Shown piece by piece: positions 1-64,000 of a DNA stretch of 64,000 nucleotides; position 1 is the stretch's first letter, and every line of letters begins with the position of its first letter. The stretch is taken from positions 226,888-290,887 of IMG/VR virus record IMGVR_UViG_3300042540_001399, one strand, 5' to 3'. Under the pieces are notes generated by a model, which did no database searches, had not been told where the DNA came from, and was given only the letters and a program-made list of their open reading frames with translations. A program made the position numbers and the translations under genes.

Positions 1-205
1 ATCAAGAAAAGTTAATTTTGTTCAGATTGAAAATAACAGTGATTTTTTAAGTTCTTTAAGAAAAAAAATAAAAAAAAGAATAAGTAATTTAAAAAAAACA
101 ATTAAATTTGTAAAAAAAAGAAGATGAGTTTCCCTACATCCCGGATTAGTGAGAAACTTAAAGAGGGACAAAAGTGGTACACAAGTCCACGACTCATCTT
201 AATTT

Positions 206-277
206 GGTCGGTTCATCTAGGGGTCAGGATACAAGGTTTTCATCCTTGTCACACGGGTTCGAATCCCGTACCGACTA
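206..277 (+). tRNA. tRNA-Glu(TTC)
   Basis: Acceptor GGTCGGT/ACCGACT, anticodon arm CAAGG-TTTTCAT-CCTTG, T arm ACGGG-TTCGAAT-CCCGT; CCA not encoded. Confidence 0.93.
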
Positions 278-302
278 CAAACCTGTCAAGGTAGTACAGG
301 AA

Positions 303-418
303 GGTCAGGAGTGTAATGAGGCACGGTGCCAAGTCCTAAAGACACCACGGTCCAAGAGCAATTTGGACGCGAGAAGTTATAAGGTTGCTCATTGTAGGTT
401 CGAATCCTACCCTGACTT
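303..418 (+). ncRNA. Atypical tRNA-like RNA (116 nt) with enlarged central region
   Basis: Acceptor GGTCAGG/CCTGACT and canonical T arm GTAGG-TTCGAAT-CCTAC; no canonical 7-nt anticodon loop; ~47-nt extra region. Confidence 0.6.
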
Positions 419-420
419 CA

Positions 421-525
421 CGGTTCGGATCATCACCGAATAGTATGCCCAATACGATGAGAAATGAGGTGATACCTCATATGGGACTTCTGATAGATAA
501 AGGATCTATTCGGTTTGACTAACCG
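421..525 (+). ncRNA. Putative structured RNA between tRNA genes
   Basis: ACCGAATAG(435-443)/CTATTCGGT(506-514) perfect 9-bp pairing, internal ATGAGGT-GAT-ACCTCAT hairpin, outer CGGTT/AACCG. Confidence 0.35.
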
Positions 526-574
526 CGGGAAATATCAAAGAGGGTTGAAGAACTACGTACCCTCGAGTCCAATT

Positions 575-649
575 GGTCCATTGGTGTAGTGGCTAACATT
601 CATCCCTGTCACGGATGAGCCGCGAGTTCGATTCTCGCATGGACCGCCA
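575..649 (+). tRNA. tRNA-Asp(GTC)
   Basis: Acceptor GGTCCAT/ATGGACC, anticodon arm CATCC-CTGTCAC-GGATG, T loop TTCGATT, encoded CCA. Confidence 0.95.
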
Positions 650-671
650 AACTTATTAAAAATTAACCATT

Positions 672-941
672 ATGAAAACTTTTCAAGACTTGGAATTTAT
701 AAAAATAAATGATGCACCGTTTATGGTTGGTAAAAAATCCCGTATGCATTTTGATAATGGGTTCGGTGTATCTGTTGTATCACACTCTTATTCATATGGG
801 GGTCGTGATGGTCTTTATGAAGTCGCGGTCCTTGACTCTGACGACAATCTTACCTACGATACTCCAATAACCAATGATGTAATGGGTTACTTAACTGAAC
901 AAGATGTTACTAATGTCATGAAACAAGTTCAAGAGCTATAA
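672..941 (+). CDS. Hypothetical phage protein (89 aa)
   Basis: Clean ATG ORF with A-rich leader; no recognised motif. Confidence 0.7.
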   Translation: MKTFQDLEFIKINDAPFMVGKKSRMHFDNGFGVSVVSHSYSYGGRDGLYEVAVLDSDDNLTYDTPITNDVMGYLTEQDVTNVMKQVQEL

Positions 942-1026
942 AAGATGACAGTTTTTTTATTCATAACATTTTTAACGACACTTTTTTTGTTGAGAAAAAA
1001 AAGAAAGTTTTAAGTAGATAAAAAAA

Positions 1027-1100
1027 GGTCTCTTAGCTCATTAGGTTAGAGCAACTGACTCATAATCAGTAGGTGGTTGGTTCGATCCCAACAGGGACCA
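1027..1100 (+). tRNA. tRNA-Ile2/Met(CAT), most like the lysidine-type Ile2
   Basis: Acceptor GGTCTCT/AGGGACC, anticodon arm CTGA-CTCATAA-TCAG, overall resemblance to bacterial ileX-type tRNAs. Confidence 0.9.
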
Positions 1101-1145
1101 CAAAAGTATTGAATATTTTAAAACAGAAATTATTATTTATAATAT

Positions 1146-1219
1146 GCACCCGTAGCTCAGCTGGATAGAGCAACTGCCTTCTAAGCAGTAGGTCAATGGT
1201 TCGAATCCATTCGGGTGTA
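1146..1219 (+). tRNA. tRNA-Arg(TCT)
   Basis: Acceptor GCACCCG/CGGGTGT, anticodon arm ACTGC-CTTCTAA-GCAGT, T loop TTCGAAT. Confidence 0.95.
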
Positions 1220-1260
1220 CTTTTTTTTTATTTTTTTTTTGGAAATCAAAAAGTTTCCTG

Positions 1261-1268
1261 TATCTTTG
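1261..1268 (+). promoter_or_regulatory. Bacteroidota-type -7 promoter element (TAnnTTTG)
   Basis: TATCTTTG 23 nt upstream of the ATG at 1292. Confidence 0.5.
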
Positions 1269-1291
1269 TTGAAATAAATAACGATAAAGAT

Positions 1292-2041
1292 ATGACAACA
1301 GACATCACAGCACAGGTAAAAAATTACAACGGTAAAAATTCATTCATTTTGAAAATGAAAGACGCAATTAGTAAATATGGATCACTTACTGTGAACCAAA
1401 AATCTGCAGTAGAAAAAATTTTTAAGAATGTTGATGAAGTAAAGTCAGTTGAAATGACTGAAGATCTTAAGAAAATTGCATCCTATGACGGGCCAAATTC
1501 TTTTGTTTTGGATATTAAAAATAAACTTACTCAATATGGTAAACTTTCTGAAAAACAAATTTCGGCTGGTTTGAAGCAAATCGACAAAGAACAAAACAAA
1601 ACTGTTGTTCGTAAAGTTAATGTACCAGCAATTGGTGATACTATCAAAGTTGGTAGAAAAATTGGTCAACAACTTAAAGAAAAATACGGTCTTAATTTTA
1701 ACCCAATTTTGTTGGACATCACAAAAGTTTTATCGTTTTCTGCTAAAGCTGTAAAATTTTCAGGTAAAATGACCGTAAAACGTGGTGACGTTTGTGTGTG
1801 TTGTGCAAAAACTCTTACCGATGAGTTTTCAATGTTAACTAAAATGGGTAAGACATGTGCGAAACACATGGGTGTTGAGTACATCACAGACGCAAGTGAG
1901 GCGGATAAATTCCGTGAAGAGTACCTACGTCGTGTTGAAGAAATTGGTGAAATGGAATTTTGGGTTCCAAATTCCCAAATTAAATCTTGGGAAGGAGACA
2001 CTAATGTTCTTCAAAAAATGTCACACCTTTGGTTCAAATAA
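1292..2041 (+). CDS. Hypothetical protein with C-terminal DUF6011-like zinc-finger
   Basis: CxxC...LTD..S...MG..C motif (CVCCAKTLTDEFSMLTKMGKTC); start moved to ATG 1292 because the track's 1196 start lies inside tRNA-Arg. Confidence 0.7.
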   Translation: MTTDITAQVKNYNGKNSFILKMKDAISKYGSLTVNQKSAVEKIFKNVDEVKSVEMTEDLKKIASYDGPNSFVLDIKNKLTQYGKLSEKQISAGLKQIDKEQNKTVVRKVNVPAIGDTIKVGRKIGQQLKEKYGLNFNPILLDITKVLSFSAKAVKFSGKMTVKRGDVCVCCAKTLTDEFSMLTKMGKTCAKHMGVEYITDASEADKFREEYLRRVEEIGEMEFWVPNSQIKSWEGDTNVLQKMSHLWFK

Positions 2042-2136
2042 AAAAAAAGTGGGGTTTGTTCATCAATAGAACGGCCCCACTCATTTTGTATTTTTTTGTT
2101 AAAATTTTTTATTATTTATATTATAAACATCATCAC

Positions 2137-2226
2137 ATGGACAACTCAATCATAGCGGCAATATTAACACCAATAGTTCTATTTGGTATTTTTCTTTATT
2201 TCTACTTTACAGATAAAGAATACTAA
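2137..2226 (+). CDS. 29-aa single-pass membrane peptide
   Basis: MDNSIIAAILTPIVLFGIFLYFYFTDKEY; TATTTAT motif at 2113-2119. Confidence 0.45.
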   Translation: MDNSIIAAILTPIVLFGIFLYFYFTDKEY

Positions 2227-2230
2227 AGTT

Positions 2231-2839
2231 TTATTTTATATCGGTAGACTCTAAAAGTGTGTAAGAAAATTTGTTACCATGGATTTTTGCCGCTTTTTTA
2301 CATATTGACATAAATTCATCAAAATCTTTAACTCTTTTAAATACCTGACATCCTTCGGACCAATTTTCAACCCAAGTCGAGTCCTGACCGGCTTTGTGTA
2401 TGTTAATACCAAACATTCCTGTGTCTGTTTTAGTTTCTTCAAAAATTAAATCTTTATTAGAATCTCTCCAAACTGTTACATTACCTAATCTTTGGCAAAG
2501 AGCGTCGTATTTCCCTTGATGTTTATCAATTTTCCAAACACCTCGATACTGGCCGGGTACTAATCTTGCAACGCCATTTTTGTTGTGAAATTCCATGACC
2601 CCTTTTTTACCAGGATCACATGTTGCCATCCAACAATGAAATTTCCAACTGCCTGTTTCGTCTTTATAAGTTATCGTTAGACAATCATCAAAAACATTTG
2701 TGACTTTGTCAGCAACACTTGGTTCATTATTTCTAACACCAACAATATTTACATCATAACCTTTGTTAGATGCGTCGTCAAACCATTTAAAATTTTTTGA
2801 TTTGACAGTAGTTTCTATTTGTTCTTTTGTATAACACAT
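2231..2839 (-). CDS. L,D-transpeptidase (YkuD)-like protein
   Basis: C-terminal GINIH...WSEGCQV resembles the H-x(14-17)-S-x-G-C catalytic motif. Confidence 0.5.
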   Translation of the reverse strand: MCYTKEQIETTVKSKNFKWFDDASNKGYDVNIVGVRNNEPSVADKVTNVFDDCLTITYKDETGSWKFHCWMATCDPGKKGVMEFHNKNGVARLVPGQYRGVWKIDKHQGKYDALCQRLGNVTVWRDSNKDLIFEETKTDTGMFGINIHKAGQDSTWVENWSEGCQVFKRVKDFDEFMSICKKAAKIHGNKFSYTLLESTDIK

Positions 2840-2904
2840 AATATATTTTTTTTTATAAATATAAAGTTTTTCAAAAAGTAAATAGTTTGATAATATTTAT
2901 TAAT

Positions 2905-4662
2905 ATGTCAAAATTGTCTAAAGTATCTTTTTTTATTTCGATAGTGATTATGTCAATTTATTTTGTGACACAATCTTTACTTGTGACAGGAAACATAAGT
3001 TATAGTAAAAATATCGGTTATGCTGGATATATATGTTTTTTACTTTTTGTATCTTTTTTTGGGATTTACATTTATGAATATTTGAAAAAAAACAAAAAAA
3101 TAAAAAAAAGAAGTGATTACGTTAAAAAATTAAATGAAACATTAATATATCAATCATTAAATTCTTCTTTTTTCGAAGGTAACACGTCAGAAGGCGCTAA
3201 AGTTCTAACTAAAGAAGTCAGTAATTCAATCAATGCTGACAGATGCTCAGTTTGGTTGTACAATACAGACAGAACTTCAATTATTTGTCAACAATTGTAT
3301 TCCAAAAAAACTGACAGCTGGGAACAAAATTATGAATTATTAAAAGAAGATTATAAACCTTATTTTTTATCTCTTTTATTAAATCCTATCATAGTTGCAA
3401 ATGATGCAAGAAATCATAGTGCAACATCATGTTTTAAAGACACTTATCTTGACCCATTGGGTATTAAATCTATGCTTGATGTTCCCATTTCCTACAAGGG
3501 AGACACTATTGGGGTAATATGTATTGAAAATTTTGATTTTAGAATTTGGGACCAAGTTGAAATTGATTTTGCTCAAATGTTATCAGCATTATATTCATTT
3601 GCATATTCAATAAAAGAAAATAATAATGTTAATAAGACAATTGATGATATTGAAGGATTTATAGATCATTCGGTATTAGTAAGTAAAACGGATTCTAAGG
3701 GTAAGATAGTTTATGTGAATAAAAAGTTTGAAGATGTTTCTGGTTGGAAACTTAGTCAGGTAATAGGAAAAGATCATAACATTGTTAATTCAGGAAAACA
3801 TACCAAAAATTTTTGGAAAGACATGTATAAAACAACAGTAGAAAAAAGAAAGATTTGGAACCAAATAGTTACAAATAAAACAAAAAAAGGTGAACTTTAT
3901 TGGGTTGATTCTTATATAATGGCAGAATTTGACGAACAAGATTGTTTAAAAGGGTTTATGTCTATAAGGTATGATGTTACAGATTTGATAAAAAAAACTG
4001 AAGAAATAGCGAAGAAAAATGTTTATTTGGAACATGCCGCAAAAATATTAAGACATGATATGCATTCAGGAATTAATACTTACATACCAAGAGGGATAAG
4101 TTCGTTAGAAAGAAGATTGAGTGATAACCAAATTCAAGAATATAAATTGGAAGCCCCTTTGAAAATGTTGAAAGAAGGTCTCAAACACGCTCAGAAAGTT
4201 TATAAAGGTGTTTATGAATTTACTAATTTAGTAAAAAAAGATTCAGTGCTCAACAAAACTAAAGTAAACTTAAAAGAAATATTAGAAAGTTACCTATCAA
4301 CAACATCATATAAATCACAAGTTGTAATTGATACTTTAGAAGACCATGAAGTTAATGAACCTTTATTTTGTACCGCCATCGATAATTTAATTAGAAATGG
4401 CCTCAAATATAATGACAATGATAACAAATTTGTACATTTATATATGGAAGATTTTCAGTTGGTAATTCAGGATAATGGAAGGGGGCTGTCACAAGAAGAA
4501 TTTGACAATTTATCGAAACCATACGTAAGAAAAGAAAACCAAAAAGAAAGTGGTAGTGGTTTAGGTTTAAATATATGTTTAGCAATACTCAAAGAACACG
4601 GATTCAGCGTTTCTTGTGAAAAAAACCATATAGGCACTAAAATTAAAATTAAATTCAAATGA
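2905..4662 (+). CDS. Membrane sensor histidine kinase, 2TM-GAF-PAS-HisKA-HATPase (HK1)
   Basis: Two N-terminal TM helices; GAF (ADRCSVWL...IKSMLDVPI..GVICIE); PAS (YVNKKFEDVSGW..GKDHNIVNSG..NKTKKGELYWV); H box LRHDMH; N box NLIRNGLKYN; G1 QDNGRGL; G2 GSGLGLNIC; start set at ATG 2905. Confidence 0.92.
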   Translation: MSKLSKVSFFISIVIMSIYFVTQSLLVTGNISYSKNIGYAGYICFLLFVSFFGIYIYEYLKKNKKIKKRSDYVKKLNETLIYQSLNSSFFEGNTSEGAKVLTKEVSNSINADRCSVWLYNTDRTSIICQQLYSKKTDSWEQNYELLKEDYKPYFLSLLLNPIIVANDARNHSATSCFKDTYLDPLGIKSMLDVPISYKGDTIGVICIENFDFRIWDQVEIDFAQMLSALYSFAYSIKENNNVNKTIDDIEGFIDHSVLVSKTDSKGKIVYVNKKFEDVSGWKLSQVIGKDHNIVNSGKHTKNFWKDMYKTTVEKRKIWNQIVTNKTKKGELYWVDSYIMAEFDEQDCLKGFMSIRYDVTDLIKKTEEIAKKNVYLEHAAKILRHDMHSGINTYIPRGISSLERRLSDNQIQEYKLEAPLKMLKEGLKHAQKVYKGVYEFTNLVKKDSVLNKTKVNLKEILESYLSTTSYKSQVVIDTLEDHEVNEPLFCTAIDNLIRNGLKYNDNDNKFVHLYMEDFQLVIQDNGRGLSQEEFDNLSKPYVRKENQKESGSGLGLNICLAILKEHGFSVSCEKNHIGTKIKIKFK

Positions 4663-5261
4663 AAAAAATTTTTTTATTATTCAACTTTTTATTTATAACT
4701 TTTTTGTTACACGGACAAAATTCTTACCCAATCCAAACAATTTTAAAGGGTGATTCAGTTGTAATTTATACCACAGATCAATCAAATGATTTGAATTTGA
4801 CAATAGAAAATCAAAGATTCTTATCATCTACTTATAAAACTAAACTTGAAGACTATAGTAAAAAAATTGACAGTTTAGAAAAAAACATAAATAATAAACA
4901 GATGGTAATAGATAGTTTATATTTAACACATAAAAATCAAGACAGTTTACAACAAAGATTATACGTACTTGAAAATTGGTTAATAAAAGCATCAATTGAC
5001 AACTCTTACATTTATATGTCATGGCCAGATCATACTATTAAATTTGTGGATTTAACATTATATACAGTTCATTGTAGTATGCAAAATGGTACTTTAAGAA
5101 TGATTAGAAGAGGACCAAATGATGAATTTGAAATTTGGAAAGGATTAAATTATATTAGAAAAGAAAGTCCAGAAATTGGTTGGGAAATGAAATATACTGA
5201 AGACGAACGACCAATAGTAAAAAATCTACCAATAAACATAAAAATTAACGACTACAAATAA
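4659..5261 (+). CDS. Secreted/periplasmic coiled-coil protein
   Basis: Signal-peptide-like N-terminus MKKIFLLFNFLFITFLLHG, heptad region; ATGA overlap with HK1. Confidence 0.75.
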   Translation: MKKIFLLFNFLFITFLLHGQNSYPIQTILKGDSVVIYTTDQSNDLNLTIENQRFLSSTYKTKLEDYSKKIDSLEKNINNKQMVIDSLYLTHKNQDSLQQRLYVLENWLIKASIDNSYIYMSWPDHTIKFVDLTLYTVHCSMQNGTLRMIRRGPNDEFEIWKGLNYIRKESPEIGWEMKYTEDERPIVKNLPINIKINDYK

Positions 5262-5262
5262 G

Positions 5263-6717
5263 ATGAAAAAAATAATTTTTATTCTTTTAATATTGTTTTC
5301 ATTCTACAATATAACAATCGCACAAGGACTTATCAAAAATAAAAAAGAAATTACCGAGTCTATGTGGGATCAAGGAGTGCCTGTCTTACCTGAAGATGAA
5401 TATATTTCATCTTTAATTGATAAAGTTGGATTCGATAACTTAAGACAAAGAAATAAAGCCGTTAACAAAGAAGAAGCTAAATTGTGTAGAGAAATTGGTA
5501 TTGCTTTTTACAATAGAGAAATGTATGAAGCTGCTGATTGGTATTTGGAAAGAGTACGAGGTTTTGTTGAAGTTGTTGAACTTGAACCTGAAATAGTTTT
5601 TGAAACTAAAAAAGAAGAAACCGAAGAACCTTCAGAAGATTTATCTGTGGAAGATTTGAAAAGTCTACAGTCAGACAAGGTTTTTTTACAAAACCTACCA
5701 AAAAGTTATGAAAATGTTTCACCTACAGATATGAAAAAATTGGCAGAAGAAATTGAAGGTCAAATAGAAAAACTTATTAAAGAAAAGGAAGAATTACTAA
5801 AAAGACACGCTCCTAAAGAAGTGATAGATGCTAAAGATGCGACTATAGGGTCATTAGGAAAAGAAAAAAAAATCATAGACCTATCAATAGATAAAGACAA
5901 ACTTAAAAATGAAACAAAAGTTTTGGGTATTGAAAAAAGAAATTTGAAATTTTATTTAAATTGGGCAATAGCTATAGGTTTGATATTAATATTAATAATA
6001 TTTGTTTTAATACAGAGAAAAACTATCAAAGGACAGGATAAAGAAATTGATAAACAACTAAATGACATAAATACTAAAAACACGTATTTAGAACATGCGG
6101 CAAGAATAATCAGACATGATATGCATTCTGGTATAAACACATATATTCCAAGGGGTATATCTTCTTTGGAAAAAAGGCTGACTGTCGACGACATGAAAAA
6201 TCTTAAGATCGAAGGTCCAATAAAGATGATTCGTGAAGGTTTAAATCACACCCAAAAAGTTTATAAAAATGTTTATGAATTTACAAATTTAGTTAAACAA
6301 AATGTTGTTTTAGAAAAAACCAAACAAAATATAAAAAATACTTTAGAACAGTTTTTTGTAAAAACATCATACTATAATCAAATCAAAATAAAGAATCTCC
6401 CGACTTTAGAAATTAATGAAGTTCTTTTTTGTGGGGCAATTGAAAACTTTGTGAAAAATGGTCTAAAATACAATAATAACGAAAATAAAGAAGTTTTAAT
6501 TTTTGAAGAAGATAATTATATAGTAGTACAAGATAATGGTATTGGTATGACATCAACTGAATTTGAAAAACAAATTAAAATAGTTTCTAAAGAAGATATT
6601 GGTGAAATCGGTTTAGGCTTAAATATTTCAATTGCCATTTTAAAAGAACACGGATTTAGTGTTGAATGTGAAAAAAATGAAATTGGAACTAAAATAAAAA
6701 TTAAATTTAAAAGTTAA
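5263..6717 (+). CDS. Sensor histidine kinase with extracytoplasmic helical domain (HK2)
   Basis: Signal peptide, TPR-like helices and coiled coil, one TM (WAIAIGLILILIIFVLI), H box IRHDMH, N box NFVKNGLKYN, G1 QDNGIGM, short G2 EIGLGLNIS. Confidence 0.88.
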   Translation: MKKIIFILLILFSFYNITIAQGLIKNKKEITESMWDQGVPVLPEDEYISSLIDKVGFDNLRQRNKAVNKEEAKLCREIGIAFYNREMYEAADWYLERVRGFVEVVELEPEIVFETKKEETEEPSEDLSVEDLKSLQSDKVFLQNLPKSYENVSPTDMKKLAEEIEGQIEKLIKEKEELLKRHAPKEVIDAKDATIGSLGKEKKIIDLSIDKDKLKNETKVLGIEKRNLKFYLNWAIAIGLILILIIFVLIQRKTIKGQDKEIDKQLNDINTKNTYLEHAARIIRHDMHSGINTYIPRGISSLEKRLTVDDMKNLKIEGPIKMIREGLNHTQKVYKNVYEFTNLVKQNVVLEKTKQNIKNTLEQFFVKTSYYNQIKIKNLPTLEINEVLFCGAIENFVKNGLKYNNNENKEVLIFEEDNYIVVQDNGIGMTSTEFEKQIKIVSKEDIGEIGLGLNISIAILKEHGFSVECEKNEIGTKIKIKFKS

Positions 6718-6721
6718 AAAA

Positions 6722-7159
6722 ATGATTGATTCTATTTTATTAGTTGATGATGAGGATTTATTCCACTTGGTGTTTGAAGACGCTTGTTCTTTATTGGACA
6801 TAAGTTTATCTTTAAAATCTATAAATAGTGCAGATGAAGCGGCATCAATGTTTAAAAAATGGTTAGAAGAAAAAACACCAGAAAGTAGACCTGAATGTGT
6901 TTTTGTTGATCTTAATATAATTGGTAGTTCATTTGATGGTATTGAACTTATAAGAAAAATAAATTTCGAATACGGAAATCATGTTGTAATAGGAATTATT
7001 TCATCATCTAACGAACCAGAAGAACAAGCTAAAGCACTACAAGCAGGTGCACAATTTTGGATTATAAAATCTGATGAAATTGAACCTAGACTTGAAGAAT
7101 TCAAAAAAGATTATGATCAGTATAAAAACAGAACCGCACCATTTAAAGTATACAAATGA
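6722..7159 (+). CDS. Single-domain response regulator (CheY-like receiver)
   Basis: ILLVDDED acidic pocket, phospho-acceptor in VFVDLN, IISSS, conserved K in WIIK; no output domain. Confidence 0.92.
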   Translation: MIDSILLVDDEDLFHLVFEDACSLLDISLSLKSINSADEAASMFKKWLEEKTPESRPECVFVDLNIIGSSFDGIELIRKINFEYGNHVVIGIISSSNEPEEQAKALQAGAQFWIIKSDEIEPRLEEFKKDYDQYKNRTAPFKVYK

Positions 7160-7833
7160 TTAAAATAGATAGTAATACTAAAAAAACTTTAATTGATCTT
7201 TATAACAAAAAGGGTATAGGTCTTGAAGGTAATATTACTAAACTTATAGATGTTGAAAACGACGAAGAGTTCAAAACGTATTTAAAAGAATGTAAGGCTA
7301 AAGACGAAGAAAAAAGAAAAAAACGTCTTGACATGACAAAAAAAATACAAAAACAAAATGAAGATTTGGTTGTTGCAAACACAGAAAACAATAGAATTAT
7401 GGAGGAACTTCAACAAAGTTTACTTGAAGTTGAAGAATCCAAAACAATTTTTGAAAACCAAAACAAAGAACTCAACGATTGGAAAAAAGAAAATTTAGAA
7501 CTGACTGAAAAATTACAAATTGAAATGTCAAACGCTGAAATGGCTAAGTTAGAAGCCTTGAAGGCTAAGGAAATGGCGGAAAATGATTTAGACTTGTTAC
7601 AGAAAAAAAATCAAACAGAACTTATTTCTACTATAGTCAGAGTTGCTTTATGGGTAATTGTTGGTGTTGGTATAATTACTACTGGTGTTTATATGTTCAC
7701 TTTATTATTAGGTAAAGACACACAGGTTATTAGTGCTGCGTGGTCAAATATTTTTGGTATTTTACTTACCAATGCATTTTCAATAGTGGGTACTATTATG
7801 GGGATTAAATATGCAACTGAAAATAAACAATAA
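7156..7833 (+). CDS. Coiled-coil protein with two C-terminal TM helices
   Basis: Long heptad region then VALWVIVGVGIITTGVYMFTLLL and AAWSNIFGILLTNAFSIVGTIMGI; ATGA overlap with the receiver gene. Confidence 0.8.
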   Translation: MIKIDSNTKKTLIDLYNKKGIGLEGNITKLIDVENDEEFKTYLKECKAKDEEKRKKRLDMTKKIQKQNEDLVVANTENNRIMEELQQSLLEVEESKTIFENQNKELNDWKKENLELTEKLQIEMSNAEMAKLEALKAKEMAENDLDLLQKKNQTELISTIVRVALWVIVGVGIITTGVYMFTLLLGKDTQVISAAWSNIFGILLTNAFSIVGTIMGIKYATENKQ

Positions 7834-7843
7834 AAAATAGATT

Positions 7844-8680
7844 ATGTTACTTAAAGTAGGATCAGAAGGGGCTGATGTAAAAAAACTCCAAGAAAAATTA
7901 GGTGTTGAAACAATAGGAAAGTTTGGACCTAAAACCGAAGCTGCGGTAAAAGCATGGCAAAAAGCAAATGGATTAAAAGATGATGGTATTGTTGGTGATG
8001 CAACTTGGAGCAAAATGTTTGGGGAATCTACCCCAAAAACAAATGTTATTAAAGAAGATGTTGTTATACCAAGTGGTGGTCCTTTAAATATTGAAAAGTT
8101 AAAAGGACACATACCTGATTCTGTTTTGGCCCAAATTCCGGAAACCGCAAAAAAATTTAATATTACAAACAATTTAAGATTAGCACACTTTTTATCACAA
8201 TGTGGTCATGAATCTGGTGGATTCAAAGCTGTCAGTGAAAATTTAAATTATTCAGCCGATGGTTTAAAAAAGATTTTTGGAAAATACTTTCCGGGTAACC
8301 TGAATGAATCTTACGCTCGTAAACCCGAAAAAATTGCGTCCCGTGTTTATGGTAACAGGATGGGAAATGGTGATGAGGCGTCAGGCGAAGGATATAAATT
8401 CAGAGGTAGGGGTTACATCCAACTTACAGGAAAAAGTAACTATACAAATTTTTCTAAATTTATAGGTGAAGATTGTGTTTCAAATCCTGATTTAGTTGCA
8501 ACAAAATATCCTTTAGCGTCTGCGGCATTCTTTTTTGATTCAAATAAATTGTGGTCTATTTGTGACAAGGGAGCCGATGATGCCACTGTTACATCTGTAA
8601 CCAAAAGAGTTAATGGGGGAATTTTAGGTTTATCAGACAGAATTAAACACTTTAAAGAGTATTATAACCTTATTAAGTGA
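7844..8680 (+). CDS. Endolysin: peptidoglycan-binding domain plus glycoside hydrolase family 19
   Basis: PG_binding_1 (LKVGSEGADVKKLQEKL..GKFGPKTEAAVKAWQ..DGIVGDATW) and GH19 motifs (LAHFLSQCGHES, ENLNYS, FRGRGYIQLTGKSNY, TKRVNGG). Confidence 0.93.
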   Translation: MLLKVGSEGADVKKLQEKLGVETIGKFGPKTEAAVKAWQKANGLKDDGIVGDATWSKMFGESTPKTNVIKEDVVIPSGGPLNIEKLKGHIPDSVLAQIPETAKKFNITNNLRLAHFLSQCGHESGGFKAVSENLNYSADGLKKIFGKYFPGNLNESYARKPEKIASRVYGNRMGNGDEASGEGYKFRGRGYIQLTGKSNYTNFSKFIGEDCVSNPDLVATKYPLASAAFFFDSNKLWSICDKGADDATVTSVTKRVNGGILGLSDRIKHFKEYYNLIK

Positions 8681-8716
8681 TATTTATAATAAAATAAACC
8701 ATAAAAAACAAATTTT

Positions 8717-8884
8717 ATGAAATTAACTAAAGAACAAATTATGGGAATTATCAGACACGGACTAACATTCGTAGGTGGTATTCTTATAATGAAAGGGCTT
8801 GTTACTGAGTCAGTCGTTGCAGACATAACTGGTGCACTTATGACTTTAACAGGTGCTATTTGGTCTATTGTTGATAAAAAATAA
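8717..8884 (+). CDS. Small 2-TM holin-like protein (55 aa, not in ORF track)
   Basis: MKLTKEQIMGIIRHGLTFVGGILIMKGLVTESVVADITGALMTLTGAIWSIVDKK, directly after the endolysin; resembles Pam3-gp28-type putative holins. Confidence 0.75.
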   Translation: MKLTKEQIMGIIRHGLTFVGGILIMKGLVTESVVADITGALMTLTGAIWSIVDKK

Positions 8885-8901
8885 ATTGTGTAAATAGACT
8901 T

Positions 8902-8930
8902 AAAAACCCTCGATAATTTCGGGGGTTTTT
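8902..8930 (+). terminator. Rho-independent terminator
   Basis: AAAAACCCTCGA-TAAT-TTCGGGGGTTTTT hairpin with U tract. Confidence 0.75.
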
Positions 8931-8967
8931 ATTTTTGTAACATATTTATTATATAAAAATTAAATTT

Positions 8968-9624
8968 ATGAAAAAGTTGATAACTGAAAACGAAAAAAAT
9001 AGAATTAGAAAAATGAATTCTATTGATGAAAGTTTATTTTCAGATGTGTTGGCATCAATACAAAAATCAGAAACTTTTCAGGATCTTAAAAAGAAATTCA
9101 AGGAATTAACGGGTGTTGACTTTGAAGAAAAAGAAAAGTCGGGAGATGTAAGCAAAGATTTCAAAAATTATAAAATTACCGAACCTAATGATGATGACAT
9201 CAAGTTTTATAAAAAAATACTTGAAAAATTGGACGCACCTAATACTAAAGAAAATTTAGCGTTTCTTTACGCGTGGAGACAAGCGGAGGGTGCAAAATCC
9301 GCCTTTAACCCTTTTAATACCACACAAGAAATGGATAGTTCAACATTTATGAACTGTCTGAAGAAAAAAGATAATAAGTGTATTGGGGGAGTTAGAAATT
9401 ATAAATCTGAAAAAGATGGAATAGATGCTACAGTCAAAACTTTGAAAAATGGTAGATATGATTGTATTGTTAATGGTTTACAAAAAAATAAAGGGTCAAA
9501 AGATATCGCCAAATGTAGTTCTTTAGATACTTGGGGAACAAAAGACGGTATTTTAAGAGTTTTAGATGGTGGTAAAATAAATCCACCTGAAATATCAAGA
9601 TCCACAATAAAAAAAGTTGATTAA
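8968..9624 (+). CDS. Virion-type protein with lysozyme-like C-terminal domain
   Basis: AWRQAEG..FNPFNTTQ..GVRNY..DGIDATVKTLKNGRY pattern; N-terminal LITE..RIRKM..IDES motif. Confidence 0.55.
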   Translation: MKKLITENEKNRIRKMNSIDESLFSDVLASIQKSETFQDLKKKFKELTGVDFEEKEKSGDVSKDFKNYKITEPNDDDIKFYKKILEKLDAPNTKENLAFLYAWRQAEGAKSAFNPFNTTQEMDSSTFMNCLKKKDNKCIGGVRNYKSEKDGIDATVKTLKNGRYDCIVNGLQKNKGSKDIAKCSSLDTWGTKDGILRVLDGGKINPPEISRSTIKKVD

Positions 9625-9625
9625 T

Positions 9626-10234
9626 ATGGAAGAATACGTAGGGATTATTATTGCGTTTATAACAGGTGTGTTGGGACCAATATTACTTTTATACTTGAAA
9701 AACAAATTAGAAAAAAAAGAAAAGCCAGACATGGTCAAAGACACTCTGAGAGTTGCTGAGTTGGTAAATAATAAAATTGAACATATTCGTGAAGAATTTA
9801 ATGCCGATCGTGTTTGGGTTACACAATTTCATAATGGTGGTAATTTTTATCCTACAGGTAAATCAATGGCAAAATTTTCAATAATGTATGAAACAGTAAA
9901 TTCTGGCGTTTCTTCAGTTCAAACTAATTTTCATAATATACCTGTTAACCTTTTTTCTAAGTCTATAAATCAATTATTAAATAACGATACTATTGAAATT
10001 GCCGACTACAAAGATGAAACAATAGCAACTTACGGACTAAAATATATTGCTGAAGATACAGGTTGTAAATCAAGTTACTTATTTGCAATAAAAACAATTG
10101 ATGAAAAGTTTATTGGTACATTAGGTTTAGATTATACCAAAAGAAAAACTAAATTAGATATTGAATCTATAAATCATTTATTGGTTCACGCAACGTCTTT
10201 AGGTGGTGTTTTGATGACACACTTGTCTGAATAA
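9626..10234 (+). CDS. N-terminal TM plus GAF-like domain protein (T4 holin T-like architecture)
   Basis: TM GIIIAFITGVLGPILLLYL; GAF-like region NADRVWVTQFHNGG...LFAIKTIDEKFIGTLGLDY. Confidence 0.55.
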   Translation: MEEYVGIIIAFITGVLGPILLLYLKNKLEKKEKPDMVKDTLRVAELVNNKIEHIREEFNADRVWVTQFHNGGNFYPTGKSMAKFSIMYETVNSGVSSVQTNFHNIPVNLFSKSINQLLNNDTIEIADYKDETIATYGLKYIAEDTGCKSSYLFAIKTIDEKFIGTLGLDYTKRKTKLDIESINHLLVHATSLGGVLMTHLSE

Positions 10235-10269
10235 TTTTTTATTACAAAAAAATTTATTATTTTTGTAGT

Positions 10270-10758
10270 ATGAATATTTTTTTTCTTGACTACGATACCC
10301 AAAAATGTGCACAATATCATTGCGATAAACATGTGGTCAAGATGGTATTAGAAACTGCACAACTTTTATGTGGGGTTCATCATACAACCCCCCAAGTTAC
10401 CCCCCAAGTTCCCTACAAGTTATCCCACAAAAATCACCCATGCGCAATATGGACTCGTGAAAGTTTATCAAACTACTTATATCTTTGTGATCTTGGTTTA
10501 GAATTATGTAATGAATATAGTTTTAGATATGGTAAAACACATAAGTCACAACAAGTAATCGAGTGGTGTCTTGATAATAAACCAAACATAGTTGATAAAG
10601 GTTTTACCACACCACCAAAAGCAATGCCCGATGAATATAAAGTTTTTGACGTTATTGAATCTTATAGAAACTACTATCGTGGGGCAAAAAAAAGTTTTGC
10701 TTCATGGAAAAATAGACAAATACCCGATTGGTTTCAAACTGATGAAGTATTTATATGA
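10270..10758 (+). CDS. Pyrimidine-dimer DNA glycosylase / endonuclease V-like protein
   Basis: MNIFFLD..CAQYHCDKHVVKMVLETAQLL and HKNHPCAIW motifs of the Pyr_excise family; TATTTTTG promoter element at 10258. Confidence 0.8.
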   Translation: MNIFFLDYDTQKCAQYHCDKHVVKMVLETAQLLCGVHHTTPQVTPQVPYKLSHKNHPCAIWTRESLSNYLYLCDLGLELCNEYSFRYGKTHKSQQVIEWCLDNKPNIVDKGFTTPPKAMPDEYKVFDVIESYRNYYRGAKKSFASWKNRQIPDWFQTDEVFI

Positions 10759-12296
10759 TAAAATCATATATGAAAGGTTTATTAAATGAACATTTGACTA
10801 GAATAAGATCATTGATGTCTATCAATGAATCTTTAGTTGATGCATACCCAAAATTTTCGAAAAAAATATTTGATGAAGTAGACCCTACTTGGGGTGGTGG
10901 GCCAAATTCGCATTCATCAAGACACCCTGATGCATCCGGCAAAGATTGGTTTAGTAATAACGCATACGACATCATGGCACCTGAAGGGACACCAATATAT
11001 TCAATATCGGAAGGTTATGTTGATAAAATTACCGACAATCCACCAGGTTTAAGATCAGTTGGTGGTAAGAGAATTTATGGGGACAGTTTAACCATTAGAG
11101 GAACAGGGGGTGATCCCGATGTTTTCTACACACATGTAACAAAAATTGTTGTTGAAGAGGGACAATACGTTGATAGGGGTCAATTATTAGCATTCATAAT
11201 CAAAGGGGAGTTGGGTATACCTGAACACGTTCATGTTGCAGTAAAAGTTGGTGATGTGAAAGATTTCTTAGATGTTGATGGAAACATAAACAGAGTCAAT
11301 ATTGATTTAGTGGATAGACTAAAAATCTTACCAACAAACAAGGAACTTGAAGTGACAACCGACCCAAAAACAATAATGGGCGCTGCGGCCGGTCTTACCG
11401 CATCAGCTATAAGTTCTTTAAATATTAATAGACCTGAGTCTGACATCAGTGGCATTGCAACAAGATTCGGTATTAAAGATACTGATGTTAACATGGATTC
11501 GGTATCAGGTGTTTTGAATAAAATAATATTATCTTCTGAAGGTCTTGGTACTGATGAAACTGGAATTCATGATGCAATAAAGAAATTAAAAAGTTGTTAT
11601 GAACTTGATGAAATTAACAAAATTGTAGAAAGAAAAGAAATCGACGGAAAAAAATACAAAGACATTTATGATTATATAAATAGTGAAATGAATTATGGTG
11701 ATGAGCTGTTTGTAAAAAGTTTAGTAAAAACCATAAATAATATATGTCCTGATACCGTAACTGATAAAGGTACTCAAATAGTGAAAGTAACAAGATCATC
11801 ATCTTTAGGATCTGGAATCGATAGAGTCAGTCCTATAAAATTATTAAATGATCTAAAATCATATGGATTATCTGATAAGGCCGCCAAAGGTGTTGTTGCG
11901 AATGCTTTTGGTGAAAGTGGGTTTAACGTTAAGGCTAAAGGAGATTCTGGACCCAACGCCGAAAACAACACAAGATCAATAAATATAGATGGTAAAAAAT
12001 ACTGTTCGTTTGGATTGTGGCAATATAATGTCTGTGGTGGTATGGGGGTTTCTTATTTGAAGAACTATAATATAGATGTTGACAGATCAACAGACGCTGA
12101 AAAAATCAGGGTTCTATTTGATTATAATAAACAAATTGAATTTATGTCTAAAAGAATTAAAGAAGAACAATCCAAAAGCGAAAAAGATGTTAGAACATGG
12201 ATTGATTGGATTGTTGATAATGTAGAAAGACCATCAGATAGATACGGTGCAAAAATGAAAAGACAAGAATTTGCAAAACAACAAGGTTGGTCTTAA
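10755..12296 (+). CDS. Multidomain wall hydrolase: M23 peptidase, annexin-like repeat, phage tail lysozyme
   Basis: M23 (AYDIMAPEGTPIY..YTHV..HVHVAV); GLGTDE annexin-like segment; tail lysozyme (GLSDKAAKGVVANAFGESGFN..SFGLWQYN). Confidence 0.8.
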   Translation: MIKSYMKGLLNEHLTRIRSLMSINESLVDAYPKFSKKIFDEVDPTWGGGPNSHSSRHPDASGKDWFSNNAYDIMAPEGTPIYSISEGYVDKITDNPPGLRSVGGKRIYGDSLTIRGTGGDPDVFYTHVTKIVVEEGQYVDRGQLLAFIIKGELGIPEHVHVAVKVGDVKDFLDVDGNINRVNIDLVDRLKILPTNKELEVTTDPKTIMGAAAGLTASAISSLNINRPESDISGIATRFGIKDTDVNMDSVSGVLNKIILSSEGLGTDETGIHDAIKKLKSCYELDEINKIVERKEIDGKKYKDIYDYINSEMNYGDELFVKSLVKTINNICPDTVTDKGTQIVKVTRSSSLGSGIDRVSPIKLLNDLKSYGLSDKAAKGVVANAFGESGFNVKAKGDSGPNAENNTRSINIDGKKYCSFGLWQYNVCGGMGVSYLKNYNIDVDRSTDAEKIRVLFDYNKQIEFMSKRIKEEQSKSEKDVRTWIDWIVDNVERPSDRYGAKMKRQEFAKQQGWS

Positions 12297-12358
12297 TTTT
12301 TTTTTAGTACCTATTGTTTTATAGTTTTATTATTTATATAATTAAAAAAAAAGAAAAA

Positions 12359-12502
12359 ATGGAAGATATCAATCAATTAGAAAATGAAATTTTTGCCTAC
12401 ATCAATGATAAAGGTCAAGAAGTTTTTACACCTAATTTTGAATTTGCGAACATCATGGCAAAAAAATATGGTACTTTAAAAGTTTTTGTACAAAAATTTT
12501 AA
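12359..12502 (+). CDS. Small hypothetical protein (47 aa)
   Basis: ATG at 12359 after A-rich leader; TATTTAT at 12331. Confidence 0.5.
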   Translation: MEDINQLENEIFAYINDKGQEVFTPNFEFANIMAKKYGTLKVFVQKF

Positions 12503-12521
12503 AAAAAAAATTACAAAGTAC

Positions 12522-12552
12522 TTGACAGATACAAATAAATGTAGTAACTTTG
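12522..12552 (+). promoter_or_regulatory. Promoter upstream of the large ncRNA
   Basis: TTGACA (12522-12527), 17-nt spacer, TAACTTTG (12545-12552), which also matches the Bacteroidota TAnnTTTG element. Confidence 0.6.
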
Positions 12553-12559
12553 TAAAACA

Positions 12560-13490
12560 AATCAGGAAAAGACCTGAAACGTTCTTTGAAAAATAGATTA
12601 TCCGTTCAGGAAAAGTTTTGTCAGATTCTATGACAAGTAATTGGAATGAAATTTCCATCTTTGAATGATAAAGATATTGGGCCGTGTATAGTCCATAAAA
12701 TAAACTACGAAAGTAGGATAAAGTGAACCCTTAAGTGTGTTGGGTTTGCGGCTTCTTCGGGAGCTTGAGTACACAAGCGGGATACCATTTTGGCTTTAGT
12801 ATTGAGGGCAACGCTGTAAAGAATAAGGCAAAATGATTTGGCGATGTGGGTCGTCTGATTGAGGTGGGAACACCAATAGGAATAACCCGTAGGAATATTG
12901 CAAGACTCAAAGTCATCCAACTTTAATATTGCGTTTTCCAATATAATAGGTTACTTAAAACCAAGTGGAAGGACCACAAGGTAAGATGTAGAACGAGTGG
13001 TGTCGCTAACATCCTTCACTCAGGTTTACCAAAACCCGGTGATGAAGTAGTCTAAAAATATGGAGGTAGGGATATCTCACGGAGTAGTTGAGTATCGACT
13101 CGTTCAAAAGATGGGTTGGCTCGGTTGGCGGACCACTACTTCGACAATCCACGACACAAAACTTATGACTATTGAATTAAGTCCATTAATTAATACATTA
13201 AGGAAAAGTGTCCGTCAGGTTTGGATGAAAGGTGACTACATAGTAATGAGCCGTTCATTGCACACAGAGATCCCAAGTCGATGTGTAATTATCCGAAAAA
13301 CCTTTAGTCCCGCAAGGACGAGTTGGGAAGGCATTCTCGAAAAGAGTAGATTAGGATGAGAGTAATTCAAACCTTAAGGAGTGGTAAACCTAAAAGACCG
13401 TCACTGAGAAATACTTCTCAAAAGGAAGTGGATAAGAGTAGAAACAATAATGACTCTAAAGGTTCTCACACAAACGTGTAATCTCAGCGT
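12560..13490 (+). ncRNA. Large structured ncRNA, GOLLD-like
   Basis: ~0.9 kb without a credible ORF, GC-richer than flanks, bracketed by promoter and terminator; tetraloop hairpins CTAC-GAAA-GTAG (12705-12716) and GCTTC-TTCG-GGAGC (12751-12764); long-range pairs GGAGTAG/CTACTTC (13081/13136) and CTGAGA/TCTCAG (13404/13482); boundaries approximate. Confidence 0.65.
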
Positions 13491-13523
13491 TTTATTTTAA
13501 TGGAGCCACCGGTAAAGAACATT

Positions 13524-13545
13524 AGGGACTGATAGTCCCTTTTTT
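13524..13545 (+). terminator. Rho-independent terminator after the ncRNA
   Basis: AGGGACT-GAT-AGTCCCT followed by T tract. Confidence 0.75.
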
Positions 13546-13565
13546 GTTTTATAATATTTATATAT

Positions 13566-13775
13566 ATGACAACAATTCACGAAGTCCAACAAGTTCTAAC
13601 AGTAAACACTCCTTTTGGCGAAGCTCAAGTTTTATTTATTATTGATTATGGAATCCATAGAAATTCAATATGGGTATGTTCATCATTTGATGATGGTAAA
13701 ATAAGACATTTTGATACCAATCAGATATCTGTTACAATAAATCATACATTAAATTTCAATATGAAAGATAAATAA
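13566..13775 (+). CDS. Hypothetical protein (69 aa)
   Basis: ATG ORF preceded by TATTTAT (13555). Confidence 0.65.
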   Translation: MTTIHEVQQVLTVNTPFGEAQVLFIIDYGIHRNSIWVCSSFDDGKIRHFDTNQISVTINHTLNFNMKDK

Positions 13776-13848
13776 TTGCTTTTTCTGATTTATCATATAT
13801 TTATTATTAAAAATATAATAAAATAATAAAAAAAACAAAATTAAAATT

Positions 13849-14310
13849 ATGAAAAGAATTGTTAGATTAACTGAGTCAGATCTTACTAGAATAGTAAGAA
13901 GAGTTATTAGCGAACAAACAAAACCATCGGCTAAGGATTATTTTGTCAACGAAAATCAAACTTCAATGCCAGGAGGGACAAACTTTTTTGCCGTAACTTC
14001 GGTTGGAGCTCCTACACCAATTAAAGATGGAAATTACAAAAGTTTCCAAGTAACTGTTTCAGGTGTCCAATATTATAAAAGTACTAGTGGTGAAGGATGG
14101 AAAAAAACAAGAAATTTTACAGAAAAACTACAACACAGATGTGGAGCTAAAGCTAACTTTTGGGCCGCAGAGTGGAATGGTGGTATTCCTGAAGTAGATA
14201 CGGGTTCTGCGGGATATGTATCAAAAATGGGAGGTGGATTAGAGTCGACTTCAAATACGTACTGTAATTCAAAAGGAGCTAAGAACCAATCAAGTATTGG
14301 ACTTATGTAA
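13849..14310 (+). CDS. Hypothetical virion-type protein
   Basis: N-terminal RLTESDLTRIVRRVISEQ motif; TATTTAT at 13798. Confidence 0.7.
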   Translation: MKRIVRLTESDLTRIVRRVISEQTKPSAKDYFVNENQTSMPGGTNFFAVTSVGAPTPIKDGNYKSFQVTVSGVQYYKSTSGEGWKKTRNFTEKLQHRCGAKANFWAAEWNGGIPEVDTGSAGYVSKMGGGLESTSNTYCNSKGAKNQSSIGLM

Positions 14311-14327
14311 TCAAAATACAAACAAAT

Positions 14328-14355
14328 AAAAAAACCCTCAATTGAGGGTTTTTTT
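14328..14355. terminator. Bidirectional terminator
   Basis: A7-CCCTCA-AT-TGAGGG-T7 between convergent genes. Confidence 0.8.
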
Positions 14356-14377
14356 ATTTTATTAATATAGTTCTTGA

Positions 14378-14929
14378 TTATTTGTCAAAAACATTTGTAT
14401 CACTATCGGTGAACATTTCATTAAAATCCCTAGTATCTACAGAATATACCCCTTTGTAGTCATCACCATCCTTCCAAATAATTTGTAACTTAGGGTAGTT
14501 AGGATTATCTTTCAAATTGATGATCATTAATTTTTCTGTAATATCATTGTAATACCCTGTTTTATCTGTTACTGAAAAAAATGCAAAATCGGCGTTAGAT
14601 TTAATCATTTTAATATCTAAAGTGTATGTTTTATCAACGATAGAGTCATTTTGGTCGTAATCATAAAAATGATGACTTAATACGTTTTTATCAAAATCAA
14701 AAGTATAAATTTGAAATCCTTCAGTGATAGAATCACTAATTTTATTTTTGAATGAACCTACAGACATTGGGAAATCGGTATAATCAATCTGTTTTGTTGA
14801 ATTAACAAAGATTTGTTTGGTCCCATCCAAAGGTTGTGATTTTGTCCCTGTGAATACTTCTTTAGTAACAAAAGATGAAAAAAGTACTATTGATAAAAGT
14901 ACGAAGATGGATTTGAAGATTGTTTTCAT
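14378..14929 (-). CDS. Exported hypothetical protein
   Basis: Signal-peptide-like N-terminus MKTIFKSIFVLLSIVLFSSF; TATATTTG element on the minus strand at 14967-14974. Confidence 0.7.
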   Translation of the reverse strand: MKTIFKSIFVLLSIVLFSSFVTKEVFTGTKSQPLDGTKQIFVNSTKQIDYTDFPMSVGSFKNKISDSITEGFQIYTFDFDKNVLSHHFYDYDQNDSIVDKTYTLDIKMIKSNADFAFFSVTDKTGYYNDITEKLMIINLKDNPNYPKLQIIWKDGDDYKGVYSVDTRDFNEMFTDSDTNVFDK

Positions 14930-15051
14930 GGGTTTTTATTTTTTAGTTATTAAATTATTAATAATACAAATATATGTGGTTTTTTTTAATTTACAAACAC
15001 AAAATTTGTTTTTTTTCTTTTTTCCCCATCAAATATGATGGGGATTTCAGA

Positions 15052-15442
15052 TGGTGGAGGCGGAGGGACTCGAACCCTCGTCCATAATATCCTGTCAGAT
15101 AAGGACTACATGTTTAGGTTGATATTTTCTAATATCCCAAAATAGTTGATTTGTTCTTCACCATCGTAAATCAACAACCAATGGTCCCGAATCGGATTTA
15201 GAGAGCCATCCGGTGTGCTCTATCAAACTACGACTTCTGTTGCTAGGTTATATGTCTGCCGACCCCCCGTTTCCGTAAACTTCTTAAGCTACAGTAACTT
15301 CAGAACCTCTTACTAATCCAAGAGTTTCCATTTTGTTTAGCACATTGCCAGTTGTTTTCTAAGTCAGTTTTTAAAGAGATTAACTCAGTCCCTACATGCC
15401 CTTATTCTTCAGCCAATACCTGTCAAATCCAAAAACGCCCCC
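15052..15442 (-). ncRNA. ssrA: tmRNA
   Basis: 5' GGGGGCGTTTTTGGATTTGACAGG; 3' GAGGGTTCGAGTCCCTCCGCCTCCACCA; G3.U70 wobble in the acceptor stem; internal tag ORF 15349-15284. Confidence 0.93.
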
Positions 15443-15534
15443 ATATTTTCAATGAACTTTTAATATAAATATTATAAGTACAAATATAAGTACTATTTTA
15501 ATTATATCCAAATTTGGGTATATTTATTTTTAAG

Positions 15535-16614
15535 ATGTCTGAACACAGTGAAATATACGATTTTTTGAAAAAAGTTTCCAAAGGTGACACATCATTTATG
15601 CCATATAGTAGATGGAATTTACCTTACCCAATTTATGATATAAAGTATAACAGCCAATCACCAGCGTCAAGTGTTATTTGGATTGAATTTGAAAATACCG
15701 AAAAATATTTAAATGCCTTAGGGATCGATGATGATGAAGATATATTTGTTTGGAATAGATTTATGGAAAATTACTATTATGACGATTATGATTACTACCG
15801 TTATGAAGAAGATTGGAAAGAAGGTTATATTATAAAAGATTTCAATCCTGAAAACATCCGATTAGTTGAAAATATACTTATGTTATCTAATCCTTCATTA
15901 AGTCTAGATATTAATAATGATGAAAGTTGTTCTAATGTTTCCTTGTATTTGTCAAGAAGATTTGATGATATTGATTACATTATTAGTGAATTTGGTAATC
16001 TAAATGAAGATTGTAAACGAAGAGCGGTAGTTGACGTTTTAGATAATGAAACTAAAAATCCATTTCGTAAATTTGGTATCACTGAAATTTATAAAAGACA
16101 CAGATTCAAAACTACTGTTAATGTGTTATTACATTGGTATAACGTAATTGACAATAAAGAATTAGACCTAATTGAATTATTACAAGAACTACTGAAAAAA
16201 TTTGATAATGAAAGTAGAGGTAATTGGTATGAGTTAGAATATAATGTTTGGTGTGATGATTTTGACAATGAATCGTTTCAAAAGGAAACAAAAAGAAACT
16301 TAGAAAAAATTATAGAAAATTTGGAAGAAAGTATTGAAGGAAAGGTTGATCTTGAAACAATAAATTCCTTATATAATAAAGTCATAAGTTTGGGTGGGTT
16401 TGGTAGATGGATTAATATTAAAGAAAAGAAAGCTGAAGTTAACTTTAGAGATTTGGATACTAAAAAAGGGATACTAAAATTTTACTATAGAAGCCCACAA
16501 ACCGGAAAGGCAACTGAAGAAAGGTCTGTCAAAAATTTGGAAGAACTCAACTTATCACTTTATCAACCTGAGCTTTTTGAGCATGTAAAAAAAATCAAGA
16601 AAATTATATTGTAA
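15535..16614 (+). CDS. Hypothetical acidic protein
   Basis: Long ORF; ATG 15535 chosen because TATTTAT lies at 15521. Confidence 0.7.
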   Translation: MSEHSEIYDFLKKVSKGDTSFMPYSRWNLPYPIYDIKYNSQSPASSVIWIEFENTEKYLNALGIDDDEDIFVWNRFMENYYYDDYDYYRYEEDWKEGYIIKDFNPENIRLVENILMLSNPSLSLDINNDESCSNVSLYLSRRFDDIDYIISEFGNLNEDCKRRAVVDVLDNETKNPFRKFGITEIYKRHRFKTTVNVLLHWYNVIDNKELDLIELLQELLKKFDNESRGNWYELEYNVWCDDFDNESFQKETKRNLEKIIENLEESIEGKVDLETINSLYNKVISLGGFGRWINIKEKKAEVNFRDLDTKKGILKFYYRSPQTGKATEERSVKNLEELNLSLYQPELFEHVKKIKKIIL

Positions 16615-16643
16615 TTGTTAATTAATTTTCATAAATTTGTATA

Positions 16644-17429
16644 ATGGAAAGAAATTATAATTTACTCAAAGAAGTTTTGTCGGTGCCGTCTAAGACTTAT
16701 CAAGAAGATTTGTTAATACAATTTATTTGTGATTGGTTGGACCAAAACAATTTTGATTACTTTGTTGATGATTTATATAATATTTATGTAACTAAACAAA
16801 CTGATGAATCTGTTGAGTTTTTTCCTTGTGTAGTTGCACACACAGATACTGTACACAACATAGATAAAATAAATGTAAAAGAAGAAATGTTACCTGACGC
16901 CCAAGGTAATGTAAAACTTTCTTTAAAAGCTTATAATGACGAAGGTAATCCTACAGGTATTGGTGGTGATGATAAGTGTGGTGTTTATGCTTGTTTAGAA
17001 TTATTGAAAGAAATACCCAATTTAAAAGCTGCTTTTTTTGTGGCTGAAGAAACGGGATGTAAAGGGTCTTTCAATGCGGATCCAAATTTCTTTTCAAATG
17101 TTGGTTATGTAATTCAATTTGATGCTCCCGAAAACAACATGATTTCAGAATTCCTTATGAACAGACCAATGTTTGATAGAAATAGTGAATTTTTTAATGT
17201 TGGTGGTAAATTAATTACTGAACATTTTCCAAGTGACACAAAATATCACAAACATCCTTACACGGACATTTATCCTTTGAACCAAAAATTTGGTATGTCA
17301 TGTTTTAATGTTTCCATAGGTTACTACAATTACCACACAAAAAACGAATATGTTGTCGTAGATGACACCTATAATGGAATCAAGGTTGGTAAGTTAATGA
17401 TTGAAGAATTAGGTTGTACTAAACATTAA
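16644..17429 (+). CDS. M28/M20-family zinc metallopeptidase
   Basis: AHTDTVH, GGDDKCG, AEETG and FDAP metal/catalytic motifs. Confidence 0.85.
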   Translation: MERNYNLLKEVLSVPSKTYQEDLLIQFICDWLDQNNFDYFVDDLYNIYVTKQTDESVEFFPCVVAHTDTVHNIDKINVKEEMLPDAQGNVKLSLKAYNDEGNPTGIGGDDKCGVYACLELLKEIPNLKAAFFVAEETGCKGSFNADPNFFSNVGYVIQFDAPENNMISEFLMNRPMFDRNSEFFNVGGKLITEHFPSDTKYHKHPYTDIYPLNQKFGMSCFNVSIGYYNYHTKNEYVVVDDTYNGIKVGKLMIEELGCTKH

Positions 17430-17457
17430 AAAAGGAGGACTTTTAATCCTCCTTTTT
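17428..17457. terminator. Bidirectional terminator
   Basis: AAAAAAGGAGGA-CTTTTAA-TCCTCCTTTTT between convergent peptidase and clpC genes. Confidence 0.75.
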
Positions 17458-19503
17458 CTTTCTACCTTTTTTCTTGGGTTCAGGTTTAGATCTATCTTCT
17501 ATACTTATTGTTTGTGTTTCTCCTTCTCCCTCAACAAATAACATATAATCAGTTCCTTCGACAACTTCGTTTGTTAGAATTTTTTCAGAAATAAGATCTT
17601 CTATTTTATCTTGTATTGCTCTTTTTATTGGTCTTGCACCATATTGGTCATCAAACCCAACTTTTGATATGAAATCAATGACAGAATTTTCATATGAAAC
17701 TTTGTATTTCATAGATGATAATCTAGAAATGAGTTTATCAATTTCTAATTTAACAATTTTATCTATGTGATCTTTTTTAAGTGAATTAAAAATAATAACG
17801 TCATCAATTCTATTTAAAAATTCAGGTGCAAAAAACTTACTTAATTCTTTTTTAAGAATGTCTCTTTTATATTCTTCTTGGATTGCATCACTATTATTAT
17901 TTGTTTTAAAACCAACACCACTACCAAAATCCTGTAATTTCTTTACCCCAATATTTGATGTCATAATTATTAGGCAATTTTTGAAATTTATTTTTCTGCC
18001 TAATCCGTCAGTTAAATGGCCATCATCCAACAATTGAAGTAATGTGGAAAAAACATCTTTATTTGCCTTTTCAATTTCATCAAACAAAATTACAGAATAA
18101 GGTTTGTTCTTTACTTGCTCTGTTAATTGACCCCCTTCTTCATGACCAACGTATCCTGGTGGTGATCCTATCAAACGTGAAATGGTATGTTTTTCTTGAA
18201 ACTCACTCATATCTACCCTAATTAAACTATCTTCACTACCAAATATTTCTTTTGCCAATTGTTTTGCTAAAAAAGTTTTACCAACACCTGTTGATCCTAA
18301 AAATATAAAAGAACCAATTGGTCTATTTGGATCTTTTATACCTACCCTATTTCTTCTTATAGATTTAGAAATTTTACCTACAGCTTCTTCCTGTCCAATT
18401 ACATTTTTATTTAATGTTGTTTCAAGATTGACTAAAGAATTTTTTTCATCAATGTTTATTTTACTAACAGGAATTTTAGTCATGTTGGACACAACTTCGT
18501 AAATTAGTTCTTCAGGTATACCCCTTTTACTATTTTTAAGGTCTTCTTCAAATTTCTTTTTTTCTTCTTCAAGTTTTAAGAGAATACTTCTTTCACGATC
18601 CCTAAGTTCTGCCGCTTGTTCATAATTTTGTTTTTTTATGACATTAAGTTTTTCTTGTTTAATTTCTTGGGCTTCTATTTTCAATTTTTCAATTGACTCG
18701 GGTAGTTTAATATCTATTTGCATTCGTGACCCAACCTCATCTAAAATATCAAAAGCTTTATCTGGAAATTCCCGATCGGTAATATATCTATCCGCTAGCT
18801 CAACACATAACCAAAGTGAATCATCAGTGTAATTAACTTTGTGATGTTCTTCATACTTCGATTTACTTTGTTTCAGAATTTCAAAAGTTTCTTCTTTTGT
18901 TGATGGATCTACAATAATTTTTTGAAACCGTCTTTCTAAAGCCCCATCTTTTTCGAAATGTTTTCTATACTCATCTAAAGTGGTTGCTCCAATACACTGT
19001 ATTTCACCTCTTGAAAGTGCTGGTTTAAATATGTTTGATGCATCCAAAGAACCCGAGCTATTACCGGCACCAACCATAGTGTGAATTTCGTCGATAAAAA
19101 GAATAATGTTAGGCGTGTTTTGAAGTTCTTCTATTATAACTTTCATTCTTTCTTCAAACTGACCTCTATATTTTGTTCCAGCAACAATAGAATTTATATC
19201 TAAGGAAACTATCCTTTTATCTACTAAATTTTTTGGACAATCGCCACTATAAATCATCATTGCCAAACCTTCTGCAATTGCCGTTTTACCTGCACCTGGT
19301 TCTCCAATAATAATAGGATTATTTTTCTTTCTTCTTGAAAGAACTTGAGCAATCCTAAAAATTTCTTTTTCTCTACCAATTACTGGATCTAATTTACCTT
19401 GTTCGGCAAGTTTAATTAAATCTTTACTAAAATTGTCTAAAACAGGCGTTCCACCATCTGTCTTTTTTTTGTTTTTTTCATTATCATCTACAAAATCTAA
19501 CAT
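17443..19503 (-). CDS. clpC: ClpC-type Hsp100 AAA+ ATPase lacking the N-terminal Clp-repeat domain
   Basis: Walker A motifs GEPGAGKT and GSTGVGKT, IDEIH, FDEIEKA, UVR middle domain (KQNYEQAAELRDRE), FAPEFLNRID, GARPIKR; begins directly at the first ATPase domain. Confidence 0.9.
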   Translation of the reverse strand: MLDFVDDNEKNKKKTDGGTPVLDNFSKDLIKLAEQGKLDPVIGREKEIFRIAQVLSRRKKNNPIIIGEPGAGKTAIAEGLAMMIYSGDCPKNLVDKRIVSLDINSIVAGTKYRGQFEERMKVIIEELQNTPNIILFIDEIHTMVGAGNSSGSLDASNIFKPALSRGEIQCIGATTLDEYRKHFEKDGALERRFQKIIVDPSTKEETFEILKQSKSKYEEHHKVNYTDDSLWLCVELADRYITDREFPDKAFDILDEVGSRMQIDIKLPESIEKLKIEAQEIKQEKLNVIKKQNYEQAAELRDRERSILLKLEEEKKKFEEDLKNSKRGIPEELIYEVVSNMTKIPVSKINIDEKNSLVNLETTLNKNVIGQEEAVGKISKSIRRNRVGIKDPNRPIGSFIFLGSTGVGKTFLAKQLAKEIFGSEDSLIRVDMSEFQEKHTISRLIGSPPGYVGHEEGGQLTEQVKNKPYSVILFDEIEKANKDVFSTLLQLLDDGHLTDGLGRKINFKNCLIIMTSNIGVKKLQDFGSGVGFKTNNNSDAIQEEYKRDILKKELSKFFAPEFLNRIDDVIIFNSLKKDHIDKIVKLEIDKLISRLSSMKYKVSYENSVIDFISKVGFDDQYGARPIKRAIQDKIEDLISEKILTNEVVEGTDYMLFVEGEGETQTISIEDRSKPEPKKKGRKKKED

Positions 19504-19662
19504 ATATAAAATTTTATTTTAAAAGTAATTATAAGAAAAGTACTAGTCAATACTTGTCTTTTTGTCAGGTTCTTTTAGTATTATATGACAAAATGTCATA
19601 GTTTAAACTTTGGCATATTTTTAATGTTAAAAAAATAAAATAAACTTATAAAAAATAAAAAA

Positions 19663-20040
19663 ATGTTTAATTGGAATAAATTTGACAAACTTTTTAATGA
19701 AATGTTTAATTCTTCTTTTGATGGGTTTTCTTTTGATGAAAATAAATGGCAAAAAAGAACCTATAAATCACCAGATGGAAGTATTTCTATGACTTACTTC
19801 ACTCATTCACCTAAAGTAAGTAATCAATCTAATGAAATAGAATTACTTAAACAAAAACTTGATTTGGCGGTTGAAGAACAAAACTTTGAAGATGCCGTAA
19901 AATTACGTGATGAAATTAAAAATTTGGAAATTAATCAAGAAAAAATTTCAGAACTAAAAAATAAATTAGATGAATGTGTAAAAAATCAAGATTTTGAAAG
20001 TGCTATAGAATATAGGGATCAAATAAAAAGCTTGAAATAA
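19663..20040 (+). CDS. Protein with two UVR (UvrB/UvrC) coiled-coil motifs, McsA C-terminus-like
   Basis: LKQKLDLAVEEQNFEDAVKLRDEIK and LKNKLDECVKNQDFESAIEYRDQIK. Confidence 0.8.
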   Translation: MFNWNKFDKLFNEMFNSSFDGFSFDENKWQKRTYKSPDGSISMTYFTHSPKVSNQSNEIELLKQKLDLAVEEQNFEDAVKLRDEIKNLEINQEKISELKNKLDECVKNQDFESAIEYRDQIKSLK

Positions 20041-20043
20041 ATT

Positions 20044-20066
20044 ATCCACCGAAAGGTGGATTTTTT
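20044..20066 (+). terminator. Rho-independent terminator
   Basis: ATCCACC-GAAA-GGTGGAT followed by T tract. Confidence 0.8.
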
Positions 20067-20098
20067 ATTTATATCAATTATTTTAATTAAAAAAAATT

Positions 20099-20341
20099 AT
20101 GGCAATACTAAAAGAAGAAATAATAGGAACAAAAATCATAAATGAAATCCAATCATCAAATTTAGTTAAAACAGAGTATGATGTTGAGACTAAAAAATTA
20201 ATTGCTGAATTCAAAAACGGTATTAAGTATGTTTATGAAGATGTACCACATCAAAAATATACAGAATTCAGAATGGCGCCATCCCAAGGAACTTACTTTA
20301 ACAAAAACATTTCAAAGGTTTTCAAATATTCAAAAGTGTAA
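20099..20341 (+). CDS. KTSC-domain protein
   Basis: SSNL...YD.....L..EFKNG..Y.Y.DVP...Y..F..APSQGTYFNKNI pattern. Confidence 0.85.
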   Translation: MAILKEEIIGTKIINEIQSSNLVKTEYDVETKKLIAEFKNGIKYVYEDVPHQKYTEFRMAPSQGTYFNKNISKVFKYSKV

Positions 20342-20360
20342 GTTCAAAGTATTTATTAGT

Positions 20361-21098
20361 ATGGATACTCAAGATATTATTAAAAGTTTTGATGCACAGG
20401 AAGAGCTTAATCCAAAAATTTGGGAAAAAAAAGGTAATGACTATACCATGAATCCTGAAGTTAGAACTAAACTTTTAGAAATCGCAGAACTTTTCATTGA
20501 TTTTTTAGGGATTGATGTTTTAATAACTGACATTATAATGATCGGTTCATTGGTTAATTATAATTGGTCTAAATATTCAGATGTTGATCTTCACATTGTT
20601 GTAAATTATGGCCAGTTCCCTGACAATACAAAAGAACTCTACGTAGAATTTTTTGATTTAAAAAAGGTAGTTTTTAATGATAGACACGATATAAAAATAT
20701 TTGGTTATGATGTCGAATGTTTTGTACAAGATGAAGTAGAAACAACTTTTAGTAGTGGTATATATTCATTATACTATGATATGTGGGTTAATGAACCAAA
20801 AAAAATAAGTACTAAAAATGTAGATTTAGATTTAGTAAAAGAAAAATCGGAACAATGGATGCGAGTAATTGATGGTGTTGTTGATAATTTAAAAGATGAA
20901 ACACCTGATACTATAAAATCATTAGTAAAAAAATACAAACAAAAACTAAAAAAATTTAGGAATTGTGGGTTAGAAAAAGGTGGAGAATTATCTGTAGAAA
21001 ATTTAGTGTTTAAACTTTTAAGAAGAAATGGATATATTAGTAAACTTTACGATATACCAACCGAAGTTGTTGATAAAAAATTATCCATGAATCAATAA
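20361..21098 (+). CDS. DNA polymerase beta-superfamily nucleotidyltransferase
   Basis: GS..NY.W...SDVDLH motif plus distal acidic residue in DVECFVQ; start moved to ATG 20361 (TATTTAT at 20350). Confidence 0.75.
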   Translation: MDTQDIIKSFDAQEELNPKIWEKKGNDYTMNPEVRTKLLEIAELFIDFLGIDVLITDIIMIGSLVNYNWSKYSDVDLHIVVNYGQFPDNTKELYVEFFDLKKVVFNDRHDIKIFGYDVECFVQDEVETTFSSGIYSLYYDMWVNEPKKISTKNVDLDLVKEKSEQWMRVIDGVVDNLKDETPDTIKSLVKKYKQKLKKFRNCGLEKGGELSVENLVFKLLRRNGYISKLYDIPTEVVDKKLSMNQ

Positions 21099-21174
21099 AT
21101 ATTATTAAAACAAAACAATATCAAATATCGATATATTTATTTAATAAAAATAATTTAATCAAAAAAAGTATACT

Positions 21175-22491
21175 ATGGGAGGACTAAAACCTATTGGAAG
21201 CGAAAAATTAGGTGGTATGGATAAAATCCGCAGAATTATGGAAATTGCTAACTACAATCATCAACTACCTAATAATAATGTTGAATTGAAATCTACTGAA
21301 TATAGACTAGGTTTAGCTGATGGTAATTCTTATGAAATTGTAAAAGAAAGACAAGGATATATCATTAAAAGAAATATTACTGAATCATATTCTGATTATA
21401 TGGAACCTATGAAAAATAGAAGATATTATAGGTCATATTCTGAAGCTCTTAAGAAATTAAATTTGATGGCCAAGGAATTTAATGCTATTTATGAAAATGA
21501 AGAAGGTACGAACTTATTTAGTGAACAAAAAAAGTTCAAATTAAAAGTTCCAAAACCTAAGTCAGATGTTGCTCCTGAAGCAGCACCAACATTACCTGAA
21601 CCAGCGCCGGCAGAACCTGCTCCAGCAACACCCGCAACACCATCGGAACCGACAACTCCAAGTGCAGAAAGTCCTGAAGGTTCAACAGATGCGTCAATGG
21701 GACCTGAATCAGGTGGCGAATTAGATGATTTATTAGGTTCCACAGGTGATGAAGAGCCAACAGGTGATGAAGAACCAACAGGTGATGAAGAACCAACAGG
21801 TGATGAAAAAGAATCTGGTGTATCTTTCAAATTAATTCAAAAACTTACAGGTAAACTATCACAAAAGATAAGAAAATATCTCAATAATGAAGAAATGGAT
21901 TCTGATGATGTAAAATATGTTTTGAATTCAATTTTGTCCGCTTTAGATTTGTCTGTTTTAAATGATGAAGATGTTGAAGAAATAATTGATAGATTAGAAG
22001 GTGACGATGAAGAAGAAGGTGATGAAGATATGGGTGATGAAGATATGGGTGATGAAGGTGACGAGTCAACTGAACCTCCTGTTGAAAGTCCTGAACCACC
22101 TACAGGCGAAGAAGGTGAAGTGACAGAATATGGATATAGAAACAGAAATAGGATTAAAGTAGGACCTTTGGGTGTAAGAACAGAAAATATGTTTTCAGAA
22201 TCCAAAGTGGATAGAATAATTGGAAATTATTTCAATGTTAGCGAAGAAGAAGAAAAAGAGTTAAAAATAAAAAAATCAATAAACGAAGAACTTATTAGAG
22301 AAAATGTTATGGTAAACGAAATGGAAATCAAAAGACTTTCATCAAGTATAGAACAACAAAGATCGGCTTTGAGGTTTTTGGAAAAAAACCCAAACGCAAC
22401 TTTAATAGGGTCAACTAACAAGAAAAATTTACTTTTCAAAGTAGGGTTAAAAGAACATAAGATTTCGGTTCACGGTAAAAGAATTTTATGA
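21175..22491 (+). CDS. Acidic, Pro-rich putative head/prohead protein
   Basis: Low-complexity P/E/D centre; position just before the head module; TATTTAT at 21134. Confidence 0.6.
   Translation: MGGLKPIGSEKLGGMDKIRRIMEIANYNHQLPNNNVELKSTEYRLGLADGNSYEIVKERQGYIIKRNITESYSDYMEPMKNRRYYRSYSEALKKLNLMAKEFNAIYENEEGTNLFSEQKKFKLKVPKPKSDVAPEAAPTLPEPAPAEPAPATPATPSEPTTPSAESPEGSTDASMGPESGGELDDLLGSTGDEEPTGDEEPTGDEEPTGDEKESGVSFKLIQKLTGKLSQKIRKYLNNEEMDSDDVKYVLNSILSALDLSVLNDEDVEEIIDRLEGDDEEEGDEDMGDEDMGDEGDESTEPPVESPEPPTGEEGEVTEYGYRNRNRIKVGPLGVRTENMFSESKVDRIIGNYFNVSEEEEKELKIKKSINEELIRENVMVNEMEIKRLSSSIEQQRSALRFLEKNPNATLIGSTNKKNLLFKVGLKEHKISVHGKRIL
21742..21807 (+). repeat. 18-nt in-frame tandem repeat (TGDEEP, ~3.7 copies)
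   Basis: ACAGGTGATGAAGARCCA units at 21742, 21760, 21778 and partial at 21796. Confidence 0.85.
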
Positions 22492-22895
22492 ATTATTTAA
22501 TTTACATAAATGGAATGGGGCCAAACTACAAAGGTGACAACATTTATGAATTTATTTTTTCTGACACCATAGAAGTATGGGGTGAAAATTGGGAATCAAA
22601 ACCTGCAAATGGTTATCCTTCTCCCCCTGATTTTGAATATGTTAAAAAAGTTGGTACTCTCACCAATGGAGAAATTATATTAGAATTGGTTCAAGATTCT
22701 GATGTTTTTTCAATGATAGACACGATGGACGGAGTTATATCGTTAGGTTGGGAAAAAGAAACTGAAGAAATTGATTTTTCTTTAATAAAAAGATTAGTTT
22801 TCAAATTTGGGGAAACTGAACAAGAAGTAAAAGATAAACTATATGAACGTGACATCGTTCTTGAATTTGATAAAAAAGTAGTCTATGAGAACTAA
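22488..22895 (+). CDS. Hypothetical protein
   Basis: ORF coupled to both neighbours by overlaps. Confidence 0.7.
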   Translation: MNYLIYINGMGPNYKGDNIYEFIFSDTIEVWGENWESKPANGYPSPPDFEYVKKVGTLTNGEIILELVQDSDVFSMIDTMDGVISLGWEKETEEIDFSLIKRLVFKFGETEQEVKDKLYERDIVLEFDKKVVYEN

Positions 22896-23928
22896 AAATC
22901 ACATTTTAACGTTACTTGAAAGTGGGTTATCATTTAGTACTATCAGTACTATGAACGATAAACAAATCAAAGTTTTATCTGAAAAATTTTCCAAAAAAAA
23001 TGAAACCAAAGAAGCTCAAGACATACAAACTAAAATTAGAAGATTTAGTGCTTCCGAAGTTTCCAACGCAAAAACTAAAGGTGAATCATTACCTGGAGGT
23101 AGAGCATTCAAATTGAATGCCGATGGAAGTGTAGATGTTACATTAGAAGGTGAAATGACCGAAGACGAAACAATAAATGTTGTAAACGATCCGGATGCTT
23201 CTGCAGATGGTATGGGAATGTTTGAATCAGAAATATCTGAAAAGTTTGAATCCAAAGCTCAACAAGGTTTGTTTTGGTCTAAATGTAATAACAGTAAAGG
23301 TAAAACAAAAGAAAAATGGTGTAAGATGGCTAAAGAATTTTCCGATAGTACATCAAAGAAACAATACAAAAATATGCCAGAAAAAAAACATCCTGAAAAA
23401 ACAGTAAAAAGGACAAATGAAAATTTTGAAAAATATTTGGAAGATAAAATTGTTAATATGTTGGACGAATATGTAAACCCAACAATTACTAAAGGTCAGA
23501 TGTTAAAAACTATTTCTGAAAAATCAAATAAGGTCAATTCAATAATTTTGAAAAATCCTAAAAAAATGACTATGTTTTCAGATGAATCAGGAATTGAAAT
23601 GAAAAGACCAATAGGAAAAATTTCTTCTTTGGGTGAAGACACAAAGGAAAAAGAAAGAACAAAGGAAAGGGAAAAGACTAAAACTCCTACAAGAAGAAAG
23701 GGTAATCCATTTAAGGATCCTAATCCTGATGTTGAAGAAAAACCAAAAGCACATACAAAAGAAAAAGAAAGAACTAAGGAAAAAGATAGAACTAAGGAAA
23801 AAGATAGAAGAAAAGGTAACCCTTTGAAAGACCCCAATCCTGATGTTGAAGAAAAACCAAAAGCAAAAATGGAAAAACAACAAAGTGATTTCATAGAAAA
23901 AATAATGGACGTATTAAATTTTAACTAA
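22885..23928 (+). CDS. Hypothetical protein with duplicated basic/Pro segment
   Basis: TKEKERTKE...RRKGNP(F/L)KDPNPDVEEKPKA occurs twice (~23641-23864). Confidence 0.7.
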   Translation: MRTKNHILTLLESGLSFSTISTMNDKQIKVLSEKFSKKNETKEAQDIQTKIRRFSASEVSNAKTKGESLPGGRAFKLNADGSVDVTLEGEMTEDETINVVNDPDASADGMGMFESEISEKFESKAQQGLFWSKCNNSKGKTKEKWCKMAKEFSDSTSKKQYKNMPEKKHPEKTVKRTNENFEKYLEDKIVNMLDEYVNPTITKGQMLKTISEKSNKVNSIILKNPKKMTMFSDESGIEMKRPIGKISSLGEDTKEKERTKEREKTKTPTRRKGNPFKDPNPDVEEKPKAHTKEKERTKEKDRTKEKDRRKGNPLKDPNPDVEEKPKAKMEKQQSDFIEKIMDVLNFN

Positions 23929-25274
23929 TGGGACATAAAGAACTTGAAAAATTAATTAGAAGGATTGTTAAAGAAGCACCTGTTGATTACGGAGATTATC
24001 CAGAAAGAATGGATCCAAGAATACAACAAAAGATAGAAGATCCCGAAAATATTTATGCTAAAAATAGGGCGTTTAGAGGTGGCGTTTCAGATGTTGAAAA
24101 ACTAACGGGAACAAGATTTAAAGAAATTGTAGATTATGTCAAAAGATATTTTTCTACAGATAGAAATTTAACACAACCGGCAGTAATGCAGGCCATACAA
24201 ATGGAACAAATGATGGCAGTAAGAGATGTCATGTCAATTGAACCTCGACATAGGGAAAAACTCAGAGATTTGGCAATGGAAATATCCGCAAAAGAAGCGG
24301 GGTGGATGCCTTACAATTTAACGATGGAACAAGCTTTAAGAGATGGTATAATATCCAAAAGAAAATCTCAAACAGGTGGGACACTTTACGAGTTTCAACT
24401 TATCAACATGATAACTTTTTTAGGTGAAAAACGAATAGACCCATCAATTTTTCAAATGAAAGCTAAAGAAAATGAAAAACTACCTATACCAGCAAATTTT
24501 TCTTTTGACATCGATGAATTAACGCCTGAAGAACAAAAACAATTAGAAATAGAAAAAAGAAACGTAATTAACGCTTACGTAATGGGTAAGGCTAAAAGAG
24601 GACAATACAGTTATCAAGCTTTTAAAGAAAGATTAGATGAAATTGATCCATCACTTTATCCACTCTATAATAAAATAATGGGGGCTAATGATCTAATGTA
24701 TTTTACAAACCAACAGTTAATTGAAATGTTGGGGGGTAATGCCGCTGGTTCGGCAAAAAAAGGGCAACCTGAACCTGATGATGACGATGATGATGATGAA
24801 TCTGATAGTGGACCTGAAAAAGATACTTGGGAAGCAAATGGATTGATATTTCCAATTTTAATTCACGAATTGGACAAAGCCTTCAGTATGGTAACTGCCA
24901 GGTCACAATGGAAGGGTATGGACCCTGAAATGGCAAGACAAGTCATATCACAAACTGATACCATGGAAAACGAACCGATGAATTTTAGAGTTGGTGCTGA
25001 GTTGGCAAGAAAGATCAGAACTATGTTACCTGATGAATTAGTTTTAGATCCTGAAGGTCGTGAATATATGCCTTTCTTTGAAAAAAACTTATATGAAGTT
25101 CCGGCCGAAAGATTCTTAAAAGACATAATTGCAAACGTTATATCTGACAATAAACAAGATAATGACAGGGCTAGAAAAGAATTTAAAGAAATTTTTCAAA
25201 AGGCTAAAAGGGAGTATGATAGGTTCAAAGATGATGAAGATGATGATGAAGACGATGACGATTATGCTTACTAA
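23928..25274 (+). CDS. Hypothetical virion-type protein
   Basis: 448-aa ORF, N-terminal ELEKLIRRIVKEA motif, acidic tail. Confidence 0.7.
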   Translation: MGHKELEKLIRRIVKEAPVDYGDYPERMDPRIQQKIEDPENIYAKNRAFRGGVSDVEKLTGTRFKEIVDYVKRYFSTDRNLTQPAVMQAIQMEQMMAVRDVMSIEPRHREKLRDLAMEISAKEAGWMPYNLTMEQALRDGIISKRKSQTGGTLYEFQLINMITFLGEKRIDPSIFQMKAKENEKLPIPANFSFDIDELTPEEQKQLEIEKRNVINAYVMGKAKRGQYSYQAFKERLDEIDPSLYPLYNKIMGANDLMYFTNQQLIEMLGGNAAGSAKKGQPEPDDDDDDDESDSGPEKDTWEANGLIFPILIHELDKAFSMVTARSQWKGMDPEMARQVISQTDTMENEPMNFRVGAELARKIRTMLPDELVLDPEGREYMPFFEKNLYEVPAERFLKDIIANVISDNKQDNDRARKEFKEIFQKAKREYDRFKDDEDDDEDDDDYAY

Positions 25275-25280
25275 AGATAT

Positions 25281-25308
25281 AACCTACCAAATCGGTAGGT
25301 TTTTTTTT
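25281..25308 (+). terminator. Rho-independent terminator
   Basis: AACCTACC-AAATC-GGTAGGTT followed by T tract. Confidence 0.8.
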
Positions 25309-25346
25309 AAATAAAAATTTGTTAGCTATTTATAAATAAAAACATT

Positions 25347-27119
25347 ATGAGTCTAACAAAAGAACAAGTCATGTTAGAATATGTTAGGTGTATGAAAGAT
25401 ACTGAATATGCACTCAAAACATATTTACAAACATACGATAATACTGTTTCTAAGTACGTACCCTTACAACTTTTTCCCGATCAAGTATCATTATTAAAAG
25501 ACTATGAAGATTATGAAGAAAATATAGCCCTGAAATATAGACAGGCTGGGGTATCAACAGTTACTGCCGCTTGGGTGTCAAAACGACTAGTTTTTGCAAA
25601 AAAAAATCAACCCGAAAAAATATTGATCATTGCGAACAAATTAGACACCTCAATGGAAATGGCAAACAAAATAAGGGCATTTGTTGATCAGTGGCCATCT
25701 TGGGTAGGGGCCGGATTTTCGGTAGACAAAAACTCTCAAAAACATTACAAACTTATTAATGGTAGTGAAGTAAAGGCTGTTGCGACTTCTAAAGATGCTT
25801 TGAGGGGTTTTACACCAACAATACTTGTGTTTGATGAGGCGGCATTTATTGAAGCCGATAGTGACTTTTGGGCTGCTTGTATGGCTTCATTATCAACAGG
25901 TGGTAAAGTTATAGTAGTTTCGACCCCTAACGGATACGACCCAATTTATTATGATGTTTATAACCAAGCAGTTAAAGGAATCAACAACTTTAAAATTTCT
26001 GAAATGTATTGGTGGAGAGATCCGAGATACGCCAAAGATTTATATCTTGTACCTACAGATGACTTAGTTCATTATCTATTGAATAAAGATCAACAGGATG
26101 AATCTAAACATATATCCTTTGCCCATGTAGATCCTTATGAAAGAAACTACGATGAAATATCCAATTATTTCAAAGATGGGTACAAACCATGTTCAACTTG
26201 GTATGAACGTATGGTGAAAAAATTAAAGTATGACAAAAGAAAAATTAACCAAGAGTTAAATTGTGAATTTTTGGGATCAGGTGACAACGTTTTTGACAAT
26301 AAACAATTAGAAGATATAAAAAATAACACCTTATGTGATCCTTCAGGAAAAATGATGGGGAATTCACTTTGGGTTTGGAAAGATCCTATTTTGGGACATA
26401 GATACATAATGGGTGTTGACGTATCAAGAGGTGATAGTGAAGACTTCAGTTCGATACAAATCATAGATTTTGATTCAAGGGAACAGGTCTTTGAATACGT
26501 AGGAAAAATACCTCCCGATGCTTTGGCAGAAATAGCCTACAAATGGGGTATTATGTATAATGCATTTATTGTTGTCGATATAACAGGAGGTATGGGAATA
26601 ACAACTGTTAGAAAACTTCAAGAATTAGGGTATAAAAGTTTGTATGTTGATGGTGTAGACACAACAAGTATATGGTCAAACACAACCAAAATGGCAGATA
26701 AAATTCCAGGAATTAATTTCAATAATAAACGAGTACAAATTATTGCGGCTTTCGAAGAAGCGGTAAGACATAAGTTTAAAATAAAAAGTGTTCGTCTATA
26801 CAACGAAATGAACACTTTTGTTTATATAAATGGTCGACCTGATCATCAAAAGGGACAACATGACGACCTTATTATGGGAATATCTATGGCAATTTATGTC
26901 GGTGAATCTTCGTTCACAAAATTAGAAAAAGTCGCACAACAAGCTAAAGTTATGTTGGAATCTTGGACTGTAGCTTCAAATGACGCAGTATCTAAGGAAG
27001 TATACTTCAATCCAGTATTACCAAATTTAAATGTTAAAAGAGATCACTTTGGTAGGGAAATAAATTCAGCAACAAGAGAAGACTATGAAAAGTATGGTTG
27101 GTTATTTGGGGGTAGGTAA
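25347..27119 (+). CDS. Terminase large subunit (T4 gp17-like)
   Basis: KYRQAGVST Walker A region, FDEAAF Walker B, VSTPNG coupling motif, nuclease GVDVSRG and HDDLIM. Confidence 0.95.
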   Translation: MSLTKEQVMLEYVRCMKDTEYALKTYLQTYDNTVSKYVPLQLFPDQVSLLKDYEDYEENIALKYRQAGVSTVTAAWVSKRLVFAKKNQPEKILIIANKLDTSMEMANKIRAFVDQWPSWVGAGFSVDKNSQKHYKLINGSEVKAVATSKDALRGFTPTILVFDEAAFIEADSDFWAACMASLSTGGKVIVVSTPNGYDPIYYDVYNQAVKGINNFKISEMYWWRDPRYAKDLYLVPTDDLVHYLLNKDQQDESKHISFAHVDPYERNYDEISNYFKDGYKPCSTWYERMVKKLKYDKRKINQELNCEFLGSGDNVFDNKQLEDIKNNTLCDPSGKMMGNSLWVWKDPILGHRYIMGVDVSRGDSEDFSSIQIIDFDSREQVFEYVGKIPPDALAEIAYKWGIMYNAFIVVDITGGMGITTVRKLQELGYKSLYVDGVDTTSIWSNTTKMADKIPGINFNNKRVQIIAAFEEAVRHKFKIKSVRLYNEMNTFVYINGRPDHQKGQHDDLIMGISMAIYVGESSFTKLEKVAQQAKVMLESWTVASNDAVSKEVYFNPVLPNLNVKRDHFGREINSATREDYEKYGWLFGGR

Positions 27120-27130
27120 TATTTATAAAC

Positions 27131-27304
27131 ATGGGTAGTATAAGAAGAAAAAAAAGTGGTAAAATATTTGCCGGGTCAAACTTAGTTATAACCGGTGAAG
27201 GAATTTATAGTGTTAAAATTATAGAACCCACTTTTAGAAAAAAAAGTCAATACGACATTGATTCTAACACTACAACAACAACCACCACAAAAAGTGGTGG
27301 ATAG
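27131..27304 (+). CDS. Small basic protein (57 aa, not in ORF track)
   Basis: MGSIRRKKSGKIFAGSNLVITGEG...TTTTTTTKSGG*; TATTTAT at 27120. Confidence 0.55.
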   Translation: MGSIRRKKSGKIFAGSNLVITGEGIYSVKIIEPTFRKKSQYDIDSNTTTTTTTKSGG

Positions 27305-27361
27305 TTATATTATAACTAACAATAAACTTTATATTAAAAAAATATAAGTTAAATTTTGAAT

Positions 27362-29182
27362 ATGGAACAAAAAGAAAAAAATTTAACAGTCTGGCAAAGA
27401 TTGTCCAAAACGTTTGGACCTAATTCAACGTTAGGTATGGACGACCCTGTTTATAAGTTTGATAAAAAAGAAATATTAAAAACTACAGATAAGTCACAAT
27501 TTGAAAGAGATAAATTAGAAATACAACAAACTTTATTTCTTAATGACAATTGGAAAAAAATCGAAAACAATTTATATAGTCAAGCGGTTTATTATGAACC
27601 AAATAGAATTTCAGCTTTCTACGATTATGAATCTATGGAATATACTCCTGAAATATCAACAGCTTTGGACATATATGCCGAAGAATCTACAACATCTAAT
27701 CAAGACGGATATATTCTTCAAGTTTATTCAGAATCAAAAAGAATCAAAAGTATATTAGTCGATTTATTTAATAACAACTTAGACATAAATACAAACCTAC
27801 AGATGTGGGTCAGAAACATGTGTAAGTATGGTGATAACTTTGTTTATTTAAAACTAGACCCTGAAAAGGGTGTTGTAAGTTGCATGCAACTTCCAAACAT
27901 TGAAATTGAAAGACTTGAACGTGGTATGGAAACAAGGTCAACAAACACCACACCATCTATGAAAGAAAAAAATCTAAGGTTTGTTTGGAAAAATAAAGAC
28001 ATGGAATTCAACACATGGGAAATAGCACATTTTAGATTATTGGGTGATGATAGAAAATTACCTTATGGTACTTCTATGTTAGAAAAGGCCAGGCGTATTT
28101 GGAAACAATTAGTTTTGGCTGAAGATGCGATGTTAATTTATAGAACATCAAGAGCACCTGAAAGACGTGTATTTAAAGTTTATGTTGGTAATATGGATGA
28201 TAAGGATGTTGAAGCCTACGTACAAAGGGTTGCAAATAAATTCAAAAGAGATCAGATTGTTGATTCTAAAACAGGTAATGTAGACTTAAGATTTAATCAG
28301 ATGGCGGTTGATCAAGATTATTTTATTCCTGTTAGGGACGCTCAACAAACAATGCCTATTGAAACATTGGCAGGAGCCGCTAACTTGTCTGAAATTGCCG
28401 ATATTGAATACATCCAAAAAAAGTTACTTACTGCTTTGAGAATTCCAAAAGCTTATTTAGGGTTCGAAGAACCTGTTGGTGATGGTAAAAATCTTTCATT
28501 ATTAGATATTAGATTTGCAAGAACAATTCATAAAATACAAAAAAGTGTTATCGCAGAATTAAATAAAATTGCTATAATACACTTATTCCTGTTAGGGTTT
28601 GAAGATGAATTACAAAACTTTACATTAGGGTTGACTAATCCATCTAAACAAGCCGATCTTTTAATGGTTGAAGTTTGGAAAGAAAAAGTTTTATTATACA
28701 AAGACATGGTTACTGAAATTCCTAACTCATTACAACCGACATCAGCAACATGGGCTAAAAAACATATTTTTGGTTTTTCTGATGAAGAAATTAAACTTGA
28801 ATTACAACAAATTAGATTAGAAAGAGCCGTTGCAGCAGAATTAGCAAATACTGCAACAATAATAACCCATACAGGATTCTTTGATACGGTAGATAAACTT
28901 TATAAAACACAAACAGGATCCACCCAAACTGCAGGAGCCGCACCTGGAGCTGAAGGTGGGGCAGGAGCGCCACCACCTCCACCAGGAGGAGGAGCACCTC
29001 CTTCACCACCAGCAGGAGGTCCGTCTTCAGGACCACCAATTCCTGAATCATTTAAAAAAGATAATTTAAATTTATTACTTGAAAGTGACGATTTACTTGG
29101 GGATGAATTTTTAGATCTGTCTAAGGCATCAAATTCTTTGGGTGACATAGAACATGAATTAGATAAATTACTAAATAGTTAA
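27362..29182 (+). CDS. Portal protein (T4 gp20-like)
   Basis: YESMEYTPEISTALDIYAEE, IYRTSRAPERRVFKVYVGN, DYFIPVR, IQKKLLTALRIPKAYL; located between terminase and protease. Confidence 0.93.
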   Translation: MEQKEKNLTVWQRLSKTFGPNSTLGMDDPVYKFDKKEILKTTDKSQFERDKLEIQQTLFLNDNWKKIENNLYSQAVYYEPNRISAFYDYESMEYTPEISTALDIYAEESTTSNQDGYILQVYSESKRIKSILVDLFNNNLDINTNLQMWVRNMCKYGDNFVYLKLDPEKGVVSCMQLPNIEIERLERGMETRSTNTTPSMKEKNLRFVWKNKDMEFNTWEIAHFRLLGDDRKLPYGTSMLEKARRIWKQLVLAEDAMLIYRTSRAPERRVFKVYVGNMDDKDVEAYVQRVANKFKRDQIVDSKTGNVDLRFNQMAVDQDYFIPVRDAQQTMPIETLAGAANLSEIADIEYIQKKLLTALRIPKAYLGFEEPVGDGKNLSLLDIRFARTIHKIQKSVIAELNKIAIIHLFLLGFEDELQNFTLGLTNPSKQADLLMVEVWKEKVLLYKDMVTEIPNSLQPTSATWAKKHIFGFSDEEIKLELQQIRLERAVAAELANTATIITHTGFFDTVDKLYKTQTGSTQTAGAAPGAEGGAGAPPPPPGGGAPPSPPAGGPSSGPPIPESFKKDNLNLLLESDDLLGDEFLDLSKASNSLGDIEHELDKLLNS

Positions 29183-29203
29183 TATTTATAAATAAAAAAA
29201 ATT

Positions 29204-29926
29204 ATGAAATTTGGTGTATTAAAATCTAAAATAGAAAAGTGTTTAATTGAATCTTACAATAAAAATACTTTTAAAGATAATATTTTTATTTTCAATGAAT
29301 TAGTAAGAAAAAATAAAAATATCAGTAAGTTATATTACTTATATGATGAATTATCATCAAAAAAAGGATTGTCAGAATCTTTGGCTAACGATTTTGTAAA
29401 CGAATCCATAAATTTATACGAAAATACAATAAACAAAATCAATAAAAAACATATTGACGAAATTAATATTTGGGTCAACAATGTAGAAACAAAAAACGAA
29501 TATTCTATAATTGATGACTTATTTTCTAACAATGTGGTAACATTAGAAAATAAAATTAAAAGTAGAAAACAAATTGTAGAATCACTAAAATCTGTAGAAG
29601 TAATTTCTGAAAGTGGTAAGATAGTTCATATACCCTTGGATGATATGATAGAAGTGGCAAATAAAACAGTGAATGAATATATTTCTAAAATTAACGAATC
29701 TGAAAAAAAAGAAATTTTGAGTATAATCAACGAAGACGAAAACAAACTAAAAATAAAATTTGATTTCATCAAAGAAAATACTATCAAAAGATTAGAAAAT
29801 ATTTTAGAAACTGAATCAGATGAAGAAACCAAAAAAACTATTCAAGAAACAATTCAAAAAGTAACTAAAGAAAAATTTGATAAAATTAGTTTTGTAAAAC
29901 TTAAAAGTTTAAATGAAAGTCTTTAA
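29204..29926 (+). CDS. Hypothetical head-module protein
   Basis: ORF after the portal; TATTTAT at 29183. Confidence 0.7.
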   Translation: MKFGVLKSKIEKCLIESYNKNTFKDNIFIFNELVRKNKNISKLYYLYDELSSKKGLSESLANDFVNESINLYENTINKINKKHIDEINIWVNNVETKNEYSIIDDLFSNNVVTLENKIKSRKQIVESLKSVEVISESGKIVHIPLDDMIEVANKTVNEYISKINESEKKEILSIINEDENKLKIKFDFIKENTIKRLENILETESDEETKKTIQETIQKVTKEKFDKISFVKLKSLNESL

Positions 29927-30108
29927 TCGTTTTTAAATTTTTTTTGAATATACCTTGCTTTATTTAAAATCTGTCTTTTTAAGACAGATTTTTTTGTGAA
30001 TTCTTTTCTGTTATTTAATTGACTATTTTGTCTGGTTTTAATTACCTTACTTTTAAGTTCTTTGATTGATCTTTCTATATCCCCTTTTTTTACTTTTACT
30101 ATTAGCAT
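29923..30108 (-). CDS. rpsU: Ribosomal protein bS21 homolog
   Basis: MLIVKVKKGDIERSIKELKSK...RKEFTKKSVLKRQILNKARYIQ parallels Bacteroidota S21 (MLII.VK.GE.IDRALK..K.K...FTKPSV.RR....KA.YIQ); antisense within the head module. Confidence 0.82.
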   Translation of the reverse strand: MLIVKVKKGDIERSIKELKSKVIKTRQNSQLNNRKEFTKKSVLKRQILNKARYIQKKFKND

Positions 30109-30197
30109 ATGTGTTTAATAATTTTATTTATATTGATATATATTACAAATTTAAGTAAACTTATCCAAAATAAACTATTTTACTATGGAAAAAAAAT

Positions 30198-30665
30198 ATG
30201 AAAAAAGGAAAAACTTCCAAAATCAATGGATTTAAATCTGCCAAAATTTCCTATGGAACTGTAGATTCCAAAGAATTCAAATCCCTTTATCTAAACCTAC
30301 AAACTTGGGTAGAACCAAAAAAAGAAAGTGAAAGTTGGAACAGAGTAGTACTGAATATGAATAGATCTATAAAACATTCGATTTACCAAAATATAGATAA
30401 AAAAATTTTTGACGAAAAATTTATTGTTGATATGGACTTAAGAACTAGTGGACTACAGTTGAAAAAAAAATCATTTATGAATTTAGAAATAAACTTATAT
30501 CTTGTTGAAGAAATTGATTTCAAGTCATTAAAATTAAAAAAATCTTTAAAAAATTTAATAAAAAACATTTACGACGAAGTACTATTCAAAAATGAATATT
30601 TTAAGTTTTATCTCACTAAAACTGGAAATTCAAAGTTAGTTAAGGTAAAAACCGAAAAAGTTTAA
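30198..30665 (+). CDS. Hypothetical basic protein
   Basis: 155-aa ORF divergent from bS21. Confidence 0.7.
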   Translation: MKKGKTSKINGFKSAKISYGTVDSKEFKSLYLNLQTWVEPKKESESWNRVVLNMNRSIKHSIYQNIDKKIFDEKFIVDMDLRTSGLQLKKKSFMNLEINLYLVEEIDFKSLKLKKSLKNLIKNIYDEVLFKNEYFKFYLTKTGNSKLVKVKTEKV

Positions 30666-30686
30666 TATTTATTATAAAACTTTGAA

Positions 30687-31403
30687 ATGAAAATATTAGG
30701 ACCTAATGAAATTGGAAAAGGTATTCTTATTGAATACGATGCGGGTTATGTAAATCCCAGATCATCAAACAACCAATATATAATGGAATCTAAAAACTTT
30801 TTAGACTATTCTAAACCCTTTGAGTTTTACGCTGTATTACAAAAATATAACACACCAAATAGGAACGGTAGAATTTATCCTGAAAAGGTTTTAAAAAGAG
30901 AAGCTGAAAATTACAAAAAAATGATTGAGAAAGGTACTTCACTTTCTGAACTTAATCACCCTGAATCGTCACTGATAGATTTAGACAGAGTTTCCCACAT
31001 AATAACTGAAATATGGTGGGATGGACCAACTTTACTTGGTAAGTTAAAATTATTAACAAGTCCTGGTTTTCATGAACGTGGCGTAGTATCGACAAAGGGC
31101 GATTTAGCGGCTAATTATCTTCGTCAAGGTGTTACTTTGGGTATATCATCTCGTGGTGTTGGATCTTTAAAAAAAGTTGGTGAACAAAACGAAGTCCAAG
31201 ATGACTTTGAATTAATTTGTTTTGACTTAGTTTCATCACCTTCTACACCGGGAGCTTATTTATTTTTAGATAAAAATGATAGACAAAAATTTGATGAAAA
31301 TTTAGAAGAAGATAAAAGGATGGCTTTGGAAAGAAATGTTGGGGAAAGTGGTAACAAATCTCTTGACTTAATGAAAAGGTTGTCCGATTATTTAGGAAAA
31401 TAA
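30687..31403 (+). CDS. Prohead core protease (T4 gp21-like)
   Basis: NRNGRIYP, ELNHPES, GISSRGVGS, FDLVSSPSTPGA. Confidence 0.93.
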   Translation: MKILGPNEIGKGILIEYDAGYVNPRSSNNQYIMESKNFLDYSKPFEFYAVLQKYNTPNRNGRIYPEKVLKREAENYKKMIEKGTSLSELNHPESSLIDLDRVSHIITEIWWDGPTLLGKLKLLTSPGFHERGVVSTKGDLAANYLRQGVTLGISSRGVGSLKKVGEQNEVQDDFELICFDLVSSPSTPGAYLFLDKNDRQKFDENLEEDKRMALERNVGESGNKSLDLMKRLSDYLGK

Positions 31404-31409
31404 TTAAAA

Positions 31410-31628
31410 ATGGAACAAGGAGAAAAATATTTTGTAGCAAGAATCACCACAGACATGCTTGATGAAAACAGTGGTAAAGTAAAAAAAATGAAAGAAGAAA
31501 AATTGGTACGAGCTTATTCACCAACCGATGTTGAAGCTAAAGTTACGAAAATTTACGAAAATTACACAATGGACTGGAGAATTACCGCAATTGTTGAAAG
31601 TAAAATTGACGAAGTGATCGAAGGTTAA
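31410..31628 (+). CDS. Hypothetical protein (72 aa)
   Basis: ATG ORF followed by a terminator. Confidence 0.7.
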   Translation: MEQGEKYFVARITTDMLDENSGKVKKMKEEKLVRAYSPTDVEAKVTKIYENYTMDWRITAIVESKIDEVIEG

Positions 31629-31649
31629 AAATAAAAATCAAGAATTTTT

Positions 31650-31683
31650 AAAAAAGGGAATATGAATAATATTCCCTTTTTTT
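31650..31683 (+). terminator. Rho-independent terminator
   Basis: AAAAAGGGAATAT-GAATA-ATATTCCCTTTTTTT. Confidence 0.8.
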
Positions 31684-31751
31684 ATTACTATAACTAAAAA
31701 AAATGAATTTTTTATAAGTTACTAATATTTATTTGTTAAACAAACTTATAA

Positions 31752-33509
31752 ATGAGTAAAAAAACAGTTGTAGAAGAAGCGGTAATTCAAATGAAAAATT
31801 TGGAAGAAGCTCTTAAAGAAAATGCAAAAGGAATACTTGCCTCAACAATGAGACAAGAAATCAATTCTTTGGTAAAAGAATCTCTGACAGAACAGGATGA
31901 GGTTGGAACAAGCGATGAAGAAGAGGTGGATGTAAAAACACCTGAAGGAGAAGAAGACGTTGATGATGAAACTTTCAGCGTAGATGATGAAGATGATTTG
32001 GCTGATGACGATGACTTCGCGGATGACGACGATGATTTGGCTGATGACGATGACTTCGCAGATGACGATGATGATTTAATGGCTAACTTAGGTACTGATG
32101 ACGATGAAGAAGAAGTTACAGTAGACATGAGAGGTGCTAGCGATGATGAAGTTGCCACTGTATTTGCAAAAATGGATAAAAATGATAAAGTTTCAATTGA
32201 AAAAGTCGGTGACTTCTATGAATTAAGAGACACTGAAAATGATACTGAATATATCATTAAATTAAATGAATCAGACGAATTTTATGAAAACGCTTTTGAT
32301 AGTCAAGATAGATTTATGAAAAGACATATGGCTGGTGATGATTCTTGGCAAGATGAAGACCTACATAGTTATAGAAATTATGACTCTGAAGGTGATCTTG
32401 GTGATATCATGGCAGACGATGGTTATGGTAGAAAAAGACACAGACATCATGATGAAGATGAAATGGACCATTCAACAATTTATGAATTGGAGCTTGAAGA
32501 AGAAGGCGATTATGGTTTAGGTGAAGAAATGTATGAAGATTCAATGACCTATGAGGGTATGGGTGGAATGCATTCTGACGAACTTGATGAAGAAATGTAT
32601 GAAGATTCAATGACCTATGAGGGTATGGGTGGAATGCATTCTGACGAACTTGATGAAGAAATGTATGAAGACATGACTTACGATGAGCTTGATGAAATGT
32701 ACACAGATGAACTTGATGAAGAAATGTATGAAGACATGACTTATGAAGATCTTGACGAAGATATGTACGGTGAATCATGGTCAAGCATGGCTAATGAAAC
32801 AGACAAGTTTAAAGTTCACGAATCTAAACAAAAAACAGGAAGTGCGTCGAAATTCAAATATAGTAAAAAACCTAACCAAGAAGGTGGGTTTAACACAAAA
32901 ATGAAAGAAGGATCAAAACGTTTTGGAAAGTCAGGTAAAGCATCTTTCGATTACGATAATGAAGATCCTAATTCAGAAATTGTTATGAAGATCGTAAACA
33001 AAATTAAAGGTGGTAAAAAATCCGAAACTAAAGAAGCTTCAAGAACTTTAGGTGTTGGAAGAGCCTTTGGTAAAAAAGGATTAGATAAAAAAATAACTGC
33101 ACCAAGACACTTGAAAGAAGAAGTTGAAATTTTAAGAGAAAAGAATGAAGAATACAAAAAGGCTTTAGACTTATTTAGAACTAAACTTAATGAAGTCGCG
33201 GTTTTCAATTCTAATTTAGCATACGCTACTAGATTGTTTACGGAACACTCAACAACAAAACAAGAAAAAATAAATATTTTGAGAAGATTTGATAACGTTG
33301 AATCTTTGAAAGAATCCAAAAATCTTTATCAGACTCTAAAAAGTGAATTGTCTAATAACAATTTGACGGATAATAGTATTAATGAATCAATCAATAGAAC
33401 TGTTATGAAGGCACCTTCTACGGGTTCTGCGGTAAATTTGATTGAATCAAAAACTTACGAAAATCCACAATTTATGAGAATGAAAGACTTAATGGGTAAA
33501 ATAAAATAA
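31752..33509 (+). CDS. Prohead scaffolding/core protein (gp22-like position)
   Basis: Highly acidic with coiled-coil C-terminus (LNEVAVFNSNLAYATRLF..QFMRMKDLMG); directly upstream of the capsid gene. Confidence 0.75.
   Translation: MSKKTVVEEAVIQMKNLEEALKENAKGILASTMRQEINSLVKESLTEQDEVGTSDEEEVDVKTPEGEEDVDDETFSVDDEDDLADDDDFADDDDDLADDDDFADDDDDLMANLGTDDDEEEVTVDMRGASDDEVATVFAKMDKNDKVSIEKVGDFYELRDTENDTEYIIKLNESDEFYENAFDSQDRFMKRHMAGDDSWQDEDLHSYRNYDSEGDLGDIMADDGYGRKRHRHHDEDEMDHSTIYELELEEEGDYGLGEEMYEDSMTYEGMGGMHSDELDEEMYEDSMTYEGMGGMHSDELDEEMYEDMTYDELDEMYTDELDEEMYEDMTYEDLDEDMYGESWSSMANETDKFKVHESKQKTGSASKFKYSKKPNQEGGFNTKMKEGSKRFGKSGKASFDYDNEDPNSEIVMKIVNKIKGGKKSETKEASRTLGVGRAFGKKGLDKKITAPRHLKEEVEILREKNEEYKKALDLFRTKLNEVAVFNSNLAYATRLFTEHSTTKQEKINILRRFDNVESLKESKNLYQTLKSELSNNNLTDNSINESINRTVMKAPSTGSAVNLIESKTYENPQFMRMKDLMGKIK
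32523..32654 (+). repeat. 66-nt exact direct repeat (EEMYEDSMTYEGMGGMHSDELD x2) followed by degenerate copies
   Basis: Two identical 66-nt units at 32523 and 32589. Confidence 0.9.
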
Positions 33510-33576
33510 ACTTTTTAACAAAACCGTATATTTATAATATACATAAATAAAAAAATAAAGCTAAAAACAAATAAAA

Positions 33577-35466
33577 ATGGGAGCATTATTAGAATCAGGT
33601 CTTGTTGGTAACATCGGGTTAAAACACCTAAAAGTTATCAAAGAAGATACAATTAACAAATGGGACAGATTAGGGTTCCTTGAAGGTCTTAAAGGCCACC
33701 TAAAAGAAAACGTAGCACAGTTATATGAAAACCAAGCTTCTTTCTTGATTAACGAAGCAACTTCAGAAACTTCTAACGGAGCTTTTGAAACAGTTGTATT
33801 CCCTATCGTAAGAAGAGTTTTTTCTAAATTGTTAGCAAACGATATCGTATCAGTACAAGCAATGAACTTACCTATTGGTAAATTGTTCTACTTCGTACCT
33901 CGTATCCAAGGATACAATCCTAACGCGGCAAATCCTGATGGGACACACTATTCACCAATAGGATCACCTCAAGCAATTGCAGATGGTTACAACTCACTTG
34001 GTCAAGGTTACCCTAACGCTAATTTACCTGCTGGTCAGACTAACGCACCATATACAAAAAATCTTTATGATTTATTTTATGAAGGTAATGAGGCAGGTTT
34101 AGATCCTCCAGGATTGTTTGACTATTCTAAAGGTCAATGGACTGCAGTTACTCAACCGGCTATCGCTATGGTATGGTCAGGTTCTGATTTAACTCCAGCG
34201 ACAAATCAATTTGACGGTGAAGTTACAAGAAAAATTATCGTTAAACTTTGTGGATTTAATAACGGAGGTGTTGGTAAATTAATCGGACCTGATGGTAATG
34301 AGATAGATACAGAAACTTTCTTATCTGATCTTAAAATTGTTGCTGACTTAAACGTATTAACAGGATCTACAGGATGTCCTAATTTAGATGAGATTGGAAA
34401 CACAAACTTGTCAGCACCATTATTGTTTAGAGTTGTAACTCAAATTTATGGTAAAGGAATTGTACAACCAACATCTAATACTCAAGGAACAACTTTCCCT
34501 ACAACAGGAAATGGTGGGTCTTACAACAATATCTGTTCACAGGATGGTTGTATCTATTTAGAAGTTGATCTTTCTTGTCCAGCATGTGCTGATTGTGGAG
34601 CTACTACATTAGATGGTTACACAGGAACTACAATTGGTGAAATAACAGAAAATAATGATACATTAGGACAATCTCCATTCCAAGCAATTTATAGAAGATA
34701 TAAAAACTTAGAATTCGAAGATCAAATTGGTGAGGTTTCTTTTGATCTTGAGTCAGTGACTGTTTCTGTAACAGAAAGAAAATTAAGAGCACAATGGTCA
34801 CCTGAATTAGCTCAGGACGTTGCAGCATTCCATAACATCGATGCAGAAGCTGAATTGACAGCGTTGTTGTCAGAACAAGTAGCTGCTGAAATCGATCGTG
34901 AAATTTTACGTGACTTGAGAAAAGGAGCGGCATGGAATTTACGTTGGGACTACAACGGATGGAGAAGACTTCAATTGACTACATCTTATACACAAAAAGA
35001 TTGGAACCAAACTTTGATCACAGCGATCAATCAATTGTCAGCACAAATCCACAAATCTACTTTGAGAGGTGGTGCTAACTGGATCGTTGTTTCTTCTGAA
35101 GTTTCTGCAATCTTTGATGATCTTGAATACTTCCACGTATCAAATGCTTCACCAGAGCAAGATCAATACAACATGGGTATCGAAAGAGTAGGTACGTTGT
35201 CAGGACGTTACCAAGTTTACCGTGATCCTTACTTCCCGCCTAACCAAGTGTTAATCGGTCACAAAGGAACATCATTGTTAGACACAGGTTACATTTACGC
35301 ACCGTATGTACCTCTACAATTGACACCTACAATGTATAACCCATTCAACTTCACACCTATCAAAGGTATTATGACAAGATACGCTAAGAAAATGGTTAAC
35401 AACCGTTTCTACGGACGTATCACAGTTGATGGTGTTAGAACGTTTGACTTAAGAGAATTGAGATAA
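33577..35466 (+). CDS. Major capsid protein (T4 gp23-like)
   Basis: ANDIVSVQAMNLPIGKLFY, RKLRAQWSPELAQDV.AFHNIDAEAELTALLSEQVAAEIDREI, GYIYAPYVPL, GIMTRYA. Confidence 0.96.
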   Translation: MGALLESGLVGNIGLKHLKVIKEDTINKWDRLGFLEGLKGHLKENVAQLYENQASFLINEATSETSNGAFETVVFPIVRRVFSKLLANDIVSVQAMNLPIGKLFYFVPRIQGYNPNAANPDGTHYSPIGSPQAIADGYNSLGQGYPNANLPAGQTNAPYTKNLYDLFYEGNEAGLDPPGLFDYSKGQWTAVTQPAIAMVWSGSDLTPATNQFDGEVTRKIIVKLCGFNNGGVGKLIGPDGNEIDTETFLSDLKIVADLNVLTGSTGCPNLDEIGNTNLSAPLLFRVVTQIYGKGIVQPTSNTQGTTFPTTGNGGSYNNICSQDGCIYLEVDLSCPACADCGATTLDGYTGTTIGEITENNDTLGQSPFQAIYRRYKNLEFEDQIGEVSFDLESVTVSVTERKLRAQWSPELAQDVAAFHNIDAEAELTALLSEQVAAEIDREILRDLRKGAAWNLRWDYNGWRRLQLTTSYTQKDWNQTLITAINQLSAQIHKSTLRGGANWIVVSSEVSAIFDDLEYFHVSNASPEQDQYNMGIERVGTLSGRYQVYRDPYFPPNQVLIGHKGTSLLDTGYIYAPYVPLQLTPTMYNPFNFTPIKGIMTRYAKKMVNNRFYGRITVDGVRTFDLRELR

Positions 35467-35485
35467 TCAATTAACGGTTAATAAG

Positions 35486-35517
35486 AAAAAGGTCAGAGAA
35501 ATCTGACCTTTTTTTTT
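35486..35517. terminator. Bidirectional terminator after the capsid gene
   Basis: AAAAAGGTCAGA-GAAA-TCTGACCTTTTTTTTT. Confidence 0.85.
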
Positions 35518-35561
35518 GTTAAACAATTACCGTAGAATGTTAAGTCATATTATAAAATAAA

Positions 35562-35783
35562 TTATTCTTTTACATCATTCACTAACATTCTTATAGACTT
35601 AGAAATTATTTCAGTTTCACCAATAGAAAAAGCGCCCCTTTGGTGTGCACACTTAACGGCTTCAACTAAATAATAAATTGAATGTTCTTTGTCCATAGTT
35701 GATAATATTACTTCTAAATGTTCTTCAGATAGTAAATTGATACTGCCGAAAAGATTACCAAAAATTTCATTTTTTTCTTCCAT
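35562..35783 (-). CDS. Hypothetical protein (73 aa)
   Basis: ATG ORF convergent on the capsid terminator. Confidence 0.6.
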   Translation of the reverse strand: MEEKNEIFGNLFGSINLLSEEHLEVILSTMDKEHSIYYLVEAVKCAHQRGAFSIGETEIISKSIRMLVNDVKE

Positions 35784-35811
35784 AATAATTATTTGTGATA
35801 TTTATAAGATA

Positions 35812-36765
35812 ATGAATATTCAAGATATTGTAAACAAAATAATACTAGAAGCAACTACTGAACTCGGGAGTAGGGGATCCTATGTACCCCCTTTACAACC
35901 TGGGTTCAGATTTTTTAAAAAAGAACAATTAGGACCTTTTACAATATCAACTTCTAATTATGATGATGCGATGTTGGCTTATGATAGTTATGATGGTGTT
36001 ATGGATACACCAAAAAAAGAAATAAAAAAACGAGAAAAAATTGCTAAAAAATCTACAAACAAAATAAAAAAAAACCCTTATCTAACATTCAGTGATGATG
36101 ATGGAGGTATATTAAATCAAACACCTGGTGGTAGAAAAAAAATTGTTCCGATACAAAGACAAAAAAAAATTAATGAAGCAAATACTTCAATAACCGCAGG
36201 TCCTTACAATGCCCCGTTAGAAATAGGGTTTTACGATTGGGAAGATCATCATATTGGTCCTTTTACTGAATTTGTGGAAACAAATAATAACAAACTACAG
36301 ATAAAAAAGAAAATGCGTAATAATATAAAAAGGACTGTTGGTGTTTGGGAAAAAGATCATCGAGGATCTTATGATAGAAATATAGACGAACCACATCATT
36401 TAAAAGAAGATTTGGCGGTTTGGTTTGGTACTAAAAAAAAACCAAAAGGTTCAAAACAACCAAAAGGTCCATGGGTTAACATTTGTCGTAAAGTTGATGG
36501 TAAACATCCGCCTTGCGGGCGACACGACACATCCAAAGGGGCGTACCCTAAATGTCGTGCCGCTGGTGTTGCGGGTAAAATGTCCGATTCTGCTAAAAGA
36601 TCCGCTTGTCAACAAAAAAGATCTGCCGAAAAAAAAGATACGCAAACAGGAAAAGGACAAAAACCGATTATGACATCATATAAACCAAGAAAATCCACAA
36701 ATGAAGTAAGAATTACAGAATCACATTTAGTCTTGCTTATCAAAAATATTTTGAAAGAACTTTAG
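35812..36765 (+). CDS. Hypothetical protein with C-terminal Cys/basic module
   Basis: WF...PWVNICRK..PPCGR..YPKCR..MS.SAKRSACQQKR; start set at ATG 35812 (TATTTAT at 35799). Confidence 0.7.
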   Translation: MNIQDIVNKIILEATTELGSRGSYVPPLQPGFRFFKKEQLGPFTISTSNYDDAMLAYDSYDGVMDTPKKEIKKREKIAKKSTNKIKKNPYLTFSDDDGGILNQTPGGRKKIVPIQRQKKINEANTSITAGPYNAPLEIGFYDWEDHHIGPFTEFVETNNNKLQIKKKMRNNIKRTVGVWEKDHRGSYDRNIDEPHHLKEDLAVWFGTKKKPKGSKQPKGPWVNICRKVDGKHPPCGRHDTSKGAYPKCRAAGVAGKMSDSAKRSACQQKRSAEKKDTQTGKGQKPIMTSYKPRKSTNEVRITESHLVLLIKNILKEL

Positions 36766-36766
36766 A

Positions 36767-37201
36767 TTATTGTTCGCTAATTTTCATTTCATCTACTATT
36801 GCATTGTAAACTTTATCTAAAGTATTCTTGATATTTTTTTTGACTGTTCTTTCTGTATCCGTTCGTCTTTTTTCCGTTTCTGTATCATAAAGATATGTTA
36901 TTCTTTCATAATCCCTTGTGGATAATTTTACATCATAATGAAAAACATGATTTGTAATTTCCACCCTACCATAGTCTATTATAATAAAAAGATTCAATGA
37001 ATCATTAATTATGAATCTTTTGTTTGACATTGGGGCAATCATAAAATCGGAATCTTTATGCGAAATAAGTTTTACACATATCTTGAAGGCAGTTTTTTCA
37101 TGTAGCTCAACTTCTTCATAAGTCTTTAGGGCGGAAGATCTACCTACTTTACTTAGTCTTACTTTGAATCTTTTGTAGATTCTCCTTAAAATTTTTTTCA
37201 T
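36767..37201 (-). CDS. Hypothetical protein
   Basis: ATG ORF with a TATATTTG element on the minus strand (37224-37231). Confidence 0.7.
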   Translation of the reverse strand: MKKILRRIYKRFKVRLSKVGRSSALKTYEEVELHEKTAFKICVKLISHKDSDFMIAPMSNKRFIINDSLNLFIIIDYGRVEITNHVFHYDVKLSTRDYERITYLYDTETEKRRTDTERTVKKNIKNTLDKVYNAIVDEMKISEQ

Positions 37202-37267
37202 TTTGTTGTATTTTATAATACTACAAATATATATAAAAAAAACTTAAATAAAAAAAAATAAATTATT

Positions 37268-37756
37268 TTAACAATAAACTCCTGAACATCTTTTTTTACC
37301 GTCTAAACCAGGTTGTTTACCTTTACAAACTTGAACTGCGTATCCATTCGCGTATGCCGAAGGGTAAACATCAAACTTGGATTTTGCCGCCGCTTTTCCT
37401 CTAGCACAAAGTTTAGTTCCTGTTTTTTTACGGCCCTCAGACATGACCATATCTTCATCATCAATATTCATTGACATTTGCATTCCATGTTTTTTTGTTT
37501 CATTCATCAAAAAATCAAAAACTTGATCCATATTGTTCTTTGCTTCTGCAATATGATCTTGTGCCCAATCGTGACCATGTTCTAAAATTTCTTCGATCAT
37601 TTGTTGATCAAGATCTAATAAAAGATCACATTGTCTTCTCATTTGTTGTAAATTAGAAAAAAACATATATCGTGAGCTTTCTTTATGGGATTCATTTACC
37701 ACTTTTCTAATTAACGAAGTAAGTTGTGATTCTGTTATTTTTATTTCTCTATTCAT
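37268..37756 (-). CDS. Virion-type protein with C-terminal DUF5872-like module
   Basis: N-terminal KITESQLTSLIRKVVNES; C-terminal LCARGKAAAKSKFDVYPSAYANGYAVQVCKG. Confidence 0.65.
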   Translation of the reverse strand: MNREIKITESQLTSLIRKVVNESHKESSRYMFFSNLQQMRRQCDLLLDLDQQMIEEILEHGHDWAQDHIAEAKNNMDQVFDFLMNETKKHGMQMSMNIDDEDMVMSEGRKKTGTKLCARGKAAAKSKFDVYPSAYANGYAVQVCKGKQPGLDGKKRCSGVYC

Positions 37757-37761
37757 AATAA

Positions 37762-38142
37762 TTAGTTGTTTAAACCATTCTGACCACCCAAAGTGATCGC
37801 GTTCATCTGATATACAGTAGTACCTTGATTATTTGTCCATGCCGGATGTGGTGTCACAACACTAACAACAGTGTTTCCGCTTGGTGTACAAACTTCTAAA
37901 CAGATATTTTGTTCTGTGTTCGCACTTAATGAACAACTACAATCTAAAAAAGGTCCAACTAATGAAAAAATTCCATCGACTTCGGGATTGTTTGTTATTG
38001 AATCTATTGTGAAACATCCTTCAGATGTTGAACCAGTAAATCCTAAATAATATGTATTTCCGGTTGTGTAGGCAGTAAAGCCATTATCGTTAACCACTAA
38101 AGGTGAATCACCATTACAAGGTATTATTAAAATATTTGCCAT
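37762..38142 (-). CDS. Hypothetical structural protein
   Basis: Thr/Gly/Cys-rich ORF in the minus-strand structural operon. Confidence 0.6.
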   Translation of the reverse strand: MANILIIPCNGDSPLVVNDNGFTAYTTGNTYYLGFTGSTSEGCFTIDSITNNPEVDGIFSLVGPFLDCSCSLSANTEQNICLEVCTPSGNTVVSVVTPHPAWTNNQGTTVYQMNAITLGGQNGLNN

Positions 38143-38146
38143 TTTT

Positions 38147-39610
38147 TTATTTTTTATTAATTATTTGAAATTTTATCTGTTTCTTATAAGTATTTATTTC
38201 ACCTGATGAAATCACTTTCAGATCAATAAAATATTCATTAGGTATTTTATCTCTAGTGTCAAAAATAAAATAATACTCATTTGGGGTTCTGTTTATTTTT
38301 GTCCAATCTTGTACTTGAACTTCTGTTGTACCTTCTTTTACATAAACCCTATAAAAAGCATCTACATTCGGAAGTTGTTTATTTGTTGTATATGCTTGTT
38401 TTATTATTACACCAACTTTTCTTACGTCAGTATTTAAAATCATTTCATCTTGTTTTATACCATAATAATCAAATCCATAAACTGATGGTGTATTTGTTGA
38501 AGTTCCAATCTGAATAGACTTTTGTATTGGGTAAACTGTAAAATCATTATAAATGTTTGGTAAATTGAATCCATTCATTACAATATTGGACCAAACATCG
38601 TTAAAAATACAAGGTGTTTTATATCCTATCAGTGGAGGAATTTGTATTTCATAAACACCTTTAGTTTTTCGACAAGATTGTAAATTTATAAGACCTGGTA
38701 TAGGATCACCAGCAGAATCTTCAATTGTCACAAATGGGTTTAAATCTAAGTTTTTGAAGTCCCCATCTTCATAGATATACAAATAAAGTTTATTAGGTTT
38801 ACCTAAAGTAAAATTATTTCTATCATCTTCAATTAAATCATCATATGATGTTTCTAAAAAAGGTTCGTAAAATGTTTGGGTATGTCTTGAAAAAAACCCA
38901 ACCGAATAAGTTCCAGTTGTTCCGGTCAAGTTTTCTACTTGAGGTAGAAAAGCAATACCCCACCCAACAGGATTGACGAAATTACCTTGTAAGATATAAT
39001 TAATTTCATTTGTCATATCAAATTCGATATTTTCATCACCAAATTCGAAGTGTTGTGTTGCGACAATAGTAAGCGCCGAAAACGGAGTGGATCCACTATT
39101 CAAATTACTATAAATCCCTGGTTGTTGCCAAAAATCTATTGTGGTTGTTTGATACCAATTTGATGGCCTGTCAGAATAGTTTTTATCATTTGGAACTGAA
39201 GACATAAGATCTGCATAATCATACCCAACACCTTCATCCCATCTTTGTGGTTGACTAGGATCTAAATCTACATACGGTATTCTGAACAAAATTAAGTCAA
39301 ATGAAGTTGCTCTCAATCTACCCTGTGAAGTTTTTTCATTAAGAAAGTCCTTATTGAAAAAACTTGTATTTGTCATACGTAATGTATGTTTGATATTGTT
39401 ACCATTACATAAAGGATTAATTGTCCCGTCATTATATTTTTCTTTTAATAATGTTAAATCTAAATCAAAAATAAATCTACTAAACCCGTTTGGGTTTATT
39501 AAATTACCATTACCATAGAATAACTCAATTACAGGATTTCTACCTGTATTAGTTAAACTATTCGAAATGATTGTATTATTCCTACTAAAATATGAATTGT
39601 TAATTGACAT
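38147..39610 (-). CDS. Putative structural protein (beta-rich)
   Basis: 487-aa ORF; TATTTAT on the minus strand at 39624-39630. Confidence 0.65.
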   Translation of the reverse strand: MSINNSYFSRNNTIISNSLTNTGRNPVIELFYGNGNLINPNGFSRFIFDLDLTLLKEKYNDGTINPLCNGNNIKHTLRMTNTSFFNKDFLNEKTSQGRLRATSFDLILFRIPYVDLDPSQPQRWDEGVGYDYADLMSSVPNDKNYSDRPSNWYQTTTIDFWQQPGIYSNLNSGSTPFSALTIVATQHFEFGDENIEFDMTNEINYILQGNFVNPVGWGIAFLPQVENLTGTTGTYSVGFFSRHTQTFYEPFLETSYDDLIEDDRNNFTLGKPNKLYLYIYEDGDFKNLDLNPFVTIEDSAGDPIPGLINLQSCRKTKGVYEIQIPPLIGYKTPCIFNDVWSNIVMNGFNLPNIYNDFTVYPIQKSIQIGTSTNTPSVYGFDYYGIKQDEMILNTDVRKVGVIIKQAYTTNKQLPNVDAFYRVYVKEGTTEVQVQDWTKINRTPNEYYFIFDTRDKIPNEYFIDLKVISSGEINTYKKQIKFQIINKK

Positions 39611-39630
39611 TTATCTTTTTATAATAAATA

Positions 39631-41157
39631 TCAATTAATTCTAATATTTTGATTTAATATTGTATTTGGTGCGTCTAATAGTTGTTGGAGAATTTCTGAC
39701 GTTCTAGTTCCATCTCTACCAACAGTTGATGGTGAAAGCCCGTGGAATGGATGAACGTGTGAGATCAAGAACTTTACAATTAAATTTAATAGCTTCATAA
39801 GTTCATCACCTCTGACCATTGGATCAGTCTTTGGTACTATTTCTTTAGTGTATTTATCTTCTTTTATACCATATAATGTAGAACTTAGATCTATTTTTCC
39901 TTTTGATGGTATTTGAGTACCGTGGGATAATAAAAATATTTTTTCAGCACCCATCGTTGAATATGTTATAGGTGCCGTCGAGTACAAAATTGGTATATAA
40001 GTGCTTGTATTAATTTTAACAGGACTTGATGTTTTATTGTAATCCCAAACTAAATTATAACCTGTTTTTGTGTCATTTGTATTAAGTTTAACTTTGTTAC
40101 TTATTTTAGTAACATTATCTATTTCAATAGGAGTTGAGCCAGTTAAGTTTATTAATTTATCATAGGTGTTTAACGTAGGTCTGAAATAAAAAGGAAATTG
40201 ATCATAAACGTTATGAATAGTGTAACCACTTATATTTATTGTGCCTTCATTAACTCCCTTTATGAAATCATTTATTAACGTATAAGTTTCTTTTAATGTT
40301 TTACCAATAAATTGAATGTAATATTCAGGAGCCCCAACTATTTGTGACACGTTAGATGCAACACTAAAGTCTTTTGATTCCAATGAAACATTTGCGTTTG
40401 TTACATTATATGGGACATTATACAGATAAATAGTTCCAGTAAAGGCGTCCATAGTGTTATCCGGATTTATTATATCCCAATCAACAACCTTTCTTATTGG
40501 TTTACTATCTATAAAAATTGTTTGTTCTTCTCTTTCTTCACCATTTTCAGATTTAGTTGGGTAATTACTTAAGTGAAGAAACGCTCGTTTTTCATTCTCT
40601 ATTGGAAATTTGTTAACATCAAATACGCTATTAGTTTTTCCGGCACGTAAAAGAACTTCTTCTTTTTTAACAATAATATCTGCGGTTCCTCGACCAAGGA
40701 GTGAATTATCACCGGGTTCAGGAAAAATACCAAAACTTTTTATATTTCTATATTCCCCCTGTTGATTTTTTAATGATAAGGATTGTTTAATTTTTGAACC
40801 TGCCGCGGTAAACTTTTTCGCTGATTCAAAATACTCAAAGTTTGTAGTTTGTGGTGATGAAAAAGGTCCTTGTATATAATATTGATTAAGATTGTCAAAA
40901 GTTTTGTCTTGATATATTATGTTTACAAGTTCATTTTTTTCAGGGATTTGATTGATGTAAAAAGGGAGTAGTGGATTAAACACAAAAGGATCTCTTTGCG
41001 TCCAAGCGTCAGTTTCTTCATTCCAATTAGGTATTGAACTTACAACCCCTAAATAATCTTTAACTTCTGGTCTGACTCTTAGTCGACCTAACACCATTGG
41101 GTCTTTGTTATCTAAAACAACACCAGGAAATATTATTTGATTTTCGTTACCCCCCAT
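39631..41157 (-). CDS. Baseplate hub/central spike protein (gp5/VgrG-like)
   Basis: N-terminal OB-fold signature GVVLDNKDPMVLGRLRVR; C-terminal HVHPFHG resembling the spike-tip HxH motif. Confidence 0.75.
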   Translation of the reverse strand: MGGNENQIIFPGVVLDNKDPMVLGRLRVRPEVKDYLGVVSSIPNWNEETDAWTQRDPFVFNPLLPFYINQIPEKNELVNIIYQDKTFDNLNQYYIQGPFSSPQTTNFEYFESAKKFTAAGSKIKQSLSLKNQQGEYRNIKSFGIFPEPGDNSLLGRGTADIIVKKEEVLLRAGKTNSVFDVNKFPIENEKRAFLHLSNYPTKSENGEEREEQTIFIDSKPIRKVVDWDIINPDNTMDAFTGTIYLYNVPYNVTNANVSLESKDFSVASNVSQIVGAPEYYIQFIGKTLKETYTLINDFIKGVNEGTINISGYTIHNVYDQFPFYFRPTLNTYDKLINLTGSTPIEIDNVTKISNKVKLNTNDTKTGYNLVWDYNKTSSPVKINTSTYIPILYSTAPITYSTMGAEKIFLLSHGTQIPSKGKIDLSSTLYGIKEDKYTKEIVPKTDPMVRGDELMKLLNLIVKFLISHVHPFHGLSPSTVGRDGTRTSEILQQLLDAPNTILNQNIRIN

Positions 41158-41356
41158 TTCTCTTGTTATGTTCTTTTAATAATGTATTATAGGTGGTTTC
41201 AATTTTATCTAAATAATTTGATAACATAAGTAACTTTTCTTTAGTTACATTAAATTCATTATTCATAAAATCCAAAGCCTTAGTCAAATCTTTGTTTGAC
41301 TTATTTTTATAATCTTTAACAATTTCTTCAATTTTTTTTGCTTCTTCCAAATTCAT
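41147..41356 (-). CDS. Small coiled-coil hypothetical protein
   Basis: ATG ORF coupled to both neighbours. Confidence 0.65.
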   Translation of the reverse strand: MNLEEAKKIEEIVKDYKNKSNKDLTKALDFMNNEFNVTKEKLLMLSNYLDKIETTYNTLLKEHNKRNGG

Positions 41357-41357
41357 C

Positions 41358-43259
41358 TTATAATTTTTTTCCGCTTATGTTCATCGGCATAACCACACCA
41401 CCAGGTAACCATGTCCCATAACCTGACAATCCTTCTACTTTACTATTTTCATCTTCTTCTTTTTTGTTGGCCTTGAGTTGTGAAAACAAAGCCGCTAATC
41501 CTAAATTTGGTGTACCATCAGGCATTGGTCCTGTAGGCAATCCAATTTTTTGATATTCTTCGATAGAATTAACAAATGCTCTTGATGCTGAATACCCGCT
41601 TAGTAATTTTGTTGCGACTAGTAATGGTTTAGGAATCGTATCCCCAAAACCACTTATGGCGATTTTAAGTAGTTGTAATATTTCATCAACAACCCCTTTA
41701 CATTCTCTCCAATCTTTTATTAATCTGGCAACTGTAAGAATAATTTCTATTAGTCTTAAAATAATTCTAAGTCTTGTTTGTGACGTTTCTTTAGTAACAT
41801 CTAAGATTATTGCCTGTATTAAATTTTGTATATCTTTTTTAATAATTGTAAAAAGTTCTTGGATAAATATTGCCCCTATTTGAGACATTATTTCCATAAC
41901 AAGTCTAAAAAACTTTTTTACAAAATCCATTAATGATTTAACCAAGTCACCGATAGATGATCCTAAAGATTTCAACATGATCATTATTGGTAGTAGTACT
42001 TTGGGTGAAAACAATGCGTATAATATTGCTTTGGGTATACTTTTCAATAAACTCAAATCAAAACTAATTTTAATGCCAAAACCATTATCATTTGATCCAT
42101 TAACAACGGCTGAACTTGCATTTTCTATTGCAGTATCAATAGTTTGACCTGAAATAAAAATAAGGTCGATTATTGATTGTGTAATCAATTCTGAATTCAC
42201 AGGCACTTCTACGTTATCACAGTCCTCAAAAACAATTACACCTTGATAAATATTATTTATCCTTTCTTCTATTTGGAATAGATCAACACTTGTAAATTCA
42301 AAAAATGATTCGTCTACTTCATCTAATTCAGATGTCTTCGATGTTCCAGCAACATTTATTTCTTTGTTTGAATCAAAACATAAACCTAAAATTCTTTGTA
42401 GAATAATTTCAAACTTTGAAAAATCACCAATTTTTAAATTTCCTGTACCAGACTGTATTGATAGAAATCCCGTGAGAATTTCGAATAACATCGCAATCAC
42501 GTTATTGAAATCCAAAATATCTAAACTTGCATAATAATCTTTCAGGGCTTCTGATATTTTATTAATACCCGTGAACCTTGGTTGTAAAGTTACTTTAAAA
42601 AATTGACCAGGATTGTTGTTACCATCTTGTAATACATATTCAATATCGAAAAGATCTTGTCCAGATGCTCCTTTATAGTATTGACCGTATTCGTTGAAAT
42701 ATGACGTACCCAAAGATTGAATTCTATGGTACAGTTCCTTGTTCATTGCAAAGGGCACTGTACCAATATTTATTCCTTGTTTTTCATATAAAATGGCAAA
42801 CTTTTCATCTGCAGGATCTTTTTTCAATAAAGACAACAAATCAATAGATCTTACTGGAATATATATTGGTTGGTTAGGATTATATTCTTGGTCCAAACTA
42901 CAACCGATAGTATTGATAGCTTCTTTGATTAAAATTTCTGTAATCTTTGGTTTACAGTTTGCCAAAGCTCTAACAAAAACTTTTTTAAGATATTCAATTG
43001 TGTTTGCACCTTTTCTATTAGTCAAACTTGCAATTTCAACTAATTCATCAAGTTGGGTTTTTTGTTTTTTTTGGGATCTTTTTTTTTCTTTTTTTGCTTC
43101 AGACTTTGATCTTCTATTTTGTTTTGAATTAACTTCTTCGTTGTCACCTTTTTTTTTTGACAATTCTGCAACATCTTGTCTTACCTGATTGTAGGTTTTC
43201 GCAGCATTAATTTTACTTTTTACTTCACCGTAGCTAAAATTTAAATCTTGTGAAGGCAT
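41358..43259 (-). CDS. Large helical hypothetical protein
   Basis: 633-aa ORF in the operon; no recognised motif. Confidence 0.7.
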   Translation of the reverse strand: MPSQDLNFSYGEVKSKINAAKTYNQVRQDVAELSKKKGDNEEVNSKQNRRSKSEAKKEKKRSQKKQKTQLDELVEIASLTNRKGANTIEYLKKVFVRALANCKPKITEILIKEAINTIGCSLDQEYNPNQPIYIPVRSIDLLSLLKKDPADEKFAILYEKQGINIGTVPFAMNKELYHRIQSLGTSYFNEYGQYYKGASGQDLFDIEYVLQDGNNNPGQFFKVTLQPRFTGINKISEALKDYYASLDILDFNNVIAMLFEILTGFLSIQSGTGNLKIGDFSKFEIILQRILGLCFDSNKEINVAGTSKTSELDEVDESFFEFTSVDLFQIEERINNIYQGVIVFEDCDNVEVPVNSELITQSIIDLIFISGQTIDTAIENASSAVVNGSNDNGFGIKISFDLSLLKSIPKAILYALFSPKVLLPIMIMLKSLGSSIGDLVKSLMDFVKKFFRLVMEIMSQIGAIFIQELFTIIKKDIQNLIQAIILDVTKETSQTRLRIILRLIEIILTVARLIKDWRECKGVVDEILQLLKIAISGFGDTIPKPLLVATKLLSGYSASRAFVNSIEEYQKIGLPTGPMPDGTPNLGLAALFSQLKANKKEEDENSKVEGLSGYGTWLPGGVVMPMNISGKKL

Positions 43260-43627
43260 TATTTATTGAGTTTGTAACTTTTATCGTCAGTGTCTTTATC
43301 AATCAAAGATTGTAGGATATCATCATTCATGTCTAAATCAGACAAAGTAAAATTATCTTGTTTTTCTTGTGACTTCTGCCATATCTGAGCTTGAAGCTTT
43401 GATAAGGACAACTTTTTTTCTACACAATCGTTAATGATCTTTTGTTGCTTTTCAATTACAGGACCAATGAGAGTCATGTCTTCAGGTTCCTTCATCATAG
43501 TCAACATTTTATTTTGTATCCTTATGGCGGTACTTCTTTGTTCTACAATTTCATTGTAAATTTCTTGCATCAAAGAAAGTAAGGAATCTTTGGTTAGGTT
43601 AATTTCTTTTTTTGTTGGTCTTGGCAT
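43259..43627 (-). CDS. Hypothetical coiled-coil protein
   Basis: ATG ORF; TATTTAT on the minus strand at 43632-43638. Confidence 0.7.
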   Translation of the reverse strand: MPRPTKKEINLTKDSLLSLMQEIYNEIVEQRSTAIRIQNKMLTMMKEPEDMTLIGPVIEKQQKIINDCVEKKLSLSKLQAQIWQKSQEKQDNFTLSDLDMNDDILQSLIDKDTDDKSYKLNK

Positions 43628-43647
43628 AACTATAAATATTTTTATTT

Positions 43648-44397
43648 CTATTTTAACATATCATTAATTATTTCTTGATAAATTTTCTTGTATCTCTTCA
43701 AAGAATTTCTAATTTCTTTTGTAGAAAGATTAGTCATTTCTCGTATTTCAAACAAAACAACATTTTTATTAAACTTGTTGTTGTTCGAATTATCAACAAA
43801 TATATTATTATAGTTACGGAATATTTCCATAAGAGCTTGACCTAGCTTCATTTCTTGTTCACTAATTGATTTATCGTCCATAGAATCTGTAAGTTTAATA
43901 ATAAATTTATTTATTATTTCTTCAGTAGATATACTATCATCGTCTATATGATAAATCATATCAGGGGCATTATGTAAATCCGCAGAAATATCTTCATATG
44001 AAACTTTACGATTCATATCTTTTTGATCTTTCAGTATTTGGCCCATTAAATAATTTTTACATATAGTACCAAAATATGAATATGCCTTTTTTTCTTTTGA
44101 TGGTTTAAATTTATCAATTTTTGTCATCAAAAAAGAATGAGTGTCAACATGGATTTCATTAAAATCCATATCTTTTCTGTATAATTTATATCGTCTTATA
44201 ATTGACGATATCATTTTATCCAAGGGAAATCTTAAATATTCATTATAAATTTTATTCTTTTCATCCATAGTGTTCGCAGTTAAAAACATCCTAACTGCGT
44301 TTTCTTCTGGTTCATCAAAATAATTATTTAACTTAGGTTTCCTTCCCTTCTTTTTCTTTTCATTCTGGGTTTCGTTTAAATCTAATTTTAATTCCAT
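43648..44397 (-). CDS. Putative late-transcription sigma factor (gp55-like)
   Basis: KFKPSKEKKAYSYFGTICKNYL resembles the region-2 motif (FDPEK..PFAYFTQI) of T4-like late sigma factors; C-terminal helix-turn-helix-like segment. Confidence 0.6.
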   Translation of the reverse strand: MELKLDLNETQNEKKKKGRKPKLNNYFDEPEENAVRMFLTANTMDEKNKIYNEYLRFPLDKMISSIIRRYKLYRKDMDFNEIHVDTHSFLMTKIDKFKPSKEKKAYSYFGTICKNYLMGQILKDQKDMNRKVSYEDISADLHNAPDMIYHIDDDSISTEEIINKFIIKLTDSMDDKSISEQEMKLGQALMEIFRNYNNIFVDNSNNNKFNKNVVLFEIREMTNLSTKEIRNSLKRYKKIYQEIINDMLK

Positions 44398-45203
44398 TAA
44401 ACCTCTTGGGGTTCATATTTTATATCTCTTTGTTTAATATAGAAATATTCTTTCTTTGCTGAATCTATCCAAAACTTAACTTCATCTTCACTAAGTCTAT
44501 CATCAGAATTTTTATAATTCCAAAAAATTGAACCTTCTCTCAAATTCATATGTTTATAACCAATTTTTGGAATTGTCATAATCTTAACTGAATTTTGTGT
44601 TAGTCTTAAAAAGAACTCATATCCAAATGTCAATTTGATATTATTTTTAATCATACCATTGTTAATATAATCATCTTTTTTTATTATCAGTCCTGATATT
44701 TGAAAGTTTTGATAGTTCAAAAGAGTTTCATTTGTTAACAACCCTAAGTCTTGTGATATGTTTGCGGCAAACGTTGCTTCATTTGTAAAACCAACAAAGA
44801 CACCTTGTTCATTTACGTCGACAACAATCGGTAAAAATACACCAACATCTTCATATAAATTCATATATTTGGTTGCGTTTTTAAACCAAATGCTCGAATA
44901 CTCGTCATCGAATTCCAACAAAGAAATCCATTTTGAATTTGATGATGTTGCACCATAATTAATTTGGTCCGCAAAATTGGGTTCTTTATCCCAAACTAAC
45001 TTAGTTACATTTAGTTCTTCAAAATCATAGTTTTCAATATGTTCTGACAAGAATTTTTCATCACAGTAAACTATGATTAGTTCATTTATGTAATCTTTTT
45101 GATTTTTTACTGATGTAATACATCTATTGAAGTACTCTTCAAAATTTCTTGCTTTACCTGATTTTATAGGTAATATAACCGATATTGTATTATTATTTTC
45201 CAT
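44397..45203 (-). CDS. GT-A (GT2-like) glycosyltransferase
   Basis: ISVILPI, FADQINYGA, WISLLEFDDEY DxD-type motif. Confidence 0.8.
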   Translation of the reverse strand: MENNNTISVILPIKSGKARNFEEYFNRCITSVKNQKDYINELIIVYCDEKFLSEHIENYDFEELNVTKLVWDKEPNFADQINYGATSSNSKWISLLEFDDEYSSIWFKNATKYMNLYEDVGVFLPIVVDVNEQGVFVGFTNEATFAANISQDLGLLTNETLLNYQNFQISGLIIKKDDYINNGMIKNNIKLTFGYEFFLRLTQNSVKIMTIPKIGYKHMNLREGSIFWNYKNSDDRLSEDEVKFWIDSAKKEYFYIKQRDIKYEPQEV

Positions 45204-45206
45204 ATA

Positions 45207-46265
45207 TTAAATTGTTTCTGTTTTAGTTAATTGTGATTCAAAACTTTCTAATCTTGTAGCGAGTACATCATTAAAAAATGTGATTACATCATTTTTGAAC
45301 TTTTCGTCAGATGATAAACTTTCCGATGTTTTATCCATATTTACGTAAAGTTCAGGATTAATATTATCTTCTAACCAATTTTGTATAAAATCCGCAACTA
45401 CATCTGGTAACATGTTTTTGTTATTTATCCAAATTCCATTATCTTCATTCATCCAATTTGGTACTAAGTTTGGTACTAATCCAATGACAGGAATTCCCAT
45501 TTTAATAGATTCCAATGGAAAAGTTCCCCATCCACTATTTTCATCTACCCAAATTGATACAAAACTATCATTCATTGCTTGTGCAAACTCTGTTTCTGAA
45601 AGACCTCTAAGATCTCTAAATGTGATCCATCTATATTGTGGGAACTTAGCATAAAAAGTTTTAATCAAATTTGTTGTGTCTCTGTGATCTCTTGTGTGAA
45701 TCGAAACTATTGTTTTTGGTGGTAACTCTTGTTTCTTAAAACAAGAAGAAATTTTGGGTTCGACCACGTCAACTGTAATATTTCTAACTACATTTTTTAT
45801 ATATTCTTTTTGATTTTCGGAAGTTGTTAAACATTTCAAAAACCCTAATAACGGCCAAGTTTGACCAGGTTGAAGGGTTTCAAAAATATAATCATAAGAT
45901 TGACATAGTACAATTTTTCCACAAGGTAACTTAGTGATTTGATCCATTACAAATCCATATATTTCAGGAACAATTATTAAATCTTCAGGAGAAACATCTA
46001 AATTTGTCCCTTCTATTGCCTTATGTGGTAATTCATTCATATATTCTTCACCCAACCAATCAGTAACACCAAAATAATCTGGTTTTTCATGTAGAATTAT
46101 AGGATTGAATCCTTCATGTTTTAAGTCCATAGCCATTTGATAGATGTATCTAACTGATGCCTTGGCATTACCTTTGGTGTCTTGTACCAAAAAATAAATT
46201 CTTGATTTTTTGTCTTTCATGTTCTGAATAGACTTTTCTAACTTAGATATTTGTTCTGTATTCAT
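45207..46265 (-). CDS. GT-B (GT4-like) glycosyltransferase
   Basis: ENSGWGTFPLESIKMGIPVIG (E-x7-E motif). Confidence 0.75.
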   Translation of the reverse strand: MNTEQISKLEKSIQNMKDKKSRIYFLVQDTKGNAKASVRYIYQMAMDLKHEGFNPIILHEKPDYFGVTDWLGEEYMNELPHKAIEGTNLDVSPEDLIIVPEIYGFVMDQITKLPCGKIVLCQSYDYIFETLQPGQTWPLLGFLKCLTTSENQKEYIKNVVRNITVDVVEPKISSCFKKQELPPKTIVSIHTRDHRDTTNLIKTFYAKFPQYRWITFRDLRGLSETEFAQAMNDSFVSIWVDENSGWGTFPLESIKMGIPVIGLVPNLVPNWMNEDNGIWINNKNMLPDVVADFIQNWLEDNINPELYVNMDKTSESLSSDEKFKNDVITFFNDVLATRLESFESQLTKTETI

Positions 46266-46269
46266 ATTT

Positions 46270-46524
46270 TTATAATTTGTTTATTATTTTTTTCATCAAA
46301 AGTGTATTGAATGCTATTTTGAAAGGAATTGATAATTCGTGACTTTTAAGTCCTAAATTTTCATCAACTTCATTAGACTCAGTAAGTACCGTTTCTAGCA
46401 TAGATTTTATAGTTTCGTACTTTACCAAATGTATTTGTGGTTCCCCACTTGTACTTGTCATGTTTACGTGGTCTTCTAAAGCGTCAAGATCAACGTAGTA
46501 ATTTTCATTGAGTATTTTGAACAT
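46270..46524 (-). CDS. Hypothetical protein (84 aa)
   Basis: ATG ORF in the operon. Confidence 0.65.
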   Translation of the reverse strand: MFKILNENYYVDLDALEDHVNMTSTSGEPQIHLVKYETIKSMLETVLTESNEVDENLGLKSHELSIPFKIAFNTLLMKKIINKL

Positions 46525-47201
46525 TATGTATTTATTTTATTTATTACATCTTCAAATTCAGAAAGTGATCTTATAGTGAAGTTGCAATCTATATGTTTAT
46601 TATATTCAGTTTCAAACTTAACTAAAGTTTTATCTTCATACTTAGTCAATAATAATGCAGGGTTTGATGTAAGTAAAACATCTATTTCATCAAACATTTT
46701 ATTTTTTGTGACTTCACTATAAAACAAAACCTTTTCGATAAGACAACCAAATTTTGATAAGAAAAAAAGTGATGATGGTTTTGATTTACCAATTTCATCA
46801 GAAACAATAATCAAATCGTGATTTTCTCTAATTTTATAATATAAATCATTTAAAATATTGAAGGTGTTAATTTCTGTTGATGGCGCATGTCCAAAAAGTT
46901 CCATAGTGTAGTCTTCATACATAAAAGAATAAAGTTCATCTTTTGATCTGAAAGCAAAATGATTCATTAAATTTAATGATGTTACTTCATTTTTTATTTC
47001 ATAATTAAAAAATGTTTTATCTTCGATGATTGACAATTCTGTAGATCCAGAATTTTCAGGATCAAATTCCAAATCAAAAGATTGTAGTGTTTCATCATGA
47101 TCAACATCTACTAAATGTTTTTCATAAAGTTGTTTGAACTTACCTATTGTGTCCCTTAGAACACCATTAATTTCAATCCCTATTCTCTTTGTCATATTCA
47201 T
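46524..47201 (-). CDS. HAD-like 5'(3')-nucleotidase (NT5C-like) with degenerate motif I
   Basis: RIGIEINGVLRD in place of IGIDxDGVLxD; C-terminal F...YN pattern. Confidence 0.55.
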   Translation of the reverse strand: MNMTKRIGIEINGVLRDTIGKFKQLYEKHLVDVDHDETLQSFDLEFDPENSGSTELSIIEDKTFFNYEIKNEVTSLNLMNHFAFRSKDELYSFMYEDYTMELFGHAPSTEINTFNILNDLYYKIRENHDLIIVSDEIGKSKPSSLFFLSKFGCLIEKVLFYSEVTKNKMFDEIDVLLTSNPALLLTKYEDKTLVKFETEYNKHIDCNFTIRSLSEFEDVINKINT

Positions 47202-47910
47202 TTAGTATTTTACCAATTAATGGGTTTCTAACATTTTTAGCATTTCTAAAATCATATACACCAATATCATCCACATTTTGAAATCTTTGAAGTGCGTCAT
47301 AAAGTCCTGATTGTTTTTTATCTTTGTATCTATCTGTTTGTTCTAAGTCACCTGATATAAAAAATTTACTATTGAAACCAATTCTAGTTAACAATAATTT
47401 CATTTGATTTGGTGTTGAATTTTGAGCTTCCTCAAAAATTAATATAGAATTGTCAATATTCATACCTCTCATGTATGCCAAGGCAAATACTTCGATAATT
47501 TCAGATTCTTTAAGTTTTTCTCTTGCTTCTTTACCAATTATTTTATTTAAAAGATAGTATGATGGAAAAATATACGGATCTAGTTTTTCTTCTAAATTAC
47601 CTGGTAATGAACCAAGTTTTTCTTCAGCTTCGACGGCAGGTCTCACAATAATTATTTTTTCGTAGGCGTTGTTTGGGTCCATAAGAAGATCGACAGCCGC
47701 CTTCATAGATATATAACTTTTACCTACGCCCGCCGGTCCTGAACAAATTGTGATTTGATTTTCTTTTAGTATGTTATAATATTCTTCCTGATTTGGTGAT
47801 AAAAATTTATTTTTTTGTTTTTTCTTAATAACTGTATTAATAAATTCTTTTTTTGAAAATGATTTGATTTCTGTTTCCTCGTTTTGATTTACCTTTTTTC
47901 TATTCGTCAT
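47173..47910 (-). CDS. phoH: PhoH-family ATPase
   Basis: GPAGVGKS, IIIVRPAVEAEEKLGSLPG, AYMRGMN, EEAQN, GDLEQTD. Confidence 0.93.
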   Translation of the reverse strand: MTNRKKVNQNEETEIKSFSKKEFINTVIKKKQKNKFLSPNQEEYYNILKENQITICSGPAGVGKSYISMKAAVDLLMDPNNAYEKIIIVRPAVEAEEKLGSLPGNLEEKLDPYIFPSYYLLNKIIGKEAREKLKESEIIEVFALAYMRGMNIDNSILIFEEAQNSTPNQMKLLLTRIGFNSKFFISGDLEQTDRYKDKKQSGLYDALQRFQNVDDIGVYDFRNAKNVRNPLIGKILNEYDKENRD

Positions 47911-48494
47911 TTCAACGTAGTTGATAGTTTATTGTAGTAGCTTATTGGTTGATTCCAAATGGCGCATTTCATACCGTAATAATTATATACAGATTCCCAA
48001 AAAAGAAAATCCTTAGAATTTACACCTTCTTTGTGTTCAGATGGCCACTTACAACTTTCTAAACATTTGAAGTTACAAAGAACATTACCCGTGTCAATTC
48101 TACCAAAGGCTGGTTTACTTGATATCAATCTCAAATTATTGTCAAATGATAATTGTTGTCCAACTAACATACCTCTAAAATTATGTTCTATACACTCTAA
48201 ATATTTAAAATACATATTTTCATGAAAAATAGTGTCGTCATCTAAAAAACAAAAATACCCATTTTTTATATTTTGAAAAACCGCATTTCTTTTTTTATAT
48301 ATTTCACTATCTTCACAATCTACACTATAAACTTTTACATTATTACTTTTTAAAAATTCTAAATCGGGTAATGGTCTTTTTTTTGTGTGTGATATGTGCC
48401 AAATAATATCTTCATTGGCCAAAATAGAGTTATATATGTTTGTTAAGTTTTCATATCTAAATAAAGGAGTTATAATGTGTAAGTTATTTTTCAT
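47907..48494 (-). CDS. GT-A glycosyltransferase
   Basis: HIITP, YFCFLDDD motif, GRIDTG; start set at ATG 48494. Confidence 0.75.
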   Translation of the reverse strand: MKNNLHIITPLFRYENLTNIYNSILANEDIIWHISHTKKRPLPDLEFLKSNNVKVYSVDCEDSEIYKKRNAVFQNIKNGYFCFLDDDTIFHENMYFKYLECIEHNFRGMLVGQQLSFDNNLRLISSKPAFGRIDTGNVLCNFKCLESCKWPSEHKEGVNSKDFLFWESVYNYYGMKCAIWNQPISYYNKLSTTLK

Positions 48495-49122
48495 TTTTTC
48501 TAACAATTTTACATGGGTTACCATAAGCAACAACATCGTCAGGAATATCTTTAGTTACTAAAGATCCGGCACCTATTATTACGTTTTTACCTATTTTTAC
48601 GTTATCAATTATATTTGATCCCATACCTACTGTTGTTTTTTCACCAATTTCTACAAATCCAGCTATATTTACGCCAGGATTTATAGTAACAAAATTATTT
48701 ATTATTGTGTGATGACCAATAGAAGAATTTCTATTAATTGAAACAAAATCACCGATGGTTGTGTGTCCGGCAACTGAAACAGATGAGTTTATTAAACATC
48801 CAAAACCTAATGTTGATGTTTTGGATATTTGCGCTGACTTATGAATTATTTTTATAAATTTATTTTTATCAAGATTAAATAAATTGAAAACTGAAAATTT
48901 ATTTTCTGATTTGTTGACACCTAAAAAGAAATAATCTGAATCCTGAAAATTTTCCGTGAAATCGATCAAAAAATTTTCATTTTCAATTGGGTGGACTATT
49001 GGTAATTTTAGATTATTATATATTTCAATTTTTGGGAAAATTTCATTTGATTCCAAATTGTCTGTGATCATTGTAATCACAGGGTCACTTTTACCTATAA
49101 CTATTAATTTTTTTATTTCCAA
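48484..49122 (-). CDS. Sugar acetyltransferase, NeuD/PglD hexapeptide family
   Basis: IIHKSAQIS, hexapeptide repeats, SIGHH, GAGSLVTKDIP..YGNPCK. Confidence 0.9.
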   Translation of the reverse strand: MEIKKLIVIGKSDPVITMITDNLESNEIFPKIEIYNNLKLPIVHPIENENFLIDFTENFQDSDYFFLGVNKSENKFSVFNLFNLDKNKFIKIIHKSAQISKTSTLGFGCLINSSVSVAGHTTIGDFVSINRNSSIGHHTIINNFVTINPGVNIAGFVEIGEKTTVGMGSNIIDNVKIGKNVIIGAGSLVTKDIPDDVVAYGNPCKIVRKNEK

Positions 49123-49921
49123 AACCCAAGTTTTTAAATTCGATCGGGGACATGATGTCCATTCCCATATTTTCTATAATACTATGTGTTCTTTTTAATA
49201 AATCAATATTTTTTGCTTTTTGTTTGTCTTTAAGATATAAATTATCTTCTAACCCAACTCTCAGACCATCGGCATAAATTAAACCTAAAATATTTGAGTT
49301 AAGTTGGTGTTTACCTATACCACCGAAACAAACTTTGGAATTTTCTGGTAAATTATTCACTATTGACGATACCGTTGATATGTCTAGCTGAGCATTAAAG
49401 ATATTGCTAAAAATAACATTTATGTAATTTGGTCCTGTTAATATTTTTTTTCCCATAAGATATTTGGTATAATTTAACATGCCGGAATCAAAGCATTCAA
49501 TTTCTGGTACTACACCAAAATCATTCATTTTTTCAATTAGTTTCAAAATCATTTCAGGTTCGTTGACTGAAGATCCTTGAGGAAAATTCAATGATGACAT
49601 TGTTAGTGATCCCATGTCGGGCATTAATTCCAATACTTCAGATCTTTTTTCAAACTCGGGATATAATCTGCCGGTTAACGAAACACAAATTGTTAAATCA
49701 GAACAATTTTTTCTAATTCCATCAATTATCTGTCCATAAATTTCTGACTTATATGTGTTAGAAAAATTTTTAGGATCTCTAGCATGAATGTGCACCATAG
49801 TTATACCCAAGTCATATGCTTCGTGAACCTCTTCTATAATTTCATTTGGGTGTAAAGGAGCTAAAGAATTTTCTCTTGTTGTCTGTGTTCCTGTAGGCGT
49901 AAAATTTATTATTTTTTTCAT
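49091..49921 (-). CDS. Beta-keto acid cleavage enzyme (BKACE/Kce, DUF849)
   Basis: IINFTPTG, MVHIHARD, PDMGSL, PEIECFDSG, RVGLEDN. Confidence 0.88.
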   Translation of the reverse strand: MKKIINFTPTGTQTTRENSLAPLHPNEIIEEVHEAYDLGITMVHIHARDPKNFSNTYKSEIYGQIIDGIRKNCSDLTICVSLTGRLYPEFEKRSEVLELMPDMGSLTMSSLNFPQGSSVNEPEMILKLIEKMNDFGVVPEIECFDSGMLNYTKYLMGKKILTGPNYINVIFSNIFNAQLDISTVSSIVNNLPENSKVCFGGIGKHQLNSNILGLIYADGLRVGLEDNLYLKDKQKAKNIDLLKRTHSIIENMGMDIMSPIEFKNLGFGNKKINSYR

Positions 49922-50559
49922 TCTATTATTTTACAATTTTTAAAAACAGAAAATTCTGTAAGATCTCTGTAACCATTATTTTCTCCTAAATCTGAAACGT
50001 GTAGTGGATAATTTTGCATGAGGGATAATCCGTGTGATGCTTGTTGGGGAGTCATATACATATTCCATCCCAACATATCGATATCATCTTCATGATATAA
50101 TTTTTCACTCCTACCTTCATATCTTGCCTTTTTAAACCATTTAACCGCATCTAAATTGTCCGTAAGTATCATCCCACCCTTACTTATTTTTAGATGTTTT
50201 TTAATGTGAAATGATAAACACATAAAGGAACCTGATATATACATGTTTGAAGTGAATCTTTTTGCAGAATCGTAAATTGGGTATGGCTTAAGTTGATAGA
50301 TTCCTTTCCAATTGTTTGTTTCATTTCTTTTATCAAAAATGACTTCACCGCCGGCATGTATGATTGATTGGGGTACGGAAAGATAAGTTTTTGATGGAAT
50401 GGTTACTTGGTTAACTTTTAAATACTTACACACTAAAAACAATGCATTTGTACAATTGTCTACGGAAACCGCATACGGCGCACCGGTATAATCAGCAACT
50501 TCATCTTCGAAAAGTTGTACCACTTTGAATGGGTTATTTTTAGGTCTTCTGTATTCCAT
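49918..50559 (-). CDS. Short DegT/DnrJ/EryC1/StrS-family PLP aminotransferase
   Basis: FEDEVADYTGAPYAVSVDNCTNAL, IYDSA, SFHIKKHL..GGMILTD with the PLP lysine; only 213 aa. Confidence 0.8.
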   Translation of the reverse strand: MEYRRPKNNPFKVVQLFEDEVADYTGAPYAVSVDNCTNALFLVCKYLKVNQVTIPSKTYLSVPQSIIHAGGEVIFDKRNETNNWKGIYQLKPYPIYDSAKRFTSNMYISGSFMCLSFHIKKHLKISKGGMILTDNLDAVKWFKKARYEGRSEKLYHEDDIDMLGWNMYMTPQQASHGLSLMQNYPLHVSDLGENNGYRDLTEFSVFKNCKIIE

Positions 50560-50953
50560 ATTCTAAATAAAATAAATTATTATCATTACTAACAACATTG
50601 AACCCTGTTTTAATAAACAGGTTCAAACTAGCTGTATTTGTTTTTAAAATTTTTGCCTTTGCGTCTGGAAAAATTTTAACAACCTCACTGAGCATAAATT
50701 TACCAACACCAAGTTTTTTAAAACTATTGTCGACACATATTCTTATGTCATTTTCTACCACACCGATGTAACCGCAAGGTATTTCATCCTTAAGACAAAC
50801 ATAGTAACAATCACCATATTTATCCATATATAATTTCTGATCATTTTCACTTATATTAACTTTATCCAAAAAACCTTTTTGATTTGTTGGGTCATTCCTT
50901 AAAATTCTTATAAAGTTGTAGTATTTTTCTTCGTTTTTTCTTAGTTCTAACAT
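50540..50953 (-). CDS. GNAT-family N-acetyltransferase
   Basis: CVDNSFKKLGVGKFML acetyl-CoA motif A; NTASLNLFIKTGF motif B. Confidence 0.8.
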   Translation of the reverse strand: MLELRKNEEKYYNFIRILRNDPTNQKGFLDKVNISENDQKLYMDKYGDCYYVCLKDEIPCGYIGVVENDIRICVDNSFKKLGVGKFMLSEVVKIFPDAKAKILKTNTASLNLFIKTGFNVVSNDNNLFYLEYGIQKT

Positions 50954-50957
50954 ATAT

Positions 50958-51740
50958 CTATTTGGCCCAAAATTTTAAATTTAACCATTCATTACCTGTA
51001 AATATTTTTTTTGTCTTGTCAGAAATGTCAGTCATAATTTTCCCAATATTATTTTTTTCTATTTCTATTTTGTTAATGATATCATTTATATTTTTGTAAC
51101 TAACAAAATTAGGCAGACCTTCATGACCGATTCCTATGGTTTTACGACCCATATGACCTAACTCAAACATAGTTGTACAACCACCTTTTTCGTTTGTTTT
51201 TAAATAAACAAAACTTTTTTCATAGAAATTTTCTTTCAAAAAATCTATAGTTTTATATTTTGAATAAATTACATTTTCTTCACCAAAATGTTTTATGATA
51301 GGTTTAATTATTGTGTCCCAATTAAAATAATCAGGTTTGTTTCCATGTATTCCATAGTACACATATATTTTTTCACCAAGAGGTGTTGGTTTAAACATAG
51401 AATAATCTTTGAAAGGAATATATATTTGTTTGTGTTTTAAATTATGTTTTGTTAAAATGTTCGAAAAATATCCTGGGTAGGCGTAAGTAAAAGTTCTACC
51501 ATCATTTATTAATTTAGCAACCAAATTCAGGTGACTAGACACCATATCTGCACCACCCCAAATTACAATTCTATAAGATTTATGATTTACAAATTTTTTT
51601 ATATCTTCACCATTGTAAAGCCCAACAAAAACACAAGGTAAATTTTCATCATAAGAATTTTTTAAATTCCATTTTTTTCTAAAACCATCGCCAAAATATT
51701 TTTCTAAAACTGACGAAACGTGTACTTGATTAAAATCCAT
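50958..51740 (-). CDS. Probable GT-B-like glycosyltransferase
   Basis: GGCTTMFELGHMGRKTI segment resembles the GT-B donor-binding site; lies in the GT island. Confidence 0.5.
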   Translation of the reverse strand: MDFNQVHVSSVLEKYFGDGFRKKWNLKNSYDENLPCVFVGLYNGEDIKKFVNHKSYRIVIWGGADMVSSHLNLVAKLINDGRTFTYAYPGYFSNILTKHNLKHKQIYIPFKDYSMFKPTPLGEKIYVYYGIHGNKPDYFNWDTIIKPIIKHFGEENVIYSKYKTIDFLKENFYEKSFVYLKTNEKGGCTTMFELGHMGRKTIGIGHEGLPNFVSYKNINDIINKIEIEKNNIGKIMTDISDKTKKIFTGNEWLNLKFWAK

Positions 51741-51756
51741 ATATAATAATTAATGG

Positions 51757-52401
51757 TTATATATCTTTTTTCAAACCAAAACCTGCCGATGGTACAAATA
51801 TAATTGGTTCTGCGCTAAAAATATTTTTTGGTATTTGTTTATATAATCTATCAATGACTCTAAAATCACTACATTTCCAACTATCCCATGTTGCAATATT
51901 AATATATTTAGAATGAAATGTAAAACAGGAACCACCTATACCTCCTATTCTTGGTGGTCTCGACGGAGATACATCTAAAGGCAAAAATGATCCGTTTGAA
52001 TAAATCATTCTCCAAATTATCAAAGTATCTTCATCATTATTATTAATTAACTTAACAACATTTTCTAAAGAAAATGAATCCACAAATCTATCATCGTCAT
52101 CAAGGTATATGACCCAACCATCTTTAATGTATTTATGAACTTCATTGAAATAAAGGTTATGTGGTGAATACGGCCCTGTATTTGGGTTTGGATTTTTGTC
52201 ATTACTAATTAAATTTTCTTTGTTCAAAAATAAAAAAGACTTAATTCCCGAATTAATTACATAATCCATACTTTCAACATCGTCAGTACATACTATGTGG
52301 TTTATGTTTTTGTATGTTTGTTGACGAATAGAACTCAAGGTTTTTTGAAAATTGTTGGGCCTGTTTGATGTTCTTGTAATTATATTTATTAATGGTTCCA
52401 T
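51757..52401 (-). CDS. GT-A glycosyltransferase
   Basis: INIITRT, WVIYLDDDD, DFRVI. Confidence 0.8.
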   Translation of the reverse strand: MEPLINIITRTSNRPNNFQKTLSSIRQQTYKNINHIVCTDDVESMDYVINSGIKSFLFLNKENLISNDKNPNPNTGPYSPHNLYFNEVHKYIKDGWVIYLDDDDRFVDSFSLENVVKLINNNDEDTLIIWRMIYSNGSFLPLDVSPSRPPRIGGIGGSCFTFHSKYINIATWDSWKCSDFRVIDRLYKQIPKNIFSAEPIIFVPSAGFGLKKDI

Positions 52402-52404
52402 AAA

Positions 52405-53916
52405 CTATATAACTTTAATATGATTTTTTAATTTGCTTATATTTGTTTGTATAAATGGTAACAAATTTTGTAAATAATCGTACTTGTACTTTTCATTTTT
52501 TTCTTTTTCATCATTTCTTGTTTGAGATTCATAATGATACCCAACACAAGAAGAATCGGTATAATTTTTTAATCCTGACAATAAACATTTTATATTTAGT
52601 TCTACATCTTCAAGACAGGAAATATAGTTTTCATTAAAGAGTCCTAATTTGATAAATGTTGATTTTCTTATCATCATAAATCCGCCAGTGTTGCCGAATG
52701 TTTCGTTCAACCCAATTTTATAATTAAAATAATTCCTAAAATTTAAGTGACCAACGTCAATAGATTGTGTATTACTCCTGAAAACTACCGCAACACCATC
52801 ATGTTGAATAGTATTATCCCTGAAGTGTAACCTGATCCCAACAGTACCTGCGTTATTTTTTTTAGAAAAAACTTCTAACATACCACTAACTGCATCGTTT
52901 AACAATTTTATATCGTTGTTACAAAAAAGTAAAAATTCATATTTTTCACTTATGTGATTTTTTACTACATCATTATTGATTTTAGAAAAATTATAATAGT
53001 CATATTCTATTAGTGTAACGTTACCAAGAGAAAGTATATTTTTTTTTATAAAATTTTTTTCATTATCTGATGATCCTGTATCTGCAATAAAAACATCGAA
53101 AACACTATTATCACATTTTTCATATAAAGATTTTACACAATCAAACAACAGTTCAGTTTTACCTTTGGTTGGTATTATAACCGCGACTTTTTTTAGTTTT
53201 TTATTTTTTTTAAAGTTTAATTCATTAATAAAAACATTTTGGGGTTTTATATCCAAAGGCAAAACTTTTTTCCATTTATTTAAGAATTTTTCTTTGCTTT
53301 CCCAAAATTCTTGGTTTGGTTGACCTACCGATTCGTGCGTTATTTCAAACGATGATGTTACCCCGATTTTAACCCCATCAACATAATTGGGAACAGAAAA
53401 ACCATGATCATAAAAGTGAAATTTACCAAATGATTCGTCAAACTTATGTTTAATTTTATTTTTATCAAATGAAATAAATAAACCATCTATTGTGACTACA
53501 GGTATTAATTGAGGTAATTTTGGTGAATATTTACTCAAAAACTTTTTTTGACCAGGTGGAAAATGATACACTTGTCCTACCATTGTTTGATGTAGTTTTT
53601 CCCAATACACACCTGATTCGGGAAAATAACAAGAACCTGCTTTACCTATTATACCAAATTCTGGATTTTTAAAAAAATCATCTAAAAGTTTTTTTCCCCA
53701 ATTTTTTTCTAATTTTATATCATTGTGACAACAAACTACAATATCGTATTTAGATTCGGTAATACCACTATTGTAAACTTGTGACAAAGAAAATTTATTA
53801 TGGTTAATATATTCCAATATTTGAATATCTTCAACACCACAAGTGTTTTTTAAGTGATTTTTAAATTTATTGTTATATTCCACATCTTTATGTGTGGAGT
53901 AAATTACTGTGATCAT
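52405..53916 (-). CDS. Tandem two-domain GT-A glycosyltransferase
   Basis: Domain 1 VVCCHNDI..IDGLF..FHFYDHGF; domain 2 VAVIIPTK..LLFCNNDI..EDVELN. Confidence 0.82.
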   Translation of the reverse strand: MITVIYSTHKDVEYNNKFKNHLKNTCGVEDIQILEYINHNKFSLSQVYNSGITESKYDIVVCCHNDIKLEKNWGKKLLDDFFKNPEFGIIGKAGSCYFPESGVYWEKLHQTMVGQVYHFPPGQKKFLSKYSPKLPQLIPVVTIDGLFISFDKNKIKHKFDESFGKFHFYDHGFSVPNYVDGVKIGVTSSFEITHESVGQPNQEFWESKEKFLNKWKKVLPLDIKPQNVFINELNFKKNKKLKKVAVIIPTKGKTELLFDCVKSLYEKCDNSVFDVFIADTGSSDNEKNFIKKNILSLGNVTLIEYDYYNFSKINNDVVKNHISEKYEFLLFCNNDIKLLNDAVSGMLEVFSKKNNAGTVGIRLHFRDNTIQHDGVAVVFRSNTQSIDVGHLNFRNYFNYKIGLNETFGNTGGFMMIRKSTFIKLGLFNENYISCLEDVELNIKCLLSGLKNYTDSSCVGYHYESQTRNDEKEKNEKYKYDYLQNLLPFIQTNISKLKNHIKVI

Positions 53917-53922
53917 TTTATA

Positions 53923-54528
53923 TCAGATTAATCCTGTGCTACCAAACCCGTTATTTTTCCTATCTTTGTTTTCAACATCAGAAACTTTTACAATATCAAT
54001 CCACTTACCACAAACAACTGGACATAACACGGCTTGTGCCACCTTCATCCCTTTTGTAATCCTGAATTCTTCGTTATTGGTGTTAAATAAAATAACTTTG
54101 ATTTCACCTGTATACCCTTGATCAACAGTTCCTGGTGAATTAAGTACAAACAAACCTTGATTGATTGCTAATCCACTTTTAGATCTTATTTGAATTTCAT
54201 GATTTTCGGGAACGTCAATAATAATACCTGTGGATATCAAAGATCTTCCCAAAGGTGGTATTGTATATTCATCTACGGAATACAAATCAAACCCTGAATC
54301 TGTATTATATGCAAACTTAGGTAACACCGCACTTTCATGTGATAGTTTGATTTTCATTTGGACTTTCGGAATGTCGTCAGTAAATACTTTTTCCAATTCA
54401 TTAAGATCTATACCATATTCATTCATAAGATTGTTTAATTCAACATCTTCATTAATTTCATTATCACCAAAAAGTCTTTCTAAATCTTTTGTTTGTGATA
54501 GTATTTTATTCAAATCTCCTTTATTCAT
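53923..54528 (-). CDS. dut: Trimeric dUTPase with N-terminal extension
   Basis: SGFDL, RSKSGLA, GTVDQGYTGEI, VAQAV, RKNNGFGSTG. Confidence 0.95.
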   Translation of the reverse strand: MNKGDLNKILSQTKDLERLFGDNEINEDVELNNLMNEYGIDLNELEKVFTDDIPKVQMKIKLSHESAVLPKFAYNTDSGFDLYSVDEYTIPPLGRSLISTGIIIDVPENHEIQIRSKSGLAINQGLFVLNSPGTVDQGYTGEIKVILFNTNNEEFRITKGMKVAQAVLCPVVCGKWIDIVKVSDVENKDRKNNGFGSTGLI

Positions 54529-55259
54529 TATTTTAAAATTTTTAATTTCATTATTGCTTCGACTAATACATCAACATCTTTTTCACAATAATCTGATATT
54601 TCTTTTAGTTTTTGTTCTTCCCAATAAGCGTTGTGTACTTTATCACCCGTAACTTCACCATCTTTAGGTGTTGGTATGTCTAAACAAGAACACAACAAAT
54701 CTAATGATCCTATTGAACTGTAAGCCCCGTACTGCCAAATTTCTTTAGTATCAATAGCCTTAATTTCCCAAGGTTTAGTATCATATGAAGGTAAGATTTT
54801 AGATGGCATTATACCATTTATAATCATTCTTTTTGCTAACATCGGTATGTCAAAGTTTTTAAGATTGTGCCCACAAAGATAAAAATCTAACTTATGACAA
54901 CGATCTAAAAGATTTCTAACTTCTAACAAAAGTTTTTGTTCGTCGTCACCAGAAAAGGTTTGTTTTTTTGTTTCACCATTTTCTAAAACAAACGCCATAG
55001 AAACACAAACTACTTTAGCAAACTCAGGAACTAAAGCGGCTCTTTTTTTGAATACAAAATTCATTTTTTCTTCACGTTCTTTTTTTGTCTTTGGGACTTC
55101 GATGTGATCTTCGGGAAATCTTTTTTGAAACCAATCGTAGTATTTAACAAATTGATCCGCAATCTTTGGACTAAATTTTTGACAAGAATCAAAGTCTGGA
55201 CACCCACCGACAGTTTCTATATCTAAAAATAATATTTTTGTAATTGGTATATTAATCAT
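54528..55259 (-). CDS. DEDD 3'-5' exonuclease (PolB-exonuclease-like)
   Basis: FLDIET, GHNLKNFDIP, YCEKDV. Confidence 0.88.
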   Translation of the reverse strand: MINIPITKILFLDIETVGGCPDFDSCQKFSPKIADQFVKYYDWFQKRFPEDHIEVPKTKKEREEKMNFVFKKRAALVPEFAKVVCVSMAFVLENGETKKQTFSGDDEQKLLLEVRNLLDRCHKLDFYLCGHNLKNFDIPMLAKRMIINGIMPSKILPSYDTKPWEIKAIDTKEIWQYGAYSSIGSLDLLCSCLDIPTPKDGEVTGDKVHNAYWEEQKLKEISDYCEKDVDVLVEAIMKLKILK

Positions 55260-55266
55260 ATGTAAT

Positions 55267-56481
55267 TTATTTAATTAAAGATTTGTAAAATTCTGATCTT
55301 GTTTTTGTTACGTTATTTAAATCATATTTATCCTTGACTGTTTCATATAATCTTTCACCTAAGTCTATAATCATATTTGGGTTATCCACTAATTTTTTTA
55401 TGTATTTTGCCCAATCACTGTGATTCTTATGTTCATCAACCAATAAAGCATTTCCATCAACAAATTCACCTTTGTTTAATGCATGTTTTAAGTCAATTGT
55501 GTAGGGACCAACATTTGAAGCTATTATCGCTTTTTTATAAAAACCCGCCTCAATAACTTTCAATTGGGATTTCATTCTATTGAAGACGTGATTTTTTATT
55601 GGAGCTAAAGAAATGTCAAACTTAGAATAGTTTTTTGCATAAGATGTGACAGGTCTAGTCCATACTCTTACGTAGTTTTCTTTTTCCAAACCAAAAAATT
55701 CTTGATCATCAAACTTGTTCAAAAATTCTTTGTACTTAGGTGACACAATTTTATAATTGTTAGTGAAAATTTCTTCATATCTTACCCAAACTGTTTCTTC
55801 TGGTTTTATTGGTCTTTGTACTTTTTCGCCAGTTTGTTTATTAATTTCTGTTACGACACCTCTTGTATCAAAACCACAAAGATGATATTGAATTTTTTCT
55901 TGTATTGGTGATAATTTACTTACCATACCATCAAGTAGTTTAATATCGTGTAAATGTGATGATCCCCCTAACCACCCTACTCGAACTTTATCTGAAGGTA
56001 AAGTTTTTTCATTATATTGTGGATCTTGTGGATCAATTGCGTTTGGAAGTACTATTACGTTTTTATTAAACTTTTTAATTTCATTTGCAAATATTTCAGT
56101 AGTTGTTGTAACAAAAGAACACGCCTTTAAGTTTTTAAGAATTCTTTCATTTATTTTGTTTGTAACAATTAAATGATAAATAGGATGTTCTTTTGTTGGT
56201 AACCAATAATCATCTATGTCACCAATAACAACAACACCTTGTTGTTTCAAAGTGTTAATTAACTCAACAGACTTTTCATAATCTTGCCCAATACATCTAT
56301 GAAAATGTACAATTTGATATTTTTTAAAATAGTTTAAATCATTCACATTTGGTTGATAATCAATATCAACATGAAATTCATCGGGATACATGTTTTGTAA
56401 TTTAACATGCGGATCTACCGATCTATACTTACCCACACCTGACTGATCCGAAGGTAACACTAATACATTAATTTTTTCCAT
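55267..56481 (-). CDS. GT-B (GT4-like) glycosyltransferase
   Basis: VLPNAID, VGWLGGSSHLHD, FNRMKSQLKVIEAG, IIASNVGPY. Confidence 0.85.
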   Translation of the reverse strand: MEKINVLVLPSDQSGVGKYRSVDPHVKLQNMYPDEFHVDIDYQPNVNDLNYFKKYQIVHFHRCIGQDYEKSVELINTLKQQGVVVIGDIDDYWLPTKEHPIYHLIVTNKINERILKNLKACSFVTTTTEIFANEIKKFNKNVIVLPNAIDPQDPQYNEKTLPSDKVRVGWLGGSSHLHDIKLLDGMVSKLSPIQEKIQYHLCGFDTRGVVTEINKQTGEKVQRPIKPEETVWVRYEEIFTNNYKIVSPKYKEFLNKFDDQEFFGLEKENYVRVWTRPVTSYAKNYSKFDISLAPIKNHVFNRMKSQLKVIEAGFYKKAIIASNVGPYTIDLKHALNKGEFVDGNALLVDEHKNHSDWAKYIKKLVDNPNMIIDLGERLYETVKDKYDLNNVTKTRSEFYKSLIK

Positions 56482-56526
56482 AATAAAAATATACCCAAAG
56501 TATGTGGAAATATCAACTCAAAAAAT

Positions 56527-56556
56527 AAAAAACCCCAACCTAAAAAGATCGGGGTT
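56527..56556 (-). terminator. Rho-independent terminator (minus strand)
   Basis: AACCCCGATC.....GGTTGGGGTT hairpin with T tract on the minus strand. Confidence 0.6.
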
Positions 56557-56576
56557 AATTTATAAAGAATATGATT

Positions 56577-57179
56577 TTACTTGGCTATTTTTTTTACTTT
56601 TAAAAGTTTCCCTTCAAATATATGTTGACCAACTCTAAACTTAAAAATGTCATTAGTTTTTGATTCAGATTCTGTTAAAAGTCCATTTTCTCTTAAAACA
56701 TCTTGAACAGTTTCTCTAACAATATTTCTAATTGTGTTTTCGTTTAAACTTTTATTTTGTATATTACTTTCTAAAAGTTGTGTTTGCATTCTTTGTGGAC
56801 TTGTAGGATCCCCTTTTGCATTTACATTCATAAGTCTTGATGCTTTTTCCACAAGGTCATCAGATAGTACTGAACTATTCATTGGGTTAGATGGTTGTTG
56901 GATAGGATGCTCAATCATTAATTTTTTTATTTCATCGGGAAGTCTAGAATTTAAAATTTTATCTTCAGTATTTTCGTATTGTACCTGTTGTTTCCTTACA
57001 GCTTCTTCTGACAAATATTCTTGTGGAATATTATAACTTGCATTCATTGGTTGATAAGATTCTACATCTACGGTATTCGCCGAAGATTCTTTTACAGTGT
57101 TACGACCTATATCATCGTGTCTTTGCATTATTTTTTTTGATATTGCCAGTTTTTGTAATAGTGCTTGTTCTGTGTTCAT
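56577..57179 (-). CDS. Hypothetical protein
   Basis: 200-aa ORF; C-terminal IRNIVRETVQDVLRENGLLTES motif. Confidence 0.7.
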   Translation of the reverse strand: MNTEQALLQKLAISKKIMQRHDDIGRNTVKESSANTVDVESYQPMNASYNIPQEYLSEEAVRKQQVQYENTEDKILNSRLPDEIKKLMIEHPIQQPSNPMNSSVLSDDLVEKASRLMNVNAKGDPTSPQRMQTQLLESNIQNKSLNENTIRNIVRETVQDVLRENGLLTESESKTNDIFKFRVGQHIFEGKLLKVKKIAK

Positions 57180-57190
57180 AATATTTTTTT

Positions 57191-57574
57191 TTAATCAAAA
57201 ATTGCGTTAATTATAACTCTTGACATACTTTTATCACCATTTGGGTTGTAGTTTGGTCTTGGTTCGTTAAATTTTTCCATTGTTGGTTTAAGTGCTATTA
57301 TTTTATCAACTCTAAACAAACGCCAACTTGGAAGTGGTTTTTTTCCCTTATAAGATCTATGAGAAGCACCTTCCATGTCCCAAGCCCTTAAAACGGGATT
57401 ATTTGCCTTACTATAACCAAAACAAACCGGCTCTATAATTCTTAAACCTTTACCGCCTGGTTCATCACCATCGTAATAAACTATCACTCGACGTTTTTTT
57501 TTAATTGCATCGACGATAGTTGATATTGATGCTACCTCAACGATAATATCTTTAAAAGAATTGTAAAGTTTCAT
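57191..57574 (-). CDS. Stand-alone WYL-like domain protein
   Basis: VYYDG....LRIIEPVCFG....VLRAW....WRLFRVDKIIAL matches the WYL pattern. Confidence 0.7.
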   Translation of the reverse strand: MKLYNSFKDIIVEVASISTIVDAIKKKRRVIVYYDGDEPGGKGLRIIEPVCFGYSKANNPVLRAWDMEGASHRSYKGKKPLPSWRLFRVDKIIALKPTMEKFNEPRPNYNPNGDKSMSRVIINAIFD

Positions 57575-57864
57575 TATTGTAAAGATGCGTAAGGATATGG
57601 GTTATCTGCTTTATATTTATTAATCACAATTTCCGACTTCCTTTCCAATACGTCAGTTTTGGTACCACCGTTTGCGGTATCTAAAAAGACACCAGTACCT
57701 CTACCTTTTTCGTCACCATCACTTAGAGCATCTTTATTAGTTGACGAATATTGGTTTTCGGTTTTATAATCATTTTTTGGGATCAATTTTTTTCTTTCTT
57801 GATCTGCGTATTTTGTCAACAAATTATTAGGTTGACTATAATCCATAGGTTCTAATGTTGGCAT
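57574..57864 (-). CDS. Hypothetical protein
   Basis: ATG ORF in the operon. Confidence 0.7.
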   Translation of the reverse strand: MPTLEPMDYSQPNNLLTKYADQERKKLIPKNDYKTENQYSSTNKDALSDGDEKGRGTGVFLDTANGGTKTDVLERKSEIVINKYKADNPYPYASLQ

Positions 57865-57865
57865 T

Positions 57866-58327
57866 TTAAAGTGTTTTTTTAATTAAATCGTTTATCCTTA
57901 TTAGGTTTTCTTTTATTTTTAAATTATCAGTTTCATCACCAGGATCAAACTCACTCGCTAAAGGTCCTAAGTCTTTTAAAAAGTTTTTATCAACCGGTTC
58001 TTCAGGCATATATTCATTTTCTATTTTTTTTGTGAAGTCATCACCATCTCTTAAATTTTTTATTGTGTTCGTAACCCAATTTCTCATTGTGTCACCTCCA
58101 TTTAAAACATAAGGGGCGTCTTCTTTGTTACCATTATAATATCTAAACCAATTGTCAATTCTTTCGAGTTGTTGAAATGTTGCTTGTTTAGAAGATCTTA
58201 AATCTTCATTTCTTTTGTGACCTTCTATCGAAGAATCTGAATTAGGCACTCTTTCGAAACAAATAGTCAAATGATCCAAAATTTCTTTTGGTATATAAAT
58301 AATTTTATTATATAAATTTTTATTCAC
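57866..58327 (-). CDS. Hypothetical protein
   Basis: ATG ORF in the operon. Confidence 0.7.
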   Translation of the reverse strand: MNKNLYNKIIYIPKEILDHLTICFERVPNSDSSIEGHKRNEDLRSSKQATFQQLERIDNWFRYYNGNKEDAPYVLNGGDTMRNWVTNTIKNLRDGDDFTKKIENEYMPEEPVDKNFLKDLGPLASEFDPGDETDNLKIKENLIRINDLIKKTL

Positions 58328-59315
58328 CTTTTTTTAGAATTTGTACTAATTTGTTTATATTAATAGATTCTTTTTCAGCAATTTTTTTAATTGATTGTAA
58401 ATTCCTTTTTATAATTTTAAAAACAATATTTTCTGAATTAGTATCTTCTTTTTCTTTTTTTACAATATCATCATTATTTGTTTTTTTATTCAATAGAATT
58501 TCATCAATTATAGTATCAATTTTTTCTTTTTCTAATTCAGATAATCTCCTTTTTGTAAAACAGTTTTTACATTTACCTTGTCTTTTTTCTTGTTTTAACT
58601 GTCTATCTAACTTTTTATCAAACCCCAATCTCTTCAATCTTATATCCCGATCTATTGGGTCTTCTACATCCAATTTATTTTTTAATATTTTATTTGCCTG
58701 ATTGTAAGTTTTTGCATTTTTAGTTTCTTGAAAACCAAAAGATTCCGATTGATCCACTTCATCGATAGTTGGTTTGTCTTCTTCAGACTCACCGTAATAA
58801 ACCCTAATAAATGGAAATTGACTTACCCTTGACATTCTTGCGGTTTGGTCCATAGTTTTTCTTGGATGATGACTCAATTTAAGTAACGGTACATTCGATC
58901 CTATAGGGGACCCATCATCTGTTACTAATTCATCTATTTCAGTTTTGGATTGTTTTTCGGTTTCTTTTTTATATTTTTCAGGAATTTTACTATTCAATTT
59001 AATTCCGAGTTTTTCACTTAATTTCAAAATAAATGGAGTTGCGATACTTGAACCTGGAACTAATTGGAATACAATCAAAGGAATTAATTTTAAAATATCA
59101 GAAGACTGATCTTTGATAAATTTTTTTTCATCATCCTTCAAATCAAAATCTTTTTTCTTTAGATAGTCCTTAGTTGCGGATATTAATATTTTCACAAGTA
59201 ATCTTGTTTCTTTCATTTCACTGATTGCGGAATCTTTGTATTTTTTGAGCGTACTAATAACTGAACCCGTGTTTTTTGGTTTGTCTTCATTTAGTAAATT
59301 ATTTGAATATGACAT
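58320..59315 (-). CDS. Hypothetical protein with a hydrophobic LETM1-like segment
   Basis: DILKLIPLIVFQLVPGSSIATPFILKL; TATTTAT on the minus strand at 59330-59336. Confidence 0.6.
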   Translation of the reverse strand: MSYSNNLLNEDKPKNTGSVISTLKKYKDSAISEMKETRLLVKILISATKDYLKKKDFDLKDDEKKFIKDQSSDILKLIPLIVFQLVPGSSIATPFILKLSEKLGIKLNSKIPEKYKKETEKQSKTEIDELVTDDGSPIGSNVPLLKLSHHPRKTMDQTARMSRVSQFPFIRVYYGESEEDKPTIDEVDQSESFGFQETKNAKTYNQANKILKNKLDVEDPIDRDIRLKRLGFDKKLDRQLKQEKRQGKCKNCFTKRRLSELEKEKIDTIIDEILLNKKTNNDDIVKKEKEDTNSENIVFKIIKRNLQSIKKIAEKESININKLVQILKKGE

Positions 59316-59368
59316 AAACAGTTTTTTATATAAATACTTTGATCTGTTGTATTTATTAAATAAAAAGA

Positions 59369-62245
59369 ATGGCAGAGCAAAATATTAATCAATATGTGTT
59401 TCAAAAGTACAAAATCAATACTGTTTATGATTCTATGGACATGTCATTGGCTTCAGATGAAAGAAACTATAATGAAGAAGTAATATTTTCACCATACCTA
59501 ATTGCTGAAACTTATGGTAATAAATTACCAATAAACATAGATATCAATAACCCTTTAACATCTCAATGGCTCACATTAACTTATAAAAATTTTAATCCTA
59601 ACAACGTTTTTGTTTCACAAAACTATTACAATCCAGAAAATAAAGATTTAGGGTGTTTTTCATCAAGCACATTGTGTGATGTGGGTCTTACAGGTATTGA
59701 TAATGGTCTTGTTAATAAAATGACAGGTGAAACCTTAAATTATACGGAAGGCTTATATGACGACTATTTAAAATTTAATAGGTTGTATTTCGATAGAAGA
59801 ATGAAAATGTTTCAAGTAACAGGATACACAGAATCATATAATCGATTTTCAGGCATACCAAAAAATACACTCTATGAGATTGTAAGCAAAGAAAACATAC
59901 AATATGGTAAATATCACGAATTGTATGGTGGATTTTATCAAGGATTTTATAAGTTATTTGGATTTGATTATGAAGTTTTACCCGAAAGAATGTCTAAAGG
60001 TTGGTCGGTTGAAATGTTATTGAAACCTAGATTTGTTAATGAATATAACCCACTACCCTCAGAAACAACTTTAAATCAAATTTACCCACAAAATAAAAAC
60101 ACATTTTTTTATTTTGGTACAAGGGCTGAAAACAAGTTTTATCACCACGCGGATGGACACCCAAGTTGTTTGACTGGTTATACAAGAGTTACAGAAAAAC
60201 TTAGTGGTTGTCCATCGACATGTTCTTGTTGTGATAAAACAATAACAAACAGTCGATGTATATATGTTTATCCACCAAGGTCTTTGAATGATAAGCACGA
60301 CCCACATATAAATTACGGTTGTGACAAATGTAAAGGTGACAGAAAAATATCCGTAAGTTGTGGTTGTGGTTGTGAAGAAAAACCGTGTCAAATATGTGGT
60401 TGGGAATGTCAAACACACAAATGTGAAACAGTAATTTTACCAACACCAACTCCGACACCAACCCCAACACCTACTCCTGTATGTGAAATACCAACACCAA
60501 TATGTACACCAAGTTGTACAAAATGTGATAGTTGTGATGAATGTACAACATGTGAAACAACGGGTTTTACATCTATTGAGTACACTTGTGAAACAGATCC
60601 ACTTTTTGATGTTATGTCAAATAACATAGCTTTCAAATTGTGTGGCGATGTAAAAAACCCACAGATAGGGGTAAAAGTTTTAAGATTTACGGGTGGTTGT
60701 GAAACAACAGGAACATGTGTTACAGGTCAAACTTATATGACTGGTTATACAATAGAAGAATTTTGTACGCCACCTATATACCCATATTGTGAAATTGTAA
60801 ATCCTGATTTTCTTAATTATGAGCATTGGTTTTTAGTAAATGTAGTATGGGAAAGATATTCTTGGTATGACTTTTGCGATCTCAAATTTTTTGGTGGTTT
60901 AGGGGATATTACAAAATTTGAATATTTGGAATCTTTGGCTAATAATGCGGTTGAACTTATTCGTCCGCCATTGACTCATAATGATAAAAATGGTGACACT
61001 ATAGAATTAGTTAATTTGAACAAGACTTGGTTGGATGATAAAAAATATAGACTTGGTAGACTAAAAATTTATGTTAACGGAAAAAAAATATATACAAAAG
61101 AAAACTTTGAAGAAGTAATACCAAGAGGATTATTTACGGACAAAGAAAAACAAATAGGAGTTCCATTCAACATTTCATGGGGTGGTGGTACTCAGGGATT
61201 ACATGAAAACTTAACGTTTTCATCTTGTTCGGCACTTACTTCAAATTATATTCAGGATCCGGAGTGTCTTCCTAATAATATTTTGAGTGGTACATCATTA
61301 TCATCTTTAACCACTAACATTCTATTGGAACAAAACTTTGGTGGGACATTTGAAGGTGCCATATCACAATTTAGAATGTATATTGAACCATTGACTTCAG
61401 ATGAAGTAAAACACAATTTTAATTTACTAAAGTATAAATTTAATCTTTTTGATCCGAATTGCCCTGATTGTGATACAACAAAATGTTTACCTAATGACTT
61501 AACTTATAACATAAATGACAACATACTTACCACTACAACAACTTTTATTCCTAACCCAACGACAATACCTTTTAAGCTAGGTAGGTATTACAAAATGGAT
61601 GGTCGTGACTTGAACTTTTTAATTAAAAATAATTTATCAAAAATAACATCTTTGATTGGGATTAAAACAAATCAAAATTTAAATAGCAAATATTGGGACG
61701 ACAATGGTTGGTGGGGGAATCAAGGGAACACACCTCAATGTGTTGGTTACTCTTGGGCTCATTGGTTAGAAGATGGACCTGTAAGTCAGTCAGGAATACC
61801 ACCAATTATAAAACCAAATGATATTTATATTAACGCACAAAAATTGGATCAATGGGTTGGTGAAAACTATGATGGTACATCAGTTAGGGGTGGGGTAAAA
61901 TATTTAAAAAAAATTGGTAAAGTACAATCTTATTTTTGGGCGTTTGACCTAAACACTTTGATTGACACAGTTTTTAAATATGGACCTGTTGTCGTAGGTA
62001 CTAATTGGTATTCTAACATGTTTTACCCAACTAAAACTGGTATGATTAAAGTTGGTGGTAAACTAGTTGGTGGTCATGCTTACGTTGTTAATGGTGTTGA
62101 TAAAAAAAATAAAACTTTTAGGATAAAAAATAGTTGGGGTAAGTCTTGGGGTAAAAATGGTAGTGCAACAATATCATTTGCCGATATGTCAAGACTAATA
62201 AAAGAAAACGGAGAAATTTGTTTGGCTATAGAAATAGGTAGTTAA
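59369..62245 (+). CDS. Large virion protein: LamG/ConA-like elements, Cys-rich/Pro-Thr linker, C-terminal papain-like (C1) protease
   Basis: LKIYVNG and GAISQFRMYIEPLTSDEV (LamG-like); NQGNTPQCVGYSWAH, GGHAY and KNSWGKSWG give the Q-C-H-N papain catalytic set. Confidence 0.82.
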   Translation: MAEQNINQYVFQKYKINTVYDSMDMSLASDERNYNEEVIFSPYLIAETYGNKLPINIDINNPLTSQWLTLTYKNFNPNNVFVSQNYYNPENKDLGCFSSSTLCDVGLTGIDNGLVNKMTGETLNYTEGLYDDYLKFNRLYFDRRMKMFQVTGYTESYNRFSGIPKNTLYEIVSKENIQYGKYHELYGGFYQGFYKLFGFDYEVLPERMSKGWSVEMLLKPRFVNEYNPLPSETTLNQIYPQNKNTFFYFGTRAENKFYHHADGHPSCLTGYTRVTEKLSGCPSTCSCCDKTITNSRCIYVYPPRSLNDKHDPHINYGCDKCKGDRKISVSCGCGCEEKPCQICGWECQTHKCETVILPTPTPTPTPTPTPVCEIPTPICTPSCTKCDSCDECTTCETTGFTSIEYTCETDPLFDVMSNNIAFKLCGDVKNPQIGVKVLRFTGGCETTGTCVTGQTYMTGYTIEEFCTPPIYPYCEIVNPDFLNYEHWFLVNVVWERYSWYDFCDLKFFGGLGDITKFEYLESLANNAVELIRPPLTHNDKNGDTIELVNLNKTWLDDKKYRLGRLKIYVNGKKIYTKENFEEVIPRGLFTDKEKQIGVPFNISWGGGTQGLHENLTFSSCSALTSNYIQDPECLPNNILSGTSLSSLTTNILLEQNFGGTFEGAISQFRMYIEPLTSDEVKHNFNLLKYKFNLFDPNCPDCDTTKCLPNDLTYNINDNILTTTTTFIPNPTTIPFKLGRYYKMDGRDLNFLIKNNLSKITSLIGIKTNQNLNSKYWDDNGWWGNQGNTPQCVGYSWAHWLEDGPVSQSGIPPIIKPNDIYINAQKLDQWVGENYDGTSVRGGVKYLKKIGKVQSYFWAFDLNTLIDTVFKYGPVVVGTNWYSNMFYPTKTGMIKVGGKLVGGHAYVVNGVDKKNKTFRIKNSWGKSWGKNGSATISFADMSRLIKENGEICLAIEIGS

Positions 62246-62246
62246 T

Positions 62247-63035
62247 ATGAGTTTGAGTATTACAATACAAAGTATTAATTTCAGTGGTGAAAACGCAAGT
62301 GTCTTGTTCCAACCTGACAACTTTAATGGTACAATAAATTTAGGTAACGTAGTTTTACCTTTTGAGTTTTATCCAAACCTTTTAGTACCACCAAGAGAAA
62401 TTTATGGAACATATACAATTTTAACACAAAATGGTACTTGTCCTAACATTTTGAATGTTCCAAGACCAACTCAGACACCGACACCTACAATAACACCAAC
62501 AAGAACGCCTACGCCTACACCGACGGCAACGCCTACTCCTACACCAACAAACGATCCATGTCCTACTAAAACACCAACACCTACACCAACTAAGAGCCCT
62601 AATCCTACCGTTACACCAACTAAAACACCTACACCAACACCAACATCTAGTCCTTGTAAAACTCCAACTCCTACACCGACACCGACTAAAACACCGATGC
62701 CGGCACTTCCAGGAATTTATTATGGTAAATTTACAGGTACTACTATCACAAGCGGAGACATAGGTTCGTTAACGTTTGTACAAACAAATAATCCTACAAA
62801 TACATATGTAAGTTTCGGTCTTGGTACTGCTTATGGATACATTTTAATACCGACCACATTATCTCAACCTTCAGAGTTTAGAGATAGTAATAGTGGTTGT
62901 ACAGGTAATAATATTCCAATGAATAATATAGGTACCGTGATAATTATAGATATAAATGGTTTTGCAATAAATTACAACATATATAGAACATTCTTCAGCT
63001 TCTTTGGAAATGCCGACTGTTGGATGTGTTCTTAA
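62247..63035 (+). CDS. Pro-Thr repeat (mucin-like) structural protein
   Basis: ~80 aa of PTPTPT interrupted by PC(P/K)TPT. Confidence 0.75.
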   Translation: MSLSITIQSINFSGENASVLFQPDNFNGTINLGNVVLPFEFYPNLLVPPREIYGTYTILTQNGTCPNILNVPRPTQTPTPTITPTRTPTPTPTATPTPTPTNDPCPTKTPTPTPTKSPNPTVTPTKTPTPTPTSSPCKTPTPTPTPTKTPMPALPGIYYGKFTGTTITSGDIGSLTFVQTNNPTNTYVSFGLGTAYGYILIPTTLSQPSEFRDSNSGCTGNNIPMNNIGTVIIIDINGFAINYNIYRTFFSFFGNADCWMCS

Positions 63036-63050
63036 AATTTTTTATAAAAA

Positions 63051-64000
63051 ATGATGAGTTTTAAACTTTCTGGTGGCGTTGAAGTTCTTGGGTTTATATC
63101 TCCAACAGAACCCTCTGATGAATATCCAGTTATAGATCCTTTATATGGGATTGATGGATTTAGAAACGTAAACAATTTGTCAGATCTTGACACTATTCCT
63201 TTTTTAAGAAGAAGGGCAGGTATGGTCGCGGGTGTAAGTGGGGGAACTCAATACTATAAATTAAATCTTCCTCCTTGGAATTTTACTATATCAGATTGGA
63301 GCCCATTTTCAATTACAGGTGGAACCGGTACTTCTGGCACATCGGGATCAAGCGGGTCAAGTGGAACATCTGGAGCTCAAGGAACAAGTGGATCTGCCGG
63401 TACTAATGGAACTTCGGGTTCTGACGGATCTAGTGGCACCAACGGAACATCAGGAACTGATGGAACTAGTGGTTCTAACGGTACCGATGGAACTAGTGGT
63501 ACAAACGGAACAAACGGAACAAACGGTACAAGTGGAATATCGGGCGTAAACGGTACAAGTGGTACATCAGGAACTAATGGAACTAGTGGAACAAATGGTA
63601 CATCAGGAACTAATGGAACTAGTGGAACAAATGGTACATCAGGAACTAATGGAACAGATGGGACTTCAGGTAGTAACGGAACAAATGGTACATCAGGAAC
63701 TAATGGAACAAATGGAACATCAGGAACTAACGGTACTGATGGAACTTCAGGTACTAATGGAACTTCAGGTACTAATGGAACTTCAGGTACTAATGGAACA
63801 GATGGTACTAGCGGAACAAACGGAACAGATGGTACAAGCGGTACGAATGGAACTGACGGCACTAGCGGTACTAATGGTACTAATGGAACTTCAGGTACTA
63901 ATGGAACTTCAGGTACTAATGGAACAGATGGTACTAGCGGAACAAACGGAACAGATGGTACAAGCGGTACGAATGGAACTTCAGGAACAAATGGTACAGA
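63051..64000 (+). CDS. Tail fibre-like protein with Gly-X-Y (G-T/S-S/N/D) repeats; partial, runs off the window end; not in ORF track
   Basis: ATG 63051 reads MMSFKLSGG...PLYGIDGFRNV...IPFLRRRAGM...W then GTSGTSGSSG... with no stop to 64000. Confidence 0.85.
   Translation, partial: MMSFKLSGGVEVLGFISPTEPSDEYPVIDPLYGIDGFRNVNNLSDLDTIPFLRRRAGMVAGVSGGTQYYKLNLPPWNFTISDWSPFSITGGTGTSGTSGSSGSSGTSGAQGTSGSAGTNGTSGSDGSSGTNGTSGTDGTSGSNGTDGTSGTNGTNGTNGTSGISGVNGTSGTSGTNGTSGTNGTSGTNGTSGTNGTSGTNGTDGTSGSNGTNGTSGTNGTNGTSGTNGTDGTSGTNGTSGTNGTSGTNGTDGTSGTNGTDGTSGTNGTDGTSGTNGTNGTSGTNGTSGTNGTDGTSGTNGTDGTSGTNGTSGTNGT
63319..64000 (+). repeat. Degenerate 9-nt-period tandem repeat encoding G-T-[SND]
   Basis: Units such as GGAACTTCAGGTACTAAT and GGTACATCAGGAACTAAT repeated throughout. 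Confidence 0.9.

What the first reader, a model, noticed from the sequence alone, without database searches (positions are those of the whole stretch)
48484..50953. BKACE embedded in an aminotransferase/acyltransferase cassette
Seen: GNAT, DegT, BKACE and NeuD-like genes with overlapping ends. Established: BKACE enzymes convert a beta-keto acid plus acetyl-CoA into an acyl-CoA plus acetoacetate. Inference: BKACE supplies an unusual acyl-CoA to N- or O-acylate the amino sugar, giving a non-acetyl sugar decoration. I know of no phage precedent.
Basis: partly seen in the sequence, partly recalled or inferred. Interest (0 to 1): 0.6.

Follow-up and report, generated by a model that had tools for sequence, protein, structure and literature searches.

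The report
Phage amino-sugar acylation cassette with BKACE
A 291-kb phage carries a tightly packed gene set for making an acylated amino sugar, in which a beta-keto-acid cleavage enzyme is coupled to a sugar N-acyltransferase; this pairing recurs in dozens of uncultured phages and in Bacteroidota but I found no paper that describes it.

Summary
On the minus strand lie a GNAT (50540-50953), a DegT-like protein (49918-50559), a BKACE (49091-49921) and a PerB/PglD-type hexapeptide acyltransferase, here called LbH (48484-49122). Their ends overlap, and they sit in a glycosyltransferase-rich operon of a jumbo phage.

- **The "DegT" is a 213-aa short form.** It keeps the PLP lysine and aspartate but lacks the C-terminal domain. 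It belongs to a very large, mostly viral family.
- **The cassette joins two modules.**
  - GNAT+short DegT occurs in 49 of the 80 closest short-DegT viral loci, and fused forms exist.
  - BKACE+LbH occurs in 56 of 57 BKACE-bearing viral loci and in 53 of the 80 nearest bacterial loci.
- **The BKACE looks active.** It keeps the zinc triad and the catalytic Glu, but has Phe where Kce has Tyr145. It is below every curated equivalog cut-off, so its substrate is unknown.

It does not prove it.

"No phage precedent" holds for 50,697 GenBank phage records and for PHROGs. It does not hold for uncultured viral contigs.

Verdict: a new variant of a known kind, of moderate to high interest.

The parts
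49091..49921 (-). BKACE (DUF849) enzyme, 276 aa. The zinc ligands H44/H46/E225, the base E142, and D226, R221 and S81 are invariant in the clade. F144 stands at the Kce Tyr145 position.
   Evidence: Pfam PF05853, E 5.3e-61. Aligned to Kce 2Y7D and to 3NO5. Conservation in 26 sequences. Below all NCBIfam equivalog cut-offs.
48484..49122 (-). PerB/PglD/VioB-type left-handed beta-helix (LbH) sugar N-acyltransferase, 212 aa, TTG start. It overlaps the BKACE by 32 nt. The catalytic His is H137.
   Evidence: PF00132. TIGR03570 at 151.8 bits, cut-off 160.8. The best solved match is perosamine N-acetyltransferase PerB 4EA7, whose H141 aligns with the invariant H137.
49918..50559 (-). Short DegT-like PLP protein, 213 aa. 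It keeps K121 (SFHxxK motif), D97 and Y59. It lacks the C-terminal domain and about 30 internal residues.
   Evidence: PF01041, E 4.6e-20. Alignment A1. AF2 pLDDT 88.9. Foldseek top hit is GDP-perosamine synthase. hhalign to a full-length DegT covers its residues 27-249 only.
50540..50953 (-). Small GNAT acyltransferase, 137 aa, partner of the short DegT.
   Evidence: PF00583. Lies directly upstream of the short DegT in 49 of 80 viral loci. Is 49% identical to the GNAT half of a 350-aa GNAT-short-DegT fusion.
47907..48536 (-). Small GT-A-like putative glycosyltransferase, 209 aa, with a DDD motif and no predicted transmembrane helix. It often follows the cassette.
   Evidence: Weak PF00535 match, E 7e-4. 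Present in 28 of 57 BKACE viral loci. Relatives (39-42% identical) follow the cassette in three bacterial loci, among them the Aquirufa and 'Chitinophaga' loci, which also carry the short DegT. Hydropathy scan.
50958..51740 (-). Compact GT-B-fold putative glycosyltransferase, 260 aa, with no Pfam match.
   Evidence: AF2 pLDDT 92. Foldseek hits are GT-B glycosyltransferases, E about 1e-5, TM 0.5-0.6. Co-occurs with the short DegT in 16 of 80 loci.
51757..52401 (-). GT2 glycosyltransferase, 214 aa.
   Evidence: PF00535, E 1.9e-7.
52405..53916 (-). Two-domain GT2 glycosyltransferase, 503 aa.
   Evidence: PF13712, E 3e-22, and PF00535, E 1e-12.
55267..56481 (-). GT-B (GT1/4-like) glycosyltransferase, 404 aa, probably the first gene of the operon.
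   Evidence: Weak PF13692 match. Lies just downstream of the terminator at 56531-56556.
56531..56556 (-). Intrinsic-terminator-like hairpin (11 pairs plus a T run) upstream of the operon. No further minus-strand terminator is found down to 43000.
44397..45203 (-). GT2 glycosyltransferase, 268 aa, further down the same gene run.
   Evidence: PF00535, E 4.9e-7.

Best explanation
The region is a phage-borne cassette that makes an N-acylated amino-deoxy sugar nucleotide for the neighbouring soluble glycosyltransferases.

**Proposed route (inferred)**
1. Host dTDP-glucose is converted by the phage's own RmlB-like 4,6-dehydratase, encoded outside the window at genome position 121848-122774.
2. The 213-aa short DegT, a minimal PLP enzyme, aminates the resulting keto sugar.
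3. The PerB/PglD-type LbH transferase acylates the new amine.
4. The translationally coupled BKACE supplies the acyl donor. It converts a beta-keto acid plus acetyl-CoA into acetoacetate plus a non-acetyl acyl-CoA, which the LbH uses.
5. The small GNAT, which travels with the short DegT in other phages, is a second, probably acetyl-CoA-using, acyltransferase of the ancestral GNAT+short-DegT module.

**What is shown:** gene identities, conserved catalytic residues, and conserved gene pairing in phages and bacteria.

**What is inferred:** the direction of the hand-off, the sugar, the acyl group and the acceptor. The acceptor is most likely virion or host surface glycans.
For: **BKACE is intact**
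- Pfam match E 5e-61.
- The zinc triad and the general base are invariant in 26 clade members.

**BKACE and an acyltransferase travel together**
- They are adjacent, with overlapping ends in most viral loci, in 56 of 57 viral loci and adjacent in 53 of the 80 nearest bacterial loci.
- In 8 further bacterial loci a GNAT takes the LbH's place.
- On the BKACE tree the partner label is strongly clustered; none of 500 label shuffles needed as few changes.

**LbH is a sugar N-acyltransferase type**
- It is closest to PerB, PglB, VioB and PglD, and the catalytic His is invariant.

**The short DegT looks like a working PLP enzyme**
- It keeps all PLP-binding hallmarks and folds confidently as the large domain of sugar aminotransferases.
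- In 5 viral loci a full-length DegT takes its place.

**Bacterial relatives sit in amino-sugar contexts**
- They lie with FdtA, DegT, an ArnC-like GT2, an ArnT-like PMT_2, a WecF-like GT56 or an Amj flippase.

**The phage can supply the keto sugar**
- It encodes an RmlB-like dehydratase: TIGR01181 at 304.7 bits, which is below that model's equivalog cut-off of 365.1.

**One operon is likely**
- There is one terminator upstream and none inside the gene run.
Against: - **No assay.** The acyl-CoA hand-off rests on gene neighbourhood alone.
- **Substrate unknown.** The BKACE scores far below every curated equivalog cut-off: Kce 170 against 382, and 3-oxoadipate:acetyl-CoA transferase 150 against 350.
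- **Tyr145 position is Phe.** The same is true of BsfD, which does not make an acyl-CoA (PMC12871164). It is also true of three uncharacterised solved homologues, 3NO5, 3FA5 and 3CHV.
- **No source of the beta-keto acid.** No gene that would make one is evident in the cassette.
- **Unproven aminotransferase.** The short DegT lacks the C-terminal domain that full-length enzymes have, so sugar-nucleotide transamination is not shown.
- **Two acyltransferases, one aminotransferase.** This is unexplained.
- **No nucleotidyltransferase** is encoded in the genome.
Confidence: 0.5

Rival explanations
1. BsfD-like chemistry on a sugar-bound or free malonyl-type group. The LbH would transfer malonyl (or another beta-carboxy acyl) from a common CoA ester to the amino sugar. 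The BKACE homologue would then carry out a decarboxylative Claisen condensation with acetyl-CoA, giving an N-acetoacetyl-type (1,3-dicarbonyl) decoration rather than an acyl-CoA.
For: - The Kce Tyr145 position is an invariant Phe, as in BsfD.
- In BsfD this change is discussed together with acetyl transfer plus decarboxylation instead of retro-Claisen cleavage (PMC12871164).
- This route needs only universal metabolites (malonyl-CoA and acetyl-CoA). That removes the problem of where a phage-infected cell would get a free beta-keto acid (inference).
Against: - Phe at this position also occurs in 3NO5, 3FA5 and 3CHV, so it is not diagnostic.
- The clade lacks BsfD's insertion of about 20 residues after strand beta-3 (alignment).
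- No BKACE is known to act on an amide-linked substrate.
- This is pure inference.
Confidence: 0.15
2. The BKACE+LbH pair and the GNAT+short-DegT pair are two independent modules that merely adjoin here. The LbH would be an ordinary N-acetyltransferase, and the BKACE would do something unrelated to the sugar, for example auxiliary carbon or CoA metabolism.
For: - GNAT+short DegT occurs without BKACE in 47 of the 80 closest short-DegT loci.
- Short DegT+LbH occurs without BKACE in the cultured Flavobacterium phage immuto.
- All characterised BKACEs are catabolic (PMC4922564; NetSyn preprint).
Against: - BKACE and LbH are adjacent, with overlapping ends in most viral loci, in 56 of 57 viral loci and adjacent in 53 of 80 bacterial loci, across several phyla and varying surroundings.
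- Where the LbH is absent, a GNAT or another small protein often takes its place.
- A pure metabolic gene would not track acyltransferases like this.
Confidence: 0.12
3. The cassette modifies something other than a glycan destined for proteins or the envelope. The target could be phage DNA bases or a small-molecule amine.
For: - The operon also holds dUTPase, an exonuclease and PhoH.
- All glycosyltransferases here are soluble.
- T4 beta-glucosyltransferase appears among the weak GT-B fold hits of the 260-aa protein.
Against: - The genome has a bona fide thymidylate synthase, above its equivalog cut-off, and a dUTPase. There is thus no sign of a hydroxymethyl-pyrimidine pathway.
- Bacterial relatives sit in envelope-glycan contexts.
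- The GT-B fold hits are generic.
Confidence: 0.08

Closest known systems
DegT aminotransferase + PglD/PerB/VioB N-acetyltransferase pairs, e.g. Caulobacter GDP-perosamine synthase/PerB and Campylobacter PglE/PglD
   Same: The order of chemistry is the same: aminate an NDP-keto-deoxy sugar, then N-acylate it with an LbH enzyme that uses a catalytic His. These are the best solved matches of both phage proteins.
   Different: - The aminotransferase here is a 213-aa form without the C-terminal domain.
- The transferase is coupled to a BKACE, which none of those pathways has.
- The TIGR03570 score is just under its cut-off.
Flavobacterium phage vB_FspM_immuto glycosylation cluster (NC_055915, gp169-181)
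   Same: This cultured phage has a short DegT (47% identical) directly followed by a PglB-like LbH ('pilin glycosylation protein'), a sugar epimerase and several glycosyltransferases.
   Different: It has no BKACE and no GNAT at that spot, and it also carries a full-length DegT.
Kce, 3-keto-5-aminohexanoate cleavage enzyme (PDB 2Y7D-G), and the BKACE/DUF849 family
   Same: - The match covers the full length (about 30% identity by my reading of the alignment; no tool figure).
- The zinc ligands His-His-Glu, the Glu143 base, and Asp231, Arg226 and Ser82 equivalents are conserved.
   Different: - Tyr145 is replaced by Phe, and Kce Glu14 is replaced by Gln13.
- The score is far below the Kce equivalog cut-off.
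- The context is glycan biosynthesis, not lysine fermentation or another catabolic pathway.
BsfD of the flavophos pathway (PDB 9ZSC; PMC12871164)
   Same: It is a DUF849 member used in biosynthesis, with Phe at the Tyr145 position and the same metal site.
   Different: BsfD has an insertion of about 20 residues carrying Arg91 for a phosphonate substrate, and no acyltransferase partner. Its chemistry ends in a diketone, not an acyl-CoA.
Arn (Ara4N) and ECA Fuc4NAc-type lipid-linked amino-sugar pathways
   Same: Bacterial relatives of the pair sit with DegT, an ArnC-like GT2, an ArnT-like PMT_2, FdtA, a WecF-like GT56 or an Amj flippase. This layout points to lipid-carrier-borne amino-sugar decoration.
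   Different: The phage version has only soluble glycosyltransferases and no flippase or membrane transferase. Those known pathways use formyl or acetyl donors, not a BKACE.

Membership tests
BKACE / DUF849 (PF05853) | Pfam domain above the gathering score over the full length | tested here: met
   206.8 bits against a cut-off of 24.8; profile positions 2-269 of 274.
BKACE / DUF849 (PF05853) | Zinc ligands His46, His48 and Glu230, and the general base Glu143 (Kce numbering) | tested here: met
   H44, H46, E225 and E142 align to them and are invariant in 26 clade members.
BKACE / DUF849 (PF05853) | Tyr145 (Kce) / Tyr173 (PdKce), said to be present in canonical BKACEs (PMC12871164) | tested here: not met
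   F144 is invariant at this position. The same Phe occurs in 3NO5, 3FA5, 3CHV and BsfD.
BKACE / DUF849 (PF05853) | Acetyl-CoA-dependent cleavage of a beta-keto acid to acyl-CoA + acetoacetate | not testable with these tools
   This needs an enzyme assay.
Kce equivalog (NF052387) / 3-oxoadipate:acetyl-CoA transferase (NF053568) | Score at or above the curated equivalog cut-off | tested here: not met
   169.8 against 382, and 149.8 against 350.
DegT/DnrJ/EryC1/StrS sugar aminotransferases (PF01041) | Pfam match above the gathering score | tested here: met
   72.6 bits against 19.8, but as two stretches that cover only part of the profile: positions 25-90 and 163-235, of 360.
DegT/DnrJ/EryC1/StrS sugar aminotransferases (PF01041) | Schiff-base Lys in the SFHxxK motif and the Asp that binds the pyridine nitrogen | tested here: met
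   K121 aligns with Lys186 of perosamine synthase. K121, S116, F117 and D97 are invariant in 32 sequences.
DegT/DnrJ/EryC1/StrS sugar aminotransferases (PF01041) | Two-domain architecture of about 360-400 aa, with a C-terminal small domain | tested here: not met
   The protein has 213 aa. hhalign covers only residues 27-249 of a 367-aa DegT. Foldseek TM normalised to the target is about 0.4.
NeuD/PglB/VioB sugar acetyltransferases (TIGR03570) | Score at or above the subfamily cut-off | tested here: not met
   151.8 against 160.8. The match covers residues 57-205, so the N-terminal 56 residues are unmatched.
NeuD/PglB/VioB sugar acetyltransferases (TIGR03570) | Catalytic His (PerB His141, PglD His125) within the LbH domain | tested here: met
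   H137 aligns with PerB H141 and is invariant in 26 sequences.
GNAT (PF00583) | Pfam match above the gathering score | tested here: met
   25.6 bits against 20.7. There is only a weak PseH resemblance, E 1.3e-3.

The most novel reading that the evidence does not exclude
A distinct BKACE subfamily, shared between Bacteroidota (and other phyla) and their large phages, works in biosynthesis rather than catabolism. It would make, or remodel, the acyl group that a coupled N-acyltransferase puts on an amino sugar. That would be the first role of this enzyme family in glycan decoration. Here it acts together with a minimal, roughly 210-aa, single-domain PLP sugar aminotransferase that is widespread in viruses.
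Probability: 0.45. Interest if true: 0.7.

Novelty: new variant of a known kind. Interest (0 to 1): 0.6.

Why it matters
- **BKACE biology.** In the papers I could search, BKACE enzymes appear almost only in breakdown pathways; the one biosynthetic member is BsfD. A conserved coupling to sugar N-acyltransferases would give the family a role in glycan biosynthesis. It would also explain how some unusual N-acyl sugars obtain their acyl donors.
- **Phage biology.** It would show that large phages carry not only glycosyltransferases but also the means to make a non-standard acyl decoration. This bears on virion glycosylation, host-surface remodelling and receptor masking.
- **Enzymology.** If active, the half-size DegT family would be the smallest known sugar aminotransferase scaffold.

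Tried and rejected
- **DNA search of GenBank phages** with the 6-kb region gave only two short, weak hits.
- **PHROGs** has no family for the BKACE, the GNAT or the small glycosyltransferases.
- **Literature searches** found no description of the pairing. Terms tried were BKACE/DUF849 with phage or bacteriophage, and 3-keto-5-aminohexanoate with viral or polysaccharide terms.
- **BKACE groups G1-G7** of Bastard et al. could not be assigned. The reference set and active-site logos are not available in text. I can say only that the nearest references are Kce and 3NO5, and the nearest curated models are Kce and the 3-oxoadipate enzyme.
- **A pseudogene reading of the short DegT was rejected.** The length is conserved at 196-224 aa across 43 viral loci (33 distinct sequences), and the catalytic residues are invariant.
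- **A DegT split by BKACE insertion was rejected.** No C-terminal DegT fragment exists anywhere in the genome.
- **The ESM Atlas look-up** added nothing beyond "BKACE".
- **The 319-aa protein** that flanks the BKACE in 24 viral loci has no Pfam or NCBIfam match and no homologue in this genome.
- **No complex prediction was run** for BKACE with LbH, because I do not claim that they bind.
Full report
**Setting**

The window is the last 64 kb of a single 290,887-bp contig with 31% G+C and 22 tRNA genes. It holds a large terminase subunit (25347-27119), a portal protein (27356-29182), a major head protein (33577-35466) and a Lon-like protease. IMG/VR classes the record as a virus that is 99% complete. 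It is therefore a jumbo tailed phage.

The finding lies in a long run of minus-strand genes. A strong terminator-like hairpin sits at 56531-56556, and no other minus-strand terminator is found down to 43000. The cassette is thus probably co-transcribed with several other genes:
- a GT-B glycosyltransferase (55267-56481);
- an exonuclease (54528-55259);
- a dUTPase (53923-54528);
- a two-domain GT2 (52405-53916) and a GT2 (51757-52401);
- a 260-aa protein (50958-51740);
- downstream, a small GT-A-like protein (47907-48536), PhoH (47173-47910) and another GT2 (44397-45203).

**Observation**

The family matches are far beyond chance for the BKACE (E 5e-61), the DegT (5e-20) and the hexapeptide transferase (7e-17). 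The GNAT match is modest but above threshold.

The 260-aa neighbour has no Pfam match. It folds confidently (pLDDT 92) as a compact GT-B glycosyltransferase. None of the glycosyltransferases in the run has a predicted membrane helix.

**The "DegT" is a short form**

- It has 213 residues instead of about 370.
- It aligns to residues 27-249 of a full-length DegT. About 30 internal residues and the entire C-terminal domain are missing.
- The PLP hallmarks are kept and are invariant in 32 homologues. These are the Schiff-base lysine K121 in an SFHxxK motif, D97, and Y59 in an invariant T-Y pair that I take, from memory of the family, to be the ring-stacking aromatic.
- The AlphaFold model is confident (pLDDT 88.9). 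Its best structural matches are sugar aminotransferases, led by GDP-perosamine synthase.
- The conserved length (196-224 aa in 43 viral loci) rules out a pseudogene.
- The family is very large: 6,602 proteins in the word search, the best 120 nearly all 211-219 aa, and at least 598 stretches in IMG/VR.
- It also occurs in the cultured Flavobacterium phage immuto, in two "huge phages" and in a Synechococcus phage.

**Two modules**

*GNAT + short DegT.* Around the 80 viral short-DegT genes closest to the window's, the gene directly upstream is a homologue of the window's GNAT in 49 loci. BKACE is present only in the window's own genome. GNAT-short-DegT fusions exist, of 333 and 350 aa. The GNAT half of the longer one is 49% identical to the window's GNAT.

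*BKACE + LbH.* Around 57 viral BKACE genes (54-83% identical, plus three identical copies of this genome), the LbH transferase follows the BKACE in 56. Its start overlaps the BKACE end by about 30 nt in most loci. The remaining locus is cut off by the contig end. Other genes found in these 57 loci:
- a short DegT of one of two subtypes in 43;
- a full-length DegT in 5;
- the small GT-A-like gene in 28;
- the GNAT only in the three copies of this genome.

Further neighbours include WbqC-like proteins, sulfotransferases, methyltransferases and GT2s. All of these are typical of sugar-modification islands.

**Bacterial relatives**

The 80 closest cellular BKACE genes (44-66% identical) are mostly from Bacteroidota. 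Others come from Planctomycetota, Verrucomicrobiota and further phyla.
- 53 have the LbH next door.
- In 8 a 215-aa GNAT takes its place, and in 7 an unknown 215-aa protein does.

Recurrent contexts are:
- DegT, an ArnC-like GT2, FdtA and an ArnT-like PMT_2 in Saprospiraceae;
- a WecF-like GT56 in Bizionia and in Nitrosopumilus and Flavobacteriales MAG loci;
- in the cultured Aquirufa sp. 1-SAACH-A3, a small island of BKACE-LbH-short DegT-GT-Amj flippase set between housekeeping genes.

On a FastTree phylogeny the viral sequences form one well-supported clade. It also holds the Aquirufa sequence and two Bacteroidota MAG sequences. This points to exchange with Bacteroidota and to a likely host phylum.

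**Is the BKACE competent?**

Mapping on Kce (2Y7D) gives H44/H46/E225 for the zinc ligands His46/His48/Glu230 and E142 for the base Glu143. D226, R221 and S81 match Asp231, Arg226 and Ser82. All are invariant in the clade.

One caveat remains. The position of Kce Tyr145 is an invariant Phe. The flavophos paper states that canonical BKACEs carry Tyr there and links Phe in BsfD to different chemistry (PMC12871164). However, three other solved DUF849 proteins (3NO5, 3FA5, 3CHV) also have Phe, so the residue is not diagnostic.

The protein is far below every NCBIfam equivalog cut-off. Its substrate cannot be named.

**The LbH**

Its closest solved relatives are PerB, Neisseria PglB, VioB and PglD. 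PerB's catalytic His141 aligns with the invariant H137.

**Supply of the keto sugar**

Outside the window, the genome encodes an RmlB-like dTDP-glucose 4,6-dehydratase (TIGR01181 at 304.7 bits, below the 365.1 equivalog cut-off). It encodes no nucleotidyltransferase. It has a true thymidylate synthase and a dUTPase, which argues against a hydroxymethyl-pyrimidine DNA modification route.

**Interpretation**

The best-supported reading is an N-acyl amino-sugar nucleotide pathway in which the BKACE provides a non-acetyl acyl-CoA to its coupled LbH transferase.

A BsfD-like alternative is that the BKACE remodels a malonyl-type acyl group by decarboxylative Claisen condensation. It cannot be excluded, and it would remove the need for a free beta-keto acid.

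Several points are open:
- the acceptor (virion proteins, host envelope or something else);
- the acyl group;
- the reason for having two acyltransferases with one aminotransferase.

**Precedent and novelty**

No BKACE homologue occurs in 50,697 GenBank phage records or in PHROGs. No paper in the searchable library links BKACE/DUF849 to phages or to polysaccharide synthesis.

The cassette without the BKACE does have a cultured-phage precedent. With the BKACE it is common in uncultured viral contigs.

I rate it a new variant of a known kind.

Noticed in passing
window 49918-50559; loci L142-L221: The roughly 210-aa single-domain DegT-like family is itself remarkable. It has at least 598 stretches in IMG/VR and 6,602 proteins in the protein search. 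All PLP residues are kept but the C-terminal domain is absent. Two sequence subtypes are visible in the alignment (my reading; not tested).
   Followed up: partly
P0226, P0241 (Logan contig of 11,460 bp, no DNA available): Natural GNAT-short-DegT fusion proteins of 333 and 350 aa. The longer one sits among GT2 genes and a sulfotransferase, with no BKACE among the genes called in the stretch shown.
   Followed up: partly
L063 5962-9643 (Aquirufa sp. 1-SAACH-A3, NZ_JBEWZH010000006.1): A cultured bacterium carries BKACE-LbH-short DegT-GT-Amj (lipid flippase) as a small island between RmlC, an OMP decarboxylase, a glycogen-branching enzyme and AraC regulators. Its BKACE nests inside the phage clade. 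It is a tractable system for genetics.
   Followed up: partly
L068, L069, L071, L075, L082, L084, L089, L092: In Planctomycetota, Verrucomicrobiota and a Cyanobium MAG, the BKACE relative is followed by a 215-aa GNAT. In four of these loci it is preceded by a Mur-ligase-like protein. This is a different, unexplained BKACE+acyltransferase context.
   Followed up: no
L013 2352-3311 and 23 other viral loci: A 316-322-aa protein with no Pfam or NCBIfam match directly flanks the BKACE or short DegT in 24 viral loci. This genome has no homologue.
   Followed up: partly
window 50958-51740: A 260-aa protein without a Pfam match folds as an unusually compact GT-B glycosyltransferase (pLDDT 92). It co-occurs with the short DegT in 16 of 80 viral loci.
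   Followed up: yes
window 206-1220 and upstream (genome 221915-228107): An array of 22 tRNA genes. The last four (Glu, Asp, Met, Arg) lie in the first 1.2 kb of the window.
   Followed up: no
window 63051-63998 and genome start: An open frame at the window end runs off the contig. The last 60 bases, printed, are GGN-ACN-rich triplet repeats that read in one frame as Gly-Thr-X units; I did not check that this is the ORF's frame. The final 100 bases recur at genome position 37. The contig ends may therefore overlap within a repeat (circular permutation or an assembly artefact), although IMG/VR calls the record linear.
   Followed up: partly
window 59369-62245: A 958-aa protein on the plus strand with a C-terminal papain-like (C1) peptidase domain (E 2.4e-6).
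   Followed up: no
window 17443-19503: A Lon-like ATP-dependent protease (phrog_4871, E 2e-236) encoded by the phage.
   Followed up: no
genome G000:C1 147092-148267 and 148547-149665 (outside the window; locus L141): A GlnII-type glutamine synthetase homologue (328 bits, below its equivalog cut-off of 500) lies next to a 372-aa thymidylate synthase that is longer than usual.
   Followed up: partly
window 57191-57574: A small WYL-domain protein just upstream of the operon's terminator.
   Followed up: no
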